Part shown: positions 1 to 64,000 of the stretch, piece after piece
How the letters are laid out: each line of letters opens with the position of its first letter
How positions within the stretch are numbered: position 1 is the first letter of the stretch
Virus record (IMG/VR): IMGVR_UViG_3300007512_001412
Location: 13,326 to 77,325 of that record
Strand: one strand, 5' to 3'
DNA length: 64,000 bases
DNA from: a virus
Notes under the pieces: model-generated
The model's input: only the letters and a program-made list of their open reading frames with translations
Databases searched by the model: none
What the model was told of the DNA's origin: nothing
Translations under genes and position numbers: made by a program

Positions 1-663
1 GCGTCGGCGCACCCGTGGCTCCAGGCGGGGGCCAACGGGCTCCTGTTCGCGGTCGCGGCGTTCACGGTCCCGTTCCTGCTGCGGAAGCAACTCGCCAACG
101 ACCCCACCGGGAACAAGGGCGACCCGCTGGCCCCGGCGAAGCAGTCCCCCGACCCGAAGGCGTACGTGCCGCCCCATGAGGCGAAGATCACCCCCGCGAC
201 TACGCGGACGGTGTGGGTGCGTCGCCTCGCTGCCGCCGATCCTCACGCGGGCGCGCGCGGGGTAGCCATCCTCCAAGCGCACACGCTGGTCGTCGGCGGG
301 GTCCGGGTGACGGATCGAACGCGCGTCGAAACGATCCCGGTGACGTCGAACAACCTGCTCCACCGGGACGCGAGCCGCACCTACGGGGGCCACTGGACGG
401 TGGTCGCAGCGGAGGAGTGGAAGTGGCCGCGCCCGGTGTACCGCTGGCGTCCGATCCGGGCCTACGCCTCGCTCGATGAAGCGGCTGCGGATTGGCTCTC
501 CGACCTCCCGCCCGAAGCCCGCGAGGGGCTGCGCGTCGGGGACCCGGTCATGTACTGGCGGGCAGTCGGATCGGGTCCGTACGAAGCGGAGTTGGTCGCG
601 CTGTACAAGGTGCAGATGCAGCCCGCGCTCGTCATGCCCTCACGGGTGGGCCTCCGCCACTAG
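1..663 (+). CDS. Hypothetical protein, 5'-truncated, with a hydrophobic segment
   Basis: Frame 1 is open from base 1 into ORF 166..663 and includes GLLFAVAAFTVPFLL. Confidence 0.6.
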   Translation, partial: ASAHPWLQAGANGLLFAVAAFTVPFLLRKQLANDPTGNKGDPLAPAKQSPDPKAYVPPHEAKITPATTRTVWVRRLAAADPHAGARGVAILQAHTLVVGGVRVTDRTRVETIPVTSNNLLHRDASRTYGGHWTVVAAEEWKWPRPVYRWRPIRAYASLDEAAADWLSDLPPEAREGLRVGDPVMYWRAVGSGPYEAELVALYKVQMQPALVMPSRVGLRH

Positions 664-1070
664 GTCGGGGCGCGGACCATGTTCCCGTACGCGACGTACG
701 GGGTGGCGACGACTGTCTCCGGGCCGACGACGTCTGTCTCCAGCGTCATCCACGCGCCGTCGAAGATATCGATCGCCTGATCCCCCAGCATGTTCGTCAG
801 GGACGTCTCGCTGGTCATGTTGAACGACGCCTTGTAGACGGTGGCCCCGCCCGCCGCTACCGGGTAGACCCGCGCGATGACCGTCTGCGCGGTGCCGTCC
901 GTCACCAGCCGCACGCCCCGGAAGAACGCGGTCAGGAAGTTGGCGTCGGACGACGGGGTGTTGGGGTCCGCAGCCTGGATCTGCTGCCGCGCCGACTCCC
1001 CCCCGCCGGCTGCGAGGCCGGCGAAGGTGAGGTCGGGGCTCTGCGAGGCTTGGGTGAACGTCAGAGTCAC
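660..1070 (-). CDS. Small beta-rich hypothetical protein, possibly a virion component
   Basis: 3' part of ORF 660..1565. GTG at 1070 is preceded by AAGGAG. T/A/V-rich composition. Confidence 0.6.
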   Translation of the reverse strand: MTLTFTQASQSPDLTFAGLAAGGGESARQQIQAADPNTPSSDANFLTAFFRGVRLVTDGTAQTVIARVYPVAAGGATVYKASFNMTSETSLTNMLGDQAIDIFDGAWMTLETDVVGPETVVATPYVAYGNMVRAPT

Positions 1071-1118
1071 GGGCGGAGTGTACTCCTTGGGGGCCGTGAG
1101 GAAAATGCAGATTGCGTG

Positions 1119-1148
1119 TTGACAAACCGCAAGGCCCGCCCGTAGGCT
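1119..1148 (+). promoter_or_regulatory. Sigma70-like promoter of the TTGACA-N4-GCAAG class
   Basis: TTGACA aacc GCAAG ... TAGGCT (18-nt spacer) ahead of the replication operon, flanked by a TTGCG/CGCAA inverted repeat. Confidence 0.65.
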
Positions 1149-1179
1149 CGCCGTGCTGACAGAGGAACGGACGGAGAGA

Positions 1180-2160
1180 ATGGCGCAACGTCGAACCGGG
1201 CCAGAGCCCTGCATCGTGGTCGTATACGGCGAGTCGAAGGTCGGGAAGACCGTGGATCTGCTGTACTCCGTCCCCAACGGGATCATCTTCACGCCCGCCC
1301 CGCGAGGGCTGGAAGCGTGGCGTCGGCTGACCCAGGTCAAGCCCAACGAGCGGCGCATCAACCGGGTGAGCGAGGCAATCGCCATCATCAAGAAGGAGAA
1401 GCCCCCTGCGGTGGGCTTCGATGACTTCTCCATCGCGCTCCAGCGGGAGCAGTTTGCCCTGGAGGCGAAGGGGCTGACCGGCTGGAAGCTGTGGGGCGCG
1501 ATCAAGGGGATCGTCAACGCGCTGCGGGAAACGATCCTCGACCTGGGCGCGGTCTGCATCCTCAACCTGCATGAGAACCACCCGCGCTACGAAGGCGAGG
1601 GGCTGTTCAAGACGCGCGTGTCGCGGGGCGGTCCACTCATGCCGACCAAGGCGCTGTCGGCGTGGATCCCGCACGTGAGCCCCCTCGTCGTCCGGGCCAT
1701 CAACAAGCCCCCCGGCGTGGCTGACTGGCCCGGGATGTACTCCTGCGACCCCTCCGACGCGGACTGGATCACGGGGGATCGGTGGTGCTCCACGCCGCCG
1801 TCGTCCCCGCTGAACATCCGTGAAGTCCTGCTCCGCGCGCGCGGCGTGGACCCGACCGTGGTGGTGCCCCCCCGCGCGCCGGGGCTCGCCGTCCTCGACA
1901 AGATGGCAGAGGGTGTCTGCAAGGGTCGCCTGACCGGCGCGTTCGCCACGGACGAGGCCGCTGCGGCGGGCCTCACCAGCATGTTCCCGAAGCAGAAGCC
2001 CTCCGTCCTGCGATGGGCTTGGCGGGACGGCTGCGCCCGCGCCGCGCTGGAGCGCAGCGCCGATCACCTGTTCGCCATGTTCACCCACACACCCGACGCG
2101 GCCCCGGGCTCCGCGTGGGGAAGTAGTAGTGCTCGCCCGAACCAGACCCCCGCCGCGTGA
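1180..2160 (+). CDS. AAA_24/Sak4-like P-loop ATPase (single-strand annealing/recombination)
   Basis: Walker A VVVYGESKVGKT, Walker B VGFDDFS, LHE and GGPxMP motifs. GGAGAG RBS. Directly upstream of an SSB-like gene. Confidence 0.7.
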   Translation: MAQRRTGPEPCIVVVYGESKVGKTVDLLYSVPNGIIFTPAPRGLEAWRRLTQVKPNERRINRVSEAIAIIKKEKPPAVGFDDFSIALQREQFALEAKGLTGWKLWGAIKGIVNALRETILDLGAVCILNLHENHPRYEGEGLFKTRVSRGGPLMPTKALSAWIPHVSPLVVRAINKPPGVADWPGMYSCDPSDADWITGDRWCSTPPSSPLNIREVLLRARGVDPTVVVPPRAPGLAVLDKMAEGVCKGRLTGAFATDEAAAAGLTSMFPKQKPSVLRWAWRDGCARAALERSADHLFAMFTHTPDAAPGSAWGSSSARPNQTPAA

Positions 2161-2193
2161 GCGCGGCACGTTCCCTGATGGAGAAAATTCGCT

Positions 2194-2793
2194 ATGGCTG
2201 AGAACAACCCCTACGTCGTGGACCTCTCCGACGCTTCGACCGACGTCGGTGGCGGCGGTCCCCCCGTCAACGAGGCGTTCAACCTGATCATCGGCACCCC
2301 CGTCGAGATCAAGCAGAACGCCAACGGCACGCCCCGCGTCGTCGTCCCCGTGCAGGTCAGCGACGGCCCGCACAAGGGCAAGGGCTTCCGCGCGCGCTTC
2401 AACTGGCCGACCGGCGACCCGAACAAGGACGGCTTCAAGAAGATGATGATGCTCCGTCTGCTCCAGGGCATCGGCGCTCCGCAGGACGTGATCAAGGCGG
2501 CGGATATCCGCACCATGCCGACGATGCTCCCCGGCAAGACCCTGGTGGGCTTCGTCAAGGACGACGGCGAGTACATCAACGACAAGGGGCAGACCCGGCA
2601 GGGCCGCGACCTCGTCCCGTGCCTCCCCAACGAGGCGGCGGCGGCGCTCAAGGGCGAGTGGAACCCCTACGGCGGCTTCACGGAGGCGGGCGCGACCCCG
2701 ACGACCACGCCGTCCAACGGGACGACCACGCCGACCCCCCAGGTCCCGTCGCAGAGCGGCTTCGACGGCCTGTTCGACGGCATCCCCGGCTAG
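2194..2793 (+). CDS. Phage single-stranded DNA-binding protein-like (DUF669-type)
   Basis: Beta-rich N-terminal part, T/P-rich linker, acidic-aromatic C-terminal tail (GFDGLFDGIPG). Lies between the Sak4-like ATPase and the polymerase. Confidence 0.6.
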   Translation: MAENNPYVVDLSDASTDVGGGGPPVNEAFNLIIGTPVEIKQNANGTPRVVVPVQVSDGPHKGKGFRARFNWPTGDPNKDGFKKMMMLRLLQGIGAPQDVIKAADIRTMPTMLPGKTLVGFVKDDGEYINDKGQTRQGRDLVPCLPNEAAAALKGEWNPYGGFTEAGATPTTTPSNGTTTPTPQVPSQSGFDGLFDGIPG

Positions 2794-2913
2794 CCAACGC
2801 CGGTCCCTCTCGCGCGGACACGTCCTTTCCCGCGCGAGCCAGTGAAGGCTCCCCCCGCGTTCTCACCCCCCCCGACTCGCGGGGGGTGCCTTCCGGCTGG
2901 CACTGACGCTCCC

Positions 2914-5649
2914 ATGACGTACGACCCGCGCCGCGACGGAGCCGACTGCGACCACTGTCCGATGCGACGGTGGCGCGGATCGGAGTGGACGCCTGTCCCT
3001 GCTGTAGAGGCGTCCGGTCGGCCTGACGGCATCCTCCTGGGAGAAGCCCCCGGCAAGCGCGAGGTCGAGAAGGGAGCCCCCTTCGTCGGCCCCTCCGGGG
3101 CGGAGTTGAACCTCGCCCTCAAGGCCGCGAGGATGAACCGCAAGCGGTACGACGTGGACAACGTCATCGCCTGCCGCGCCTTGCTGAACCGCCACGGCAA
3201 GGACGACTACCGACTGATCGAGATTCGGCTCAAGAAGGACAAGGCGGCGGGCAAGTCCCCCGACCATGAGAAGCACCCGTCCGTCCACTGTCGCCCCCGG
3301 CTGGATCGCTGGCTCAAGCGGTCGGACAACGTCATCGCGATGGGCGCGACGGCGGCGAACGCCGTCCTGGGGGGCGCGCACAGCATCCTCTCGATCCGGG
3401 GAGGCCCCGCGTACAAGGGAACCGCCCGGGTCCTCCCGACCGTGCATCCCGCGTTCGTCGCCCGTGCCCGCCGCTGGCAGTTGGTCTACAAGGCGGATCT
3501 GAGGCGCGCGGAGCGGTTCTTCGCGGACCGGCTGGAGTGGTCGGACGCCCCGATCCTGTACGTCCCGACCCCGGCGAAGCTGCAAGCGTTCCTCGACGTC
3601 CCCGCGCCCCTGTGGACGTACGACGTCGAGACACCGATGGTCCCCGGCCCGCTGCACGCCCGGATCAACTGCGTGGCGATCGGGCGCAAGATCACCGACG
3701 ACGAGTTGGCCGAGTGGATCCCCGGCCCCGACGACAACCCCGCGTTCCCCCCGGGGGAGATCGTGGTGGTGGTGCCCTTCCGATCCATCGAAACCGGGGA
3801 GCCCGTCTACAGCCCCGCCGACCAACGGGACGTGCGTCTGATGATCGCGTCGGCGTTCACGGACGGGCGGCTGTGGTGCGGGCACAACGCCGGCTGGTAC
3901 GACCGGCTGGTGGTCGAGGAAGACCTGGGCGTGACCCCGGCTCCGCTGATGGACACGATCATGCTGTTCCGCCTCGCACACAGCGAGTTGCCGAAGTCCC
4001 TGGGCGTCGTCGGCACCATCTACACCGACGTCACCGCGTGGAAGATGGACAACGAGGGGAACAAGCTGGCGACGGACGCGCGCAGCGACGACGAGTTGTG
4101 GGCCTACAACGCGAAGGATGTGATGGTCACGGCACGTATCGTGCCGCCGATTGTGCAGCAAGTACGACGTCGGCAGCAGGACCAGCCGTGCCCCGCGCGT
4201 CCGTCGCTGACGCTCCCGCAAGCCGACCACAAGATCCAGTCCTTCTGCGCGGGCCTGGGCCGCGTGGGGCTGCGGATCGACCCCGACGCGCAGTACGTCA
4301 TGGAGAAGGATCTGTCCGCGAAGGTGGCCGACGCCCGCGCCGCCATCGCAGCCACGCTCCCCTCACGGATCAACGCGATCAACCCCGCGTCCTACCCGCA
4401 GGTTCGCAAGGTGCTGTACGGTTCGCACGGCTTCCGTCTGGAGCCGAAGTCGTACACCGACACGGGCGAACCTTCGACGGGCGACGGTTCGATCCGCGAG
4501 CACCTCATGGACTCGCGGACTCCAGGCGATGCCGCCCGCTTCCTGTGGGCGCTCCGCAACTTCCGGTCGCTGCACAAGCGGCTGACCTCGTTCGTCATCC
4601 CGCTGCGCCGCCGCTCCGTGGACCCGGAGAAGGGCTGCGTGGACGACGACGGACGCCTCCGGGTGTCGTGGTCGGCGCATGGGACGACGTCCGGGCGGCT
4701 GTCCTCGTCGCAGCCGATGAACGTCCAGAATTGGGAGAAGATCCTCCGCACCCTCGTCATCCCCTCTCCGGGCAACGTCCTGATCGGCGCGGACTACGAC
4801 CAACTGGAGGGTCGCCTGGGAGCCGCCACGGCGGGGATCAAGCACTACCTGCGCGCGTACGACGCGGGCCTGGACGCACACCAGACGACGATGCACCTGA
4901 CGGGCGGTGACATGATCTGGAGGATGCCGGGAGCGCCCCCTCACCCGGATCTGTACTTCCGCAAGGAGTGGCCCGCCGACCCGCAGGGGCGTTGGCCGGC
5001 AGGCGGGATCGGGGGCCGCTTTGACGAGTACAGGTCGCTGAACAAGAACTGGTACTACGGGCGGCAGTACGGCGCGGGGCACGAAACGGTCTGGAAGCTG
5101 CTCCGCGAAGTCGAGGCCGACTGCCCGCTGTGCAAGGGCGCGGGGTGCGGCACGTGCGTGTCGGGGACGGTGTTCACGAACCGCGACCTCACCCTGCGCG
5201 AAGTCGAGGAAATGGGGGAGCGGTTCAGCGAGGCGTGCCCCGAAATGGCGCTGTGGTGGGAGAGGGAAACCGACTTCTTCCAAGAGCACGGGTTCAACTA
5301 CGAACCGCTGATGGGCCGACGCCGCTTCTTTGAGGATGGGCTCGACAAGGACGGCGGCTTCTGCGACGTCATCAACTTCAAGATCCAGCCCGCCGCCGCA
5401 GCCCTGATGAATTTCGCGTGCATCGACTTGGTGGACGCGGGGGTCGGCTGCGAGTTTGAAGGGCCGGGGACCGGCCCGATCCAACAGGGCCATGACTCCC
5501 TGCTGGTCGAGGCCCCGGAGCACCGCGCCGAAGAAGTGCGCCGCCTCGTTGAAGACTGCATGACGCAGACCCATCCCGCCTTCTACGGGTCCATGCGGTT
5601 CACCGCTACGGCCCGGATCACGCGCAACAACTGGAAGGAAGTCGCCTGA
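2914..5649 (+). CDS. polA: Family A DNA polymerase with N-terminal uracil-DNA glycosylase-like domain and 3'-5' exonuclease
   Basis: UDG family-4 motifs (CDHC, LGEAPGKRE, PFVGPSG, PTVHPAF). Exo motifs YDVET, GHNAGWYD, YNAKD. TTSGRLSS; motif A ADYDQLEGR; motif B RSLNKNWYYGRQYG; motif C GHDS. Confidence 0.92.
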   Translation: MTYDPRRDGADCDHCPMRRWRGSEWTPVPAVEASGRPDGILLGEAPGKREVEKGAPFVGPSGAELNLALKAARMNRKRYDVDNVIACRALLNRHGKDDYRLIEIRLKKDKAAGKSPDHEKHPSVHCRPRLDRWLKRSDNVIAMGATAANAVLGGAHSILSIRGGPAYKGTARVLPTVHPAFVARARRWQLVYKADLRRAERFFADRLEWSDAPILYVPTPAKLQAFLDVPAPLWTYDVETPMVPGPLHARINCVAIGRKITDDELAEWIPGPDDNPAFPPGEIVVVVPFRSIETGEPVYSPADQRDVRLMIASAFTDGRLWCGHNAGWYDRLVVEEDLGVTPAPLMDTIMLFRLAHSELPKSLGVVGTIYTDVTAWKMDNEGNKLATDARSDDELWAYNAKDVMVTARIVPPIVQQVRRRQQDQPCPARPSLTLPQADHKIQSFCAGLGRVGLRIDPDAQYVMEKDLSAKVADARAAIAATLPSRINAINPASYPQVRKVLYGSHGFRLEPKSYTDTGEPSTGDGSIREHLMDSRTPGDAARFLWALRNFRSLHKRLTSFVIPLRRRSVDPEKGCVDDDGRLRVSWSAHGTTSGRLSSSQPMNVQNWEKILRTLVIPSPGNVLIGADYDQLEGRLGAATAGIKHYLRAYDAGLDAHQTTMHLTGGDMIWRMPGAPPHPDLYFRKEWPADPQGRWPAGGIGGRFDEYRSLNKNWYYGRQYGAGHETVWKLLREVEADCPLCKGAGCGTCVSGTVFTNRDLTLREVEEMGERFSEACPEMALWWERETDFFQEHGFNYEPLMGRRRFFEDGLDKDGGFCDVINFKIQPAAAALMNFACIDLVDAGVGCEFEGPGTGPIQQGHDSLLVEAPEHRAEEVRRLVEDCMTQTHPAFYGSMRFTATARITRNNWKEVA

Positions 5650-5987
5650 TGCCCGTCACCGTCACCGCCACCGAAGTCCTCGCCCTCAAGGGGGTCGCCG
5701 CGCGCAACGCGGTCTACCAGATGACCGATCCCGACGAGGTCCGCACCCTGCTGGATCGGGACAAGCGCAAGCTGATCACAACGGCGGCGACCTCCCGGCT
5801 CGCCAAGCTGAACCGGCTCGCCGCCACGTTGGAGAAGGGCTGGCCCTGCTCCCGCTGTGGCACCGTGGGCGTCCACGGGATGCGGAAGTGCAAGCGGACC
5901 CGCGTGGACGGGTCCTTCAAGGTGTGGGTGCGCCGACAGCCTCGCTGCGGTCCCTGCCGCAACATCAAGAAGGAGAAGACCCGATGA
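5649..5987 (+). CDS. Small basic zinc-finger protein
   Basis: CSRC and CGPC pairs. Start overlaps the polA stop. Confidence 0.55.
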   Translation: MPVTVTATEVLALKGVAARNAVYQMTDPDEVRTLLDRDKRKLITTAATSRLAKLNRLAATLEKGWPCSRCGTVGVHGMRKCKRTRVDGSFKVWVRRQPRCGPCRNIKKEKTR

Positions 5988-6086
5988 AGAAGCCCGCCTC
6001 CAAGAAGTCCAAGCCCACCCTGCGCCGGGGGGCACCGCCCGCGCCGACCACAGTCGAGTTCCACCGAATCAGCGTCTCAGTTGGCG

Positions 6087-6215
6087 ATGTTCGGAGCCCC
6101 GGAAGAGCGGGCTGAGTCACCGTCGTACTTGTCAGACCAGATCCTGACCTACATCGGGAACAAGAGGTCACTACTCGACTCGTGCGCTCCATGTGCCGCC
6201 CGCTCGCCACGCTGA
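6087..6215 (+). pseudogene. N-terminal remnant of a D12/Dam-class adenine DNA methyltransferase
   Basis: Translates MFGAPEERAESPSYLSDQILTYIGNKRSLLD then loses similarity and stops. YIGNKRxLL is the motif X region of this class. Locally lower GC. Confidence 0.65.
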
Positions 6216-6278
6216 TCCTGCGGAAGTAGCGCGATGCGGGGGGGCCGCTGCACGCGGGCGGGGGGGCGGCCGCTGCAC

Positions 6279-6307
6279 TTGACATTCAGCAAGCTGCCTG
6301 GAAGGGT
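6279..6307 (+). promoter_or_regulatory. TTGACA-N4-GCAAG promoter
   Basis: TTGACA ttca GCAAG. The -10 is weak and the ATG at 6314 follows closely. Confidence 0.5.
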
Positions 6308-6313
6308 GTGTCC

Positions 6314-6649
6314 ATGAGTACCGATCGACCCCCCGTCCTCTCGTCCCTGGACAACGTCCGCGTGGGCGACACCCGCGAGGCCAAGCTGGTCGAAGCGTTG
6401 CTCCGATCCGCGCAAGCGGACTACGCCGAGTCGGACTCCTTGAGGAAGGCGATCACGCTCGTCGCCCACCGCTGCGTCAAGAACGAGTGGACCGTCTACC
6501 GCTGGCTCCGGGGCATCGCCGCGCCCCCACGTGCGGCCCTCGCCGCCCTGGAACGCCTCGCGCATGACCGGGGCGTGCCGCTGGAGCCGGTCCCCGCAGA
6601 AGGGGCCGCTCCCGTCGAAGGCGTCGAGGACGCACCCCCCGCCGCCTGA
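6314..6649 (+). CDS. Putative HTH DNA-binding protein
   Basis: NEWTVYRWLRGIAAP resembles an XRE/Cro recognition helix. Confidence 0.5.
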   Translation: MSTDRPPVLSSLDNVRVGDTREAKLVEALLRSAQADYAESDSLRKAITLVAHRCVKNEWTVYRWLRGIAAPPRAALAALERLAHDRGVPLEPVPAEGAAPVEGVEDAPPAA

Positions 6650-6653
6650 GCCG

Positions 6654-6845
6654 ATGAAGGACGTACCGTCCACGGTCCTCGCCCTCGCCTTGGTCATCGT
6701 GGTCATGGTCGCCATGTGGACGTCGGAGCACCCGTGGCTGCGCGTGCTCGTCGGTGCCTACATGGGCGTCGTCATCGTGTCCGGGGTGTACCTGCTCCTG
6801 CGGCGAGGTGAGCGCCGGGGCAAGGGACCGCACGGCCCCCCTTGA
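6654..6845 (+). CDS. Small two-TM membrane protein
   Basis: Two hydrophobic segments and a basic tail. Confidence 0.55.
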   Translation: MKDVPSTVLALALVIVVMVAMWTSEHPWLRVLVGAYMGVVIVSGVYLLLRRGERRGKGPHGPP

Positions 6846-6871
6846 CATTCCGCAAGCAGGCGGGGTAGACC
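6842..6871 (+). promoter_or_regulatory. TTGACA-N4-GCAAG promoter
   Basis: TTGACA ttcc GCAAG upstream of the GGAGG RBS of the Rad50-like gene. Confidence 0.55.
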
Positions 6872-6898
6872 CTCCCTGCACGCACGCGGAGGTACTTG

Positions 6899-8671
6899 AT
6901 GGACAACGGACACGGCTCGATGGCGCTGCACGTAGTGCGCCTCACCACCAACTTCAAGCAGGACGGGTTCCCTGACGGGCGCACCTTCGACCTGGGGCAG
7001 CGGACGGCGTTGTTCGGCCCCAACGGATCGGGGAAGTCGGCGGTCGTCCACGCGCTGCTGTGGGCACTGACCGGCGAGGTTCGTGGGTTCGCGGGCCGCG
7101 CCGTCGTCAAGGAGGCGCGCACGATCTGGCGCGCGAAGCCGAAGAAGGCGAAGACGTTGTTCGCGGAGGTGACGCTGTCGGACGGGCGCGTCATCCTGCG
7201 CCGGCAGAAGCGGTCCAACGGCGCGATCGACTGGAACGTGGACGGGATCGAAGTCCCCAAGAAGTCGCTCGCCATCGCCACCGCGCTCGTCGCGGGCGAG
7301 GTCCGCGACAACCTGTTCGGTGCCCCGGCGACGGCGGAGCGATGGCTCGACGGCGTGCTCGACATTCCCCTCGCCGCGATCCTCGCGTCTGCGCTCGACG
7401 GTCGGCCCTGCGCCCCCTGCAAGGGGATCGGGTGCGACCTCTGCGACGAGGGGACGGTGAAGCTCGACGCGCTCACGCGGGCGACCCTGGAAGCTGCCGC
7501 GCTCAACGCGGACACGGGGGCGACCCTGGTGGACTCCCTCCGCGCCGACGCGCGCGCCGCGAACAAGGAGGCGTCGGTCACCGACTCCGTGGTCGAGGAG
7601 ATCGCCCATGACGTCCGCATCGTGACGGACGGCGAGTTGGAAGCCGCGACCACCAAGCGCGACACGCTCCGCGAGGGGCTGTGGAAGGCGCGGGAGCGCC
7701 AGCGCAACGCGACCGCCCTGCGGGGCCTCGCGGACGACATGCGCGCGGCGACCGCTGCCCTGGCGAAGCTGCCCCCCGGCGAGCCCAACGAGGGGAAGAA
7801 GCGGAAGCTGGTCGAGGACACGATGGCGGTCGCGGAGGACGCTGCCGCCCTGGGGCTGAACCGCTGCCCGTGCTGCGGCGGGGCGTCCAGCCCCGAAGCC
7901 CTCCGATCCCGCGCCACGGGGATGCAGGGGCTCCTGCTCTCGATGAAGGCGCAGAGCGCCGACGCGCACGAACGGGAACGCCTCAAGATCGCGATGACCG
8001 GGTTCCAGGGGCGGGCACAGGGGCTCCGCGCCTCGATGCCCGCCGACGACTTCGCCGCCGTGCGTGCGGGCACCTGGGAGGACCCGACGATGACCTGGGC
8101 GGCGTCCCTGGCGAAAGCCGAAGCGGTGCTGGACGACCTCCGGGCCGCGCGTGTGGGCGCGCAGGGGCCGAAGATGGCGATGGCTCAGGCGGAGGCGCAC
8201 CGCGCCCGCGCCGACGCGCTCACCGCCGCTGCGAACGCCGTGGAGCACGCGCGGGCCAAGCTGATCGCCAGCGCCGTCAAGACCTTGACGGCAGGGGCCA
8301 AGGCCCGCTTCCCGACGCGCTTCGGCAAGCCGGTGATCAAGCTGCGCCCGAAGGTGGTCCTGGGCGTGGATCGGGACGGTGCCGAAGGCGACCCCTCCGA
8401 AGGGGAGATCGCCGCGCTGGTGCTCGCCTTGGCGGGAGCCGTCGCGGAGCGCCGCGCCGACACGGGCCTCTCCGTGCTGGTGCTCGATGACCGGGGCTTC
8501 GATGACGCCACCGTCGCGGACCTCCGCGAAGCGTTCAACCAGTGGGACGCGGGGATGCTGCTGCTCCCCGTGATCGCCAACCCCCCGGCCTGCGAGGGCT
8601 GGACCGACTTCAACTTCTGGCCCACGGAGGGCGGCACCGATGACCGACACGCTGACCACGTCACTCACTGA
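6899..8671 (+). CDS. Rad50/SbcC-like ABC ATPase with short coiled coil
   Basis: Walker A GPNGSGKS, central CPCC zinc hook within coiled coil, signature PSEGE, Walker B VLVLDD. Confidence 0.8.
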   Translation: MDNGHGSMALHVVRLTTNFKQDGFPDGRTFDLGQRTALFGPNGSGKSAVVHALLWALTGEVRGFAGRAVVKEARTIWRAKPKKAKTLFAEVTLSDGRVILRRQKRSNGAIDWNVDGIEVPKKSLAIATALVAGEVRDNLFGAPATAERWLDGVLDIPLAAILASALDGRPCAPCKGIGCDLCDEGTVKLDALTRATLEAAALNADTGATLVDSLRADARAANKEASVTDSVVEEIAHDVRIVTDGELEAATTKRDTLREGLWKARERQRNATALRGLADDMRAATAALAKLPPGEPNEGKKRKLVEDTMAVAEDAAALGLNRCPCCGGASSPEALRSRATGMQGLLLSMKAQSADAHERERLKIAMTGFQGRAQGLRASMPADDFAAVRAGTWEDPTMTWAASLAKAEAVLDDLRAARVGAQGPKMAMAQAEAHRARADALTAAANAVEHARAKLIASAVKTLTAGAKARFPTRFGKPVIKLRPKVVLGVDRDGAEGDPSEGEIAALVLALAGAVAERRADTGLSVLVLDDRGFDDATVADLREAFNQWDAGMLLLPVIANPPACEGWTDFNFWPTEGGTDDRHADHVTH

Positions 8672-9047
8672 TCCCGACCCCATCGTGGAGGCGATGGTCG
8701 CCTTCCAGTTGTACTGCTCGATGGGCTACCCCCCCGAAGCCGTCAAGATCGGCGTGGCGCACGTCCAAACGCAACCGGAGGCAGCGCCCTCCCTCGTCAC
8801 CGTCGCCGTGCTCCGGTGGGACGACAAGGAATTCGTGTCCTACTGGCAACCCAACGCCGAAAGCGGCGAGGACAGCAGCGCGCTCAACGCGCGCCTGCAC
8901 GATTCGATGCCGATGTGGAACGCGCTCGACGGGGACGCCCGGAACGCGCTGGTCGAAGCATCGTGGACCCACGCCCACCGCGACGAGATCGTGGCGGCGA
9001 TGGCAGCGAAGGGCCTGGCGGGGCTCGCTGCGCCGGTTACGCCATGA
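8640..9047 (+). CDS. Hypothetical protein
   Basis: High-GC3 ORF overlapping its neighbours. Confidence 0.55.
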   Translation: MTDTLTTSLTDPDPIVEAMVAFQLYCSMGYPPEAVKIGVAHVQTQPEAAPSLVTVAVLRWDDKEFVSYWQPNAESGEDSSALNARLHDSMPMWNALDGDARNALVEASWTHAHRDEIVAAMAAKGLAGLAAPVTP

Positions 9048-9301
9048 TGCTCAAGATCAAGCAGTTGCAGCCCCCCGGTGCGCCTGAGTCCTGGGCCTAC
9101 GTGGACCCCGAAGCGGTAAACGCCGTGACCCCGGCGAACCTCCAGAAGCGGTCCCCCCACCCGTTGAACCCGCAGCAGGTAGTCGAACAGACCCTCGCCA
9201 GCGGGACGATGCTGTACCTCCCCGGAGGCCAGATCGCGGTCGAGGGGTCACAGGAGGACGTCATGGACCTCCTGGGCCTGACTGTCCGGGTGGAGCACTA
9301 G
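9044..9301 (+). CDS. Hypothetical protein
   Basis: ATGA overlap. WAYVDPEAVNAV ... VEGSQEDV pattern. Confidence 0.55.
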   Translation: MMLKIKQLQPPGAPESWAYVDPEAVNAVTPANLQKRSPHPLNPQQVVEQTLASGTMLYLPGGQIAVEGSQEDVMDLLGLTVRVEH

Positions 9302-9384
9302 CCCTGCCGGTAGCCGTCGTCGTAGGTGTCGGGCGTGGTCACGTTCGCGTTATATCACCGCGTCGGAGGGCCGCACAGACCGGA

Positions 9385-9702
9385 TCATGCCGTGTGCTTG
9401 AGCCGGTCCATCTGCGCGGCCTGGAGTCGCCGCACCTCCGCCCGTGTCGGGGCGGGACGAAGTGGGAACGTCGGCCAGCCCCGTTGGCGCTGCCGGTCGT
9501 ACCGATCCACGCTGCCGTAGAAGCCGTCGCAGGGGCCGTGGGTCGCCAGCCCGGACGGGTTGGTGCCGCGCCCGTAGGTGTTGCCGCACCCCGGGCAGAT
9601 CCGGTAGTACCCGGCGAGGCGTGAGCCCGAAGCAGACGGGGCCTGCCGCAGCCATTGCCGCTGCAAGATCCACCGGAGCGTGGGGCACCGCTTCCGCCGC
9701 AT
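9385..9702 (-). CDS. Small basic hypothetical protein with CPGC
   Basis: Translationally coupled to 9702..10055. Confidence 0.45.
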   Translation of the reverse strand: MRRKRCPTLRWILQRQWLRQAPSASGSRLAGYYRICPGCGNTYGRGTNPSGLATHGPCDGFYGSVDRYDRQRQRGWPTFPLRPAPTRAEVRRLQAAQMDRLKHTA

Positions 9703-10055
9703 CAGCGCGCGCGTGCGAGGGCCGCTGCGGCTGCGATCTGCTCCGGGGTCGCGGTCTTCTCGCCTGAGTACACCGCGAGCAGGAAGTCGTAGGCTTCCTC
9801 GCCCCTCCGGGTCGCGTCCACGCGGCGTTGCCCCTTGTCCCACTCCGCCTGATCCACGGCGACGTCGGCCTTGGCTTCCTCGATCTGATCGAGCAGCGCC
9901 ACCCGGAAGTCGCGCAGGGGGTGGTCGGAGGGGAGATCGGCGGGGATGATCTCCAGCAGCGCCAGCCCCACGATCGCGGACGGCTCCAGGCACAAGTCCT
10001 GCGCCTCCAGGGTCGGGCGGGGGTCGATGAAGAAGCGTCGTTGGTGTCGTCTCAC
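9702..10055 (-). CDS. Hypothetical protein
   Basis: GTGA overlap with the upstream RHH-like gene. High GC3. Confidence 0.55.
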   Translation of the reverse strand: MRRHQRRFFIDPRPTLEAQDLCLEPSAIVGLALLEIIPADLPSDHPLRDFRVALLDQIEEAKADVAVDQAEWDKGQRRVDATRRGEEAYDFLLAVYSGEKTATPEQIAAAAALARAR

Positions 10056-10354
10056 GTCAGGTTCCAATCGGGCTGTGCGGGTGCGTCGGACTCGTCGGGC
10101 GGGATCGGGGCAGGGGCGTCGGCGGCGGCTTCCTTCAAGCCCAGGAGGGCCGCGACGCTGCGCCGGTCGGCTTCATGCGCTTCGATCGCGTTGATCCAGG
10201 CGGGGTCGGTGGGGAGCGCGGCGAGGTAGTCGGTGAGCGCCGCGTGTAGGACCGCCGCCATCGACGTCCCCCGCACGTCGGCCACCTTCCGAAGCAGCGC
10301 CCGCTGGCGGCTGTTGAGGTGGATCGTGAACGGAGTGCCCTTGCTGTTGCTCAT
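10052..10354 (-). CDS. Ribbon-helix-helix (CopG/Arc-like) regulator
   Basis: FTIHLNSRQRALLRKVADVRGTSMAAVLHAALTDY fits the RHH pattern. AGAGG RBS. Confidence 0.65.
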   Translation of the reverse strand: MSNSKGTPFTIHLNSRQRALLRKVADVRGTSMAAVLHAALTDYLAALPTDPAWINAIEAHEADRRSVAALLGLKEAAADAPAPIPPDESDAPAQPDWNLT

Positions 10355-10555
10355 GCGCGTGTACCTCTATAGGGGCCGGGGCGGCGGGTAGAGCAGGTTT
10401 GGCCCGTACTCGTTGAACAGCGCAAGCCCTACCCGACTGCCACGGCCCCCAGGAGTGTGCCGGTGGTGGATCGGGTCGTCAAGGGCGCAGTACATCGAAT
10501 CCCGATCCTCCCTTCCAGGGATTAACGATTCTTTATCATTATCGTGAGAAAGTGG

Positions 10556-10590
10556 TTGTCAGGATCGATGGGGGGATTATCATAGCTATG
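10556..10590 (+). promoter_or_regulatory. Promoter with RTAGCTAY operator
   Basis: TTGTCA-16-TATCAT with an AT-rich upstream tract. Palindrome CATAGCTATG overlaps the -10/start. Confidence 0.65.
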
Positions 10591-10710
10591 TCGATGGGGG
10601 GTCACCCCCCTGCTCCTGGGGAGCTATCCGCCTTGCATTGAGCAGGACGCTCCACCAGCCCAGCCGTTCAGTCGGTGGTGTGGAACCGGGGGGGTGCCTC
10701 CCCCATCGAC
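10590..10710 (+). ncRNA. Candidate structured RNA or 5' leader
   Basis: GTCGATGGGG (10590) pairs with CCCCATCGAC (10701), extended by CACCCCCC/GGGGGGTG. Internal CCTGCTC/GAGCAGG stem. Starts right after the promoter. Confidence 0.4.
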
Positions 10711-10737
10711 GCTGATGGACTACCAACCGGAGACACC

Positions 10738-10998
10738 ATGACCATGAGCAACCCCAACGACTTCGTCGCCGGCTACCGCATCGAGGATGCGCTCGCCGCC
10801 CTGCGGGACGCCCGCAACCACCCGATGCCTGCGGGGGCCGCTGCCGCCGTCGAGGCGTGCATCGTCACGCTGGAGTCGTGCCAGCACTTGCTGCCGTCGC
10901 CCCAGGCGGTCCCCCCGTCCTGCCGGTTCCCGGCCCCCTCCGACCCGTCGTGGTCGAACACCCCCATCGTGGCGCTGCCGCCCGTGAGGAAGCCATGA
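10738..10998 (+). CDS. Hypothetical early protein
   Basis: GGAG RBS before the ATG. Confidence 0.55.
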   Translation: MTMSNPNDFVAGYRIEDALAALRDARNHPMPAGAAAAVEACIVTLESCQHLLPSPQAVPPSCRFPAPSDPSWSNTPIVALPPVRKP

Positions 10999-11038
10999 GC
11001 CGCCTCTCCCCCTGGGCTCCGATTGCGCGGAGGCTCCG

Positions 11039-11398
11039 GTGAACTGCGGCTCCTGCGGAGAGGGGCCGCTGGCCTCCTACGGATACCTCCTGCTCGACCC
11101 GGGCGTGAAGGCGTGCTCGGACTGCATCGACAAGGAGAAGTCCGACCCGCGCTACCGTGGTGCCGAGGTCCAGGAGCTGCGGGACTACGCCGACCGGATG
11201 GTCAGCGTCCACGGCTGTGCCCCGGCCCAGGCCGACGCGGTTCGACACGCGGCCTCCGAGATGGAGGGAACGCACAACCCCGACGACTGCCACCTCTGCA
11301 ACGCGGAGCGCCACGAGGTCCCCTACTGCCGCAAGTGCGGCGCGTTGGACTCGGGGACCTGCCATTGCTGGCACGAGGACCTGGGAGGTAACCGATGA
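11039..11398 (+). CDS. Cys-rich zinc-binding hypothetical protein
   Basis: CGSC, CSDC, CHLC, CRKC. GGAGG RBS. Confidence 0.6.
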   Translation: MNCGSCGEGPLASYGYLLLDPGVKACSDCIDKEKSDPRYRGAEVQELRDYADRMVSVHGCAPAQADAVRHAASEMEGTHNPDDCHLCNAERHEVPYCRKCGALDSGTCHCWHEDLGGNR

Positions 11399-11628
11399 CC
11401 GGCAAGGACTGGCACGCCGCCCTCCGAGACGCCGCCACCCGCGCCCGGGAGCGCGAGGCCGCGAAGGACACGCGCCCCAAGCGCGGGACCCGCGTGGTCT
11501 GCGACAAGGGCGCGGGTGTCATCCACGGCCCCGACCCGACCAACAGCGCCCGCGTCATGGTGAACGTGAACGGGCGGCTGTACTCCGTCCACGCCCTGCT
11601 GACCTTCCCCGACGAACACGGGAGCTAG
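11395..11628 (+). CDS. Hypothetical protein
   Basis: GGAGG RBS and ATGA overlap. Confidence 0.55.
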   Translation: MTGKDWHAALRDAATRAREREAAKDTRPKRGTRVVCDKGAGVIHGPDPTNSARVMVNVNGRLYSVHALLTFPDEHGS

Positions 11629-11630
11629 AC

Positions 11631-11882
11631 ATGAGTCCGATGATGGCGTACTACGTCCTGCCCGACCGCAAGACCGTGGTCGAGTACACCCTCGCCGCCA
11701 CGCGCGGGATCGCCGCCACGCGCGACGGGATCATCCTGGCGCTCCCTGACGGAAGCGAGGGCTTCGTACCAGAGTCGCACGTCGTAAACGCCCGCCTGTT
11801 CGCCGTCCACCCCGACGAGAACGACCTGTGCAAGCGGGCCGACGACGGGACCATCATCTACCGGGGGGAGCCCCTGCCATGA
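11631..11882 (+). CDS. Hypothetical protein
   Basis: GGAG RBS. 3' part of ORF 11157..11882. Confidence 0.5.
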   Translation: MSPMMAYYVLPDRKTVVEYTLAATRGIAATRDGIILALPDGSEGFVPESHVVNARLFAVHPDENDLCKRADDGTIIYRGEPLP

Positions 11883-12667
11883 TCATCGGTCTGACCGGCA
11901 AGGCCGGGAGCGGTAGGACCACGGTGGCCCGCTTCCTGCGCGAGCAAGGGTTCGCCTCCCTGGCGTTCGCGGACCCGCGTGAGGCGTTCGTGCGCGAAGT
12001 CGAGGTTGCTGGCTGTGCCGTCTGGACTTGTGGTTACTGCAACTGGATCGGGGAGCACCCCGATCACGGCGAAGGTGGATTCACCTGTCCACGCTGCGAG
12101 GCCGTCGAACCGGCCAAGCGGCCCGTGACCGCCCAACTCGCGCTCCAACGTCTTGAGGAATGGGGCCGTGCCCTGGACCCCGACGTGTGGGCTCGCCTGG
12201 GCGTGCGCCGCGCGCAGGGGGTCCTCCGGGTGGCGCGGGGGACGGCCCCGCTTGCCGTGGGGTCGGAGCCCTTCCTCGCACGCCTCCGCTGCGAGGTGTC
12301 CTTTGGGGGCCGGGTGAACCTCGACGGGAGCTACCTCTCGCGCGACCCGTCGCCTCGCCCACCCGGCGTCGATCCGCTCCCCCTGATCCGGGGCGTCGTC
12401 ATCACCGACTGCCGCTTCCCCAACGAGGCCGCTGCGATCCGCGAGGCCGGGGGTGTCATCTGGCGGGTGGAGCGCCCCGACACGTTCAAGGCGCTCACGA
12501 TGGTCAACGTCCCCCCGAAGATGGCCCGCAAGGTCTTCGACGCCGCGTGGCGCTCCCACGCCTCCGAAACGGAGCAGGACGGCATCGAGGCCAACGTGGT
12601 CCTGATCAACGACGGCACCCTGGACGACTTGCGCGCCGAGGTGTCAAACGAGTTGCTGGAGGACTGA
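11879..12667 (+). CDS. Deoxynucleoside monophosphate kinase-like protein with zinc-ribbon insert
   Basis: MIIGLTGKAGSGRT, LAFADP, LQRL..WGR...PDVW, VVITDCRFPNEA, HASE, LINDGTLDDL. Confidence 0.85.
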   Translation: MIIGLTGKAGSGRTTVARFLREQGFASLAFADPREAFVREVEVAGCAVWTCGYCNWIGEHPDHGEGGFTCPRCEAVEPAKRPVTAQLALQRLEEWGRALDPDVWARLGVRRAQGVLRVARGTAPLAVGSEPFLARLRCEVSFGGRVNLDGSYLSRDPSPRPPGVDPLPLIRGVVITDCRFPNEAAAIREAGGVIWRVERPDTFKALTMVNVPPKMARKVFDAAWRSHASETEQDGIEANVVLINDGTLDDLRAEVSNELLED

Positions 12668-13038
12668 TGGGGACCGTCTACTACATCGTGGACCTCGACC
12701 GGCGCGAGGCGCTGTGCCTCAACAAGTGGCACTACCTCGACGGAGCGACGTCGCCGGGGGGCGACACCCTCCGCTCGACGCCCCACCCCTCCCGGCTCCC
12801 CGACGCGGAGCCGACGCACTTCGGCTACGTCCGCAACGCGCTGGCGAACGCGATCCTCGACGGGACCCCGGTCCCCGACGACGTCGTGACCCGGCTCGTC
12901 GCCTTCGTGCGTGATGCCGTCAAGCCGGTGCTGTGGGACGACAGCGCCGCCTTGTGCCCACCGTGGGAACGTGAGGCCGGCTCGCCCGTCGCGGGCTGGA
13001 CCGTGATCGACTGGACGACCGGGGAGCTGGTGACATGA
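12667..13038 (+). CDS. Hypothetical protein
   Basis: GGAGG RBS. Coupled to the kinase stop. Confidence 0.55.
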   Translation: MGTVYYIVDLDRREALCLNKWHYLDGATSPGGDTLRSTPHPSRLPDAEPTHFGYVRNALANAILDGTPVPDDVVTRLVAFVRDAVKPVLWDDSAALCPPWEREAGSPVAGWTVIDWTTGELVT

Positions 13039-13607
13039 CCGACGCTCTTGCACCTCCGGGCGTACCGGAAGCAGCACAAGATCGTGACGACGTACCTCAT
13101 TCCGCGGACCGTGGGACACCCCCAAGGAGACAACGACATGATCGTGGATCGACAGACCCTCACCCCGGCTCAGGGCGGCTCCTTGCCGACCCTGCCGACG
13201 CACGATTGGCAACCGTGGGCGACCCTCCCGGTCCCGTCGCGGGGCCTGGACGCCGCGAGCAGGGAGTACTCGCTGCCCCGCCGACGCTGCAAGCGGTGCG
13301 GGAAGATCGAGGTCGGGATCGGGGACGGCCCCGCGCCCCCCGGCGACCCCGCCTGCCGGGGCTGATCCTGACAACGACTGCGACGGCTACGTCCCCAACT
13401 GGACGTTCGCGCCTTGCGCAGCGTGCGGGAAGCTGCGACACATCAACGGGCGGGACCGCTCCGTCACCCTGGTGGAGCACCTGAGCGACGGGGACAGCGC
13501 CTTGGCCGCGTGGGAGAGCGCCGCGCAGGAGGGGCCGGGACGGCACATGACGGACGAGGAATTCATCGCGGCCTTGAGCCAGTCGGACGTGCGGGAGGGT
13601 CCGTGAC
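13035..13607 (+). pseudogene. Apparently frameshifted hypothetical gene
   Basis: The high-GC3 frame switches near 13040 and near 13361 (DPACRG / ADPDNDCDGY), suggesting decay or sequencing error. Confidence 0.3.
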
Positions 13608-14685
13608 CGACGACGGACCAAATCGTCAAGAGCTTGTCAAGGATCCATTCCCGGTGGAGCGGGAAGGGCTCCCGGTTCGCGGTCCCTTGGGCGTCCCGGC
13701 GACCGTCGCCCGTGACCCGGATCTGACGGAGGACGAGGTCGAGGCGATCAAGGCGACGATGGCGCAAGCCGACGCCGACAACACCAAGCGGGCGTACACG
13801 GCGGCGTGGCGGTCCTTCACGGACTGGTGCGAGCGTCGGGGGGCGACTCCCCTGCCCTGCACCCCGGTGACGCTGGCGGCGTACCTGCGGCTCGCCACGC
13901 AGCGGGACGGGTCGCCCTACACGGTGTCCTCGCTGTCCCTGCACCTGTCCGCGATCAAGCGGGCGCACCGCACGTGGAACCTCGCCGCCCCCACGGAGCA
14001 CCCGTACGTCTACCAGACGTGGCGCGGGCTGCGCCGGGAGCGTGGCACCCACCAACAGGGAGCGACCGCGCTGACCGCCGACTTGCTGCGGAAGGTGGTC
14101 GCCGGCATCCCCCCGGGGGTGCAGGGGATGCGGGATCGGGCGCTGCTGCTGGTCGGCTTCGCCGGGGCGTTCCGACGCAGCGAGTTGGTCGCCCTGCGGC
14201 TCTGTGACGTGCGCCTGCTGCCCGAAGGGGTGCGCCTCCGGGTGGAGCGCCGCAAGACCGGCGACGAGCCGGTGTGGCTCGACTTCCGGCGCTCCGGGGG
14301 CCTGTACTGCCCCGTGGACGCCTTGGGCGACTACATCGATGCCCTGGCCGCGTCGGACACCCCGCTGTCCATCGCGGAGGGGGGCCGGGGAACGGCGCTG
14401 TGGCGGCAGCACGGCACGGGCGCGGGGGGCCTCTCTGCGGGCTCCGTCCGGTTGGTGGTTCGCCGTGCGTGCGACCGCGTGGGGCTCGACCCGGACCTGT
14501 TCAGCGCGCACAGCCTCCGATCCGGGTTCGCCACGTCGGCGGCGGAGAGCGGTCTGAGCGCGATGGAGATCAGGGAGGCGGGCGGCTGGAAGTCGGTCGT
14601 CACCGTGGACCGCTACGTCCAACACCGCCGCCAGATGGGGGCCGACGCGCCCCGCTCCCGCGTCATCGCGGACCTGACCGACTAG
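13603..14685 (+). CDS. Tyrosine recombinase, Cre-like resolvase type
   Basis: SAM-like domain (ADNTKRAY..W..F..WC), RDRALLLVGFAGAFRRSEL, HSLRSG, GW, RYV. GGAGGG RBS before GTG 13603. Confidence 0.92.
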   Translation: MTDDGPNRQELVKDPFPVEREGLPVRGPLGVPATVARDPDLTEDEVEAIKATMAQADADNTKRAYTAAWRSFTDWCERRGATPLPCTPVTLAAYLRLATQRDGSPYTVSSLSLHLSAIKRAHRTWNLAAPTEHPYVYQTWRGLRRERGTHQQGATALTADLLRKVVAGIPPGVQGMRDRALLLVGFAGAFRRSELVALRLCDVRLLPEGVRLRVERRKTGDEPVWLDFRRSGGLYCPVDALGDYIDALAASDTPLSIAEGGRGTALWRQHGTGAGGLSAGSVRLVVRRACDRVGLDPDLFSAHSLRSGFATSAAESGLSAMEIREAGGWKSVVTVDRYVQHRRQMGADAPRSRVIADLTD

Positions 14686-15032
14686 ACGACGTGGACCGTA
14701 GCCGTCCCGCGTGCGATGTACAGATCCTTGACCTGACGCACCGTGGGGTGCTCGACGCCGTGCGCCCGGATCGTGGCGCGCAGAGGGAAGGTGCTCCCCA
14801 CGGTCCCCGGCTTGGGCGGGTACGCGATGATCTTGAGCTTGACGTCATGGGGGTCGGCGGGGGCCTCCACGATCTCATAGATCGCGCCGGGGACGACGCC
14901 CCGGACCCGGAAGCCGACGAGCCGGTCGGTGCGCTGTACCGCAGTCTCACCGCGCTTCGGGAACGCCAGGAGGCCGATCGCGCCCGCACCCAGGAGTAGG
15001 GGCCACAGGAGAGGGGATCGGGACTTCGCCAT
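14682..15032 (-). CDS. Membrane-anchored hypothetical protein
   Basis: N-terminal TM LLWPLLLGAGAIGLLAF. Confidence 0.6.
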   Translation of the reverse strand: MAKSRSPLLWPLLLGAGAIGLLAFPKRGETAVQRTDRLVGFRVRGVVPGAIYEIVEAPADPHDVKLKIIAYPPKPGTVGSTFPLRATIRAHGVEHPTVRQVKDLYIARGTATVHVV

Positions 15033-15050
15033 GCGGGGAAGCTACCACGG

Positions 15051-15350
15051 TCAGCCTTCCTCGCGGTACGGATCGTAGGGCTGCGCGCCGGGGGCGTCGT
15101 CGTAGGGGTCGTCGTAGAGCCCGTCGTGTTCGCGGGCGGGGGAGAGTCCGTGCCCCGCGACCCGGGCGCGACCACGCGCCATCGCGTCGGGGACGTCCTC
15201 GCGGACCAGGGTCAGGGAGTCGCGGACGATCAGTGCGCCCGTGCCGGGAATGTCGATCAGGTCCGCAGCGGTGCCGACGACGTCAGCCGCCCTCTGTGCT
15301 CCCCTCGCCCGGTTCACCCACGCCTCGATCCGGTCCCACGGAATACCCAT
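15051..15350 (-). CDS. Hypothetical protein
   Basis: GGAGAG RBS before ATG 15350. Confidence 0.5.
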   Translation of the reverse strand: MGIPWDRIEAWVNRARGAQRAADVVGTAADLIDIPGTGALIVRDSLTLVREDVPDAMARGRARVAGHGLSPAREHDGLYDDPYDDAPGAQPYDPYREEG

Positions 15351-15516
15351 CCATGCTCTCCCGCCGTGCCTTCCGCAGAATGGTATCCGCTTCGCGGAGG
15401 CCCGCCGACCGGAAGAACACGGTGGCAGGGATTCCTTGTACGCGGGCGGCGTCCGCGATCCGCTCCCACTCGTCTTCACGCAGCGGGATGCCTCGATTCT
15501 TCCTTCGTTCAACCAT
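15283..15516 (-). CDS. RHH-like small regulator
   Basis: RGIPLREDEWERIADAARVQGIPATVFFRSA. Appears leaderless after a TATACT -10. Confidence 0.55.
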   Translation of the reverse strand: MVERRKNRGIPLREDEWERIADAARVQGIPATVFFRSAGLREADTILRKARRESMDGYSVGPDRGVGEPGEGSTEGG

Positions 15517-15521
15517 GCTGA

Positions 15522-15551
15522 TAGTATAGCTACACCGTAGCGATACTACAA
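15522..15551 (-). promoter_or_regulatory. Promoter overlapped by a 12-bp inverted repeat containing RTAGCTAY
   Basis: Minus strand TTGTAG-17-TATACT. TAGTATAGCTAC-acc-GTAGCGATACTA inverted repeat with 1 mismatch. Confidence 0.65.
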
Positions 15552-15561
15552 CGAGGTTTGC

Positions 15562-16182
15562 ATGAGCGAGGACGGATCGGAGCGCGTGTCCACCGCGATC
15601 TACACGCGCGTGTCCACGCGGGCGCAGGCGCGTGAGTGCGGCACGGAGTACCAGCGGGAGCCGCTACTCGCCCTGGCGGCGACTTGGGGCCTGGACCTGA
15701 CGGGAGTCTTCGCGGACGGCCCTCCGGGGGACAACGAGGACGCCTTCCGGGGCGACCTGGGGATGCCGGGGCGGGATCGGCTCCTCGACGCGGTGCGGAG
15801 CGGGCGGTTCAACTGCGTCCTGATCTGGCGACTCGACCGCATCGCGCAGACCCCCGATGACCTGATCGACGTCCTGCGGGAGCTTGACCAGTGGGGCGTG
15901 CGCCTCGTCAGCTACAGCGAGTCGTTCGATTCCACAACGCCACGCGGTCGCGCTATGGTAGCCATCGTTGACGCGATGGCGGATCTTCGATACCAGACCT
16001 TGCGCGAGCGGACCCAGGCGGGCTTGGATCGCAAGCGCGCGAAGGAAGTCGGCGCGGCCCCTCTCCCCACGGGCGGGGAAGCCCGGGAAGCCCTCGCGGA
16101 GCACGGCTCCGTACGCCGCGCCTCCCGTGCCCTGGGCGTGTCGATCCATGATTTCCGGGGCATCGTGTTACAACCGGACTGA
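15562..16182 (+). CDS. Small serine recombinase (resolvase/invertase)
   Basis: AIYTRVST catalytic motif, VLIWRLDRIA, FDSTTPRGR, RERTQAGL, C-terminal HTH. Confidence 0.9.
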   Translation: MSEDGSERVSTAIYTRVSTRAQARECGTEYQREPLLALAATWGLDLTGVFADGPPGDNEDAFRGDLGMPGRDRLLDAVRSGRFNCVLIWRLDRIAQTPDDLIDVLRELDQWGVRLVSYSESFDSTTPRGRAMVAIVDAMADLRYQTLRERTQAGLDRKRAKEVGAAPLPTGGEAREALAEHGSVRRASRALGVSIHDFRGIVLQPD

Positions 16183-17141
16183 TGCCCCACCCCACCTACG
16201 CTCTCCTGGGCGCAGCGGGCTACATCGCCCCTCGCCACCTCGACGCCATTGCCGCGACCGGAGGCACCCTCGTCGCAGCGGCAGACCCCCACGATTCGGT
16301 CGGCATCCTCGACAAGCACTTCCCCGACGCGGCGTTCTTCGCCGGCCCCGACTGCGACGAGCGGTTGTTCGGAGCCATCGCGCGGCGCGACCTGGGGCAC
16401 GTGGATCGGGTGGTGGTCTGCTCCCCCAACGACCTGCACGTCGTCCACACGGTCAGCGCCCTCAAGGTGGGCTGCGACGTCATCTGCGAGAAGCCCCTGG
16501 CCCTGACGACCACCGGGATCGCGGCGATCCAGCGGGCGGAGCAGGAGAGCGGTCGGCAGGCGTGGACCGTGGTGCAGCTTCGACACCTCCCCCGCATCCT
16601 CGATCTTCGGCCCCGGTGGCGCTCCACGGGCACGCAGTCCCGTGCCCGGGTGACGCTGTCCTACGTGACCCGGCGTGGTCCCTGGTACGCCGAATCGTGG
16701 AAGGGGGACCCCTCCCGATCCGGGGGCCTCCTGTTCAACCTGGGGATCCATTTCCTCGACCTGTTGACGTGGTGCTTCGGCCCCCTGGAGTCGTGGGACA
16801 CGCTCCTCGCGGAGCCCCACCGGAAGCGCGGCACGTTCCGCTTGGCAAGCGCGGACGTCGAGTGGTTCCTGTCGTCGGACGCGCGGGATCTGGACAACGG
16901 CGACGTCGCGCAGCGGCGCATGACGGTCAACGGGGCGGAGGTCAACCTCGACCCCAACTTCGTCGCCGGCACGCACACCGTCGTCTACCAGTGGATCAAC
17001 TCCGGTAACGGCTTCGGCCCCGCCGACGTGCTGCCGGGGATCGAAGCCGCGTACCAGATCGGGTCACAGGTATCCGGCGCACCGCAGCGCGTACCGGAAC
17101 GCGACGTCCCCGCCGCCACGGCGCGGGCGAGTGCCGATTGA
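16182..17141 (+). CDS. wbpB: Gfo/Idh/MocA oxidoreductase, WbpB/WlbA-like UDP-GlcNAcA 3-dehydrogenase
   Basis: ALLGAAGYIAPRH, DPHDSVGILD, CSPNDLH, CEKPL, QLR, RGPWY..SWKGD..SGG..N.GIHF.D. Confidence 0.85.
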   Translation: MPHPTYALLGAAGYIAPRHLDAIAATGGTLVAAADPHDSVGILDKHFPDAAFFAGPDCDERLFGAIARRDLGHVDRVVVCSPNDLHVVHTVSALKVGCDVICEKPLALTTTGIAAIQRAEQESGRQAWTVVQLRHLPRILDLRPRWRSTGTQSRARVTLSYVTRRGPWYAESWKGDPSRSGGLLFNLGIHFLDLLTWCFGPLESWDTLLAEPHRKRGTFRLASADVEWFLSSDARDLDNGDVAQRRMTVNGAEVNLDPNFVAGTHTVVYQWINSGNGFGPADVLPGIEAAYQIGSQVSGAPQRVPERDVPAATARASAD

Positions 17142-17711
17142 CGCTGTGTCGAGCGGGCGGAGCCGGTAGAGCTTGGGCGAGCCTCCCCGGGGGGTTCGCC
17201 GCGCAGCGGGGGGGAGAAACTCCGGGTAGGTGGAAAACTCCACACGGGACGTCAGGTCAAGGGCAGCGGCCAACTCCTCTTGGACGGCGTCCGGTTCGGT
17301 AACGAGGCGTTCGTAGCGGACCTCCGCCGTGATCAGGTCGGGGTAGGCGTCCCGCTGCTTCATGGTTGCGGTCCACCGCGCAGGCGGCACGTAGTTGCGG
17401 TCCGACGTGATGACGTCCCGCCCGTCCCTGACGATGTTCACGATCCGCAGCCCCGACGCCCGCATGGTCGCGGCCTGCTCGTCCAGGGACTCCTGCTGGA
17501 GTGCTTCGGAAAAGATCGTCCAGCCCTTGCGCTTCGCTACCCACACGGGGCCGGGGTTGCGGTCGGCAACGGCGGTCAGCCGTCCGAAGGGGACTTCGTA
17601 CTCCCCCTTGGGTCCGTAGAGCAGCCGCACGCCCGCGAAGGCGTTGAACATGCGGAACAGGAGCGTGGTGCCCGACTTCGCGCAACCCGTGATCAGGATC
17701 GGAGCAGCCAT
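17064..17711 (-). CDS. Sulfotransferase
   Basis: 5'-PSB loop ITGCAKSGTTLL, 3'-PB IVRDGRDV, VRYERLV. Confidence 0.85.
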   Translation of the reverse strand: MAAPILITGCAKSGTTLLFRMFNAFAGVRLLYGPKGEYEVPFGRLTAVADRNPGPVWVAKRKGWTIFSEALQQESLDEQAATMRASGLRIVNIVRDGRDVITSDRNYVPPARWTATMKQRDAYPDLITAEVRYERLVTEPDAVQEELAAALDLTSRVEFSTYPEFLPPAARRTPRGGSPKLYRLRPLDTASIGTRPRRGGGDVAFRYALRCAGYL

Positions 17712-17778
17712 GCCGTATCCTACTCCGACCCCCGCGTGTACACGCAGGGATTCAAGCCGATCAACGCGGTCGGGTGGA

Positions 17779-18297
17779 TCACGGCTTCGTCCACACGTGC
17801 CAGCGCAGCGTGGGAGCCCACTTCGTTCCGGTGAACGCCGGGGCTTTCTGCACGTGGGTCACGGGCTCGATCCCCAAGCGGAACAGACGCCCGCCCGAAC
17901 GGAGCGCATCCTTGACTCGCTTCTCCGCCCCCGCCCTCACAGAGTCCCGTAGGTGCCGGATCACGAACAGGTCGAGGACGACGTCGTACTCCCGATTGGG
18001 GATCGTGCCCGTGGCGAGGATGGTCGGGTTCCGGGGGGCGAGCCCGTGCAGCAGCACCTCGTACTGCTTGAACGCCCGAATGCGGGAGGCGTCCGGGTCC
18101 ACGCCCACGTAGTTGCCCGGGTCGAGGTACGGGATCAAGTGGATCCCCGTGCGACCGGAGCCGCAGCCGAAGTCGAGCACGTGGTCCTCTGCGCGGAGCC
18201 CTCCGTGTCCGACCAAGAAGTCGAAGTGGTAGCGCCCCAAGACCCACGGGCGTCCGTAGAGGTGATGGTGGTCCTCACGGAGAAGCTGGGGGTCCAC
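17779..18297 (-). CDS. Class I SAM-dependent methyltransferase
   Basis: VLDFGCGSGR, YVGVD, YDVV. Confidence 0.85.
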   Translation of the reverse strand: MDPQLLREDHHHLYGRPWVLGRYHFDFLVGHGGLRAEDHVLDFGCGSGRTGIHLIPYLDPGNYVGVDPDASRIRAFKQYEVLLHGLAPRNPTILATGTIPNREYDVVLDLFVIRHLRDSVRAGAEKRVKDALRSGGRLFRLGIEPVTHVQKAPAFTGTKWAPTLRWHVWTKP

Positions 18298-18349
18298 TAC
18301 CTGTACTTCCTCGCCGGACGGGAATCGGCGCGGACGAGTTGTTGGGGGG

Positions 18350-18752
18350 CTACTCCCACCATCGCAGCGCCTTCCACGCCGCCCCGTCCAACCACTCGAT
18401 GTGGTCCGGGCCAACCCCGTGCGAGGTGTAGCAGTCGCGGAGGCGTTCCTCGTACACGCCCTCCGCAAAGCGGGGCCAGAAACCGAAGTCCGCGAAGTGC
18501 GCGCGCTCGGACTGGCTGTCGTAGTAGGAGCCGTCGTACACGCACGTGACTTGCAGCGTCGGCACTCGGAGGATCACACGGTCACGGCGGTGCTGGTGCC
18601 ACGATTCGGGTGCCACCTCCCGCCAACGCGGTCCCGTGGTGAAGGGTGATGCTCTTGCCATCTTCGGGCTTGGTGTCCTCCCAGCACGTGCGGTCGATGC
18701 ACAGGGAGTACTCGCCGTTCGTGCACGCCGTCGTGGGTGATAAGGGAACGCA
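18350..18752 (-). pseudogene. Hypothetical gene, apparently frameshifted
   Basis: The coding-like frame changes around 18640. The 3' part matches ORF 18350..18811. Confidence 0.3.
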
Positions 18753-18814
18753 TGAAAGTAGTCTCCTTTAGACTGGGGGTTAGTAAGTCCCTTATCCCAG
18801 AAACTATCCAATAG

Positions 18815-19813
18815 TTACTGTTCAGCGTCGTACATCTTGGCGCTTTCCTCATCGTTAACTCTAATGATGAGGATGTCCCTCCAGCCCATCCAATCCCCCA
18901 GTTCGCTGTCCAAGACGAACTGGGCGACGTCCGGAAGCCGCTCTTGCGGGATGCCGTGCTCCTCTATCAGCTTCTCTGTGAGGGTAGCGCCTGTGTAGCT
19001 CAGCCCATAGCTGAGCCCTTTGTGGGTGTTGAATACCAGCATGAAGCTATCGGGCTGCATCAGTCCACCTTCCATCCCTGCTCCTCGCCTGCGACCGTCG
19101 TCGTAGCCGTCGCAGTCGCAGTCGCAGTCCTCGTGGCAGGGGCAGAGGCACGCGCCCGGGTCGGGGTTCCAGCGCCGCTGCGGGGCAGCGCGGCGCTTCG
19201 CCGCGCGCATCCTCTCCAGCTTCTCCATGTCGAACAGCACGTCCACGAGCACGAGGTTGCCGTCCTCGTCGGACCCGACGTTCCGGGGGCTGATCTCAAA
19301 CGTGTAGGACGCCCCGTAGTTGCTAGCACCGTCCCGCAGCGCCTCCATCGCCTCCAGCAGGGGCCCGGACATGCCGGCCTGCTCCGCGCACTCGACCGTC
19401 TCGGCCAGGACGTTGTGGCCCATGTGGATCGTGTTCCAACCCTTCGCCCGCGCCCGGTTGTACACGGCGGTCTGCGCCTCCTGCCAGCAGCGCCGGAGGA
19501 TCTGGTACGCCTGCCAGTCGTGCGTGTCGGCCTTGCGGAGCGGCATCCTGTACAGGGGCATGGCGAAGACCTTGCCCGTGCGCGTGTAGCCCAGGTGCTC
19601 GACGGCGGGGAGGTGGGGGTTCTCCGGGTCGTCCCGGTGGATATCCGCCAGGATCTCCTTGTCGTAGATATCCTCGGGCACCGTCACGTAGACGTTGTCG
19701 TCGTCGTCTGCGTAGGCGGTCGCGAACGCGCCCTTGCCGATGCGGCGCACCGCGATCGGGCCCGACTCCGGGCTGGAGAGGATGCCGCGCGAGATCGTGT
19801 AGTCGTCCTGCAT
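18815..19813 (-). CDS. Protein kinase-like protein with Cys/Asp linker and low-GC C-terminal extension
   Basis: IGKGAFATAY Gly loop, NPHLP, FEISPRNV catalytic-loop-like segment, LVLVDV. Confidence 0.65.
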   Translation of the reverse strand: MQDDYTISRGILSSPESGPIAVRRIGKGAFATAYADDDDNVYVTVPEDIYDKEILADIHRDDPENPHLPAVEHLGYTRTGKVFAMPLYRMPLRKADTHDWQAYQILRRCWQEAQTAVYNRARAKGWNTIHMGHNVLAETVECAEQAGMSGPLLEAMEALRDGASNYGASYTFEISPRNVGSDEDGNLVLVDVLFDMEKLERMRAAKRRAAPQRRWNPDPGACLCPCHEDCDCDCDGYDDGRRRGAGMEGGLMQPDSFMLVFNTHKGLSYGLSYTGATLTEKLIEEHGIPQERLPDVAQFVLDSELGDWMGWRDILIIRVNDEESAKMYDAEQ

Positions 19814-19880
19814 GGGAGGCAGCCTACCAGGGCTTCTTCTCCAGGGACGGGTGGACCTACCCCATCGCGCACCACTACGG

Positions 19881-20675
19881 CTACCGCACCGACCAAGCGT
19901 GGCGTCCTTCCAGGGCGCGAAGCGCCTGCCCCGTCTGCGACCCCAGGCGGTCCACCAGGGGACTGAAGGGCGCGGCTTCGATCCGGTCCGCGACCTTCAT
20001 CAGCGCGTCCCACTTCGTCATGTTCACGGCGCTCTTGACGTCCACCATGATCCCGTGGTCCCGGGCTTGGAGCCGGGTCCACTTCAACGGGGACCACCGA
20101 TCCACCACCGCGAGGCGCGGGCACAACGACGCGATGCGATACTCCGCCATCGTGTCCAAACCGGAAGGAAGCGCGGGCCAGAGCCGCCACTTGCACGCCT
20201 CCAACACCTCGCGCCCGTACCACCGACCCGCCCCGATCAGCCGTGTCGTCGCCTTGCCGTACCCGGACCACCAGACGCACTTGCCCGTCTTGAGGTCCGC
20301 GAACCAAATGTCGCGGAACCCGACCAGCGGGGACGACGCCCGGGCGGCGTAGACCCGGAACAGGTCGGGGCTCAAGAAGTCGTCCGACCCGATGACGATG
20401 ACGCCCGCAGGGTCCAGCGTGCGCGCTACGTCCAGGGTCGCGTTGTACTTCGTCCCCAGGGGTTGGTTCGCGTGTTCGACGTAGTGCCAGCCCGCTGCTT
20501 CGACGTCGGCCCGGGGGTCGCCGTTCGGGTCGTCCTCCGATCCCGCCGCGACGAGACTGAGGTCGAGGGGGCACTCAGGATCAGCGGCGATGCGCGCGTG
20601 GTGCTCCAGGCACGCACGGGACAGCCCGCGCCGGCCCCACAGGGTGGTGACCAGGGTCGCCTTCGGGCGGGTCAT
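19881..20675 (-). CDS. GT-A (family 2-like) glycosyltransferase
   Basis: LVTTLWGR, NQPLGTKYN, IGSDDF, IGAGR. Confidence 0.75.
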   Translation of the reverse strand: MTRPKATLVTTLWGRRGLSRACLEHHARIAADPECPLDLSLVAAGSEDDPNGDPRADVEAAGWHYVEHANQPLGTKYNATLDVARTLDPAGVIVIGSDDFLSPDLFRVYAARASSPLVGFRDIWFADLKTGKCVWWSGYGKATTRLIGAGRWYGREVLEACKWRLWPALPSGLDTMAEYRIASLCPRLAVVDRWSPLKWTRLQARDHGIMVDVKSAVNMTKWDALMKVADRIEAAPFSPLVDRLGSQTGQALRALEGRHAWSVR

Positions 20676-22801
20676 CGTCGCTCCGTCTTCACGTAGTGGT
20701 ACAGCGCCTCCAGGCGACGGGCGACGACGTCGGGGTGGTGGGTTGCGTAGGCCCACCGACGACTTCGGAGCGAGGCGTTCCCCCACACCCGATCCCCGTT
20801 GCGTAGGCGGCGGAGAGCGTCCACCAGGGTGTCCGGGGTCACGTCGATCACCGGCATGTCCGGGTAGACCGACCGCGCCCACGCCGACGTCCCGGTCAGG
20901 ACCGGCTGGCCCATCGCCATCGACTCCACCGCGCTCATGCCGTAGATCCCGACGCTGAATTGGTCGAAGTAGGCGTGGCACGTCGCCTTCTGCGCGAGGC
21001 ATTCGGCGTTGTCCACACCCTCGATGACGACGCCTTCGATATCCATCCCCTCGCCCCGGAGGGCGTCCACGGCGTCGAGGAAGGTCTGCGTGCCCTTGAA
21101 CGCCCGGTTGGTCGTCGCGTGGGCGACCCGGAAGGGCGCGGAGCCCCGATCCACGCCCCCCCAGGACGCGCACCGCTCTCCACCTTGGGAGGTGGCGTCG
21201 TTCCCCAAGGACGCCAGGACCAGGGGGACGTGGTACGGCATGTCGCTGCACAGCATGGTCGGGTCCCACGCCGACAGGCCCAAGATCCCGGTGTGCTCAT
21301 GCCACCGGATCAAGGAGGTGCGCCGCTCCCGCAAGACCGACCCCATGTACTGCACCAGGGAGTTGCCGGCGTGCGCGTAGTCGGGCCACTGGACCCCCGG
21401 GAGGTCTTCGGGGGGCAGCAGGAAGTGAATGACGTCGGCCTGCTCTGCGAGCCGTTGGACCGCCAGGATCGTGTTCCCCACGTTGTCCTCGACCACCACC
21501 GTCCCGTTCGGGACCGGGTAGCCGTGGGGGTGGCGACGGTAGAGCACGAACGAGACTTCCAGCCCGGTGTGCTCCCGAAGGGCGGCGACGAGGCCGCTGG
21601 CCTGCCCCGCGACGTCCCGCGAGGCGACGACGAGCACGGTCTTGGGCGGTGCCGTGTGGCGGGGAGCGCCCCGGGACGGCCAACCCCCCTCCCAGGCGCG
21701 TGACCCCATGCCCCGGATGCGCGCGGCCTGCACGCGCAGCGCCGTCAGATCCAGCCCGGAGTCGAGGACGCCGCTGTCCGTCAGCGCCGTCAGGATCCCG
21801 GGCACCCGATCGAGCACAGCCGACACCCCGGGCGAGCCCAAGGCCAACGCCGATGCCCGCCCGTACAGCCCCAGGGCCGCGATCTGGAGGGCGACCACCC
21901 AGGCGTCCGGGCTCAGTGCGTAGCTCTCGCCCTGGGAGAGCCCTTGCGCGAGGACGCGCAGGGCCGCGACGTCTTCTCCCTGGAGGAGCAACGCGCGCGC
22001 GAGGATGATCCAGGGGTTGACGTTGGTCAGCACCCCTTCGGGGTCGCCCGCCTTGCGCGCTTCGCGGTGAGCATGGATCCCCGCGTGCGCGACGGCCAGG
22101 GCCTCGTCCCATCGGCCCAACGTCGCCAGGGCGCGGGCCTCGACGTACGTCCGGTGAGGGTGCCCTTCGGGGAGCTTGGCGCGGGCGAGGCGGATCGTGC
22201 GCTCCGCGTTGCGCGTGTGCCCGTCTTCGGCGTAGCCCGTGTGCCGGATGGAGGTGTCCGTGAAGGAGCCGACCCGGTGCTCCGGGGTGAAGTCGGGGGT
22301 CAGGTGGACCGGGTACTTGTACCGGATGCCCGCAGATCGCCGGAACACCCGGGGCTGCACGGTGCTCTCCCTCCCCTCGCTCGACGTGGACACCACCGGC
22401 AGCATGATGGCGTCCACCGGGGGCCTGTCCTCCGACAGCAACCCGTAGAGGGCTTCGCCGTCTACGACGCGGTCGTCGCCGTCGAGGATCACGATCCAGG
22501 GGTCCAGGGGGACGTCGGTGGGGTTGAACACGCCAGCGGGCGCGCACAGATGGTCGATCAAGTCGAGGCCGACGTTCCGACTGCGGGCGAAGTCGTCGTC
22601 CCACGGGTCCACGGTCATGTGGATCGGGACGCGGTGCTCGCCGCCCAGGTTGTGCGCGACCTCGACCGTGTCGTCCGTCGATCCGGTGTCCACGATCACC
22701 CAGGCGTCCACAAGGCCGGCGCAGGAAGCGAACAGGTCGGGGAGGTTCTTCGCCTCGTCCTTGACGATCATGGAGGCGACGACGAGCGGCAGCTTCGGCA
22801 T
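20672..22801 (-). CDS. Bifunctional glycosyltransferase: GT2 + TPR-like helices + GT-B domain
   Basis: MIVKDE, VDTGSTDDT, DDFARSRN, LDGDD, HTGY; TPR-like helices; HATTNRAFKGT, DQF..G.YGMSAVESMAMGQPV. Confidence 0.85.
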   Translation of the reverse strand: MPKLPLVVASMIVKDEAKNLPDLFASCAGLVDAWVIVDTGSTDDTVEVAHNLGGEHRVPIHMTVDPWDDDFARSRNVGLDLIDHLCAPAGVFNPTDVPLDPWIVILDGDDRVVDGEALYGLLSEDRPPVDAIMLPVVSTSSEGRESTVQPRVFRRSAGIRYKYPVHLTPDFTPEHRVGSFTDTSIRHTGYAEDGHTRNAERTIRLARAKLPEGHPHRTYVEARALATLGRWDEALAVAHAGIHAHREARKAGDPEGVLTNVNPWIILARALLLQGEDVAALRVLAQGLSQGESYALSPDAWVVALQIAALGLYGRASALALGSPGVSAVLDRVPGILTALTDSGVLDSGLDLTALRVQAARIRGMGSRAWEGGWPSRGAPRHTAPPKTVLVVASRDVAGQASGLVAALREHTGLEVSFVLYRRHPHGYPVPNGTVVVEDNVGNTILAVQRLAEQADVIHFLLPPEDLPGVQWPDYAHAGNSLVQYMGSVLRERRTSLIRWHEHTGILGLSAWDPTMLCSDMPYHVPLVLASLGNDATSQGGERCASWGGVDRGSAPFRVAHATTNRAFKGTQTFLDAVDALRGEGMDIEGVVIEGVDNAECLAQKATCHAYFDQFSVGIYGMSAVESMAMGQPVLTGTSAWARSVYPDMPVIDVTPDTLVDALRRLRNGDRVWGNASLRSRRWAYATHHPDVVARRLEALYHYVKTERR

Positions 22802-22807
22802 GGGCGC

Positions 22808-22837
22808 AGCCTGCCGTAGCTACTTGCGTCCTGTCAA
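22808..22837 (-). promoter_or_regulatory. TTGACA-N4-GCAAG promoter containing RTAGCTAY, likely leaderless
   Basis: Minus strand TTGACA ggac GCAAG tagctacgg CAGGCT gcgccc ATG. Confidence 0.65.
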
Positions 22838-22891
22838 CCGACAAGGGGATCGGCGTGGACCGCTCTCGCGCGTGCGCGTAGGATCCTGACC

Positions 22892-23914
22892 ATGACGGTC
22901 ACACAGATCCAGCCCACGCCCCCCAACGGCACGCCGTTCGTACCTGGGGACGTGTGGCCCCGCCCGTCCAACGTCATCATCGTGGACAGCGTCAACGGGG
23001 ACGACGCGGATCCCGATCCCGCTGGCTACAAGACCATCGCGGCGGGACTCGCCGTCGCCGCCGCAGGGGACGCGGTGTTCTGCTACGGCACCTTCACCGA
23101 AGGGTCACTCACGATCCCGGCCCAGGTGTACGTCAACATGACAGCGGCGGTGTTCACCACCAGCGCCTCCCCCGGGATGACGTTGAACAACGGCGCGTGG
23201 CTCGACTTCAACAGCTTCAACGTCGCCGCCAACCACGTCGGCATCCAATCGGGAGCCCTGGCCCGCGTACAGGTCCGGGGCAACGCGCTGGTCGCCACGG
23301 GCGCGGACGCCATCGGCCTCGACGTCCCCTCGGGGACGACCATGCAGGCGCAGATCACACAGGTCAACGACGGGGCCGGCAACATCGAAGCCGCTCAGGT
23401 CGCGGGCAGTCTGTTCCTGACCACGCAGGATCTTCGGGCGACGATCGGCTTCGATATCAACGGGGGCACGGCGTACGTCAACGCCAACGTGATCGCCTGC
23501 ACCACGGCGGTCGAGATCGACGCCACGGGGCAAATCTACTGCACCGCGTCCGACATTTCGGGGGTCCAGACCATCGCGGCGGGCGGCGGGGGAGTCTTCC
23601 AGATCGCGGGCCGGCGCGTCAGCCGCACGGTCAGCATCACGGACGCGGACAGCCCGTTCAGCGCGAACGACGACGACGGGATCGATCAGGTCTACTGCGA
23701 CACCAGCGGCGGTCCCATCACGGTGAACCTCCCCGCAGCGGGTGGCGACAACGTCAACCGCGAGATCAACGTCAAGAACACCGACACCGGGGTCAACGAC
23801 GTCACCGTACAGGTCACGGGCGGCGGCAACATCGACAGCGCCGCGACGTTCACCCTGTCAGCAGAGGACGCGATCTCCTGCCGCAGCAGCGGTGGTCAGT
23901 GGTGGATCGTCTAG
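22892..23914 (+). CDS. Beta-helix spike/receptor-binding-like protein
   Basis: IIVD..NGDD....YKTIAAG beta-helix cap and G/T/N/V-rich repeats. C-terminal DTSGGPITVNLPAA...INVK...W module typical of phage fibre/spike proteins. Confidence 0.6.
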   Translation: MTVTQIQPTPPNGTPFVPGDVWPRPSNVIIVDSVNGDDADPDPAGYKTIAAGLAVAAAGDAVFCYGTFTEGSLTIPAQVYVNMTAAVFTTSASPGMTLNNGAWLDFNSFNVAANHVGIQSGALARVQVRGNALVATGADAIGLDVPSGTTMQAQITQVNDGAGNIEAAQVAGSLFLTTQDLRATIGFDINGGTAYVNANVIACTTAVEIDATGQIYCTASDISGVQTIAAGGGGVFQIAGRRVSRTVSITDADSPFSANDDDGIDQVYCDTSGGPITVNLPAAGGDNVNREINVKNTDTGVNDVTVQVTGGGNIDSAATFTLSAEDAISCRSSGGQWWIV

Positions 23915-24037
23915 GTGACGTACCTCCCCTCGCAATCCTTCAACATGGCCCCGTTCCACATCGGGACGTTCAACGCGGGCAAGTGCAAGGTCACCTGGGA
24001 GGGCTACCGTATCTACCGCGCGAAGGCTCCAGCATGA
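23915..24037 (+). pseudogene. 40-aa internally deleted paralogue of the downstream gene
   Basis: Starts (M)TYLPS like the next gene. Its end IGTFNAG..VTW resembles the neighbour's VSTLNIG..IQW. Confidence 0.5.
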
Positions 24038-24816
24038 CCTACCTCCCTTCGGCAAGCGGCAACTCCCCCATCGGCCCGCGCTGGACCGTGGACGGCGCGA
24101 CGGTGTGGCAGAACCACGCGCTCGCGGACGTGGCGGATCTGATTGCTTCCCCAGGCGTCGGCGTGTGGGGCTCGTCGGCCCAGGTGAACGGCGCGGTCAT
24201 CAGCGGCTCCGCGCTGTCGATCACCAACAACGGCGGGGTCGCGCTCAACTACAAGAGCACCGACGTCAACACCGCTTACTGGTACTACTGGACGGCCCCG
24301 CGACCCCAACTCGGCTCCCTGGTCGTGCCGACCGGGCGCGTGCTCGCCGCAGGCCACATCCAGACCGACACCGCGCTCGGCGCGACGGACCCCGCCAACT
24401 TCCAGACGGGCAGCATCATCGTCCAACGGGACGCTGCTGCCGCCGCAGGGAATTGGGTCCGACTCAACATCGGCAACTACGGAGCCCCGGACAGCGCCCT
24501 GGTCGCGCGCGTGGACTACGAAAGCGCGGCCCCCGCCGCGTGGTCATCCGGGCTCACCTCGTCGTCGCAGGGCGCATGGTGGCGCGTCGTCGCCTACCAG
24601 GGGAACACCGGGATCGACTTTGAGTTTGCGGACGCGGCGCACACCGCCGACCCCTCGACGCTGGCGTGGGCGGCAGTCAACACCACGCCGTACAACATCG
24701 GGTTGAGCACCGACACCGACGTGCGGATCATGGTCAGCACGCTGAACATCGGGGTGACGACCGCGATCCAGTGGAACCACCGGCACCTCCAGATGGGCTA
24801 CCCCGAAGCGGCCTAG
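24034..24816 (+). CDS. Beta-sandwich (lectin-like) putative virion protein
   Basis: W/T/S/A-rich beta composition. ATGA overlap. Confidence 0.55.
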   Translation: MTYLPSASGNSPIGPRWTVDGATVWQNHALADVADLIASPGVGVWGSSAQVNGAVISGSALSITNNGGVALNYKSTDVNTAYWYYWTAPRPQLGSLVVPTGRVLAAGHIQTDTALGATDPANFQTGSIIVQRDAAAAAGNWVRLNIGNYGAPDSALVARVDYESAAPAAWSSGLTSSSQGAWWRVVAYQGNTGIDFEFADAAHTADPSTLAWAAVNTTPYNIGLSTDTDVRIMVSTLNIGVTTAIQWNHRHLQMGYPEAA

Positions 24817-24934
24817 CGGTCTGCGCCTCCTACCCGAACGACACGGCGGCTTCACCCCGCGAGCGCAGGATCGCGGCCCGTTGGACAGGATCACAGGTGG
24901 ATCCGGCTGTCGATCCCTACTCTTGATCGGCTCT

Positions 24935-25927
24935 CTAGAACAGCGTGGTTTGGCGACTGGACGGCACTCTTGATTGCAGTTCATGCGGCGTAACAGTCTT
25001 GCGCCGAATGACGATGCGAAAATAGGGTGACCTGCCGTTAATACGCAGGTCTTTTCCATCGTCACCCTTGCGGAACCTGACGATGTCGAATTGCTCTGGA
25101 TTGTGCTTGTGCAGGAAAGTGATCGGGACGCCCATCAGGCCAAACCAATCCGACGGAATATCCTTGGTCTTATCCACATTGATCCCGTCGAGATTGTCGT
25201 AATGCGGGTACTCACTCTCGTTTCCCTCATAGGTCCTGGTCAGTGGAACATTGATGTGTCTCTTCTCGATGTCAAGGGTGGTCAGCCACAGGCTATTGTT
25301 TGTAGCAACTATGCGTTCTCCTTTATCGTTGATCCGCGCCTCAGTGCCATACAATTCATAGTGATCTGGAACAATGAACCCGGAAATCGCCCGACCCAAC
25401 CCTACTCCAAGCCAGATCTTGCCGTCCTGGAGTAGCTTGAAAACGTCCTTGTAGGTGATAGCGTTAACCGTCGCGATGATGAGGATATCTTTACGATATC
25501 TAGTCATAACTGACACGAACTTTCGCAACAGCGAATAGGGAGGATTTGTGACAACTATATCTGCCTCGTTGAGCAGTTCGATGCATTCCGCGCTCCGGAA
25601 ATCTCCATCGCCCCTTAGGGAAGTCAGATCGCCCGCTTCGAAAGTACGACGCTCTTCTTCTAGTCCGGTGTACGAAAGGTAGCTCCCGCGTCCGCCGGCC
25701 CGCATCGCGTATCCAGTGGCAATGAGCCTCTTCAGCCCCAATGACTCAAAGTGGTCATAGAAGTAGCGGACGAAGTTGCTTTCCAACGCTTGATCTGTGT
25801 TGCAGTACACCGTCTTACCACGGAAATGATTGCCGTAGTGCTGCAATTCGCGATCAATATCAACTCGTTGCGTATAGAACTCATCGTTCTTGTTCCTTTT
25901 CGCTTTGGTTAGCAGAGTGCGATCCAT
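24935..25927 (-). CDS. Adenine-specific DNA methyltransferase, EcoRI-methylase family (orphan)
   Basis: AKRNKNDEFYT, GDGDFRSAEC, DIVVTNPPYS, MGVPITFL. Lower GC. Confidence 0.9.
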   Translation of the reverse strand: MDRTLLTKAKRNKNDEFYTQRVDIDRELQHYGNHFRGKTVYCNTDQALESNFVRYFYDHFESLGLKRLIATGYAMRAGGRGSYLSYTGLEEERRTFEAGDLTSLRGDGDFRSAECIELLNEADIVVTNPPYSLLRKFVSVMTRYRKDILIIATVNAITYKDVFKLLQDGKIWLGVGLGRAISGFIVPDHYELYGTEARINDKGERIVATNNSLWLTTLDIEKRHINVPLTRTYEGNESEYPHYDNLDGINVDKTKDIPSDWFGLMGVPITFLHKHNPEQFDIVRFRKGDDGKDLRINGRSPYFRIVIRRKTVTPHELQSRVPSSRQTTLF

Positions 25928-26064
25928 AGTTCTTACCACTTTCAACCTGCTCTCCGTAGCGCACGACAAGGTGGATCGGGCGGCGTGGCGGCTTCACGGG
26001 ATTGGTCAAGACGCCCGTCCTAGACCATTGGTCCTATCGACACAGACCACTGGGCGGAGGCCGA

Positions 26065-27126
26065 TCAAGGACGTATACCCAAGATGAGGACCTCACCAGC
26101 AATCCGACCACTGAGGGCGTATTGGTAGCCTTCAACCTCGTTGAGTTGGACACGCCGCCCTCGGATCTCCATGAGGGAAACCAACTCGGAAATTGGCGGC
26201 GAGCCGTCCGCTCGGTAGGAAAGTGCCACGGTCCGCGCCTCATCAAAGTGATCGAGGGTCTTCTCAAAGCACTCAACCAACCTCTTCGGCTTGTTCCAGA
26301 GGTTCGGGCGTTTGGCTAGAGGCTTGTGCTTTCTGCCCGAATCGAGCAAGCCATCCCAGGACTCATAGAGCAGAAGCCCATCGAGGAAGTGATAGAATTC
26401 GTGGTAGTCAACCGATGTGCCGCGCGCGTTTGTGTACGGCGCGTCGAGATAGACCAAGTCGAAGTCAGTCGGCAACTGCCAGACGTCCTCACATAGGCTC
26501 TGGCATGGGACCTCACCTTGGAAGATTGCACGGTTGAACTCGTCAGAGAAGACTCTCAGATAGTGGCCGAACGACCTATCCCAGGTCACCTTGTTGCCGA
26601 AGGACCTCTTCACCTGATTGGTCCGCATGTAGAGGTTCGCACGGTGAAAGAGGTTGTATGGCCGCTTGATGATGCACGCTTGAAACAGAACTGACCAAAC
26701 CACCGCTCGCACGCTGGGGTCCTCAATTTGGGCTATCTCAACGACTGCTCCGTCGAGCCAGCGGTTCTCTTTGCTCGTGTAGTAGATATCACCGAACGTC
26801 GATTCGATGAATCCGCCGCCCTTTGCGTTGGCACCTGCATCAATGACCCTCTCGATCACGTCGCTTGCAACCGTCGTCGAGTCGTTCTCGATCAGTGCAA
26901 GCCCTATCTGTTGGTTGCACCGAAGATAGTCGTTGTAGGTGACCCCCTTGCCCGCCTCCTTGAGCGCGTAGGCGACCACGCCCGTGCCCCCAAATGCGTC
27001 GAGTGCCGTATCGAACTCAAGGCTCGACAGAGTCTCGCAGATCCACCGAACAAGTTTCTGCTTGCTCCCCTGGTAGCGGGTTTGGGGAAAATTGCGCGCG
27101 GGCAATGGCGACGCTCGGTCAGCCAC
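26065..27126 (-). CDS. Dam/FokI-like adenine DNA methyltransferase (orphan)
   Basis: RYQGSKQKL, DAFGGTGVV, KRPYNLFHRANL, DLVYLDAPY, YHFLDGL. Confidence 0.88.
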   Translation of the reverse strand: MADRASPLPARNFPQTRYQGSKQKLVRWICETLSSLEFDTALDAFGGTGVVAYALKEAGKGVTYNDYLRCNQQIGLALIENDSTTVASDVIERVIDAGANAKGGGFIESTFGDIYYTSKENRWLDGAVVEIAQIEDPSVRAVVWSVLFQACIIKRPYNLFHRANLYMRTNQVKRSFGNKVTWDRSFGHYLRVFSDEFNRAIFQGEVPCQSLCEDVWQLPTDFDLVYLDAPYTNARGTSVDYHEFYHFLDGLLLYESWDGLLDSGRKHKPLAKRPNLWNKPKRLVECFEKTLDHFDEARTVALSYRADGSPPISELVSLMEIRGRRVQLNEVEGYQYALSGRIAGEVLILGIRP

Positions 27127-27352
27127 GTCGGATACCCCACTCGCCCAGGTCGTAGTTGACGGTGAAGCGCACGCCCCGGAAGACGTACCCCTGTTCACCG
27201 AAGTCCTGCCGTGCGGCTTCGATCGGCCCGAGAGCCTCCTCGACGGCGGCGAATAGGGCCGAGCCCACTTCCGCAGAACCGGCTTTGCCCAGCGCAATGG
27301 CGGCGGCGTTCGCCCGGTCTTCGATCTTCCTCGCCGGGGTGCGGACGCGCAT
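27119..27352 (-). CDS. Hypothetical protein
   Basis: Coupled to 27352..27849. Confidence 0.45.
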   Translation of the reverse strand: MRVRTPARKIEDRANAAAIALGKAGSAEVGSALFAAVEEALGPIEAARQDFGEQGYVFRGVRFTVNYDLGEWGIRRG

Positions 27353-27849
27353 CAGTCACCGTCGTCGTCGGTCAGGTCGTCCAGCGCGTCGTCCACGGCG
27401 TCGGTGACGTCCCCGATGGTGCGCCCGATGTGCCCCAACTCCGACACGCCGAAGATCATGGCGATGGCGTTGAGGAAGCCCGCCGCCGCCCGGGCGATCT
27501 TCACGGCGATCTTCCACGTCTTCGGCTGCGTGCTCTCCAACCAGTCCTGCACGGCCTGGGGCAGCTTCGGCTCCATCGTGCCGGCCCCGCTGAACGTGAC
27601 GTAGGAGCCCTTGCCGCCGCCCACGTAGACGCGCTCGACCTCCTGCCAGCCGTAGGGGCGCATCATTTCCGCGACCTTGTTCCAGTGGACCGCGTGCCAC
27701 ACGCTCGCCGCCGACAGCGTGGTCGGGGGGCCGAAGGCGACCGTCACGAACACCCGATCCGGCAGCGCCGGCTTGGGCACCCCGTCACCGGGGACGTAGG
27801 GGTTGGCGACGAGGTCAGCGATGGCAGTCGGGTTGATCAGGTCGGGCAT
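27352..27849 (-). CDS. Hypothetical protein with amphipathic/hydrophobic C-terminus
   Basis: High GC3, translational coupling. Confidence 0.6.
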   Translation of the reverse strand: MPDLINPTAIADLVANPYVPGDGVPKPALPDRVFVTVAFGPPTTLSAASVWHAVHWNKVAEMMRPYGWQEVERVYVGGGKGSYVTFSGAGTMEPKLPQAVQDWLESTQPKTWKIAVKIARAAAGFLNAIAMIFGVSELGHIGRTIGDVTDAVDDALDDLTDDDGD

Positions 27850-28520
27850 CAGGTGCGCTCTCCGTAGGCCGACTGTGCGACTTCGTACTCCGCCTCCATG
27901 CCGGGATCGTAGTCGTAGTCGTCGTCGGGCTCGTCATCGTGATCCGGCGCGCGGCTGTCGCCCTCGTCCAACCCGCCCGGAGTCAGGATCAGGTCGGGGT
28001 GCGTGATCACCACGGCTCCCGACTTGGTGACCCACACCTCCGCGCCGGTCGGGAAGCGGTGGTAGTAGACGCGCCCCGCGTCGGGGAGGTCGTACCCCAG
28101 GACCGGGAACACCTCGCCGTCCTCCAGCGTGTCCATCGCCAGGAACGCCCCGGGGCCAAGCCGCAGCGCGGGTTCCTCTTGGAGCACGCGGACCTCGCAC
28201 GCGGTGCCGTCCGTCCACGTGGAGCAGGCTTCGTACAGGTCCAACAACTCCCGGTCGTCGGCCTCCTGCGCTTCCTCCGCTTCGTCCTCCGATCCCGCCC
28301 CGGGGGTCGCGCAGCACGCGGCCTTGCCCGGTTGCACGGGGCCGAACATCGCGGCCCTCATGGCATTGACGAGGGCGACCGACAACTCGTCGGCGTCGTC
28401 ATCGTCTTCAAACAGGTGCGCGTGGTTGTCCAGCACGCCTTGGATCAGTTGGGGAATCGACACCCCCGCATCATCGGCCTCACGCGCGCGTGTGTCTAGC
28501 CCGTTCGCGTCGTTCGACAC
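27849..28520 (-). CDS. Acidic hypothetical protein with YxHxF...TxGG module
   Basis: High GC3. YYHRF...VVITHPDLILTPGGL. Confidence 0.6.
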   Translation of the reverse strand: MSNDANGLDTRAREADDAGVSIPQLIQGVLDNHAHLFEDDDDADELSVALVNAMRAAMFGPVQPGKAACCATPGAGSEDEAEEAQEADDRELLDLYEACSTWTDGTACEVRVLQEEPALRLGPGAFLAMDTLEDGEVFPVLGYDLPDAGRVYYHRFPTGAEVWVTKSGAVVITHPDLILTPGGLDEGDSRAPDHDDEPDDDYDYDPGMEAEYEVAQSAYGERT

Positions 28521-28577
28521 CGGCTCCCAAACGCCCCAGGAAGCCCCCAGGACGTCCCAGGAGGCCAGAACGACGAA

Positions 28578-28601
28578 CCCCCCGGCGCGGACGCCGGGGG
28601 G
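28578..28601 (-). terminator. GC-rich hairpin after the vWA gene
   Basis: CCCCCCGGCG-cgga-CGCCGGGGGG followed on the minus strand by TTCGTCGTTCT. Confidence 0.55.
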
Positions 28602-28617
28602 CCGTTTCCTGGGGGAG

Positions 28618-29646
28618 CTACGCGCGGGGCTGGCGGCGAGCGCCCTGCTCCGGGCGCATGACGGCGACCTTGGCGTAGCCGCTGGTCGCGGCCTTGGTGC
28701 TGCGGACGGTGGACTCCGCGACCTTGCTGCCGTCCCACTCGGGGACGAGGACGATGACCACGTTCCGCAGGGGCGTCGTCTTCGGCCACCGCGTCCCGCC
28801 GTCCGTGAAGACCACGGTCATCTTCGGCGCGGGCTTGATCTTCGCCGCCGCTTCCAGCCCGACGCCCATGTCGGTGCCGCCGCCGCCCTTGAGCATCGTG
28901 GTGATCTTCGCCTTGTTGAAGACGCGGGTCGCCGCCTGATGCGCCTGGGTGTCCACGGGGATCAGGAACACCTTGCTGACACCCCGGACCTTGAGCAGCT
29001 TCGCGGTTTCGGTCGCCGCGAGGCCCAGGGCACCGGAGCCCATCGAACCGGAGGTGTCCACGACGACGCAGACGTTGACTTCGGAGCCGCGCATCGACGG
29101 GAACACCGGAGCGCCCCGGTAGGACGTCGAGCGGCGACCGGGCTTCTTGTAGGTGTAGTCCTCCTTGCGCGCCGTCGTCAGCGACGTGTTGACGGCGTTC
29201 TTGAGGTACTTCTCCCACCGGACCTGCTTGGGGGACGTGACGTCGTCGGCCCACCGCTTGGAGTTGCCCGCGGCGGTCCCGCGACCGGAGCCGCCTGCGG
29301 AGGGGGCCGGGTCATCGATGTACTGCTCGATCTGCTTCGCTTCGGCGCGGCGGGCGTTCGCCCACTCCTCGTCGGTGCGCTCGATCGGGAGGTCCCCGAA
29401 TTCCTTCACCGCCGCCGCCTCCGCCGCGTTGGTCGCTGCGGGGTCGCCGCCTGCACCGGAGCCGCACTCGCCGTGACCGACGCCGTCGCCGCCGCTGCCG
29501 CCGCTGCCGCCGCCCTCGCCGGGGTCGCCGTTCTCGTCGCCGTTGCCGCCACCGTCGCCGCCGTCGCCGTCGTCGCCACGGGGGCGAAGGACGACGCTGC
29601 TCAGGGGCGTTCCGTTGGGGTCGAGAGTCTGCTGTCCTGCGCTCAT
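28618..29646 (-). CDS. vWA-like domain protein (DUF2201 C-terminal type)
   Basis: MIDAS VDTSGSM, GGGGTDM, VFTDG; upstream VRW..YL and YKKPGRR. AGGAGG RBS. Confidence 0.85.
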   Translation of the reverse strand: MSAGQQTLDPNGTPLSSVVLRPRGDDGDGGDGGGNGDENGDPGEGGGSGGSGGDGVGHGECGSGAGGDPAATNAAEAAAVKEFGDLPIERTDEEWANARRAEAKQIEQYIDDPAPSAGGSGRGTAAGNSKRWADDVTSPKQVRWEKYLKNAVNTSLTTARKEDYTYKKPGRRSTSYRGAPVFPSMRGSEVNVCVVVDTSGSMGSGALGLAATETAKLLKVRGVSKVFLIPVDTQAHQAATRVFNKAKITTMLKGGGGTDMGVGLEAAAKIKPAPKMTVVFTDGGTRWPKTTPLRNVVIVLVPEWDGSKVAESTVRSTKAATSGYAKVAVMRPEQGARRQPRA

Positions 29647-29698
29647 GTCGTTTCCTCCTGGCGAGCCCTTCGCCGGGGCCGGGTGTCGGCCCACCACC

Positions 29699-29727
29699 AA
29701 TGTAGGGTCGCTACCAGATAGCTACAA
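29699..29727 (-). promoter_or_regulatory. Promoter with RTAGCTAY box
   Basis: Minus strand TTGTAG-17-TACATT with the box overlapping the -35. Confidence 0.55.
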
Positions 29728-29825
29728 CCCTTTTCTTTCCACAGGGGCTACGTACAGCGTTTTTTCCAAGCGACCTCGCACGGCAAGACCTGCAGCAGCG
29801 CCAGCAGCAATCCAGGGAAAGTAGC

Positions 29826-31190
29826 TCATCGCGGACGTGGGAGTCGGTGGGACCGAGAGCGCCGCGTCGGATCTCCCCCAATGTACGACGGGATCTGTCC
29901 GTCGAACTGTGCGATGGCACCGTCTACGATCACGGTGCGCCCGTCGCGGTCACGGACCTCCGTCCAGTCGTGGCCGATGTGATCGACCTCCTCCTCGGCA
30001 TCCTCGCTCCAGATCGGTGCGGCCAGGACGGCAAACCCGTCGAGGACATGAACAGCGTCCCATCCGTCTCTGCGGAGCACGCGGGTCCAAGCCGCCGCGT
30101 TCGCGTCACAACTGTCTGCGACGCGGCCCTGTTCGATGATGCAGGTATGAACCTCATGCCGATTCGCGGCGACGGCCTCCCGCAACGCCCGCGATGCTCC
30201 AGGGGAGACGTAGACCGGATACGCCTCGACCGACGCACGCAGCGCCGGGTTTCGGTTCTCCATGCGCGCGAAGGGGGCCTTACGCCGCGAGGACGCCAGG
30301 ATCGCGTCCACGATGCTGTTCCAGTGCGCCTTGCTCGCGTCCAGCCCTGACAGCCCCGCGATGCCGCCGCCCTTGAGCAGCTTGTTGTACTTGGTGGTGA
30401 ACGACTTGGGGAGGACTCCGATGCGAACGCCCCCCTGGACGTAGAGCGGGACCGACTCGGCGGCGAGGTCCAAGTCGTTGAAGTCGCGTGCCGCCAGGAT
30501 GCGCTTGCGGATCGCCTCGACCTCGCGTGCGAAGCGATCGAACGGCGGCCCCTCGGCTCGACGCCCGCGCCGCCCGGACTGACCTCGCCGCGCAAGTCCC
30601 AGAGCCGCGCCAGCGGGGATCACCGTGACTTGCTGGTTGCCGTTGGCGTCGGGCTCCGACGCCGTTTCCACGATCCCGTCCTGCCCCGCGAAGGGACCGT
30701 CCACGATCGTCACGGGGTCGCCGGGGCTGTAGACGTTGGGGCCGTCGCCGCCCCCTCCGCCGTCCTCACCCTCGCCGCCTTCACCGCCGCCGCCTCCGCC
30801 GCCCCCGCCGCCGTCGTCATCGTCCAGATCCCCCAGGTCGTCGCCGCTGCCCACGATGGGCTGGCCTGCCAGGGGCGGGATCGGGGCAGCGGGACCGCCG
30901 CCACCGGAGCCCTGCGGGGTCGCCCACGGGGGCACACCGCCCGCCTGGGGCGCGCGGGACACCGTGTTGATGGGGGACGAGCCGTCGCTGCCCGTGCGGA
31001 GCAGCGTCTTGAACGACTGGCCCTTGAGGGGGCCGTCCGTCCAGCGGATCGAGAGGAACGCCGGTAGGACGCGCGTGACGACGCCTTCGCTGCCGTACCA
31101 CTGGTCGTCGCCGGGGTAGAAGCCGTTGCCGATGTACTCGACCCGGTCGCCCTGGTTCACCGGGACGGGGCCGTGGATCATGTTGCTCAT
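29826..31190 (-). CDS. Multidomain protein: SH3/KOW-like modules, Gly/Asp linker, lower-GC C-terminal domain
   Basis: GDRVEY, GDPVTIVDGPFAGQDG (KOW). The C-terminal domain has C..., GHDWTEV and IVDG, reminiscent of a papain/transglutaminase-like C-H-D arrangement. Confidence 0.6.
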   Translation of the reverse strand: MSNMIHGPVPVNQGDRVEYIGNGFYPGDDQWYGSEGVVTRVLPAFLSIRWTDGPLKGQSFKTLLRTGSDGSSPINTVSRAPQAGGVPPWATPQGSGGGGPAAPIPPLAGQPIVGSGDDLGDLDDDDGGGGGGGGGGEGGEGEDGGGGGDGPNVYSPGDPVTIVDGPFAGQDGIVETASEPDANGNQQVTVIPAGAALGLARRGQSGRRGRRAEGPPFDRFAREVEAIRKRILAARDFNDLDLAAESVPLYVQGGVRIGVLPKSFTTKYNKLLKGGGIAGLSGLDASKAHWNSIVDAILASSRRKAPFARMENRNPALRASVEAYPVYVSPGASRALREAVAANRHEVHTCIIEQGRVADSCDANAAAWTRVLRRDGWDAVHVLDGFAVLAAPIWSEDAEEEVDHIGHDWTEVRDRDGRTVIVDGAIAQFDGQIPSYIGGDPTRRSRSHRLPRPR

Positions 31191-31891
31191 GGCGTGCTCC
31201 GGTGTGCCGGATCGACCGGCGCGTACTCGACGTTCTGCTTGCCGTTGGCGTCGGGCGGGGTCGCGGAGATCACGACGACCTCCCGGCCCTTGTACTTGCC
31301 GCGCTTCGGCTTGGCCCGGTCACCGACCGCCCACACCTTCTTGGGCGGCGGGGGCTTCTTGCCCTTCTTCTTCTCGACCGCGTAGTACAGGTCCGCGCTG
31401 TACCCTTCGGGAGCGCCGATCTGTCCGGGCTGGAGCGCCCACCGCTGGATCTTGAATTCCTCCCACACCCCGTCGAGCAGCGCGTAGAGGCGCGTCAGGT
31501 CGTCGTTGATCTCCCGATCCCCGGCGCGGTTCCACAGGACTTGGTCGTAGCCGTTCGCTTCCTGGCGCGCGGCGTGGTTGTACTTGATGTGGCCGTGCTC
31601 ATGGAGCAAGTCGGCGGCGAGCGCGAGCAGTCGCCGCTTGTCCCGTCCTTCCTCCGTTTCCCCTCCGGGGTCGGTGGCGGGATCGGGGTCGGGCCACTTG
31701 GCGAACGAGGGGCGGTAGAACAGGTGCCCCTTCGTGTTCACCGCCATCGTCTTGACCTTGCCGCTGACGTCTTCCACGAACGTCAGCTTGTAGAGGATAT
31801 CCGCCGTCCAGGGCATCGCGGTCAGCGCGAGTCCCCGCGCCATCTGCATCAGCCCGTGGGCTTCTTCATCCTTGTAGTACTTGCGTGCCAT
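31187..31891 (-). CDS. Zincin metallopeptidase (DUF2201_N type) with C-terminal KOW
   Basis: TMAVN, LFYRPSF, LLHEHGH, WNRAGDREIN. Confidence 0.85.
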   Translation of the reverse strand: MARKYYKDEEAHGLMQMARGLALTAMPWTADILYKLTFVEDVSGKVKTMAVNTKGHLFYRPSFAKWPDPDPATDPGGETEEGRDKRRLLALAADLLHEHGHIKYNHAARQEANGYDQVLWNRAGDREINDDLTRLYALLDGVWEEFKIQRWALQPGQIGAPEGYSADLYYAVEKKKGKKPPPPKKVWAVGDRAKPKRGKYKGREVVVISATPPDANGKQNVEYAPVDPAHRSTP

Positions 31892-32193
31892 CAGGTGCGC
31901 TCCAGCCCCTCGACCTCGTACGGGTCGGGGCGTCGGATGGTGGGGTTGTGCGCCGTGATCTCCCCGGAGGGGTCCAGCGTCAACGTCGCCTCCACGATCC
32001 ACAAGCCGGTGTCGGGGAACGACAGGACGTCCCCGGTGTCGCCGTTGAGGATCCACCCCTCGTCCGTGTTGGACGCGAGGGCGAGGTCTTGGACTTCGGT
32101 GTCGAGGGCCGCGAGCAACACCCCGTAGACCACCGTGGTTTCCCCGGAGGGATCGGGAACCCCGTAGGTTCCTCCGTAGAGCAGCTTCGCCAT
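31891..32193 (-). CDS. Small acidic beta-rich hypothetical protein
   Basis: AAGGAGG RBS and its own promoter. Confidence 0.65.
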   Translation of the reverse strand: MAKLLYGGTYGVPDPSGETTVVYGVLLAALDTEVQDLALASNTDEGWILNGDTGDVLSFPDTGLWIVEATLTLDPSGEITAHNPTIRRPDPYEVEGLERT

Positions 32194-32212
32194 GTCGGCC
32201 TCCTTCCACGTG

Positions 32213-32241
32213 AAGATAGCTACAAAATAGCTACCTCACAA
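32213..32241 (-). promoter_or_regulatory. Promoter with two RTAGCTAY boxes
   Basis: Minus strand TTGTGA-ggtagctattttgtagc-TATCTT (17-nt spacer). Confidence 0.7.
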
Positions 32242-32270
32242 GTCTTTTCTTCGGGAGGCTGGCCCGGAGG

Positions 32271-35200
32271 CTACCCGACCCCCATTCCGCCGCTCGCTAC
32301 CGACTCCATCTGGAGTGTCGCCGCCAAAGCCTCCGCGCTGGTGAGCGCGGCGGCGTCCACCCCGATCCGGCTCAGGGCCGCTGTGCTCAACGCGCCGCCC
32401 GCCTCGTCCGCACCGAAGGCGAGCAGGGAGGCGAGCGCCACCCGGGTCAGAGGACCGGGGTGTCCGTCGAGGTACGCCGCCACAGCCGGGTACGCATCTT
32501 CGGAGTCACCCGCCGCGTCGTCGTTCGCGGCTTCCCGCAACTCGTCCTCGCGGAGCAGGGGCACGATCTCATGGAGGCCCCCCGCACCGAAGGTAGCCGA
32601 CAGCGTGCCGGGAGCCTCGCTGCTCCTGCTCCGCTGGACCCACTGGCGCGACTGCACCAGCGCGGTGTGCGCGAGCGAGGCGTTCAGGATGGCTTCGGGG
32701 CGCGTCCACCCCACGGGCTGTGCCCCCGTGGACTCGACCTCGTCGTTCCATGCGTCCCACAACTCTTTGTGCAGATCCCGCACCGCCGACGCGACCACGT
32801 AGCCGCGCCACGTGGCGACGTAGATCGCGGCCTCGCCCTTGCCGGGGCGGAACGCCAGCACGATCTCCAGAAGCTCCCGGGGATGCGCCGTGAAGTACGG
32901 ATCGGTGAGGATCACAGGGGAGGGGGTGCCCCGGGGGTAACGCTTGCCGTCCGGGGCGACCGGAGCCGGCACCAGGGGCAGATCCTTGGGCTCCCCGCTT
33001 ATGTCCTTCGTCGGAATGTGCCGGATGCGGAGCATGTCCCGGCGTCCGTCGCCGTGCTTCGGCCACGCCACGTTGAAGGGCTGGAGGGTCTGTTCGCCCT
33101 GCACGGTGGTCGGGGTGATCGCGGCGAGCACGCCCCCGTTGCCGATGGGGAGCGCGGTCTGGAGCGCGTCCACGTACGTGTCGATGGACGACTTCTTCTT
33201 CTTGCCGTCGTCGGCAGCGGTGTAGCTCGCTTCGGACGACGAGGCGGCAAACTCCAGGCCCACGTGCGCCGCCGTGCGGCCCATCTTCTGCATGACGCCC
33301 ATGAGGTTGCCGATGTTCTCCGCCGCGCCCGTCGCCTTCGCCGTCAGCGCCGTCTGGTACGCCACGTAGCGACGGTACTGCTCCGGGGACATGCCGATCT
33401 CGACGCGGCGCGTCGGGGGTGCGATCGGCACCTTGCCGCCCGTGAACACGGCCCACTTGTTCCGTTCGGGATCGGTCGCGTCCAGGGTGGGCGCGTGCTG
33501 CGTGACCAAGCTGCCGTCGTCCAGGCGACCCTCGACGGCGTAGTCACCCACGGCGTCCCCGTCGAAGATCCGCAGCCGATCCTGCGCGCGCACGTGCTCC
33601 GTGGAGCCGTCCACGGGGATGAAGTGCCCGCGCACCGTGCCGTCCTGCCCGGTCATCGTGGTAAACACGGATCGGGAGCCGTTCCCGATCATCCTCCCGC
33701 GCAGGGCTTCGGCGTCGTCCACCGTCTTGCGGTTGGCGTAGCGCCGGAACAGGGCCAGGAATTCGTCTTGGTTGCGGAACGGAGGGACGACCGCCAGCCG
33801 CTCCTGCGGCTCCGACGAGGGCTTCGCCACGATCTTCGGCTCGATCTCCACGTACCGGCTGATGAATTCCTCCGGGGAGTTGATCCCGACCGGAGTGAAC
33901 ACCGACGAGTCCCGCTTCCCGGGCTCTCCGATGTACTGGAACAGGTTGTAGAATTCGATCGGGGACGTCGTCGCCGGGGTCGCGGTGAGCAGGACCACCC
34001 GCCCGTTGTTCCGCCGCACCGCCGCCGCCCGGAATTCCAACTGCCACGCGCTCTTGGAGTTGCCCGTGGTGTACAGGTACTCGACCTTGCCCTGGCCCAA
34101 CGAGCCGCGCTTCTGCGGTTCGTACAGCGACTTGAAGCCCTTGTGCGCCTCGTCCACGACGAGGAAATCCACGCCGGTCGCGTCCCACGTGATCAACTCG
34201 CCTGCGGACGTCAGCGCCGGGGGCTTCGGGACGGCGGAGAGCCGTCGTCCCAGCGCCGCAGCCGCCTTCTGCGACATGCGCTTGCCGCTGATGCTCTCAT
34301 AGTCCTGCACCGGATCGGACACCTCGACGGTGTACGGCCCCCATGATCCGTGGGCGTTGAGCCACTGAGCGACGTCCTGCGCGGCTTCGACGTTCGTCAG
34401 GGGGGACACGGCTCCGGTCTGGAGGTCGCGCGCGGCGTACCCGACGCCGTAGTAGGCCCCGTTGCGCTGCGCGCCCTTCGGCGCTTCCTCGCCGCTGCGC
34501 TTGAACGGCGGCGGCACCGGGTAGCCGTCCGGGTACTGGTTGCGCCGGCTGGGGAGGAACACCACGCCCGCGTAGACGTCGTCGGGGAGCACGAACCGAT
34601 GCGCGTAGGGGGTCACCCCGAAGCCCTGTGTCGGAGCCGGCAGGCCACTGTTGGCGAAGCCGGGGACGTGCCTCGGGTTGACAGTCTCCCCGTTCACGTC
34701 CACGACCCACGCCTTCTCCGGGGCGGCGAGGAGCCGTTCGTACAGGGCCGCGACGGCAACGTCATGGGCCTCGCGCTTCGGCTGCAAGCGATCCGCGATC
34801 CACTCCATGACCGCCTGCACGCGGAAGGGGGCACGGGGATCGTTGATCTCGTCTTCCAGGGTCGCCACGTACTCCGCCAGCGACATGCCCTTGGGGACGT
34901 CGCCAATGTCCAGGCCCGCTGCGGGCTGGATCCGGGTGCCTACGGGGATCGCCTGCGGGGCGACTCCCTGGACCGGAGGGCCGGTCGCCGCGCCCTTCTC
35001 CCACGGGATGTACTCCGTCCCCCGGGGGTCACGGAGGATGATCAGGTACGGCCCGCTGCCGTCGCTGTCCATCTTGATGACGCGCGCGATCTCCTGGCCG
35101 TGCGGCGCGTCGATGAAGACGTACTTGGGATTTGCCGGGGAGATTCCGCTCGCTGTGAGGATGGAGGAATCCCCGATGTACAGCTTCTCGGACACGAACC

Positions 35201-38200
35201 CTTCGGTCTGCGCCGTGTAGGGCGGGTTCTCGTTCCGCAGCCCACCGGGTCGCGTGGGGGGGTTCTTCGGGTTCAGCGGGTGGAGCGCGACACGGTGGAG
35301 CGCATCCAAATCCAACGCGGATCGCGCGTTCGCCTTGGCGATCGACTCGATCCACTGGTTGGGATCATACGGATCGGGGTAGCGCAGGACGACCCAGGTC
35401 TTCGTGTTGCCGCTCCGTCGCTGCGCCGATCTCAAGTCGGGGCGGCCGGTTGCTTCAAGTCCCCGGGGCTGGTGCCCCGACGCGACGTACTTCACGGCGA
35501 AGCCGCTCTCTCTCACCCCGGCGAACGTGGTGGGAGAGCCAAGGGGCTGCGTGGTGACGGTTTCCTTCGCCAGCAGCCCCAGGAGCGCCTTCGACGCCCG
35601 AATGAGGCGTTCCCGCAACTCGTAGCCTTCGGTGTAGCCCACCGACGTCGTCACGGCGCGGCCGCTCGCGGACTTGCGGCCCGTGTCGATGTTGATCGAC
35701 TTGAACAGGCTCTCCTCGATGGACTGGAGGATCGCGGGGGTAGCGAGCACGTGCTCCCGCACGGACGCATCGTCCAGGGGGAGCGCGTCGAGGCGGGACG
35801 CGGGGACGAACACCGCGTCGAAGCGCCCGGAGCGGAATTCCGCCCACTTGTCCGCGACCTCCGTGGGGGTTTCATCCTCCGCCTTGAGTGGAGGCGGGGC
35901 CTGCGTCTTGCGGATCGGGGTGCCGTCGTCCTTGGTCCCGACCGTGTAGACGCCGCCGTGCAGCGCGATGAATTCGCCTTCCCGGCGCGACATTTCCGTC
36001 GCCACGCGGCGCACCTCGATGGCGTAGAGCGTGGGGTCAGCCTTGAGGTCCGCGATCGTCGCCTTGAATTCCACGCGGGAGACAGCCTTCCTGGCAGGCT
36101 TCCCCTTGCTCACGACGGTGACCGGCTTGACCTGGGATCGGACCCCCTTGTTCCCCGCCGCGACCGCCGCTTCGGTGCGCCGGAAGGCTTCGTGGAACAA
36201 CTCCTGCGCCAACCGCACGGAGCGGAGCCGCAGCGGGTGTCGCTTCGCGCGCTTGTTCGGGATCTTGGTCGGGGGTCGGTACTTCTTGCCGATGATCTCG
36301 ACCCGGTAGTCGGGAAACTGCTTGAGCAGATCCGCCGTCCACTTCGGGATCAGCGTGTTGGGGACGACGAACACCGGGCGCTTGGCAAGGCCCCGCTGCT
36401 TGGCGTACGCCATCGCCAGGATCGCCACGTTGGTCTTGCCGACGCCGACGCCCATCGCCAGGAGCCCGCCGCCTTCCTCGACCAGACGGCGCGCGCCCGC
36501 CGACTGGTAGGGGTACGGGGCCATCTTGTTCGACGTGCCGTCCGGGCCGACGCCTTCATAGTCGTCCTTGGTCACCGGCCCCGCCCGGACCAGCCCCTCC
36601 GCGACGTTGTCCGTGTCGTACTCGGGCAGGACGTAGCTGCGCCAGCGCACGTTGTACGCATGGACGACCTGACGTCGGTGCTCGACGCCCTGGTCGGAGT
36701 CGAGGAAGGAGAGCAGGGAGGTGTTGAACCCGGAGGCGTACGCTTCCCGCTGCGCGTCCTTCCGCTTCGCCGTGATCATGGACACGGCAGCACCGATCCG
36801 CCGTGGCAGATCCGTGGGGGGGATCGAGGGGAACATCGCGCTCAGGTTGGCCCAATCCTGCTGCGTCTTGTTCGGCCTACAGATATCCGCGAGGTCGCCC
36901 AACGTCCACGTGTGGCCCGCCTGGACCGCCACGTTCCCCAGGAGAGCCTGGAGGGTCGCTTCTCCTTCGGGCCACAACTCCGCGCGCCATCCCGGCCCCT
37001 TCATGCGCGAGAGGACCGGGACCGACGTCAGTGCGTTGGGGCTGAAACAGGAAACGTCGCTGTTGAGGTAGCCCAGGAGGTAGCGGGTCCGGTGGCTGAT
37101 CGAGTTCTGGTAGCCGCTCTCCCACGCGGACTTCGACGCGAGGGCTGCGTACGGGATCAACGCGAACACGTACACCCGATCCCCGGGCTGGTAGGCCGCG
37201 TCCGGGTTCAACTCCCGAAGCTCGCGCAGCGGCATCCGGTAGGAGGCCGCGATGCTCTCCGGGGTGTCCCCCTGCTCGACGGTGTAGGGGCGCTCCCACG
37301 CCAGGGACGTAGCGAACATGCCGCGCCGCAGGCGCACGCGCACGGGCGCGTAGTCCCTGCCCGTGTTCTCCGCGTCCCTGATCTCCCCGAAGTCCCTGAT
37401 CCGCTTGTACGTCCACACGTCCACGTAGCCCTTGCCCGTCCTGTACAGGTCTTCTTCGGTCAGAACCGGGGCGGCGTCGGGGAGCCAGTAGTCGAGGCGC
37501 TTGTTGTGCGGCGGGGACAGGGCTTCCCCGGTGGGGACGTCTTCGGGGACGTCCTCCGTGTCGAAGGTGTAGTCGGTCCCCAAGGTGGTCTTCGACCAGT
37601 CGCCGGGGTGCGGGATCTGCACGTACTGGTTGATCCAGGCGTTGAGCGTTTCCACCGGGAGGTACGTGTCGCGGACGTCGAGCGCCGGGGCCAGATCCTC
37701 CGCCCAATCGGCGTCCCGCGTGTACCCGGCAAACTCGTCGTGCTGCACCATCCCCGCCGTGTAGAGGAACGCGGGGAGCGCGGGGATCGGCGGGGGCTCA
37801 CCCGCTGCCAGCACCGTGTCCAGCCGCGTCTTCTTGTTCGTCAGGAGCCGGGAGTAGTAGTCCCGCGTGGGCATCATGCGCGAGAGCACGGGGGAGCCGT
37901 GGAGATCGGCGTCGAAGCGCCAGCCGTGGTCGTGGAACAGGGCGTTCAGCAGGCTGGTTCCCAGCGTGTCCCGATCCACGTCCGGGTCGGACGAGGCCGA
38001 CACCCACTCGTCCACGAACGCATCGATGTACAGGACCCCTTCGCCCGCCCGGTACATCCAGAGGGCGGAGGCTTCCAGATCCTCTGCGACGTCCCACGGC
38101 CCCGGGTACTCCGTCAACGCCGCAGGCATCGTGCGGAATTCGGGGATCACGTGGCCGTTCGTGTCGAAGACGTGCAGGAAGGTGTCCAACTCCGTCGCCG

Positions 38201-38942
38201 CGCCCGGAGACAAGGCGTTCGGCCCCGCGTGGGGGTCGCCGTGGACCGTGTGCCAGCCCATGATCGCGTCGGACAATTCGTACCAGTACGCGCGCGCTTC
38301 CTCGCGCCCACTCGCGTCGTCGCGCTGGCGGGCGGCGGCGTACCCCAGGAGGCGCGCGCCGATGACCAGGGCTTCCTCCTCCGGGTTCTTGGTACGGATG
38401 CCTTCTGCGGGTCGGACCTTCGGCTTCGACGGCTTCGACGCCCGCGACGGCTTCGCTCCCGGCTTGATCGGCTTGTGCCCGATCGCCTCGATCGCCGTGG
38501 CGATTGCGCCCCACACCGGCTTGGCGTACGCCACGTACCGGCGCAGCTTGTCGGCGTCCATCTCCATCAGGTCTTCGGCAACCGGACCCGTTCGCAGGAA
38601 CAGCGCGTCGTAGCAGACCTTGATTTCTTCGGGGGACACCCACCGCTGGCACTGTTCGCCCAGGACGTTCGGGAGCAGCGTCTTGACGAATTCCTCGTTG
38701 GCGAGCGCAGACGAGTAAAGCTCCTGCGCCTCCGCCCGCCGCATCGTGACGACGATCTGGTTGAGCTTGGGGTCGGCGTACATCGAGAGGCGCAGCGGCC
38801 CCGGCTGGACCTCCGTCCCCACCGCAGCGGCGAACATGGCCGGATCATCGTGCCCCGGGGGGAGGTGCCTTCCGACGACCGCGACCGCCCGGTTGACGAC
38901 TTCGCGGACCCACGTGTCGCCCTGCTGGTTCCCGTTGCTCAC
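32271..38942 (-). CDS. Giant (~2220 aa) LysM + SNF2/SF2 helicase-like protein (DarB-like)
   Basis: LysM YTVEQGDTPESIAASY...LNP; PYPYQ, MGVGVGKT, VFVVPN, LVVDEAH, LLTATP. Probable GTG start overlaps the upstream stop. Confidence 0.8.
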   Translation of the reverse strand: MSNGNQQGDTWVREVVNRAVAVVGRHLPPGHDDPAMFAAAVGTEVQPGPLRLSMYADPKLNQIVVTMRRAEAQELYSSALANEEFVKTLLPNVLGEQCQRWVSPEEIKVCYDALFLRTGPVAEDLMEMDADKLRRYVAYAKPVWGAIATAIEAIGHKPIKPGAKPSRASKPSKPKVRPAEGIRTKNPEEEALVIGARLLGYAAARQRDDASGREEARAYWYELSDAIMGWHTVHGDPHAGPNALSPGAATELDTFLHVFDTNGHVIPEFRTMPAALTEYPGPWDVAEDLEASALWMYRAGEGVLYIDAFVDEWVSASSDPDVDRDTLGTSLLNALFHDHGWRFDADLHGSPVLSRMMPTRDYYSRLLTNKKTRLDTVLAAGEPPPIPALPAFLYTAGMVQHDEFAGYTRDADWAEDLAPALDVRDTYLPVETLNAWINQYVQIPHPGDWSKTTLGTDYTFDTEDVPEDVPTGEALSPPHNKRLDYWLPDAAPVLTEEDLYRTGKGYVDVWTYKRIRDFGEIRDAENTGRDYAPVRVRLRRGMFATSLAWERPYTVEQGDTPESIAASYRMPLRELRELNPDAAYQPGDRVYVFALIPYAALASKSAWESGYQNSISHRTRYLLGYLNSDVSCFSPNALTSVPVLSRMKGPGWRAELWPEGEATLQALLGNVAVQAGHTWTLGDLADICRPNKTQQDWANLSAMFPSIPPTDLPRRIGAAVSMITAKRKDAQREAYASGFNTSLLSFLDSDQGVEHRRQVVHAYNVRWRSYVLPEYDTDNVAEGLVRAGPVTKDDYEGVGPDGTSNKMAPYPYQSAGARRLVEEGGGLLAMGVGVGKTNVAILAMAYAKQRGLAKRPVFVVPNTLIPKWTADLLKQFPDYRVEIIGKKYRPPTKIPNKRAKRHPLRLRSVRLAQELFHEAFRRTEAAVAAGNKGVRSQVKPVTVVSKGKPARKAVSRVEFKATIADLKADPTLYAIEVRRVATEMSRREGEFIALHGGVYTVGTKDDGTPIRKTQAPPPLKAEDETPTEVADKWAEFRSGRFDAVFVPASRLDALPLDDASVREHVLATPAILQSIEESLFKSINIDTGRKSASGRAVTTSVGYTEGYELRERLIRASKALLGLLAKETVTTQPLGSPTTFAGVRESGFAVKYVASGHQPRGLEATGRPDLRSAQRRSGNTKTWVVLRYPDPYDPNQWIESIAKANARSALDLDALHRVALHPLNPKNPPTRPGGLRNENPPYTAQTEGFVSEKLYIGDSSILTASGISPANPKYVFIDAPHGQEIARVIKMDSDGSGPYLIILRDPRGTEYIPWEKGAATGPPVQGVAPQAIPVGTRIQPAAGLDIGDVPKGMSLAEYVATLEDEINDPRAPFRVQAVMEWIADRLQPKREAHDVAVAALYERLLAAPEKAWVVDVNGETVNPRHVPGFANSGLPAPTQGFGVTPYAHRFVLPDDVYAGVVFLPSRRNQYPDGYPVPPPFKRSGEEAPKGAQRNGAYYGVGYAARDLQTGAVSPLTNVEAAQDVAQWLNAHGSWGPYTVEVSDPVQDYESISGKRMSQKAAAALGRRLSAVPKPPALTSAGELITWDATGVDFLVVDEAHKGFKSLYEPQKRGSLGQGKVEYLYTTGNSKSAWQLEFRAAAVRRNNGRVVLLTATPATTSPIEFYNLFQYIGEPGKRDSSVFTPVGINSPEEFISRYVEIEPKIVAKPSSEPQERLAVVPPFRNQDEFLALFRRYANRKTVDDAEALRGRMIGNGSRSVFTTMTGQDGTVRGHFIPVDGSTEHVRAQDRLRIFDGDAVGDYAVEGRLDDGSLVTQHAPTLDATDPERNKWAVFTGGKVPIAPPTRRVEIGMSPEQYRRYVAYQTALTAKATGAAENIGNLMGVMQKMGRTAAHVGLEFAASSSEASYTAADDGKKKKSSIDTYVDALQTALPIGNGGVLAAITPTTVQGEQTLQPFNVAWPKHGDGRRDMLRIRHIPTKDISGEPKDLPLVPAPVAPDGKRYPRGTPSPVILTDPYFTAHPRELLEIVLAFRPGKGEAAIYVATWRGYVVASAVRDLHKELWDAWNDEVESTGAQPVGWTRPEAILNASLAHTALVQSRQWVQRSRSSEAPGTLSATFGAGGLHEIVPLLREDELREAANDDAAGDSEDAYPAVAAYLDGHPGPLTRVALASLLAFGADEAGGALSTAALSRIGVDAAALTSAEALAATLQMESVASGGMGVG

Positions 38943-41422
38943 GCTGCCGATCCTTCCCACGTAATCGGGTCGCCCACAAGACCCTGCGCCTTCGTCTGCT
39001 CCAGCAGGCGGATCGCTTCGGTGCGGATCGCGGAGGCCCACACCCGTTGATCCGCATCGGAGGGATCCGCCACGGTCGCGTCGGGGGTGAAGTCGATCCC
39101 GAAGCGGTTGGGGTAACGCTTCTGGTAGTCCACCAGCACGCGCGTGAGCACGGTGACGTCGATGGTGGGCGTCGTCACCGTGTAGACCAAGCGGGTCTTG
39201 AGCCCCGTCAAGGCGGAGTCCACCGTCGCCTCGACGCCGCCTTCGACCGTCGCCAGCTTCACGGCGAGCGTTCCCATCCCCGCGTGTTCGCCTGCGGGGA
39301 TGAACACCGCTTCGGGCTCCCACTCCGACATGACGCCCGTGAAGGTGAACCCTGCGGGACCGAAGGCGTTGTTGAGCCAGTCGGTCCAGCGGTCCGACTC
39401 CGCGCTGAATTGCCCCCGGAGGGTCGCGTCCGACGTCCCGGGCTCGACCACCGCCACCGGGTTGCCGGCGACCGCCGCGCCTTGCGTCCCGATCAGCGCG
39501 TCGATCGCCCCTTCGGGACCGGAGAGCCAGAAGAAGGGCTTGACCCCACCGGGGAGGATGGTGTCGTCATCGTCGGCGGGGAACCCAGTGACCGCCCCTT
39601 CGGGGGTGGGGAGGCTCCACGCGCCTCCCGTCTTCTTGGCTCCGGGCACCTGGGACACGAACGTCGAGTCCGCGAGCACGAACCCACCGTCCAGTCGCAG
39701 CACGCGACCGACTACTTCGGCGGGCGGATTGAGCGGGTTGACCGGGCCGGGGCCGACGTGGGCCAGGAAGGCGTCGGGCGTGAGCACGGAGTACCCCGTG
39801 CCGTCCTGCCACGCGCCGCTCTGCTGCGCGGACGTCGCCCCGACGATGGCGACGAGTCGCCACGCGGTGCCTCCGCCGTCCGGGCCGCGCACCGTGCGCG
39901 CCTCGATCTCCGTGGACGTGTCCAGATCCAGCGCGGCGGGTGCGTCCGTCCACAGCTTGACCGTGTCCTCTGCCGCGACCGCGTCGCCACGCAGCCACTC
40001 CCCGATCGCTTCGATCAGGAGCGAGTCGTCAAAGTCTTCGTACTGGCCCGCGTCGATGGCGGCTTCCAGGGCTTCCTCGACCTTGGCGTACAGGGTGTGG
40101 TTGGTGGCGGCGTCCCCCAACTCCTGTGCCGCGACGGCGATGAACCCCAACAGCGCCGTCTTGGAGGGCTCCCCGCTCACACCCGCGCCCACGGGGGCGG
40201 GCGGAACCGGGACGGGGGCGAGCGCCGACTTCCTGCGGACGTCGTAGTTGGCGGGATCGGCTTGCGGCGTCCCCACGGGGGAGAACATCGCCTGCTGCTC
40301 CGCCATCTGGCGGAGGTACGCCTCGTCGTCGTCCTCGTCCAACAGGTGCGGCGTCTGCCCGGGGGCCGTGAACCACAACTGCCACGGGGTGTCCACGGGG
40401 ACCGGACCGGGCGGGGGCGTCCCGACGTTCAGATCCGGGCGCGACGGCGGTTCCGTCATCGGCGTCGGGGCGATCTGCTCCGTCGTGTTGACGGGGAGGC
40501 CCCCCAGGACGGACCCGGCGACCGGGTCGCTCGCGGCCAGGATCGCCTCGTTCAGCGCATCGGCGGCGGGGCCGATGAAGCCCTGCCGCATGGTGGTGCG
40601 GAAGCGGTACTCCCGATCCTCCGGGGGCGCGGCGGCGGCGTCGCTGCGGATCTGCGCGACCGTCAGGACGTAGTCCTCCGCCTCGCCCACCTCGTCCTCG
40701 ATCCGCTGCGCCAGGGCTGCGGCCCGATCCGCCAGCGTGAACAGGGAGAGGTCTTCGACGGAGGCGTGAACCGCCGACGCGAGGGGACCGCCCAGGTCCG
40801 GGTAGCGCGCGGCTTCCTTGTCGAAGGCGTCCGTGATCGCCTTGGACGCCGCGATGGCGTCCACGCCGCCTGCGGGGTCCAGCAGGGGGCTGTCGCCCCG
40901 GACGACCGCTTCCAGGGCACGCTGCACCTCGACCGCCGTCGCGGTGAGCCCCGCGCGCGCGACCCCGGCCTGGAGGTCGGCAAGGCGCTTCGCCACGGAC
41001 GGCGGGTTGATCGCGGTGGCGAGGTCCACCAACTCCTGCGACAGATCCGCGAAGGACGGACCGACGACCGGGGGCGGCGGGGCGACAACGGGTGCGACGA
41101 CCGGGGGCGAGGGCGGAGGCGCTACCGGAGCCGGGGGAGCCGGGGGCGGAGGCGCAACGACCGGGGGAGCCGGGGCCGGGATCGCGTCGATGGCGGGCTG
41201 GAGGCGCGTGAGGAAGCGCATGAGCCCGTCGCGGACCACGGCGATGATCTGATCCGTCTGCGGATCGTCCTGGCTGACCGCATCGTGTGCCGCGTCGAGC
41301 ATGGCGACCGCCTTGCGCGTGTCGGCCTGTAGATCGACGGGCAGCGCCGCGTAGTACGGGCGGATTGCTTCCGCAAGTCCGTCCGACAGCGCCTTGATCT
41401 GCTGGAGGCGCGGATCGCCCAT
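38939..41422 (-). CDS. Large Ala/Pro-rich acidic hypothetical protein (possible internal virion protein)
   Basis: 827 aa, high GC3, AAGGAGG RBS. Confidence 0.75.
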   Translation of the reverse strand: MGDPRLQQIKALSDGLAEAIRPYYAALPVDLQADTRKAVAMLDAAHDAVSQDDPQTDQIIAVVRDGLMRFLTRLQPAIDAIPAPAPPVVAPPPPAPPAPVAPPPSPPVVAPVVAPPPPVVGPSFADLSQELVDLATAINPPSVAKRLADLQAGVARAGLTATAVEVQRALEAVVRGDSPLLDPAGGVDAIAASKAITDAFDKEAARYPDLGGPLASAVHASVEDLSLFTLADRAAALAQRIEDEVGEAEDYVLTVAQIRSDAAAAPPEDREYRFRTTMRQGFIGPAADALNEAILAASDPVAGSVLGGLPVNTTEQIAPTPMTEPPSRPDLNVGTPPPGPVPVDTPWQLWFTAPGQTPHLLDEDDDEAYLRQMAEQQAMFSPVGTPQADPANYDVRRKSALAPVPVPPAPVGAGVSGEPSKTALLGFIAVAAQELGDAATNHTLYAKVEEALEAAIDAGQYEDFDDSLLIEAIGEWLRGDAVAAEDTVKLWTDAPAALDLDTSTEIEARTVRGPDGGGTAWRLVAIVGATSAQQSGAWQDGTGYSVLTPDAFLAHVGPGPVNPLNPPAEVVGRVLRLDGGFVLADSTFVSQVPGAKKTGGAWSLPTPEGAVTGFPADDDDTILPGGVKPFFWLSGPEGAIDALIGTQGAAVAGNPVAVVEPGTSDATLRGQFSAESDRWTDWLNNAFGPAGFTFTGVMSEWEPEAVFIPAGEHAGMGTLAVKLATVEGGVEATVDSALTGLKTRLVYTVTTPTIDVTVLTRVLVDYQKRYPNRFGIDFTPDATVADPSDADQRVWASAIRTEAIRLLEQTKAQGLVGDPITWEGSAA

Positions 41423-41438
41423 CCCGCCCTCCTTCTAC

Positions 41439-43316
41439 CTACAGGGACGCGGCCTGCGCGAAGATATCAGCGAACGCCGACGACGGCTTCGGCGCGGGCC
41501 GGGGCTTCGGCGCAGCCGCCGGGGTGGGGTCCACGCCCTTGCGCGCTACGAGGCGCTGGTGCAGGGCAGCCGCGTTGGCGAACACCGACTCCCTGGAGCG
41601 GGTGAACGTCTGCTCGCCCGCCCGGAATTGCGGCATCGTGACGATCGACATGCCGTCCTGCGCGACCGCGACCAGCAACTTCGCGCCGCCGTTGGCCTTG
41701 TTGTAGTTGCCCTTGCTGTTGGGCTCGACCGCCTGCACCTGTCCGTGCTTGAGCTTCTTGCCGTCCCTGAAGCTGATGTAGCTGCCGACGAGGCGCTTCT
41801 GCGTGACGGTCGGGTTCTTCCGCGTCCCGCTCGCCCCGGGGCCGGCCCCCGGGGCCACGTACACGGTCGCCTCGGTCGCAGCGGGCTTGCTGGACGCCTC
41901 CCGCTCGGCGTCCACCCGCCCTCGGATGGCTTCCATTTCCGCCTGCGTGAGGCCCTTCCGTCCCCGTGACTTCGGGAAGCGTCCGTCCCCCGCGAGGTAC
42001 TTCCGGTACTGCGTTTCGTACTTCTGCGCGGCCGGGGACACCGGGGGCGCGGGCTTGCTGGACGCCGCCGCCTTCTTCGCGGACGCCGCCGCGATCCGGG
42101 TGACCTGGGAGTAGCCGTTCTTGGTCTTGATCTTGACGGTGCCGCCGATCTTGGTGAACGAGATCGGCTTCCCGGCTTCGTAGCGCGAGCCCTTCTTGGT
42201 CCACGTCTTCGTGGACGCGGCGATCTGCTTGCGCCGGTTGCCGCTCTTGACCCACACCTTGCGGCCCGCCTTCGGCTTGGCGGCAGCGGGCTTCGGCTTG
42301 GCCTTGCCGTTGCCGTTCGCCTTCGCGGGAGCCTTCTTCGCGGGCTTCGCCTTCTTCTGCGCGGCGGCGGCGTCCTTGAGCTTGCGGACGATCCCCTTGG
42401 ACGGGACGACGCTGCGGTAGACACCCTTGGTGCCGACCTTGCGGACGCGCCACACCCACTTGCCCTTCACCTTGGCGACCTTCTCGATCTTGCCGACGAA
42501 GTCCTTGTCCTTGCCCTTGAGGACGACGACCCACTGGCCGACGCGGTTCTTCACCGACGCCGGGGCTTCGTTCTTCTTCGCCGCCGCCTTCCGCTTCTTG
42601 AGCGCGATGGCGGCGGTGCGGACCTTGTCCGACCGCGTCTTGCGAGCCGTGGCGATGGACACGCGCGGCTTGCCGGTCTTCTTGTTCGTGCGCGCCTTGC
42701 GCTCCGCCGCCTTGCGCGCGGGGGACTTCATCACGGACTGCGGGACGCAGGACGCCGTGACGATCTTGGCGATGGCAGCGTAGCCGTCCATCGCAGCCTT
42801 CTTGAAGCTGGGGGAGGTGCCGCCCTTGACGTTCTGCGCCTTGCCCCGGGCGGTGTACCACTTCTTGTTGGTCAGGCCCGCTGCGGACGTCCAGCCCTTC
42901 CCGGGCTTGCCGACGACCGCGAGGCGACCGTAGCCGGTCAGATCCCGGTACAGGACGACTTCGACGCTGCGCGTGGTGACCTCCAAGTAGCCCTTCCACT
43001 GGCCCTTGAGATCGGTCGCGCCCTTCGCCGCCTTGGTGGGGATCGCCTTCGCCGCCGCCTGGAGCGCCTTGACGACCGCCGCTTCGTTCGACCCCTTCGC
43101 CGTCTTCACGTTGGGGGCGTCGGACGCCTTGCCGTTGCTCCACAGCTTGAGCCCGGAGTCGGACTGGCAGACGAGCACGGATCGGCCCTTCGTGGGGGCC
43201 GCGACGTAGTAGATCCGACCCATCGGGGAGTTGCCCTCTGCCCGGAGGCCCAGGGGAACGTCAGCGGTGGGTCCAACGACGCGGATCGGGATGTGCGTGG
43301 GCTTCTTGACGGCCAT
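41439..43316 (-). CDS. Lys/Ala-rich basic protein, putative DNA-condensing core protein
   Basis: AAGGAG RBS. Histone-H1-like K/A/P stretches plus KOW-like VGQWVVVLKGKDKDFVGKI. Confidence 0.75.
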   Translation of the reverse strand: MAVKKPTHIPIRVVGPTADVPLGLRAEGNSPMGRIYYVAAPTKGRSVLVCQSDSGLKLWSNGKASDAPNVKTAKGSNEAAVVKALQAAAKAIPTKAAKGATDLKGQWKGYLEVTTRSVEVVLYRDLTGYGRLAVVGKPGKGWTSAAGLTNKKWYTARGKAQNVKGGTSPSFKKAAMDGYAAIAKIVTASCVPQSVMKSPARKAAERKARTNKKTGKPRVSIATARKTRSDKVRTAAIALKKRKAAAKKNEAPASVKNRVGQWVVVLKGKDKDFVGKIEKVAKVKGKWVWRVRKVGTKGVYRSVVPSKGIVRKLKDAAAAQKKAKPAKKAPAKANGNGKAKPKPAAAKPKAGRKVWVKSGNRRKQIAASTKTWTKKGSRYEAGKPISFTKIGGTVKIKTKNGYSQVTRIAAASAKKAAASSKPAPPVSPAAQKYETQYRKYLAGDGRFPKSRGRKGLTQAEMEAIRGRVDAEREASSKPAATEATVYVAPGAGPGASGTRKNPTVTQKRLVGSYISFRDGKKLKHGQVQAVEPNSKGNYNKANGGAKLLVAVAQDGMSIVTMPQFRAGEQTFTRSRESVFANAAALHQRLVARKGVDPTPAAAPKPRPAPKPSSAFADIFAQAASL

Positions 43317-43320
43317 GAGG

Positions 43321-44160
43321 TCAACTCCTTGAAGACGTCCGCGCTGACGCCAGCGCGAGGATACCAAAGACAGCAGCGACGACTGCGATGATCGGGACAG
43401 CGGTGGAGACAGCAGTCCCCGCCTCTTGAACGGACTCGATTGCACCCCGGGCCGACGCGACTGCGCGTTCCAGCTTGTCCAGGGTGTCCTTGAGCTTGGG
43501 CCACAGCCACAAGCCGACTGCCAGGGCGAGCACGCCGACGAGCACGCCGACGAGGATCGGGGCAACCCCGAAGGAATCTTCGACGGGCGTCCCGTCACGG
43601 AGGGCGGGGCCGATGGCGGCTCCCAGGTTGATGCCGTCGTAGTAGGTCGCCTCGACGTCATGCAGGATCGGGAGGACCCCCCCGATGCCTTCGACGTCTT
43701 CCATGCCCCGGGGGAGCATCGGCTTGCCGCTCATGCTGTCGCGGGGCGTCAGCCCCATCGAGAGCGCAGCCATCCACCCGTACCACTCGCGGTTCGCCTT
43801 GCTCCACACGCGCGCGGAGAGGTGAGGCTTCCCGTTGTCGAGGACCGTCCGCATCTTCGCCATGTGGTCGAGGACGACCCGGAAGATCGCGAAGGCGCGT
43901 TGCTGCTCCTTGTCGTCCTTCCCGATCCGCTCCGCGATCGGCACGGCGGCTTCCAACGCCTTGCGGGCGATGGGCCGCATGGTGGAGAGGTCGCGCCACC
44001 ACGCCAGGACACTCTTGCCCTCCTGCGCGGCTTCGCGTCGCACGCGCTCCAGGCAGAAGGGCGCGGGGAGGTCGCAGGACAAGGCCCCCAGGCGCACGCC
44101 GACGACGGCACCGTCCCGTAGGACCGCCTCGTCTTCGTACATGCGGGGGGCGTACGTCAT
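43321..44160 (-). CDS. Membrane protein with two C-terminal TM segments
   Basis: SFGVAPILVGVLVGVLALAVGLWL and a second hydrophobic segment. Confidence 0.7.
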   Translation of the reverse strand: MTYAPRMYEDEAVLRDGAVVGVRLGALSCDLPAPFCLERVRREAAQEGKSVLAWWRDLSTMRPIARKALEAAVPIAERIGKDDKEQQRAFAIFRVVLDHMAKMRTVLDNGKPHLSARVWSKANREWYGWMAALSMGLTPRDSMSGKPMLPRGMEDVEGIGGVLPILHDVEATYYDGINLGAAIGPALRDGTPVEDSFGVAPILVGVLVGVLALAVGLWLWPKLKDTLDKLERAVASARGAIESVQEAGTAVSTAVPIIAVVAAVFGILALASARTSSRS

Positions 44161-44163
44161 GCC

Positions 44164-45003
44164 CTACTTGACCTTCCCCTTGATCATCAGGAGTCCACCG
44201 ATTCCGACCAGTGCCGCCACCGCCATGAGCCCCATGCCGCCTCCCGCGTCACCGCCGCGTTCCTTGAGCGCCCGGACGTCGGCCAGGAGCGCGTGGCTGT
44301 ACGCCGTGCCGCCCGCGAGCGCGAACGCCACGCCTGCGGAACGGAACCGGATGCCGCTGGAGGAGGCGGCGATGCCGCCCAGCGACGTGACGCGCTGGTC
44401 GGTGCCGTCGTAGACCGCGCCCGATCCGCCGCCCAGGAAGCCCGACGCGGCCTCACGCCACCGCTGATCCAGGGCGAGCCAGTCGGAGCCCCGGTTGGGG
44501 ATCGAGTCGAGGACGCGCCGCGCGTCCGTCAGGTTGCGGAGCATCGACTTGACGGCGAACTTGATCTTCTTCCGGGGAGCCGACCGGATGCCCTGCGCCT
44601 TCGCCGCCACCGCTTGGAGCGCCGACGACGTCCACGCGGACGCCGGGAGCCACTGGCCCGCGCCCCACGTGTAGGGGGCAGGGCGTCCCGAGCTGCCGCG
44701 TCCCGGGCGTCCCGGGCGTCCCGGGCGTCCCGGGCTGCCGCGTCCCGGGCGTCCCGACCCACCCTCTTGGATCAGGGGAGCCCCCTCCTCCGCGAGCGTG
44801 TTCATCAACCCCTGCCCCTGGTTGGGGAAGATGAAGTCGAGGATCTGCTGTCCGCGACCCCCGCCGCCGCTCTGGACGTTGCTGCTCTTGCCGCCGCCGC
44901 TCTGGACGTTGCTGCTCTTGCCGCCGCCCTGCTGCGACAGGGTGTTGACGATGTTGTCGAAGAAGCCGCCGACCTGTGTGCGTTCGCCGTAGTCGTACAT
45001 CAT
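44164..45003 (-). CDS. Gly-rich repeat protein with C-terminal TM anchor
   Basis: GGGKSSNVQS x2, PGR repeats, terminal TM plus KGKVK. Confidence 0.7.
   Translation of the reverse strand: MMYDYGERTQVGGFFDNIVNTLSQQGGGKSSNVQSGGGKSSNVQSGGGGRGQQILDFIFPNQGQGLMNTLAEEGAPLIQEGGSGRPGRGSPGRPGRPGRPGRGSSGRPAPYTWGAGQWLPASAWTSSALQAVAAKAQGIRSAPRKKIKFAVKSMLRNLTDARRVLDSIPNRGSDWLALDQRWREAASGFLGGGSGAVYDGTDQRVTSLGGIAASSSGIRFRSAGVAFALAGGTAYSHALLADVRALKERGGDAGGGMGLMAVAALVGIGGLLMIKGKVK
44681..44757. repeat. 9-bp tandem repeat (CGTCCCGGG) encoding RPG
   Basis: Directly visible. Confidence 0.85.
44861..44928. repeat. 30-bp tandem repeat, about 2.3 copies
   Basis: CCGCCGCCGCTCTGGACGTTGCTGCTCTTG repeated exactly. Confidence 0.9.
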
Positions 45004-45009
45004 GAAGCC

Positions 45010-45813
45010 TCAGAATCCGGTGTTGAAGTAGGTTCCGCTGCCCCACCCCGGGTAGCGAGAGAGATCGCCTGCGGGCGCGAGGTCGCGCGGCTGCGCGTAG
45101 TTGGTGCTCCACCCTTGCCGGGTGGGGAGCGTGTTCTGGATGCGGTCGTAGCGCGGGCGCACGGGGGGCGCGGGGAGCGGGTTCATGTGAACCGCCAGCG
45201 GGGACTGCCCGCCGCGCCGCGCCTTGGCCCGGTCGTACGCCGGATCAGCGACACCCTGCGCGCCGAAGGGGTTGCGGGCCGATCCGTCGTCGCGCGCTTC
45301 CGCCTCACCCTGGCGGAAGTAGTAATTCCAGTCCTTGCCGCCGAAGCAGTCTTGGCCGTAGGGCCAGCCGCGAGGCGTGCGATCGACCCACCAGTCATGG
45401 ACCTCCCGATCACCGGGCACCGCACCGAAGGCAGCGTCGAACAACGCTTCTTCCTCCGTGAGCACGGCGTCCTGTAGGAGTCCGCTCTCGATGAAGTCGA
45501 ACCAGCCGATCGCCGGCTGCACGTCGAGCACGCGCCGGGAGGCCCCGTGTGCGAGCACGCGCGAGCCGTCCGGGTAGCCCCACAGCGCCACGCCCCGCCT
45601 CCGATCGACGCCCTCCACGCGCGCCACGCCGCCAAACTGCGGCACGGCGGCGTGAAGCCACCGGGGCACCGGCACGGGCCGACCGCGCAGAGCGGCTGCG
45701 CGCTTCGTCGCCTCGCGCTTCGCCACGTCCCCCTGATCCGGTCCCCCGTCGAGGGATCGGTTCATGGCGACGAGCAGGAAGCCGACGAGGGCCGCGACGG
45801 GGAGGAACGGCAT
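45010..45813 (-). CDS. N-terminally anchored hypothetical protein
   Basis: AGGAG RBS, N-terminal TM, several FG motifs. Confidence 0.7.
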   Translation of the reverse strand: MPFLPVAALVGFLLVAMNRSLDGGPDQGDVAKREATKRAAALRGRPVPVPRWLHAAVPQFGGVARVEGVDRRRGVALWGYPDGSRVLAHGASRRVLDVQPAIGWFDFIESGLLQDAVLTEEEALFDAAFGAVPGDREVHDWWVDRTPRGWPYGQDCFGGKDWNYYFRQGEAEARDDGSARNPFGAQGVADPAYDRAKARRGGQSPLAVHMNPLPAPPVRPRYDRIQNTLPTRQGWSTNYAQPRDLAPAGDLSRYPGWGSGTYFNTGF

Positions 45814-45822
45814 CGGAGACTC

Positions 45823-46107
45823 CTAGCCGTAGTACCCGGGGTAGTACCCCATGCTCGCCTGCTGCATCTGCTCCCGGGCGCGCGCCTTCGCGCCGCCCGA
45901 CCCGGGCTGCATCTGCTGCATCTGCTCCATGCGGCGGCGCTTGACCTCCTCGCGCTTGTCCACGTCGGAGGCACCGCCACCGCCGCCTGCGGGCGGGAGG
46001 CTGGGCGGGAGATCAACCGTGACGTCCACGGACGCGGCCTGGGAACGGCGGGCCAGGAGCAGCAGGGCTGCGCCGCCGCCGAGCAAGTACATGGTGGATC
46101 GCTTCAT
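45823..46107 (-). CDS. Small membrane-anchored protein
   Basis: AGGAG RBS. YLLGGGAALLLLARR. Confidence 0.7.
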   Translation of the reverse strand: MKRSTMYLLGGGAALLLLARRSQAASVDVTVDLPPSLPPAGGGGGASDVDKREEVKRRRMEQMQQMQPGSGGAKARAREQMQQASMGYYPGYYG

Positions 46108-46256
46108 GGTGTCTTTCTCCTAGGGGGTGTTCATCGTGGGAGGGTGTCCATCGGCATCCCGAACCTGCGGGACGTCATCTTCCAGAGTCTCTTCACGCAG
46201 AGCAGATGCACCGACACGGTTCATGTGGGCTTGCCACTTTTCTCTCTGATAGCTCA

Positions 46257-46757
46257 TCACGGCCTCCTGGGTGTTTGAGTAAGAAGATTTCGGTACTGCT
46301 TAGGTGTAATCCTCAAGGTTGGCCCAACCTGCTGTGCGCGAGGGTACTTACCCTTGACTGCCTGCCACCCCTTTCGAGGACCTGCCCCAGGTCGATAGCC
46401 TTCGTCTACGAAGCCCAGCCAAATGCGGAAGGCAGGAGACTTCAGAGCGTAAATGAGCCACCCACGGCGGGGGATCCCGTTACGGTCATTCCCTGCGTTG
46501 ACTGCTTGAGCAAGAACGCGCCCTCGGTACACAGCCTTACCGAAGGTCGCGGACAGCCGACGGCCGAACGCGGAGTAGTGGACGAGCGCGTGACACTTGG
46601 CGTGTTCCCACCCCGCGGCGTACGCCGCAGCCTGCCACGATCCGGCCTTGGGCTTGGGGAAGGCGTACTCCCGATCGGAGGCCACACCGGAGTTGTACGC
46701 GAAGTAGGCCGTCCAGCCCCGCGCCCGCCAGTCCTTCTTGTCCACGCCACCGAACAT
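46257..46757 (-). CDS. Basic hypothetical protein with lower-GC 3' half
   Basis: Coupled start. Begins MFGG. Confidence 0.55.
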   Translation of the reverse strand: MFGGVDKKDWRARGWTAYFAYNSGVASDREYAFPKPKAGSWQAAAYAAGWEHAKCHALVHYSAFGRRLSATFGKAVYRGRVLAQAVNAGNDRNGIPRRGWLIYALKSPAFRIWLGFVDEGYRPGAGPRKGWQAVKGKYPRAQQVGPTLRITPKQYRNLLTQTPRRP

Positions 46758-47986
46758 CAGGTCATCCCTCCGCCGAAGTCGAGGTTGGTCGCCTCCGTGC
46801 CGAAGTCCGGGCCGACCCCTTCGACCCCCGTGATCTCCGTCAGGGAGTTCGCGTCACGCACGGACCATGACTTGTCCTGATCCATGTCCGCGCCGCCGAA
46901 CACGTCACCGCTGAACTCGTCGGCCAGAAGGCGCGCGGTGTTCCGGCGCAGCCGTTCCTCCGCGTACTCGTCCGCGTACGCCTGCGCCTGGGGCTGCGGC
47001 TGCGTGGGCGGGATCACGTTGACCTGATAGACCCGCTTGCTGATCCTGTACCCGCCGACCATGGCCGTGGTCCCGAACCTCGCAGACGACTGCGACGGGA
47101 TGAACGACGGCTTGGACAGCGACTGCGACGGGATGAACGACGGCTTGGACAGCGACTGCGACGGGATGGACAGCGACGGCTGCGACGTGCCCGCCGGGGC
47201 CAGCCCGCCGGGGTAGTAGTAGCTGGTGAAGCTCACCGGGCGGACGATGAAACGCCAGCCGCCCTTGCGGGGGACGGAGAAGCCCACCTCGCGGCTCAGG
47301 ATCCGCCGTGCCGCCTCGCGCGCGTGTCCCGGGTTGGGGGCGGGGAGCGTGATCCTCCAGACGTCCTGGCCTCCGGGGGTCACGAACCAGCGCCCGCCGC
47401 GCGTCTGCGGGATCGCCTGGGGGACGACTGCCGGGGACACGGGGACGTTGGCGTCGGTGAACCCGGGCAGCGTCTTGTTGAAGGGCGAGCCCTTGCTGCT
47501 GTCGATGAACGACGGATCGGCGGTCTTGTTGAACGACACGTTGCTGGTCAGCGCGCCGAAGCCGCCCTCGCACGTGGCGCACCCGAACAGGTTGGGGTCC
47601 CAGCCTTCGGGGACCTCGCCGGGGCGCACCATGCCTGCCGGGGGGACGCCCCACTGAGGCGGGAGGTTCAGACCGGCGGGGATGCGTCCGAAGGCGGATC
47701 GAGCCATCGCTTCCTTGAACTGCTCCTCGTCGTTGCGGCCCAGGGCCTCGATCGCGTCGCGCTGCCACGTCGGCGGCACGTAGCGGTAGGTGCGCGTGCT
47801 GCGCCGCCGCTTCTTGTGGGCGTGGAACTGCGCCTTGTGCTCCCGGGCGGCTTCCCGCGCGAGCCACGCCTGCGCGGTGGTGTGCCAGGAGAGATCCGGC
47901 CCTCCGAAGCTGTCACCCGCGAAGTGAACCCCCGCGCGCTGGAGCCGGTAGGCCGCTGCGGCGTCGATGGCATCGGTCTTGAACAT
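46757..47986 (-). CDS. FG-motif-segmented hypothetical virion polyprotein
   Basis: GGAGG RBS before ATG 47986. Many FG motifs and an internal repeat. Confidence 0.7.
   Translation of the reverse strand: MFKTDAIDAAAAYRLQRAGVHFAGDSFGGPDLSWHTTAQAWLAREAAREHKAQFHAHKKRRRSTRTYRYVPPTWQRDAIEALGRNDEEQFKEAMARSAFGRIPAGLNLPPQWGVPPAGMVRPGEVPEGWDPNLFGCATCEGGFGALTSNVSFNKTADPSFIDSSKGSPFNKTLPGFTDANVPVSPAVVPQAIPQTRGGRWFVTPGGQDVWRITLPAPNPGHAREAARRILSREVGFSVPRKGGWRFIVRPVSFTSYYYPGGLAPAGTSQPSLSIPSQSLSKPSFIPSQSLSKPSFIPSQSSARFGTTAMVGGYRISKRVYQVNVIPPTQPQPQAQAYADEYAEERLRRNTARLLADEFSGDVFGGADMDQDKSWSVRDANSLTEITGVEGVGPDFGTEATNLDFGGGMT
47087..47168. repeat. 33-bp tandem repeat, about 2.5 copies (LSKPSFIPSQS)
   Basis: Directly visible. 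Confidence 0.9.
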
Positions 47987-49995
47987 CAGGAGCCTCCAAT
48001 GCGGCGCTGCGCGCCTAGGTTCGCCGGGGAGGGCCACGCGAAGTGACCGGCGAGGTTCTTCCGCAGGTTCCGAACGGCTCGCGCGAGCGCGCGCGGGTCG
48101 GTCTGCGGTGTTGCGGCGGCGAGCACTCGGATCTGCGCTGCCACCCGGGCAGGATACTCCCCCAATTCGCCGTTTCCGTCCAGCATCGCCGCTTCCTCTG
48201 CAAGCCCCTCCGCGCACATGAGGTGCTTGCCGATGCAATCGGGGCACTGACGCCGGGGATCGGTGAGGTGCTGCTCCAGCAGGATCAACTGCTTGCACAC
48301 CTCGCGCATGTTGAAGCGCGGATCGCGCAGGGGAAGGAGTCCGTCCTTGTCCAGCATGGCTGTCTCCCCACCGAATCCGCCCACGCTCCAGACGGAGCCC
48401 TTCGGGATGATCGAGGTCTGCTCCGACAGCACCTTGAGGATGCCCCCGCCCGGTCCCTGGCCCGGGAGCACGGGGATGCCCCGTCGCTGACGCTCCTGCG
48501 TGAACGCCCAGGACTGGATCGACTGCGCCGACTTCCCGATCGCTTCCGCGAGCCGCATCGCCAGGAGCGCGGTGACGGCAGAGGCCGCGTGGATCTTGAC
48601 CGGCCCCTGCTCCGACTGGACGGTGGCCCCCTTGTGGGACACCTCGCGGCCAAACGCGGTGCGCTCCGCCGCGCCCATGACGTCGCTCGCCTTGACCCCC
48701 TGCGCCGCGATGTACTCGCGGATCTGACCGATGGTCGGGCCGATGGGGTACTTCAACTCGCGCTGCTGCGCGACGGAGAGCCCGTAGACCCACAGCGGGA
48801 GTACGATCTGGTCGGGGAGGATGCCGTTGATGTTCAGCCGCAACGCGGACGTCAACGCCGCGTTCCGGGTCGGGAATGGCGCAACGCCCCGATCCACATC
48901 CACGCGGAACTCCGCCTGCGGGAACATCATCTTGAGCTTGGCGGGCGAGAACATGTCGGTCGGAGCGGACTCCAACGGACGGTTGAGCCCCATGATCGCC
49001 GCGAGGTCGAACAGGTTGCGGTAGACGTCGAAGCCTGCGAGGACGTCCCAAAACTTCACGGCCATGCGCCGCCAGCCGACGACGTTGCCCGTGTTGCGGA
49101 GCCCGGGGCTGTTGATATCCATGATGCCGCGCGTCCGCGTGCGGATCCGCTCGACTTTGTTCTCCAACTGCCGGATGCGCCACTGTGGCTTGCGCTTGGC
49201 GTTCTTCAACTGCTGACGGGCCGCGTTGTACTCCTTGAGCGTGCGGTCGAGGCCCTGCATGGCCTGCCCCCACTTGTTCCGCGCCCGCCGGTACGCGACG
49301 ACGGGATCGTCCTCGCGGATCACGGCGGCGGAGATCAACTCCATGACGCCGACCACCGCCTTGGCGACCTCCGCGACGGCAGCGCCGCCGCCCTCGCCGT
49401 CCCCCTGGCCTCCGCCGCCCTTGTAGGCGGCCGACACGTTGGCCACCATGGAGCCGTAGACGACTACGCTGGCGCTGTCCCCTTCGATCCGCACGCCGCG
49501 CCCGCGCGTGGCGACGTAGCCGCCGAACGGGGCGTCGGCGGAGGGGCCGATGGACGTGGGAACGAGCGGAGCCGCCTTCACGGGCGCACCGTCCGCGCGC
49601 TTCGCGCCCTTGAAGAACAGGTCCAGGGCGGTCTGCGCGGCCTGCGCGAGTCGGCGGTGCCGCCACCGCTGCCCTTCCGACGTACCCCGGCGGGTCTGAT
49701 CCAACTGCTGCCCCGCGCTCTGGACGTCCACGACGGCGTCGTTGAGCGCGTTGAGCGCGGCCTGCGCCTGCCACACCTCGTCAGCGGTCGGGACCATGCC
49801 CTTCGCCGCAGCCTGACTCCACGCCGACTGGTACGCCCGCAGGAGGCTCTGAACGGACGAGTCCACACCGGGCATCGCGTCCCCGATGACAACGGGGTGC
49901 ATCGCACCGAAGCCGTCTACGAACACCTCGCGCCGCCCTTCCTCGTCAGCGAGGCGCGGGTCGCGGGCGATCTTTCCCCGGTGTGCCCAAGTCAT
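47986..49995 (-). CDS. Large helical hypothetical virion protein with C-terminal Cys/His module
   Basis: 669 aa, coiled coil. C-terminal EVCKQLILLEQHL...CPDCIGKH follows a GGFGG motif. Confidence 0.75.
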   Translation of the reverse strand: MTWAHRGKIARDPRLADEEGRREVFVDGFGAMHPVVIGDAMPGVDSSVQSLLRAYQSAWSQAAAKGMVPTADEVWQAQAALNALNDAVVDVQSAGQQLDQTRRGTSEGQRWRHRRLAQAAQTALDLFFKGAKRADGAPVKAAPLVPTSIGPSADAPFGGYVATRGRGVRIEGDSASVVVYGSMVANVSAAYKGGGGQGDGEGGGAAVAEVAKAVVGVMELISAAVIREDDPVVAYRRARNKWGQAMQGLDRTLKEYNAARQQLKNAKRKPQWRIRQLENKVERIRTRTRGIMDINSPGLRNTGNVVGWRRMAVKFWDVLAGFDVYRNLFDLAAIMGLNRPLESAPTDMFSPAKLKMMFPQAEFRVDVDRGVAPFPTRNAALTSALRLNINGILPDQIVLPLWVYGLSVAQQRELKYPIGPTIGQIREYIAAQGVKASDVMGAAERTAFGREVSHKGATVQSEQGPVKIHAASAVTALLAMRLAEAIGKSAQSIQSWAFTQERQRRGIPVLPGQGPGGGILKVLSEQTSIIPKGSVWSVGGFGGETAMLDKDGLLPLRDPRFNMREVCKQLILLEQHLTDPRRQCPDCIGKHLMCAEGLAEEAAMLDGNGELGEYPARVAAQIRVLAAATPQTDPRALARAVRNLRKNLAGHFAWPSPANLGAQRRIGGS

Positions 49996-50657
49996 GCGCC
50001 CAAGTCCTTCCCTTGCGCGAGGCGGGTGCGCTTGCGCTTGCGTGCCATGCCCTCACCGTACCCGTGGGACACGTCCCGAAGGACGACGAACCCGATCCCG
50101 GCTGCGATCAGGAACGGCCACGGCCCCAGGCCCGGGGGGGCGGGCGGGAGGCCCGCCTGTCCCGACCGGGTGGCGATGGCTTGCTGCACCGCGTCGGCCA
50201 ACTCGTTGACCGGGACGTTGTGCGTCAGCTTGTTGACCTTGTCGTAGATCGCTTGCAGCTTGTTGAAGTACCCCTCGCAGTCCATCACGTGCGCGCCCAG
50301 GCCCACGGCGGTCGCAATGTCCCGCAGGGACCATGTGAGGTTCCACGCGGGACCGACCGGGGGGAAGCGAAAGACCTTCTCCGCGATCTCGCCCAGGCTC
50401 CCACCGCCGTAGAGCCAGCGCATGACGACGCCCCGCTCCGGGCTGCTCATGTACCAGCAGTCCATCCCGGCGTAGTTGCGGGGGGACGACTTGATCATGC
50501 GCTCCGCCCGGATCAGGAGCCCCTGCGCGAGCGCGTGGACGTCGCTGGGGAGCCGACCGGCGCGGAAGGATCGGTCCAGCCCACGCTGCAACGCGAGGTT
50601 GTTCCGCAGCGCGTTGCCCTGCGCGATCTTGCTCACGTTGTCCACGCGCCGCGTCAT
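49992..50657 (-). CDS. Protein with C-terminal TM and basic tail
   Basis: GLGPWPFLIAAGIGFVVL. ATGA overlaps on both sides. Confidence 0.7.
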   Translation of the reverse strand: MTRRVDNVSKIAQGNALRNNLALQRGLDRSFRAGRLPSDVHALAQGLLIRAERMIKSSPRNYAGMDCWYMSSPERGVVMRWLYGGGSLGEIAEKVFRFPPVGPAWNLTWSLRDIATAVGLGAHVMDCEGYFNKLQAIYDKVNKLTHNVPVNELADAVQQAIATRSGQAGLPPAPPGLGPWPFLIAAGIGFVVLRDVSHGYGEGMARKRKRTRLAQGKDLGA

Positions 50658-50857
50658 CGTCCGCTCCCGTGCAACAGGTAGTTGCGCCCGTTGTAGAGGA
50701 CGGTCAACGCCCCGGACACCGCCAGGACGCCCCCCGCGACCGGGCGGTCCTTCGCCAGCGTGCTTCCGGCCCACACCATGAACGGCCCCAGGACGAACAC
50801 ATCCATGAGCCGCACCGACTGCGCCTTGCCGTGGATCGGGTGGGACAGTGCGGTCAT
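50654..50857 (-). CDS. Small two-TM viral membrane protein
   Basis: KAQSVRLMDVFVLGPFM...GALTVLYNGRNY. Confidence 0.7.
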   Translation of the reverse strand: MTALSHPIHGKAQSVRLMDVFVLGPFMVWAGSTLAKDRPVAGGVLAVSGALTVLYNGRNYLLHGSGR

Positions 50858-51252
50858 CGACGTCTCGGGTGGATCGGGCCCACGGCGGGCAGCTCGACCG
50901 CGTACGCGGCGTCTTCCGCGTCGCGGTAGTCGCTCCACGCGCCCAAGGATACCCACTCGTCCCCCTGCCAGTGCCATGCCTCCCACGGGGTCGAGACGCC
51001 CGGGGTCGTGTCCTTGACGACGGCGACGTCGTGGAAGCCCTGCATCTGAAGCCCTGGCTCGCCAGGAACAGCGGCGAAGGAGTGCCACAGCTTCCAGGGG
51101 TGGGCACGGAGCCGGTTCGCTCGCGCGAGCATCTGCTTGAGGATGTGGGTCTTTGCCGGGGTGGGAGCCGCCTTCGTCTTCTTCGCCACCGCGAGGACGC
51201 CGATGAAACCGATCAGGTACAGGAGGTTCACGTTGCTCTGTGCGCGGCTCAT
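50854..51252 (-). CDS. N-terminally anchored membrane protein
   Basis: LLYLIGFIGVLAVAKK. Confidence 0.65.
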   Translation of the reverse strand: MSRAQSNVNLLYLIGFIGVLAVAKKTKAAPTPAKTHILKQMLARANRLRAHPWKLWHSFAAVPGEPGLQMQGFHDVAVVKDTTPGVSTPWEAWHWQGDEWVSLGAWSDYRDAEDAAYAVELPAVGPIHPRRR

Positions 51253-52226
51253 GCGGCTACCCCGCTCTCACGCTGCTCGCGCAGGCGTACGAGGACCGCG
51301 CCGAAGCCCGTGCCCCTGTGCCGCTTGCGGATCTCCTTGAGGATCGTGTGGACGTCGTCGGCGTACCAGCCGTAGTTGCTGCGCCACTCCTGCGCGGCGG
51401 CGCTGTTCCAGCCGTACCGCTCGCCCATCGCCTTCGCGTTGCGGTCGGCGGTGTCCCGGGCGGCGCGGGCGTCCAAACGCGCGTGGTGCAGCGCGGTGAC
51501 GTCGTACCGGGCGTACATCGCAGCGCGAGCCGCGAAGGGGTACGGCCCCTTCCCCATCGCGCCGAAATACGACGCCCGGGAGCGCGGCCCCAGGTCGAGC
51601 CCGGTGTCGAGCGCGGACGCCCACCACAGATCCCCGCCGAACATTGCCCGCTTGTGTCCCAGGATGCCGTTGTAGACCTCCGACACCGCAACCCCCGCGA
51701 TCCCGGCGCGTTCCTCCGCGCTGTTGCCGGTCAGCATCCCCAGGCGCGCGGACGGGTCGTCGCGGTACTCGCGGCCCCCGATCCAGTAGCGCGTGATGCA
51801 ATGGTACAGCGACGGCTCCCCGGGCTTGCCGCCCGTCGAGAGCATGACTTCGGCCCGGATGGATCGGGGACGGAGCCGCATCGCAGCGGCGTAGCCCTGG
51901 TCGCCGGGGTACTTGACCGGGTCGCGGGGATCGGCGGGCCGCATCGCGCGCCAGCCCCGGGCCAGCAACTCCCCTGCACGGGCCGCTGCGAGCGCATCGC
52001 AGTCCTCATGCCCCTCCATGAGCAGGTTGAGGTAGTCGCACCAGATTTCGCCCTTCTCGACTTCGTACCGGACGCCCGATTCGTACAGGCCCGGGAGCGG
52101 CTTCTCCCCCTTGGTGCGGGCACGCTTGTCGTACGACAGGAAGATGCGCGCGTTCTCGCGCGCCAGCCAATTCAGGAGGCGGAGAGCGGCTTGCTCTTGG
52201 AAAGCCAGCTTGACGACGATATCCAC
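51249..52226 (-). CDS. Transglutaminase-like cysteine hydrolase, putative maturation protease
   Basis: LYESGVRY, EDCDALAAARAGEL (Cys), YHC (His), DDPSARLGM (Asp). Confidence 0.65.
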   Translation of the reverse strand: MDIVVKLAFQEQAALRLLNWLARENARIFLSYDKRARTKGEKPLPGLYESGVRYEVEKGEIWCDYLNLLMEGHEDCDALAAARAGELLARGWRAMRPADPRDPVKYPGDQGYAAAMRLRPRSIRAEVMLSTGGKPGEPSLYHCITRYWIGGREYRDDPSARLGMLTGNSAEERAGIAGVAVSEVYNGILGHKRAMFGGDLWWASALDTGLDLGPRSRASYFGAMGKGPYPFAARAAMYARYDVTALHHARLDARAARDTADRNAKAMGERYGWNSAAAQEWRSNYGWYADDVHTILKEIRKRHRGTGFGAVLVRLREQRESGVAA

Positions 52227-52230
52227 GGCG

Positions 52231-52962
52231 TCACACGTACGACAGTTGGAAGTCGAGGATCGTGGAGAGCAGGTTCGCCGGGTTGTTGTTGACGAGCCGT
52301 ACCACGGAGCCGGGGCCGATCGGGATCTGATCCATCGCGTCGGCAGCGATGGCGTGCTGCACTTGCCCCGTGGTGTCGAGCACCTGTACTTGGATCAGGG
52401 CGCGCTGCGCCGGGTTCTGCGTCAGGACGGACACCGACCGGGCGTAGGGCGGGACGTTGAAGTCCTCCTGTGCGCCCGGGAGGACCCCCCGCGTGCGGAA
52501 CGTCTTGTGGAGGTCGGTGACCTGAGCCGATCCCGAACCGTGGTCCTCGACGGTGCAGAACACGCGGTTGACCGCGTTGGCCCAATTCGCCGCACGGATC
52601 TGGAGCGTCTTGGCCTTGACGTAGAAGACGACGGACCCGCCGCCCGCCGTGAGCAGGAGCCGACCGGCGTAGCCGTCGCCCGTCGTCCACTCCGCCTCGA
52701 CTTCAAACGGGCGCGACTCCCCAAGGAGCCCGACGCGGCTCACCAAGTGAACGCGCCGATCCCATGCGAGGTTCGCCTCGCCGTTGATGACTTGCTGGTA
52801 CTGCGCCGCCGTGGGCGTGACCGGCTGTGCGCCGCCCGCGTTCACGGGAAGCGGGATGCTGTCCGCGCGATGCGAGAGCTTGGCCGCTGCGGGACACCGC
52901 AGCGTGCTGAACAGCAACTCGCGCGGGTTGACCGGACCAGCCGGGGGTGCGTAGCCGCCCAT
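52231..52962 (-). CDS. All-beta protein, candidate second capsid/penton protein
   Basis: Alternating beta-strand pattern throughout, VPPYARSVSV, AGGAGG RBS, adjacent to the MCP candidate. Confidence 0.5.
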   Translation of the reverse strand: MGGYAPPAGPVNPRELLFSTLRCPAAAKLSHRADSIPLPVNAGGAQPVTPTAAQYQQVINGEANLAWDRRVHLVSRVGLLGESRPFEVEAEWTTGDGYAGRLLLTAGGGSVVFYVKAKTLQIRAANWANAVNRVFCTVEDHGSGSAQVTDLHKTFRTRGVLPGAQEDFNVPPYARSVSVLTQNPAQRALIQVQVLDTTGQVQHAIAADAMDQIPIGPGSVVRLVNNNPANLLSTILDFQLSYV

Positions 52963-53003
52963 GCGTCAACCTCCTACGCGGGTGTGGGTTCAGTCGCGTT
53001 CCT

Positions 53004-53131
53004 CGCCCCCGGTTGGGTCGGGGCCACCGTGGCGCACGGCGACCCCGACCCGCACGCGGGGGAGTAACCCCGTACCCGGGGCGCAGCGCGCGCGGACGGC
53101 GACACGCTGCGACCCCCAGGGGATCGGGTCG
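53004..53131 (-). other. Nested multi-stem RNA structure between the capsid candidates
   Basis: GGGTCGGGG/CCCCGACCC, CGCCCC/GGGGCG, GCGGGG/CCCCGT, CGCAGCG/CGCTGCG and CGACCC/GGGTCG stems. Confidence 0.5.
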
Positions 53132-53139
53132 GATCGGAC

Positions 53140-53796
53140 CTAGACCGCGCCCGGGCCGCAGCCTGTGGTGCCGCGCTTGAGGCCGACGAGGGTGACGATC
53201 AACTCCGTCGTGGTGGTCGAGGCCGGCAGGTTGGCCGCGATGGTGATATCGAGGCCAGCCGCGATGGCCGCACCCTTCACCAGCCCACGGACGAACGACG
53301 CGGTGCCGAAGACCGCGATCGGGATGCCCGTGGCGTTGTTGAAGATGCGCCGGTCACCGAAGTCGATCGCGGTGATCGTCCACCCGCCCACGCTGCCCTG
53401 GAACGTCACGTCCTCCGCGACGAAGTCGAACTGCGGGCGGATCGTGACGGTGTTCGCGCCGGCATCCGGGGCCTGACCGGTGGAGCCCGACAGGAGCGTC
53501 TTCTGGACGACCTGCTTGGCCTTGCCGGCGGCGTTCCAGGGCTTCTGGCGGTGGGAGGGGCCACGCGGGACGAACCGCCGCACGGACGGGGGCATCACCG
53601 CCGCGCCGAGGGACGGGTAGTCCATGTCACCGAAGTCGTCGTAGTCGTAGCCCAGGGAGGCGTAGTCCATCGCACCCAGGTCATCATCGACCAACTGCAA
53701 GCCGTAGCTCATGTCTGCTCCAAGAGAGAGGGGAGGTCCCGATGTAGGTGCTCCGATGACCGCTTGCCCCTTGGCGTTGCGGTAGATCCGGTGCAT
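53140..53796 (-). CDS. Candidate single jelly-roll major capsid protein with acidic N-terminal propeptide
   Basis: GGAGG RBS. About 115-aa C-terminal beta domain (TVTIRPQ..F.AE...WTITAIDFG...GIP..F...GLDITIAAN...TLVG). The N-terminus has repeated LG/YG/FG motifs. Confidence 0.55.
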   Translation of the reverse strand: MHRIYRNAKGQAVIGAPTSGPPLSLGADMSYGLQLVDDDLGAMDYASLGYDYDDFGDMDYPSLGAAVMPPSVRRFVPRGPSHRQKPWNAAGKAKQVVQKTLLSGSTGQAPDAGANTVTIRPQFDFVAEDVTFQGSVGGWTITAIDFGDRRIFNNATGIPIAVFGTASFVRGLVKGAAIAAGLDITIAANLPASTTTTELIVTLVGLKRGTTGCGPGAV

Positions 53797-53880
53797 CGAC
53801 ACACGATTCCTCCAGCACTAGTGGGCGATGATGCCCGTGCGACGGCGAGCACCACGCTCACCTCCGCGATTTCCTGATGC

Positions 53881-54993
53881 TCAGATGGCGCAACCGCACC
53901 GTCCGAAGCGTCCGAAGTAGTCCGCGTAGGGATCGGCCCCCACGCTGTTGCCGCCGATGCCGTCCACGACGCCACCGAACACGTACCCGAAGCTGTCGTC
54001 CGCGAGGGCCGATCCCGCGCGGAGGAACGCCTCGTCCTGCGAGGCGTCAGCCTGCGCCGACGACCAGTCGGCGGGAGTCTCCGCCGCGTAGAAGTACCCC
54101 TCCGGGGTCTGGCCGTACGCCGCCTGCGGGGGCAAGTAACCCGGCACCCCGGGCTGCGGGGGCTGCGGGGCGTACTGCTGCGACTGCTGCGCCCAGGCCG
54201 CTTCCGCCGCGTCGAAGACCCGCATCTGCTCGTCCTTCCAGACGACCCAGGCGTCGTTCGCCTTCTGTAGCTCGCGGGCTTCCGCCTTCACCGCCTGGAG
54301 GTTCGCGACGACCCCCCGCAGATCGGCTACCGTCTTCTGCGCGCGCTTGCTGCGGGCCTTGCCCTGCGCGGCCAGCTTGTCGTACTTGCGGCGGAGGCTC
54401 TTGTACTTGCGGCGGAGGTGCGCCGCTCTCTTCACCCCGGATTCGCGCTGCTTGCGAATCACGACGAGCTTGTCCTTGGCGACCTTGACGCTGCGGCGGA
54501 GGGTCTGGATTTCCGCGTGGCGGCGGCGAGCCTTCTTCTTCCAATCCGACGCGAGGTCGCGGGCGTCGTAGTAGCGCCGCTTCCACCTAGGGCACACGCC
54601 CCCCCGACGCCGCCCGAACCACGCGGCGGCTGCGTCCGTCTGCGCGTCCGTGTCGGCCTGCCATGCGTTGCCGCCACTGAACAGGGCCAGCCCGTTGTCG
54701 TCGCCGTCCGTGGCGTCGTCGGTGTCAGCGGCCCACGCGCCGAAGTTGTTGGGGAACGCCGCACGGTCGAGGCGTTCTTCGTCGATCCCCCGGAAGGGGT
54801 AGGCATCTTCGTCGAGCCCCTGGAAGGGGAATGCCTGCTGAACAATGTCGAACGCGCCCATGCTGCTCCCTGCCCGCCCGAATTCGGGCGCGAATCGAAG
54901 TGCTGTGTGATCCACCGTGGGCCGACCCGCCCCGTCGAACGACACCGGGGCTACGCCCAGGTAGTGCAGTCCGGTGGGGTCGGGTCGGCTCAT
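53881..54993 (-). CDS. Acidic-basic-acidic coiled-coil protein (scaffold/core precursor candidate)
   Basis: Basic coiled coil flanked by acidic arms rich in FG/IG/VG motifs. Confidence 0.7.
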   Translation of the reverse strand: MSRPDPTGLHYLGVAPVSFDGAGRPTVDHTALRFAPEFGRAGSSMGAFDIVQQAFPFQGLDEDAYPFRGIDEERLDRAAFPNNFGAWAADTDDATDGDDNGLALFSGGNAWQADTDAQTDAAAAWFGRRRGGVCPRWKRRYYDARDLASDWKKKARRRHAEIQTLRRSVKVAKDKLVVIRKQRESGVKRAAHLRRKYKSLRRKYDKLAAQGKARSKRAQKTVADLRGVVANLQAVKAEARELQKANDAWVVWKDEQMRVFDAAEAAWAQQSQQYAPQPPQPGVPGYLPPQAAYGQTPEGYFYAAETPADWSSAQADASQDEAFLRAGSALADDSFGYVFGGVVDGIGGNSVGADPYADYFGRFGRCGCAI

Positions 54994-55018
54994 GGCGTGT
55001 CTTCCTTCGTCCTTCGAC

Positions 55019-55534
55019 CTACAGGCCGCGTCCCGCCATCGCCGGGTGCATCATGTGCGGGGCGTGGGCGTGCTGGTGGTAGCCGATCTGCGGGGGGCGA
55101 CCGGAGAAGCCCGAGAAGCCCTCACCGGCACCCATCTTCTGGCCGATCTCGTAGACGGCGGCACCGAGGATGCCGTTGCCGAAGTTGAGCGCGTGCGCGC
55201 CCGCCGCCGACTCGCCGTTGAACGACTGCATCAGGCCGTAGCCCGCGAGGACGCCGCCCAGGAGCAGGCGACCGTCGATGTTCCACAGCTTGATCTTGTC
55301 GGTGCCGTACTTCGCGGACAGCGTGGACGTGGCGAACAGGGCCGACTGCGTCTCCAGCGTGGCGACGACGGCACCCATCCCCTCCTTGTGGGAGAGGTTG
55401 ATCTTCTTCATCTGGTTCTGGAGGCGCTGAACCTGCTGCTGCGCCTTGCTCACGCCGCCCTTGGCGGTGTTGCGGCGACGGCGCGTGGTGGTGCGCTTGC
55501 GGGTTCCTGCGGCGACGGAGAGGGGGTTTGCCAT
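55019..55534 (-). CDS. Basic N-terminus membrane-associated protein, first gene of the late operon
   Basis: RKRTTTRRRR, hydrophobic helices, C-terminal FSGFSG..IG..MAG. Confidence 0.7.
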   Translation of the reverse strand: MANPLSVAAGTRKRTTTRRRRNTAKGGVSKAQQQVQRLQNQMKKINLSHKEGMGAVVATLETQSALFATSTLSAKYGTDKIKLWNIDGRLLLGGVLAGYGLMQSFNGESAAGAHALNFGNGILGAAVYEIGQKMGAGEGFSGFSGRPPQIGYHQHAHAPHMMHPAMAGRGL

Positions 55535-55914
55535 CGAGTCGTACTTCCTGCGGGATCTGCCCGCGTAGGGGTCGGGTCGTTCGTCGCTTCCGCGTCACCA
55601 CCCACGCCCGGGCCTACCCCGAAGCGAGGGGGAGTCAGTGCTAGGGGCACCGTCCCTGTGCCGCCGTGGCGGCGAGAGAAGACTCCTACGTGGATCGGGG
55701 CAAATCAACGGGGAAGGTTCGCACTTCCTTCCAGATCCTCTGTAAATCGGCACTCCCGATCCTTCCCGCCCCTACCGAAAGGCAAGAAGGCACAAGAGGG
55801 CATGTACAAAGAAGTAGGAACGGACGTTGATCCAGATACCGGAGGGAGATACCATCCCGCCTGTGCAAACCTCCGTGCGGACACGGGCGGCGCACGCGGA
55901 CGGAGCAGCGGACG

Positions 55915-56178
55915 GTGACAAACGACAAAGACGGCGGCGACCGTGCCGACAAGCGCGCGGCTGATCTCGCAGAAAATCTCGCGGAGCACGCGGTTCACAC
56001 CGCGAATGAGGCCGCAGACAAGATGGCGGAGGCGATCTCAGCCGGGATTTCCGCTGCTGCGCTCCGGGTCGCGGGGCCGTTGAGCAAGGCCGTGCGCGAC
56101 GGGGGGGACACGATCCAGGGGTTCCTCAACGGTCTGTTCGCCCCGATGTACGACGAGGACGACGAGGACTCCCCATGA
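55915..56178 (+). CDS. Small helical hypothetical protein
   Basis: GGAG RBS, ATGA overlap downstream. Confidence 0.5.
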   Translation: MTNDKDGGDRADKRAADLAENLAEHAVHTANEAADKMAEAISAGISAAALRVAGPLSKAVRDGGDTIQGFLNGLFAPMYDEDDEDSP

Positions 56179-57677
56179 GCGGGCGCATCGACCGCTGGAC
56201 CGAGCTTCGGGACGGACTCCGCCGCCACGCGACGGAGATCGGCTACCTGTCGCTGACCACGCACAACTCTGCGGGGCGCGGCACGCAGATCGGACGCCTG
56301 GATCTGACGCCCCGGATGCTGCGGCATTGGCTCAAGCACGGCCCCGCCATCGAGGACGAGTACGACGACGGGCTTCGGGAAATGCTGGAAGCCCTCGCGG
56401 CGAAGGCACCCACGCCTCCCGCGCCGTACCGCGCTGCCTCCGTCGAAGAAGAAGACCTCGTTGACGACGACGAGGACGAGGAAGACGACGAAGACGAGGA
56501 GGGCGAAGACGAGGACGACGTCGTAGACGAGGAAGAAGATGAGGAGGAAGACGCGGACGCGGACCCCGCCGACCGCCCGCTGACGCCGGATCAGATCGAG
56601 AGCGCGGTTCACAAGTGGATGCTCGACCTCTGCGGCAAGAACACGGTCGGGACGGAGCCGGGTCGGTTCCGGGTGCGCTTCTACAAGCCCAAGGGCGGGC
56701 AATTCTGGAGCCTCGCGTTCCGGTACTTCCCCGACGACCTCCCGATCCCGGCCCCCCAACAGCCCGCACAGCCCGCACAGCCGGCAGGCCCCCACGCGCC
56801 GTTGCCGCACTCGCCCATCCCGCAGCAGTCCCTCGTCGGACCGCCGCCCATCCCCGGACCGGCCCCGGCCCCCGGAGCCACCTTCGGACCGCGCATGACC
56901 GACGAGAGCCACAACCCGTTCGCCCCTGGTGCGCCGCCGTTCCCGCAGGCTCCCGCGCAGGCCCCCGGGCAGGCGCAGGCGGGCGTGCCCCCGTACGGGA
57001 CGCCTCCGTACGGAGCGCAGCCCCCGGTCCCGTCCAACGGCAACGGACACGGCGCGTTCCCGTCCGTGCCGCTGCCCCCGTCGCAGCCGCCCCCGCCCGG
57101 GAGCGCCGCGTACCAGGGGATCAGCCAGCCGGCGCAGGATGCGATGGACGCGCTGTTCCACAACTACCGCAACTTCGGTGCGCTGGTGTTCAACACGCTG
57201 TCGCAGATCACGCGCCAGTACGACTACATCCTCACGCAAGTCGGCGGGGCGCTGTCGGACAGCCGGGGCTACGCCGATGACCTCCTGGGGACCGTGTATG
57301 AGTTGCGGACCGACATGCTGGAGAAGCAGCAGGAGTTGGGCGCGGGCGCGAACACGAACGCGCTCAAGGCCGCGTTGGGCGGGCGTGCCATCGATCAGCT
57401 TGGCCTCCTGGGACGCTTGCTGGTGATCCAGAAGCTCAAGGAGTCGGGCGCGTCGGAGGACGAGATCAACACCGCGTTGGGCGCGATCTCCCCGAACGCG
57501 GAGAACGCCCCCGCTACCGACCAAGAAGTGGACGACCTGGGGGAGTGGCTGGTAAGCCGCCCCGACGTCATCCAGACCCTCAACGACAAGAACGTGCGGG
57601 AGTACCTCAAGGACCCCGGCAACGTGGATCAACTCCGTCAACTCGCAAAGGCGCTTGCGCCTCCTTCGGGCGACTAG
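56175..57677 (+). CDS. Hypothetical protein with poly-acidic and Pro/Gln-rich regions
   Basis: 500 aa, high GC3. Confidence 0.75.
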   Translation: MSGRIDRWTELRDGLRRHATEIGYLSLTTHNSAGRGTQIGRLDLTPRMLRHWLKHGPAIEDEYDDGLREMLEALAAKAPTPPAPYRAASVEEEDLVDDDEDEEDDEDEEGEDEDDVVDEEEDEEEDADADPADRPLTPDQIESAVHKWMLDLCGKNTVGTEPGRFRVRFYKPKGGQFWSLAFRYFPDDLPIPAPQQPAQPAQPAGPHAPLPHSPIPQQSLVGPPPIPGPAPAPGATFGPRMTDESHNPFAPGAPPFPQAPAQAPGQAQAGVPPYGTPPYGAQPPVPSNGNGHGAFPSVPLPPSQPPPPGSAAYQGISQPAQDAMDALFHNYRNFGALVFNTLSQITRQYDYILTQVGGALSDSRGYADDLLGTVYELRTDMLEKQQELGAGANTNALKAALGGRAIDQLGLLGRLLVIQKLKESGASEDEINTALGAISPNAENAPATDQEVDDLGEWLVSRPDVIQTLNDKNVREYLKDPGNVDQLRQLAKALAPPSGD

Positions 57678-57702
57678 CCCCTACACCGTGGAGAGAAACC
57701 CC

Positions 57703-58233
57703 GTGGCGAACCAGAACGACCCGAACCAGAAGCGCGTCCCCCCGTGGAAGACGCCGTCCCCCTTCCTGTCGGACCTCCAGACGTTCGACGCCTACCACCT
57801 CCTGATGGCGGATCGAGAGTTTCGCGCGCAGGCGGCTGACGAGTGGGCGACGATCTCCGAAGCCGACAAGGACTTCATCCGAACGAAGCTCCAGTTGGCC
57901 CAGGTCGAAGGGCTCGATGCCGTGCGGCGTCGGCTCGACCACCAGATCGGGATGCTGGAGCAGATCCGGGTGAGCACGCGCCTGACGGTGGACGCCACGC
58001 GCCTGACGGTGGACGCGCTCAAGGGCGGTGCCCGCCGACCGGCCCCGCAGCCGCAGACCGAGGCCCCACAGGAGGCCCCGCAGAACGGCGGCAGCGTCGG
58101 CGGCGTCATCTACGACGAGTCCGACCCGTTCGCGGCGCTGGACGCCAGCCCGTCCGGTGTGGCGGTCCCGTCGCTGGACGGCACCCCCACCGCCGAGGGT
58201 GAGTTGCTCGACCAGGGCGGCGCTCCGGTCTAG
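57703..58233 (+). CDS. Hypothetical coiled-coil protein
   Basis: GGAGA RBS. Contains a 21-bp tandem duplication at 57975-58016 (TRLTVDA x2). Confidence 0.65.
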   Translation: MANQNDPNQKRVPPWKTPSPFLSDLQTFDAYHLLMADREFRAQAADEWATISEADKDFIRTKLQLAQVEGLDAVRRRLDHQIGMLEQIRVSTRLTVDATRLTVDALKGGARRPAPQPQTEAPQEAPQNGGSVGGVIYDESDPFAALDASPSGVAVPSLDGTPTAEGELLDQGGAPV

Positions 58234-58926
58234 GTGACGATGGGCTGGCCGTACCTCCCGCTGGCCGTCGTCCTCGCAGTCGAACCACACGCTGCTGACG
58301 TCGGGGCTGCACCCAAAGCGCGCGGCCCCGATGGGTTCGTGCGCGCGTACGAAGCGGTCATGGGCGACCCGACGAAGCTGGGGCTGACGCCGAAGTACCC
58401 GAAGCGGTGGGACGACCACCGGGCCGACCAGATCCGTCAACAGCTTGGCGCTGCCGCCCACTGGAAGACCCCCATGTGGGAGCACGGCGTCCCGACGCGC
58501 CGGCACCTCTCCCTGGTCATGTGGGGCTACTCCCCGGACCCCGCCGACCTCCGCCGCTGGCTCATGCGCTCGACCGGGCGCGAGCACCCACCCGCGCCCC
58601 CGCAGGTACACGTGCGCTCACGCGCGCGCACGCGCGCGGGTGTATTGGAGTGCCCCCAGGACCCCCCGGGGGAGGAACAAGACCCGCACGTGCCCCAGGA
58701 GGCCCCCGCATCGCCGTGGGAGCGCGTGGTGCGGACGTTGGGCTACCGGGGGCGCACGCTCGCTGCGCTCGCGCATGAAGCGGGGCTCCCCGTGGAGTTG
58801 CTTGAAGCTGTCCCCGACCCCTACCGCTTCCTCGCGGGGGGGATTCCGGTTCACCCAGCGATCACCAAGGCCCACGCCTACGGGTGGTTCCCGGGATCGA
58901 GAGCGCGGTTCCGCCTCACGCGGTGA
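58234..58926 (+). CDS. Hypothetical protein, possible C-terminal HTH
   Basis: TLAALAHEAGLPVELL. Confidence 0.5.
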   Translation: MTMGWPYLPLAVVLAVEPHAADVGAAPKARGPDGFVRAYEAVMGDPTKLGLTPKYPKRWDDHRADQIRQQLGAAAHWKTPMWEHGVPTRRHLSLVMWGYSPDPADLRRWLMRSTGREHPPAPPQVHVRSRARTRAGVLECPQDPPGEEQDPHVPQEAPASPWERVVRTLGYRGRTLAALAHEAGLPVELLEAVPDPYRFLAGGIPVHPAITKAHAYGWFPGSRARFRLTR

Positions 58927-58962
58927 CACGTCCCGGCGCGGTTCCGGCGTGGTGACGAGTCG

Positions 58963-59160
58963 TGATCATTTATAGCTATCCGAAAACGGCCCAAGAACGG
59001 ATCCGTTCTTTTTCTACCTAATGTGTGTGCCTTAGAACGATACTTTTTCGGAGGTAGCTATAAAAGATCATGCTAAATGTATCATTCTAAGACACACACA
59101 TACGTACGAAGTAGATAGCTACCGTCTGAGATAGCTATAAAAGATCATTCGTAGCTATCA
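58963..59160. repeat. AT-rich direct/inverted repeat array, candidate replication origin or control region
   Basis: TAGCTATAAAAGATCAT x2 plus an inverted copy, 18-bp perfect palindrome, 23-bp inverted repeat and five RTAGCTAY boxes. Confidence 0.8.
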
Positions 59161-59180
59161 CTTGCAGAAGGATCGGATCG

Positions 59181-59939
59181 ATGACTTTGCTCTACGGAAG
59201 TGCGACCGCCCTGACCGACCTCCTGACGGAATCGGAGAAGTGGGATTCGACCTGTTGGAACGGGCTGACGGAGAACACCCGGAGGTTCTACTCGACCGGG
59301 GTGGCGCTCCTGGCGAACCAGATCGGGTGCGACGTGACCGTGGGGATGCTCACCAAGGAGGACGGTGACCTCGCGGTGCTCCACCTCCAGGCGCTCTACA
59401 GCCCGGGGCGCATGAAGCAGATCCGAAGCGGGTGGTCCCGGTTCCGGCGATGGGCGAAGAACACGCACCGGCTCAAGCTCCCCGACCTCGACTTCAAGCC
59501 GGGGAAGCTGGAACCGGATCGGAAGGACCGCACGCTGCCCTTGCCGGTCGCCGCCGCTGTCCACCAACTGCGGCAAGCCGTCGCTCCGAACGATCAGGAC
59601 TGGCGCATCCCGAACGTGAGCTACCGGCGTCTGCTGAACATGACCTGGGACGACGTCACCTGGGAGGTAGACCAAGTCCTGTTCCCGCTGCGTCCCGGCA
59701 TGTACTCCCGGTGCAACAAGGCGGCGCTCGATGCGCTCTCCACCCTGTACCAGTACGCCAAGGGGCGCTTCAAGGCCCCGGCTGGCCCCTTGATCCCGCG
59801 CACCCCCGGCGCGCACTACCCCATGTCGCTCTCCGGGTTGCGGCTGTCGATGCAGATGCTCCACGTGCTCGACGCGGAGTGCGGGCACCTGTGGGAAGAC
59901 GACGGAGCGCCACCCCAGGAGGCCGCAGACGTCGTCTAG
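59181..59939 (+). CDS. Degenerate tyrosine-recombinase-like protein
   Basis: LTENTRRFY...IRSGWSRFRRW SAM-like domain and RRLLNMTWDDV. No HxxR or terminal Tyr box recognisable. Confidence 0.45.
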   Translation: MTLLYGSATALTDLLTESEKWDSTCWNGLTENTRRFYSTGVALLANQIGCDVTVGMLTKEDGDLAVLHLQALYSPGRMKQIRSGWSRFRRWAKNTHRLKLPDLDFKPGKLEPDRKDRTLPLPVAAAVHQLRQAVAPNDQDWRIPNVSYRRLLNMTWDDVTWEVDQVLFPLRPGMYSRCNKAALDALSTLYQYAKGRFKAPAGPLIPRTPGAHYPMSLSGLRLSMQMLHVLDAECGHLWEDDGAPPQEAADVV

Positions 59940-61408
59940 AGCGTGAGGTCGAGGGTCGGGTTCTCGACCCACTCGCCGGCTTCGGGAGCCACGTCGTCGG
60001 TCTGCCACTCGTCTTCATCGTCCACCAGGGGGAGCGCCGGGAGCATGACGTCCTGACGCACGTGCGGGACACCGTTGATCGGGATGCCCTCGTTCAGCGC
60101 CTTGCGGTACGCGGTGCTGATCTCCTTCACCGACCGCGCCGCTTCCGCCACGCCGCTGCTCTGATCCTCCTTGGTCGTCCTGCGGTAGTACGCCTTGGCG
60201 GAGTGCGTGTCGATTTCTTCCTCGATGATGCCTTCCTCCTTGAGCGTGTTGAGGACGTCGCGCGACCGGCGCTTGAGCACTTGGGCGTCCCGCAAGATCC
60301 GGCCCAACCCGGTCCAGTCCTCCCCGATGGCGGAGAGGACGTCCCGCCGCATTCGCATGTCCGGGCTCGCGGTCGCGGTGACAGCGATGGCGAGGCTCCC
60401 GGCGAACCCGATCAGGGCGATCTTGATCGCCGCCGACATGAGCCGCGCGTCGATCAGCCAGTCGTACCCCCGCTGGCCCCCGCCCTGCGGCCACCCGTAC
60501 TCCGACGAGAGCCCCAGGAGCAGCGCCGTCTTGATCGCCTGCACCCTGATCCGGGCTCGCGGCCCCACGGCCCGGAGGGTGCCTCCGGTCGGCGCGGTGG
60601 ATCGGACAGCGTGCTCAAACGCATCGAGCAGATCGTGTGCCCCGGCATCGAGCCCCAGGCAGGAGCCCCACAACTGCGGCTGCTTCGCGTAGCGGGAGCA
60701 GATCCCCAACCACCGCCGAAGCCACTCCCGAACCTGCGGCTGCATGTGCGCCCGTTTCACCGACCGCTCCACGTGGGCGTAGATGACGAGGAACCGGGAC
60801 ATGAAGCCCGTTTCCCAATCCTCCGGGTCCACGTAGGTGTCGAGGATCGGGCGGTTGACGCCACCCAGGATCGTGAGGCGCGGCTCCGGGGCGCGGACGA
60901 GGGAGCGGGAAAGCTGCGACTCGACCGGCTCGCAGTCGAACGCCTCCAGAAACTTCGCCTTGATCCCGGTGAGGATGTTCCCGCCCTGCCGGCGCTGCGT
61001 CATGGCGAACAGGTCCGCGAGGTCGCTGTAGACGAGGATCTGCTGCTGGTTCTTGCTCAGACCCTTCGCCAACCCCTGCGGGGAGCCGGGGCGTTCGCCC
61101 CGCCGCCCGGGGACAGCGTCCGCGAGCAGCTTGCTCCCGTACTTGAGCGCGGTGGACTTCCGATCCGCCCCCTGGCGACCGACGACCATGACGTAGAGGT
61201 TCCCGTGCAGATCCCCATCGGGGAGCCCGCCGACGTGAAGCTGCGGCGGGCACACCGACGAGAGCAGCGCGAGCGCCACGCCGACGTCATAGGCGACCGG
61301 GGCTTCGGTCTGCCCGATCATCCAGTCCACGTAGGTAGGGAGAAATCCTGTCGGGAGGCCCCGTGTCAGGGTTAGTAGATCCGCCTCACGACTCCACGGC
61401 AGCGCCAT
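59936..61408 (-). CDS. DUF3987/YfjI-like P-loop NTPase (replicative helicase candidate) with C-terminal winged helix
   Basis: GFL..YV....TEAP..Y, NLYVMVVGRQGADRKST, GSPQGL, LTILGG, GFMSRF. Confidence 0.75.
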   Translation of the reverse strand: MALPWSREADLLTLTRGLPTGFLPTYVDWMIGQTEAPVAYDVGVALALLSSVCPPQLHVGGLPDGDLHGNLYVMVVGRQGADRKSTALKYGSKLLADAVPGRRGERPGSPQGLAKGLSKNQQQILVYSDLADLFAMTQRRQGGNILTGIKAKFLEAFDCEPVESQLSRSLVRAPEPRLTILGGVNRPILDTYVDPEDWETGFMSRFLVIYAHVERSVKRAHMQPQVREWLRRWLGICSRYAKQPQLWGSCLGLDAGAHDLLDAFEHAVRSTAPTGGTLRAVGPRARIRVQAIKTALLLGLSSEYGWPQGGGQRGYDWLIDARLMSAAIKIALIGFAGSLAIAVTATASPDMRMRRDVLSAIGEDWTGLGRILRDAQVLKRRSRDVLNTLKEEGIIEEEIDTHSAKAYYRRTTKEDQSSGVAEAARSVKEISTAYRKALNEGIPINGVPHVRQDVMLPALPLVDDEDEWQTDDVAPEAGEWVENPTLDLTL

Positions 61409-61457
61409 CGCGTGTGTCCCTTGTTCTTCCGGTCAGCCTGCCGACCGTACGGGACTC

Positions 61458-61508
61458 CTTGCGAAATCGCAAGTAGGGGTTGCCAGATAGCTATGGGGTG
61501 GCTATATT
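61458..61508 (+). promoter_or_regulatory. Divergent promoter region with CTTGCG-N4-CGCAAG palindrome and RTAGCTAY operator
   Basis: CTTGCGaaatCGCAAG, then TTGCCA-17-TATATT with ATAGCTAT in the spacer. Confidence 0.7.
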
Positions 61509-61631
61509 GGACGTGCTGATGGATTGAAACGCTGGACGGAATGCCGTCCGGGGAGGACCGCAATGAGTGTCATGGGAGCAGACGCCAAGGCGTCGTACGA
61601 CGCGAAGAAGGGGAAGCCGTGACCGACCCGG

Positions 61632-63587
61632 ATGCCCCGGAAGGAAACGACAGTGTCTGACACCCCGACTGCCCCGTCTTCGCCCCGTCGTTGGGCTTCC
61701 GCTGCCACCGTGGACCTGAGTGGCCGCAAGCCGCGCGTGGGGGTTGTGAGCAAGCCCGCGCACAGCAAGGGCATGGTGCAGGCGCTCAAGGACGCGGGGG
61801 CCAAGGTGGTCCCGCTCAAGAGCAACGCGACGTCGTTCCCCGCCTCCGTGGACGCCATCGTCGTCCGCACGGCGTCCTGCTCCACCGGGGCGTCGAGGGC
61901 GGCGACCGCGTACGGGAAGCACGCCGGGGTGGTGGTCATCCACACCAACGGCAGCGCCGACGCCGTGGACAAGCTCCGTGCGGCCAACATCCTGATCGAC
62001 TTGCCCCTGATCGTCGCCGCCGACATGAAGGCAGATCCCGACGAGGTGCGCGAGCAGGAGAAGGCGCTCAACGAGAAAGCGGCTGCTGCTGCCGACCCCG
62101 ACCCCGTCGCCTTCCGACCGACCGGCAACTGTCCGTACTGCCGCACGCGGGACGGGACCGCCGACCTCTGCGGCCCCTGCACCGACAAGGGAATCCACCG
62201 CTGCGGCAAGGCGACCCGTGCCGGGAGCGCCTGCCCCAAGTGGACGCCCGACGACGGCTGCGCGCACCACCGGGGCAAGCCCGACTGGACTCCGCCCCCG
62301 ACCCCGCCGAAGCCGGCTCTCGCCCCGAAGGAGGCCCCCGTGTCCCGACCCACGTCGTCCCCGAAGCACCTGACCACGCCGCTGCCCTACCCCACGGCGG
62401 GGGACTGGCGGCAGGGCCTCGCGGACCGGCGCGTCCGCGCGATCCGCTGCATCGTGGACAACCCCGGCGTGGTGGCGTCGAAGATCGGGGTGGACACGAA
62501 CACCGGGGCGTACCTCAAGCGCGGCGTCCGCGCCGTCCTGGGGCTCCCCGTCGTCAAGCGCCGCAAGGACGCGAAGCGGGACGTCGCGGGCCACAAGGAG
62601 TTGACCGCGTACGAAGGGTCGCTGGTGATCCACGGCGAGTTGGACAACTACAAGTCCGCGATGATCGACCCGTACGGTCGGCTCACCGCCCCGATCCGGG
62701 GGACGACCACGCAGCCCGCCCTGGTCCCGGTCCCGGTCCCCGTCCCGCCGAAGCCGCTCCCCGTGGACGAGTTGGACACCGCGATCCGGCTCTTGCTGGA
62801 AGCCGCGCCCACCTCGACCTGGGAGGGTCCCGTCGCGGATCTGCGCCGGGAGGTCTGCGACCGCGTGGGCGTCACGCCCAACGGCACCGCCGTCGCCAAC
62901 CGGCTCCGGGCCTACGCGAATGGCAGCATCGAGGACTTCGCCGCCGTGATGACCGTGCCCGCACGGCGACGAGCCAAGGGAGTCGCGGGGCAGAGCGCCA
63001 TCTGGCGGGTGTCCCTGATCGACGTCCCGGGGGCCGCGCACGGCGACGACTTCCTGCACATGCGCGTGGGGGACTTCTCCGACCGGATGATGTGTGGCAG
63101 CACCGCGTCTGCCGCGAGCGTCCCGCCCTACGCCCGGTGGGACACGGTGACGTGCGCCGGTTGCCTCGCCTGCAAGCCCGCCCCCGTGGAGGAGTGCTAC
63201 TGCGGTGCCGCCTGGGACGAGCGGCCCCGGCACGGCTGCGACGAACCGGCTCGACACGGGCCGACGCCCGCCGAGCCGGTGCAGGGGCAGACGTGGGGTG
63301 CGCTGGGGCGTCGAGGTCCCGTCCCGGTCAAGCCCGTCGAGCCGACCGCGTTGATCCCGACCAAGCGCACCGTCACCGTCAAGTGCGAGATCACGATCCC
63401 GCCCGACGCCCTGATCCGCGTCCTGCGGGACGCCGGGATCGACATGGCCGCGAACGCCAAGCTGGGGACCGTCACCTGGGAGCGTGATCTCGACAAGGGC
63501 CTCACCGTCGAGTGGACGGAGCGGTCCGAAGAGGCCAGCCCCCGGCGAGCACTCGCGATGGCGCTGGATGCGTGCTCCGATGACTGA
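61632..63587 (+). CDS. Multidomain hypothetical early protein with Cys clusters
   Basis: 651 aa, high GC3, CPYC/CGPC and CAGC motifs. Confidence 0.7.
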   Translation: MPRKETTVSDTPTAPSSPRRWASAATVDLSGRKPRVGVVSKPAHSKGMVQALKDAGAKVVPLKSNATSFPASVDAIVVRTASCSTGASRAATAYGKHAGVVVIHTNGSADAVDKLRAANILIDLPLIVAADMKADPDEVREQEKALNEKAAAAADPDPVAFRPTGNCPYCRTRDGTADLCGPCTDKGIHRCGKATRAGSACPKWTPDDGCAHHRGKPDWTPPPTPPKPALAPKEAPVSRPTSSPKHLTTPLPYPTAGDWRQGLADRRVRAIRCIVDNPGVVASKIGVDTNTGAYLKRGVRAVLGLPVVKRRKDAKRDVAGHKELTAYEGSLVIHGELDNYKSAMIDPYGRLTAPIRGTTTQPALVPVPVPVPPKPLPVDELDTAIRLLLEAAPTSTWEGPVADLRREVCDRVGVTPNGTAVANRLRAYANGSIEDFAAVMTVPARRRAKGVAGQSAIWRVSLIDVPGAAHGDDFLHMRVGDFSDRMMCGSTASAASVPPYARWDTVTCAGCLACKPAPVEECYCGAAWDERPRHGCDEPARHGPTPAEPVQGQTWGALGRRGPVPVKPVEPTALIPTKRTVTVKCEITIPPDALIRVLRDAGIDMAANAKLGTVTWERDLDKGLTVEWTERSEEASPRRALAMALDACSDD

Positions 63588-63694
63588 CCGCGTCGTCTCC
63601 GACGGCTGGGGCCGACCCCGCCACGCCATCGCGCGCAGGGAGCGAAGCGCCTACGTCACCGCGTGCGGCCTGCGCCTCATCCCGCTCGCGCATT

Positions 63695-64000
63695 TCAGCT
63701 CCCGCGAATGAACGTCACGATGCGCGTGATGGCCTCGCGGAGCGACTCCTCCGTGGCATCAAGGTCTCGCACTTCGGAGCCGGAGGAGGAACGGTCCCGC
63801 GTGTACAGGGTCACCTCACCGTCGTTCGACGCCAGCACTCCTGCCTGGAGCTGCCAGCCGCCGTCGGTCATCCGATCTCCTCCGAAGAAGTAGGTGGCGA
63901 CGCCCCCTTCCACATCGGGAGAAACGCGTGCCGAAACGAGTCCGACTTCGCCGCCCTCCCGCAGGATGAACCGCGCGATATCGACGGCGGCTCGTTGCGG
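63695..64000 (-). CDS. Hypothetical protein, 5' end outside the window
   Basis: Frame stays open to the window end. Confidence 0.5.
   Translation of the reverse strand, partial: PQRAAVDIARFILREGGEVGLVSARVSPDVEGGVATYFFGGDRMTDGGWQLQAGVLASNDGEVTLYTRDRSSSGSEVRDLDATEESLREAITRIVTFIRGS

Follow-up and report, generated by a model that had tools for sequence, protein, structure and literature searches.

A Phe-Gly bias in the capsid module of an apparently tailless virus: possible cleavage sites for a conserved cysteine-peptidase-like protein

Introduction

The head protease of phage T4, gp21, cuts many head proteins at one short common motif. A passage of PMC11297242 (citing PMC3323674) describes the same for the head protease of phiKZ. 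The viral DNA analysed here, a stretch of 64,000 nucleotides (the window; positions 13,326 to 77,325 of IMG/VR record IMGVR_UViG_3300007512_001412), resembles T4 (gp21) and phiKZ (gp175) in three ways: a single short motif is repeated across virion proteins, from the major capsid protein (here a candidate) to many minor or internal ones, and is missing from replication proteins; this motif often lies near N-termini and between domains; and the protease gene, here that of a peptidase-like candidate, is located inside the morphogenetic module. However, T4 and phiKZ are tailed phages whose capsids have the HK97 fold and whose serine proteases cleave after Glu, whereas the window encodes a jelly-roll capsid candidate and a Cys-His-Asp candidate enzyme, and the motif, Phe-Gly (FG), may be cleaved.

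In jelly-roll viruses of the adenovirus type, several precursors, basic DNA-binding core proteins among them, are processed by a cysteine protease at sites where Gly follows a hydrophobic residue; adenain and the proteases of African swine fever virus and poxviruses cut virion precursors at Gly motifs. The window shares with this group a jelly-roll capsid (again a candidate), a candidate enzyme of the cysteine-protease type and candidate sites made of a hydrophobic residue and Gly. The adenain group, in contrast, has the Ulp1/adenain fold, belongs to eukaryotic viruses and recognizes a Gly-Gly or Gly-x-Gly consensus with Met, Ile or Leu upstream, as opposed to a transglutaminase-like protein and Phe-Gly here, and neither a sequence nor a fold link to adenain-type proteases appeared among the Foldseek and VIA matches of our candidate enzyme. 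Known transglutaminase-like members have cell-wall isopeptides, a tubulin tail, or unknown substrates. With these peptidases (Transglut_core clan; PeiP/PeiW, TgpA, CPR-C4, 3isr, 3kd4) the candidate has in common the order Cys...His...Asp, a Cys that opens a helix, His and Asp on neighbouring strands, and its best fold and feature matches, but it departs from the known members in matching no Pfam profile, in the unusually acidic E-D-C-D around the putative nucleophile, and in being encoded in a viral capsid operon.

As for the capsid, the viruses with vertical single jelly rolls (SPV1, HHIV-2, SH1, P23-77) have genomes of 16-31 kb, and we know of no long acidic and Arg-rich capsid arm in any of these four. 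For the Simuloviridae, a passage of PMC12642351 gives genomes of 16-19 kb. The virus studied here is like the vertical single-jelly-roll viruses in its best capsid fold matches, in two small capsid-type genes side by side and in its many small membrane proteins, and unlike them in that a complete relative reaches 105.7 kb with terminal repeats and that the capsid fold scores are middling. Phe-Gly in disordered segments also serves as a recognition unit in nucleoporin FG domains, and one readable by a viral capsid at the HIV-1 capsid pocket; compared with nucleoporins, FG density in our module proteins is far lower (about one per 110 aa), with random spacing and strongly acidic flanks, in a prokaryotic virus.

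An apparently tailless lineage and its capsid module

The window represents an undescribed lineage of jelly-roll viruses, apparently tailless, that occurs together with Myxococcota; its capsid module is present at over 140 genome loci, most of them from Myxococcota MAGs. In the complete relative (G001; 106 called proteins), no terminase, portal, HK97 capsid or tail family was among the best 25 of 31 Pfam and the best 25 of 56 PHROG families matched by 89 of the proteins; the other 17, outside this family scan, include two giant proteins and the core genes homologous to the window, and the window homologues of these core genes had no family match. The window has 69% G+C and holds many spurious ORFs; the genes of the module have a GC3 of 0.86-0.93 and protein-level homologues. 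In descending order of coordinates, the module comprises:

55019..55534, minus strand: first module gene, 171 aa; basic N-terminus and Gly-rich hydrophobic part; one FG (aa 118)
53881..54993, minus strand: arm protein, 370 aa; seven FG (aa 38, 84, 126, 335, 339, 360, 363)
53140..53802, minus strand: capsid-protein candidate, 220 aa; FG at aa 57, 148, 165
52231..52962, minus strand: possible second capsid protein, 243 aa, adjoining the capsid candidate; no FG
51702..52226, minus strand: predicted transglutaminase-like Cys-His-Asp protein, catalytic domain (aa 1-175)
51249..51701, minus strand: non-conserved C-terminal tail of the same protein (aa 176-325); FG at aa 196, 221, 308
49992..51252, minus strand: three small proteins of 132, 67 and 221 aa with hydrophobic helices; no FG (gene calls and sequences)
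47986..49995, minus strand: 669-aa protein; four FG (aa 29, 157, 448, 541)
46757..47986, minus strand: 409-aa protein; eight FG (aa 27, 99, 134, 143, 304, 363, 395, 404)
46257..46757, minus strand: 166-aa protein; FG at aa 2, 64, 72; weak coding score (11)
45010..45813, minus strand: 267-aa protein; four FG (aa 60, 129, 157, 183)
44164..45003, minus strand: Gly-rich protein, 279 aa, with a C-terminal membrane helix; no FG
43321..44160, minus strand: 279-aa protein with two C-terminal membrane helices; FG at aa 197, right ahead of the first helix, and at aa 265, within the second

The 55019..55534 family has 83 conserved members among the called proteins of related loci, and in distant relatives its FG occupy conserved positions of the hydrophobic part, outside arms. 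The possible second capsid protein is conserved in 78 called proteins, and 53 of its distant homologues hold 12 FG against 33.4 expected, a count from related sequences and hence no independent test. The arm protein begins with a segment that closes with FG (54877-54903) and resembles the canonical capsid arm at its N-terminus, followed by an acidic region, FG with an Arg run (54601-54633), a basic coiled coil and an acidic tail that carries four FG (cluster at 53884-54003) and closes with Cys-Gly-Cys. Its product groups with those of 47986..49995 and 46757..47986 through common N- and C-terminal segments: the 669-aa protein has, in common with the two others, the FG segment at its N-terminus and a helix motif at its C-terminus, and the 409-aa protein ends in the shared helix and acidic FG motif (46892-46936). 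The start of the 46757..47986 gene overlaps the stop of the upstream gene, and a longer ORF of 1005 aa continues into 47986-49995 in another frame. Homologues of the 669-aa protein in relatives hold 9 and 11 FG (2.7 and 3.2 expected), and that of the 267-aa protein in one relative (L005) is 626 aa long with 9 FG (3.4 expected). The FG preceding the membrane helix of 43321..44160 is common to 4/7 aligned homologues, and no homologue of 46257..46757 was found in the relatives. No packaging ATPase of the FtsK/HerA type was recognized, and none of eight sequences inspected holds a Walker A motif.

FG excess in proteins of the module

An earlier note on this DNA had proposed that clustered hydrophobic-Gly motifs segment the late proteins as a protease maturation code, and the motif strings it listed are all present in the genes to which it assigned them. 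Above what composition predicts, the comparison that the note had called for, the 13-15 proteins of 43321-55534 contain 35 FG against 13.1 expected (within-protein shuffling, z 6.7). With an analytic expectation (35/14.2), FG ranked first of 320 dipeptides in an unbiased scan of the module, an excess of ~2.5-fold, and the remainder of the window showed none (29/32.7), in agreement with the note's remark that the motif is not evident in replication genes. Gly comes next after ~28% of all Phe in the module vs. 8% in the remaining window. The wider hydrophobic class did not stand up, however: among module proteins, [FLIVYM]G had no significant excess (118 vs. 106.1 expected, p about 0.10), [LIVM]G fell slightly below expectation (71 vs. 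81), and LG, IG, VG, YG and MG were not enriched. Taken residue by residue, Phe was the sole one with excess Gly after it (2.2-3.4 fold, whether the surroundings were polar, middling or hydrophobic), Y, W, L, I, V and M showing none. The hydrophobic-Gly observation was half right, and its interpretation is partly supported, as discussed below.

At the DNA level, TTYGG occurs 35 times in frame 0 and 4 and 2 times in the other frames of the module, and GGC, GGT, GGG and GGA are all in use as Gly codons of FG sites; a signal confined to one frame and spread over four codons acts on the protein and is not a DNA motif. FG spacing is approximately random in the window and close relatives (median gap about 43 aa), with no dense clustering (gaps of 12 aa or less: 5 vs. 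4.5 expected, and 25 vs. 22.7). The enrichment is thus real, Phe-specific, in frame and restricted to the module, and FG is here a true protein-level short linear motif, in a loosely kept context of D/E-x-F-G-(G/A/R).

Sequence context and conservation of FG

The placement of the motifs at boundaries between acidic arms and functional segments, as earlier described, holds for a part of the sites. Asp is 3.8-fold enriched two residues ahead of F, G or A follows FG, the net charge upstream is negative, junctions of FG followed by an Arg run recur, and several FG sit where acidic segments meet Arg-rich or membrane segments. On the other hand, the FG excess extends to non-polar surroundings, and within the folded beta domain some FG occupy conserved positions. 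Some pairs lie 2-4 residues apart and some FG 2-10 residues from a protein end; in the relatives, the first 40 residues hold 43 FG against 25.8 expected.

FG density is shared across relatives, the syntenic module of five de-duplicated relatives having a 2.33-2.95 fold excess; in the complete relative, the ratio is 48/19.4 in the module (2.47) vs. 54/47.9 elsewhere (1.13). Conservation of individual sites, which the note had wished to see in homologues, is mixed. An FG closes the N-terminal segment shared by three different proteins in 13/14 aligned sequences, another stands ahead of the Arg run in 9/17, a C-terminal acidic FG is present in 8/14, and one further site is common to 7/7, but over half of the FG sites are lineage-specific, density being kept while individual sites turn over. 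Conservation of Gly is higher after Phe than elsewhere (66% vs. 49%), whereas the Phe of FG is no better conserved than other Phe (40% vs. 38%). In 81 more distant relatives, FG enrichment is limited to the capsid-protein arm, the remaining module proteins having no excess (0.98), and coexists with a Cys domain that is 52-64% identical.

The capsid-protein candidate and its arm

The capsid-protein candidate consists of a short conserved N-terminus, an acidic disordered arm (aa 23-97, window 53512-53736) and an eight-strand beta sandwich (aa 99-210); in the AlphaFold model, pLDDT is under 50 at aa 23-67 and above 85 in the sandwich. Its best fold matches are SPV1 VP4 (Z 8.4 over 115 aa, rmsd 3.0), PBCV-1 (8.1), HHIV-2 (7.3) and PRD1 P3 and P23-77 VP17 (7.1), with non-viral sandwiches scoring alike (PHM 8.2, nucleoplasmin 7.0-7.4). 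The arm carries SLG/SYG/DLG/DFG strings, including two MDY-x-SLG copies. Across 41 homologues, F148-G149-D150 in the sandwich is invariant or nearly so, and the arm leads from acidic F-G repeats through a Phi-G-(A)-Arg-run junction to the jelly roll, with acidic and basic counts that co-vary (r 0.72). The N-terminal repeats of related arms take the form (D)nF(E)G, in tandem and in variable number, and swap freely among F-G, F-E-G, L-E-G, V-G and I-G. Tandem FG repeats occur only in the capsid arms of distant relatives, in poly-Asp surroundings.

The transglutaminase-like protein

The Cys protein is the most conserved gene of the module and is linked to the capsid genes in all related loci. Among 39 homologues (36-72% identity), E74-D75-C76, H142 and D156-D157 are invariant; in the structural model, with pLDDT above 90 across most of residues 11-160, C76 opens helix 76-94, and H142 and D156 lie on the adjacent strands 141-149 and 152-156. 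Almost all of the best Foldseek matches are transglutaminase-like peptidases (E 0.07-0.4), VIA gave Z 7.2 (3kd4), 6.0 (PeiP) and 5.6 (PeiW), and Atlas clusters with Transglut_core scored 0.93-0.94. These matches and the invariant residues lend moderate support to the prediction, already made in the note, that it is of the transglutaminase-like peptidase kind; against this, it matches no Pfam family at E 0.1 and no PDB sequence, and the Foldseek E-values are as high as given. The idea that the protein also processes itself at FG of its C-terminal tail fails for the family, since most homologues are only 180-200 aa long and have no such tail. In the model, the tail is disordered at aa 181-230 and helical afterwards, and the first FGG after the catalytic domain is shared only with the closest tail-bearing homologue (P0002).

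FG as a possible maturation cleavage site

The FG bias may mark cuts by this conserved cysteine-peptidase-like protein. We tentatively favour the reading that FG is the recognition site of the Cys-His-Asp protein of the module, at which it would cleave, although an uncleaved FG binding motif is nearly as likely. For the candidate peptidase, Phe would occupy P2 and Gly P1, with a small or basic residue at P1'. Substrate choice by papain-type peptidases depends mainly on P2, where bulky hydrophobic residues are preferred, many viral papain-like proteases cut after Gly and ahead of a small residue, and anionic pro-pieces that balance cationic peptides are usually cleaved off. FG punctuates the flexible arms and linkers of capsid-module proteins, and during virion maturation the enzyme would strip N-terminal targeting segments and anionic pro-segments, freeing parts that are Arg-rich, coiled-coil or membrane-anchored. 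The junction of acidic repeats and Arg run in the capsid-protein arm would be the clearest candidate site. In the ~100-kb clade that holds this window, FG has spread to about ten additional module proteins.

That the Cys protein processes FG-bearing precursors, as the earlier note had it, is favoured by the presence of a Cys-His-Asp protein in the same operon, and is disfavoured by the 81 distant relatives, which keep the Cys domain with an FG excess in the capsid arm and none in their other module proteins. Further observations speak against cleavage: the loose spelling of the repeats (F-G, F-E-G, L-E-G, V-G, I-G) fits an interaction motif better than a strict site; a cut would serve little purpose where FG are 2-4 residues apart or near protein ends; the FG excess includes non-polar surroundings and invariant sites in the folded beta domain; and the Cys protein has fold matches of middling quality (Z 5.6-7.2, Foldseek E above 0.05) and no match in Pfam. 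Transglutaminase-like folds also include cell-wall-lysing isopeptidases (PeiP, PeiW) and cross-linking enzymes, which likewise counts against cleavage.

Alternative readings

Possible, if somewhat doubtful, is that FG is bound and not cut, a putative pocket on a capsid component gripping the exposed Phe while Gly permits a turn of the backbone. The pocket might belong to the jelly-roll base, the neighbouring 243-aa protein, the membrane proteins, or the Cys protein as an adaptor; FG-bearing proteins would be recruited into the particle, and within the capsid arm the acidic F-G repeats would be a built-in scaffold pairing with the Arg-rich stretch. The HIV-1 capsid pocket, which binds FG of CPSF6, NUP153 and nucleoporins, offers a precedent for an FG-reading capsid and supports such binding. 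So do the tandem, loosely spelled repeats of variable number in capsid arms, the balance of acidic and basic charge inside the arm, the FG in pairs and near protein ends, the acidic flanks, which would hold Phe exposed, and the turnover of sites at kept density, typical of linear motifs in disordered regions. However, the random spacing in the window and close relatives leaves no multivalent clustering there, a generic cation-pi sticker predicts Tyr-Gly or Trp-Gly too (neither is enriched), and the conserved Cys-His-Asp enzyme would be left without a role.

Rather unlikely, FG has no single function, and the bias reflects paralogous copies of one ancestral FG-bearing arm plus a few structural FG fixed in folded domains. 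This agrees with the grouping of the 53881, 47986 and 46757 products by their common terminal segments, with the capsid-arm-like N-terminus of the first, and with the 55019 family, whose surplus of FG in distant loci consists of conserved structural positions. Yet more than half of the sites are lineage-specific while every genome keeps a 2.3-2.95 fold excess, which requires continuing selection, so that inheritance alone is insufficient; moreover, unrelated proteins are affected too (among them the products of 45010, 43321 and 46257 and the tail of the Cys protein), and Gly is better conserved after Phe than elsewhere.

It is less probable still that another enzyme cuts at FG, either the DUF2201-type metallopeptidase/VWA/MoxR set or a host protease, the Cys protein then being, for example, a virion-borne cell-wall endopeptidase or a cross-linker. 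A DUF2201_N metallopeptidase and a VWA protein are encoded both in the window (28618-29700 and neighbours) and in the complete relative, both from the clade where many proteins have acquired FG, and the fold matches of the Cys protein include the viral lytic isopeptidases PeiP and PeiW. But this association is that of a single clade, and thus one evolutionary event, the DUF2201 set lies outside the module, and the capsid-arm FG repeats are family-wide; in the one small element examined (L044), ten proteins around the module had no DUF2201 match. The complete relative also encodes a separate endolysin of the Peptidase_M15 family, which makes a lysin role for the Cys protein unnecessary.

Finally, an artefact of wrong frames in GC-rich DNA, of a DNA-level motif or of chance, for which one could invoke the 69% G+C, the crowd of spurious ORFs and the choice of the motif by eye after reading the sequence, is refuted by the first rank of FG among all dipeptides, its frame specificity with mixed Gly codons, the GC3 and protein-level homologues of the genes concerned, and replication in independent genomes.

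A Phe-Gly signature in the capsid module

The source contig, an IMG/VR virus record, is linear (77.3 kb, 69% G+C) and approximately 48% complete; the window covers its bases 13326-77325. Genes were called from codon-position G+C combined with codon log-odds, and the capsid module emerged as a tight minus-strand operon of 13-15 genes running from 55534 down to 43321, whose ten largest products had no meaningful match in Pfam or PHROG. The module features discussed here are:

55019 family, minus strand: first gene of the module
53881-54993, minus strand: arm protein
53140-53802, minus strand: capsid candidate
52231 family, minus strand: gene adjoining the capsid candidate
51249-52226, minus strand: Cys protein (catalytic domain aa 1-175, tail aa 176-325)
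47986-49995, minus strand: FG-bearing protein
46757-47986, minus strand: FG-bearing protein

For the last of these, 46757-47986 is the supported gene, its ATG overlapping the upstream stop; a 1005-aa GTG ORF from the mechanical list (46757-49774) extends into the neighbor 47986-49995, which lies in a different frame.

An earlier note had proposed that clustered hydrophobic-Gly motifs form a protease maturation code in these proteins, and every X-Gly string that it quoted is present in the sequence. Enrichment over composition holds for Phe-Gly (FG), with 35 occurrences vs. 13.1 expected (z 6.7; none of 1000 within-protein shuffles reached 35), but not for the broad [FLIVYM]G class, which we rejected (118 vs. 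106.1, not significant); [LIVM]G is, if anything, low in the module (71 vs. 81). An unbiased scan ranked FG first among 320 testable module dipeptides (35/14.2), as compared with rank 273 of 400 in the other 51 proteins of the window (29/32.7). Gly follows 28% of module Phe vs. 8% elsewhere; no excess of following Gly is seen in the module for Tyr, Trp, Leu, Ile, Val or Met. The Phe-then-Gly excess is strongest in polar surroundings (3.4 fold) and reaches 2.2-2.3 fold in middling and non-polar ones. At the nucleotide level, the coding frame of the module holds 35 TTYGG and the other two frames hold 4 and 2, with all four Gly codon families used; selection is thus on the peptide rather than on the DNA, and a DNA-motif explanation was rejected. 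Phe-Gly is a real, specific and conserved capsid-module signature in an unannotated virus lineage; our literature search returned no description of this lineage, nor of FG motifs in prokaryotic virus capsids.

Across six genomes, the context of 233 FG is characterized by Asp (3.8-fold enriched two residues before the Phe, 2.4-fold one before), by Tyr or Phe three to four residues upstream of the Phe, and by a following Gly (2.1 fold) or Ala and then Asp, Glu or Pro, with the 15 upstream residues being net acidic. FG spacing in the window and its close relatives equals the random expectation (median gap ~43 aa), which led us to reject nucleoporin-like clustering there. The first 40 residues of proteins from the relatives are enriched (43 FG vs. 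25.8 expected), and the 53881, 47986 and 46757 products, otherwise unrelated, have three short FG-bounded segments in common: an N-terminal one ending in FG (FG in 13/14 aligned sequences), one in which FG precedes an Arg run (9/17), and a C-terminal helix with an acidic FG after it (8/14).

The capsid candidate and its arm

For the capsid candidate, AlphaFold run on a 41-sequence alignment leaves the arm disordered at aa 23-67 (pLDDT below 50) and models aa 99-210 confidently as an eight-strand sandwich. The best fold matches of this model are capsid proteins: SPV1 VP4 (Foldseek E 3.7e-3; VIA Z 8.4 over 115 aa), PBCV-1 (Z 8.1), HHIV-2 (Z 7.3), and PRD1 P3 and P23-77 VP17 (Z 7.1). Since non-viral sandwiches score alike, we hold the jelly-roll capsid call with moderate confidence; PDB sequence profiles gave only low-complexity acidic matches for this family.

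The arms of the 41 homologues share one organization: a conserved ~30-aa segment, one to nine repeats, a junction, and then the sandwich. In each repeat, F-G or F-E-G (sometimes with L, V or I) comes after a run of Asp; in most cases the junction reads acidic-acidic-F-G-(A) and leads into an Arg run. The numbers of acidic and of basic residues in the arms are correlated (r 0.72; 0.62 with length removed), a link whose strength the p-value exaggerates because the 41 sequences are related. The window carries a diverged arm with two MDY-x-SLG units, which explains the SLG and DLG strings of the earlier note. This two-copy MDY-(A/P)-SLG unit (53512-53736) is kept in at least one capsid homologue of every close-clade locus and is found in no other protein.

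The N-terminus of the arm protein (54877-54993) looks homologous to the conserved N-terminal segment of canonical capsid arms in distant loci (e.g., L036 and L108), so that the arm protein may be a duplicated or split-off capsid arm. Its family ends in a conserved Gly-Cys-Gly-Cys at the extreme C-terminus (window 53884-53901; homologues at L003, L005, L008, L010 and L014), which might serve for lipidation, metal binding or a disulfide; in locus L020 the same Cys-Gly-Cys string lies within the N-terminal arm of the capsid homologue.

A transglutaminase-like Cys protein

Invariant residues of the Cys protein are E74-D75-C76, H142 and D156-D157; the structural model places C76 at a helix start and H142 and D156 on adjacent strands. 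The family had no match in Pfam or PDB sequence searches. Foldseek best matches were almost all transglutaminase-like peptidases (TglA, 3isr, TgpA, CPR-C4 and PeiP; E 0.07-0.4), VIA gave Z scores of 7.2 (3kd4), 6.0 (PeiP) and 5.6 (PeiW), and in the Atlas feature search clusters with Transglut_core scored 0.93-0.94. The label "transglutaminase-like" already used in the earlier note is therefore reasonable as to fold, any peptidase activity being putative. The further proposal that it processes itself is doubtful, as the tail (aa 176-325, three FG) is unconserved and its first FGG is common only to the closest tail-bearing homologue. In their C-terminal 30-40 residues, short homologues have an Arg-rich tail that comes after a conserved hydrophobic-x-Gly ~25 residues past the catalytic domain, an arrangement that echoes the junction of hydrophobic-Gly and Arg run in the capsid arm.

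Relatives and the spread of the FG bias

More than 165 homologues match the N-terminal 170 residues of the Cys protein; most are 180-200 aa in length, and hardly any has a name. Scans with the Cys-family alignment yielded two more IMG/VR genomes, 158 metagenome loci and 143 loci in GTDB species genomes. Within IMG/VR, Cys-family matches lay only on this contig, the complete relative G001 (IMGVR_UViG_3300025141_000040) and the distant G002, and capsid-family matches only on this contig and G001. The majority of genome loci belong to MAGs labeled Myxococcota or mis-binned "proteobacteria", with several copies within one genome; one 9.4-Mb chromosome (OZ245034.1) carries at least six. Four families form the core that recurs in the GTDB and metagenome loci (window 51249-55534; loci L085-L164): that of 55019, that of the capsid candidate (53140), that of 52231 and that of the Cys protein. 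The 56175 family accompanies them on the other strand. These core loci look like a large unrecognized family of integrated or co-binned virus-like elements.

Five de-duplicated loci with a Cys-domain identity ≥66%, the close relatives, have further module genes in common with the window. Among them, G001 is a complete genome of 105.7 kb with direct terminal repeats (loci L003, L166-L170), a size well beyond that of known single-jelly-roll viruses, provided that the capsid call is correct. Scanning 89 of its 106 called proteins revealed a Peptidase_M15 endolysin, and no terminase, portal, HK97-capsid or tail family among the best 25 of 31 Pfam and 25 of 56 PHROG families; Peptidase_M15 was not found in the window's own, only partly complete, contig.

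FG density is retained in all five close relatives, whose syntenic modules hold 2.33-2.95 times the expected FG. In G001 the excess is confined to the module (48/19.4; two giant downstream proteins 7/10.5; other 86 proteins 54/47.9). Across all 86 de-duplicated loci, module FG is 928/645.7 (1.44) and that of the flanks 335/329.6 (1.02). The 81 more distant loci show an excess in two families only, the capsid candidate (253/112.7) and the 55019 family (72/35.0, stemming from fixed positions within a hydrophobic domain), with a ratio of 0.98 in the remaining module proteins. The FG-rich capsid arm is thus ancestral, and it is in the window's large-genome clade that FG has extended to some ten further proteins.

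Of all FG sites, more than half are lineage-specific. Pairwise comparison shows the Phe of FG to be kept at 40% of aligned positions vs. 38% for other Phe, and the Gly at 66% vs. 49% for other Gly. The pattern is one of motif turnover at a maintained density. Fewer FG than expected occur in the Cys family (3/18.3) and in the 52231 family (12/33.4); we set aside avoidance of self-cleavage as an explanation, because the sequences within each family are homologous and not independent samples.

Possible roles of the FG motif

The protease reading of the earlier note stands as our leading hypothesis, in a form narrower than originally stated (FG only, with self-processing doubtful), and we tentatively favor cleavage of FG by the Cys protein while rating it at somewhat below an even chance. 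Several observations support it. The most conserved gene of the operon encodes a peptidase-type enzyme, and Phe-specific recognition followed by Gly and a small or basic residue matches papain-type P2 specificity and the sites of many viral papain-like proteases. FG lies at the ends of shared N-terminal segments and at acid/base junctions, the arm charges balance as in an anionic pro-piece, and G001 encodes a separate endolysin. There is also precedent in T4 and in phiKZ (PMC11297242, citing PMC3323674), where one motif is common to many head proteins. Speaking against cleavage are the loose spelling of the repeats (F-G, F-E-G, L-E-G, V-G), FG that lie few residues apart or few residues off a protein end, enrichment also in structured and in non-polar surroundings, and distant relatives that keep the enzyme without a module-wide code. 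In addition, transglutaminase folds also function as lysins and cross-linkers.

The loose repeats and the turnover of sites agree with an uncleaved binding motif, which we consider possible but rather unlikely: it requires a putative receptor and leaves the enzyme without explanation. A generic aromatic-Arg "sticker" model is disfavored, Tyr-Gly and Trp-Gly not being enriched. An inherited habit without one function seems improbable, FG cleavage by another enzyme more so, all further readings taken together have only a slight chance, and an artefact is the least credible of all.

If the Cys protein does cleave FG, this transglutaminase-like cysteine peptidase would cut after D/E-x-F-G, stripping charge-balancing anionic F-G-repeat pro-arms off the Arg-rich capsid arms and freeing targeting segments, and in the 100-kb clade the code would have come to include roughly a dozen virion proteins. 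That a lineage of prokaryotic jelly-roll viruses has evolved a maturation system of its own in the style of adenovirus or T4, with both pro-arm removal and clade-wide extension of the code, is conceivable though on balance unlikely. Shared cleavage codes occur in tailed phages and in eukaryotic adenovirus-like and giant viruses; to our knowledge, proteolytic maturation is not known from prokaryotic jelly-roll viruses (PRD1-like, sphaerolipovirus-like, SPV1). If true, no earlier maturation protease code would precede this one in such a virus, its protease fold would be one not known in that role, and the pairing of a Phe-Gly code with a transglutaminase-fold enzyme would represent an independent origin of capsid maturation, as well as provide a simple sequence rule to predict mature virion proteins in a lineage without annotation. 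Under any of these mechanisms, a large unrecognized element group is defined by the module (>140 GTDB loci, mostly Myxococcota MAGs, and free genomes up to 106 kb), and the FG arms offer an experimental handle on particle assembly in it.

Other genes of the window

Genes outside the module include:

56175-57677, plus strand: divergently transcribed gene for a 500-aa protein that has a run of 50 Glu/Asp residues, an extended Pro/Gln-rich central part and a helical C-terminus that is conserved
41439-43316, minus strand: basic protein of 625 aa, rich in Lys/Ala and without FG enrichment, immediately downstream of the module
32271-38960: giant DarB-like methylase/SNF2-helicase gene

Products encoded in the rest of the window comprise:

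family A DNA polymerase fused to uracil-DNA glycosylase
tyrosine integrase
DUF3987 protein
sugar-modifying enzymes
DUF2201 metallopeptidase/VWA protein
LysM + SNF2/ResIII helicase protein of ~2,230 aa (2,223 by gene call, 2,350 as the longest ORF scanned)

Among called proteins that flank the module, 47 are homologues of the 56175-57677 product, with a length of ~350 aa; the product is a possible scaffold and, having no Walker A motif, not a packaging ATPase. The 41439-43316 product could be a DNA-condensing or core protein. The giant DarB-like gene, also seen at L044:13367-18421 and L004:17756-20336, lies on the same strand after the capsid module both in small elements and in the distant 117.7-kb G002, a position that fits a virion-packaged anti-restriction protein.
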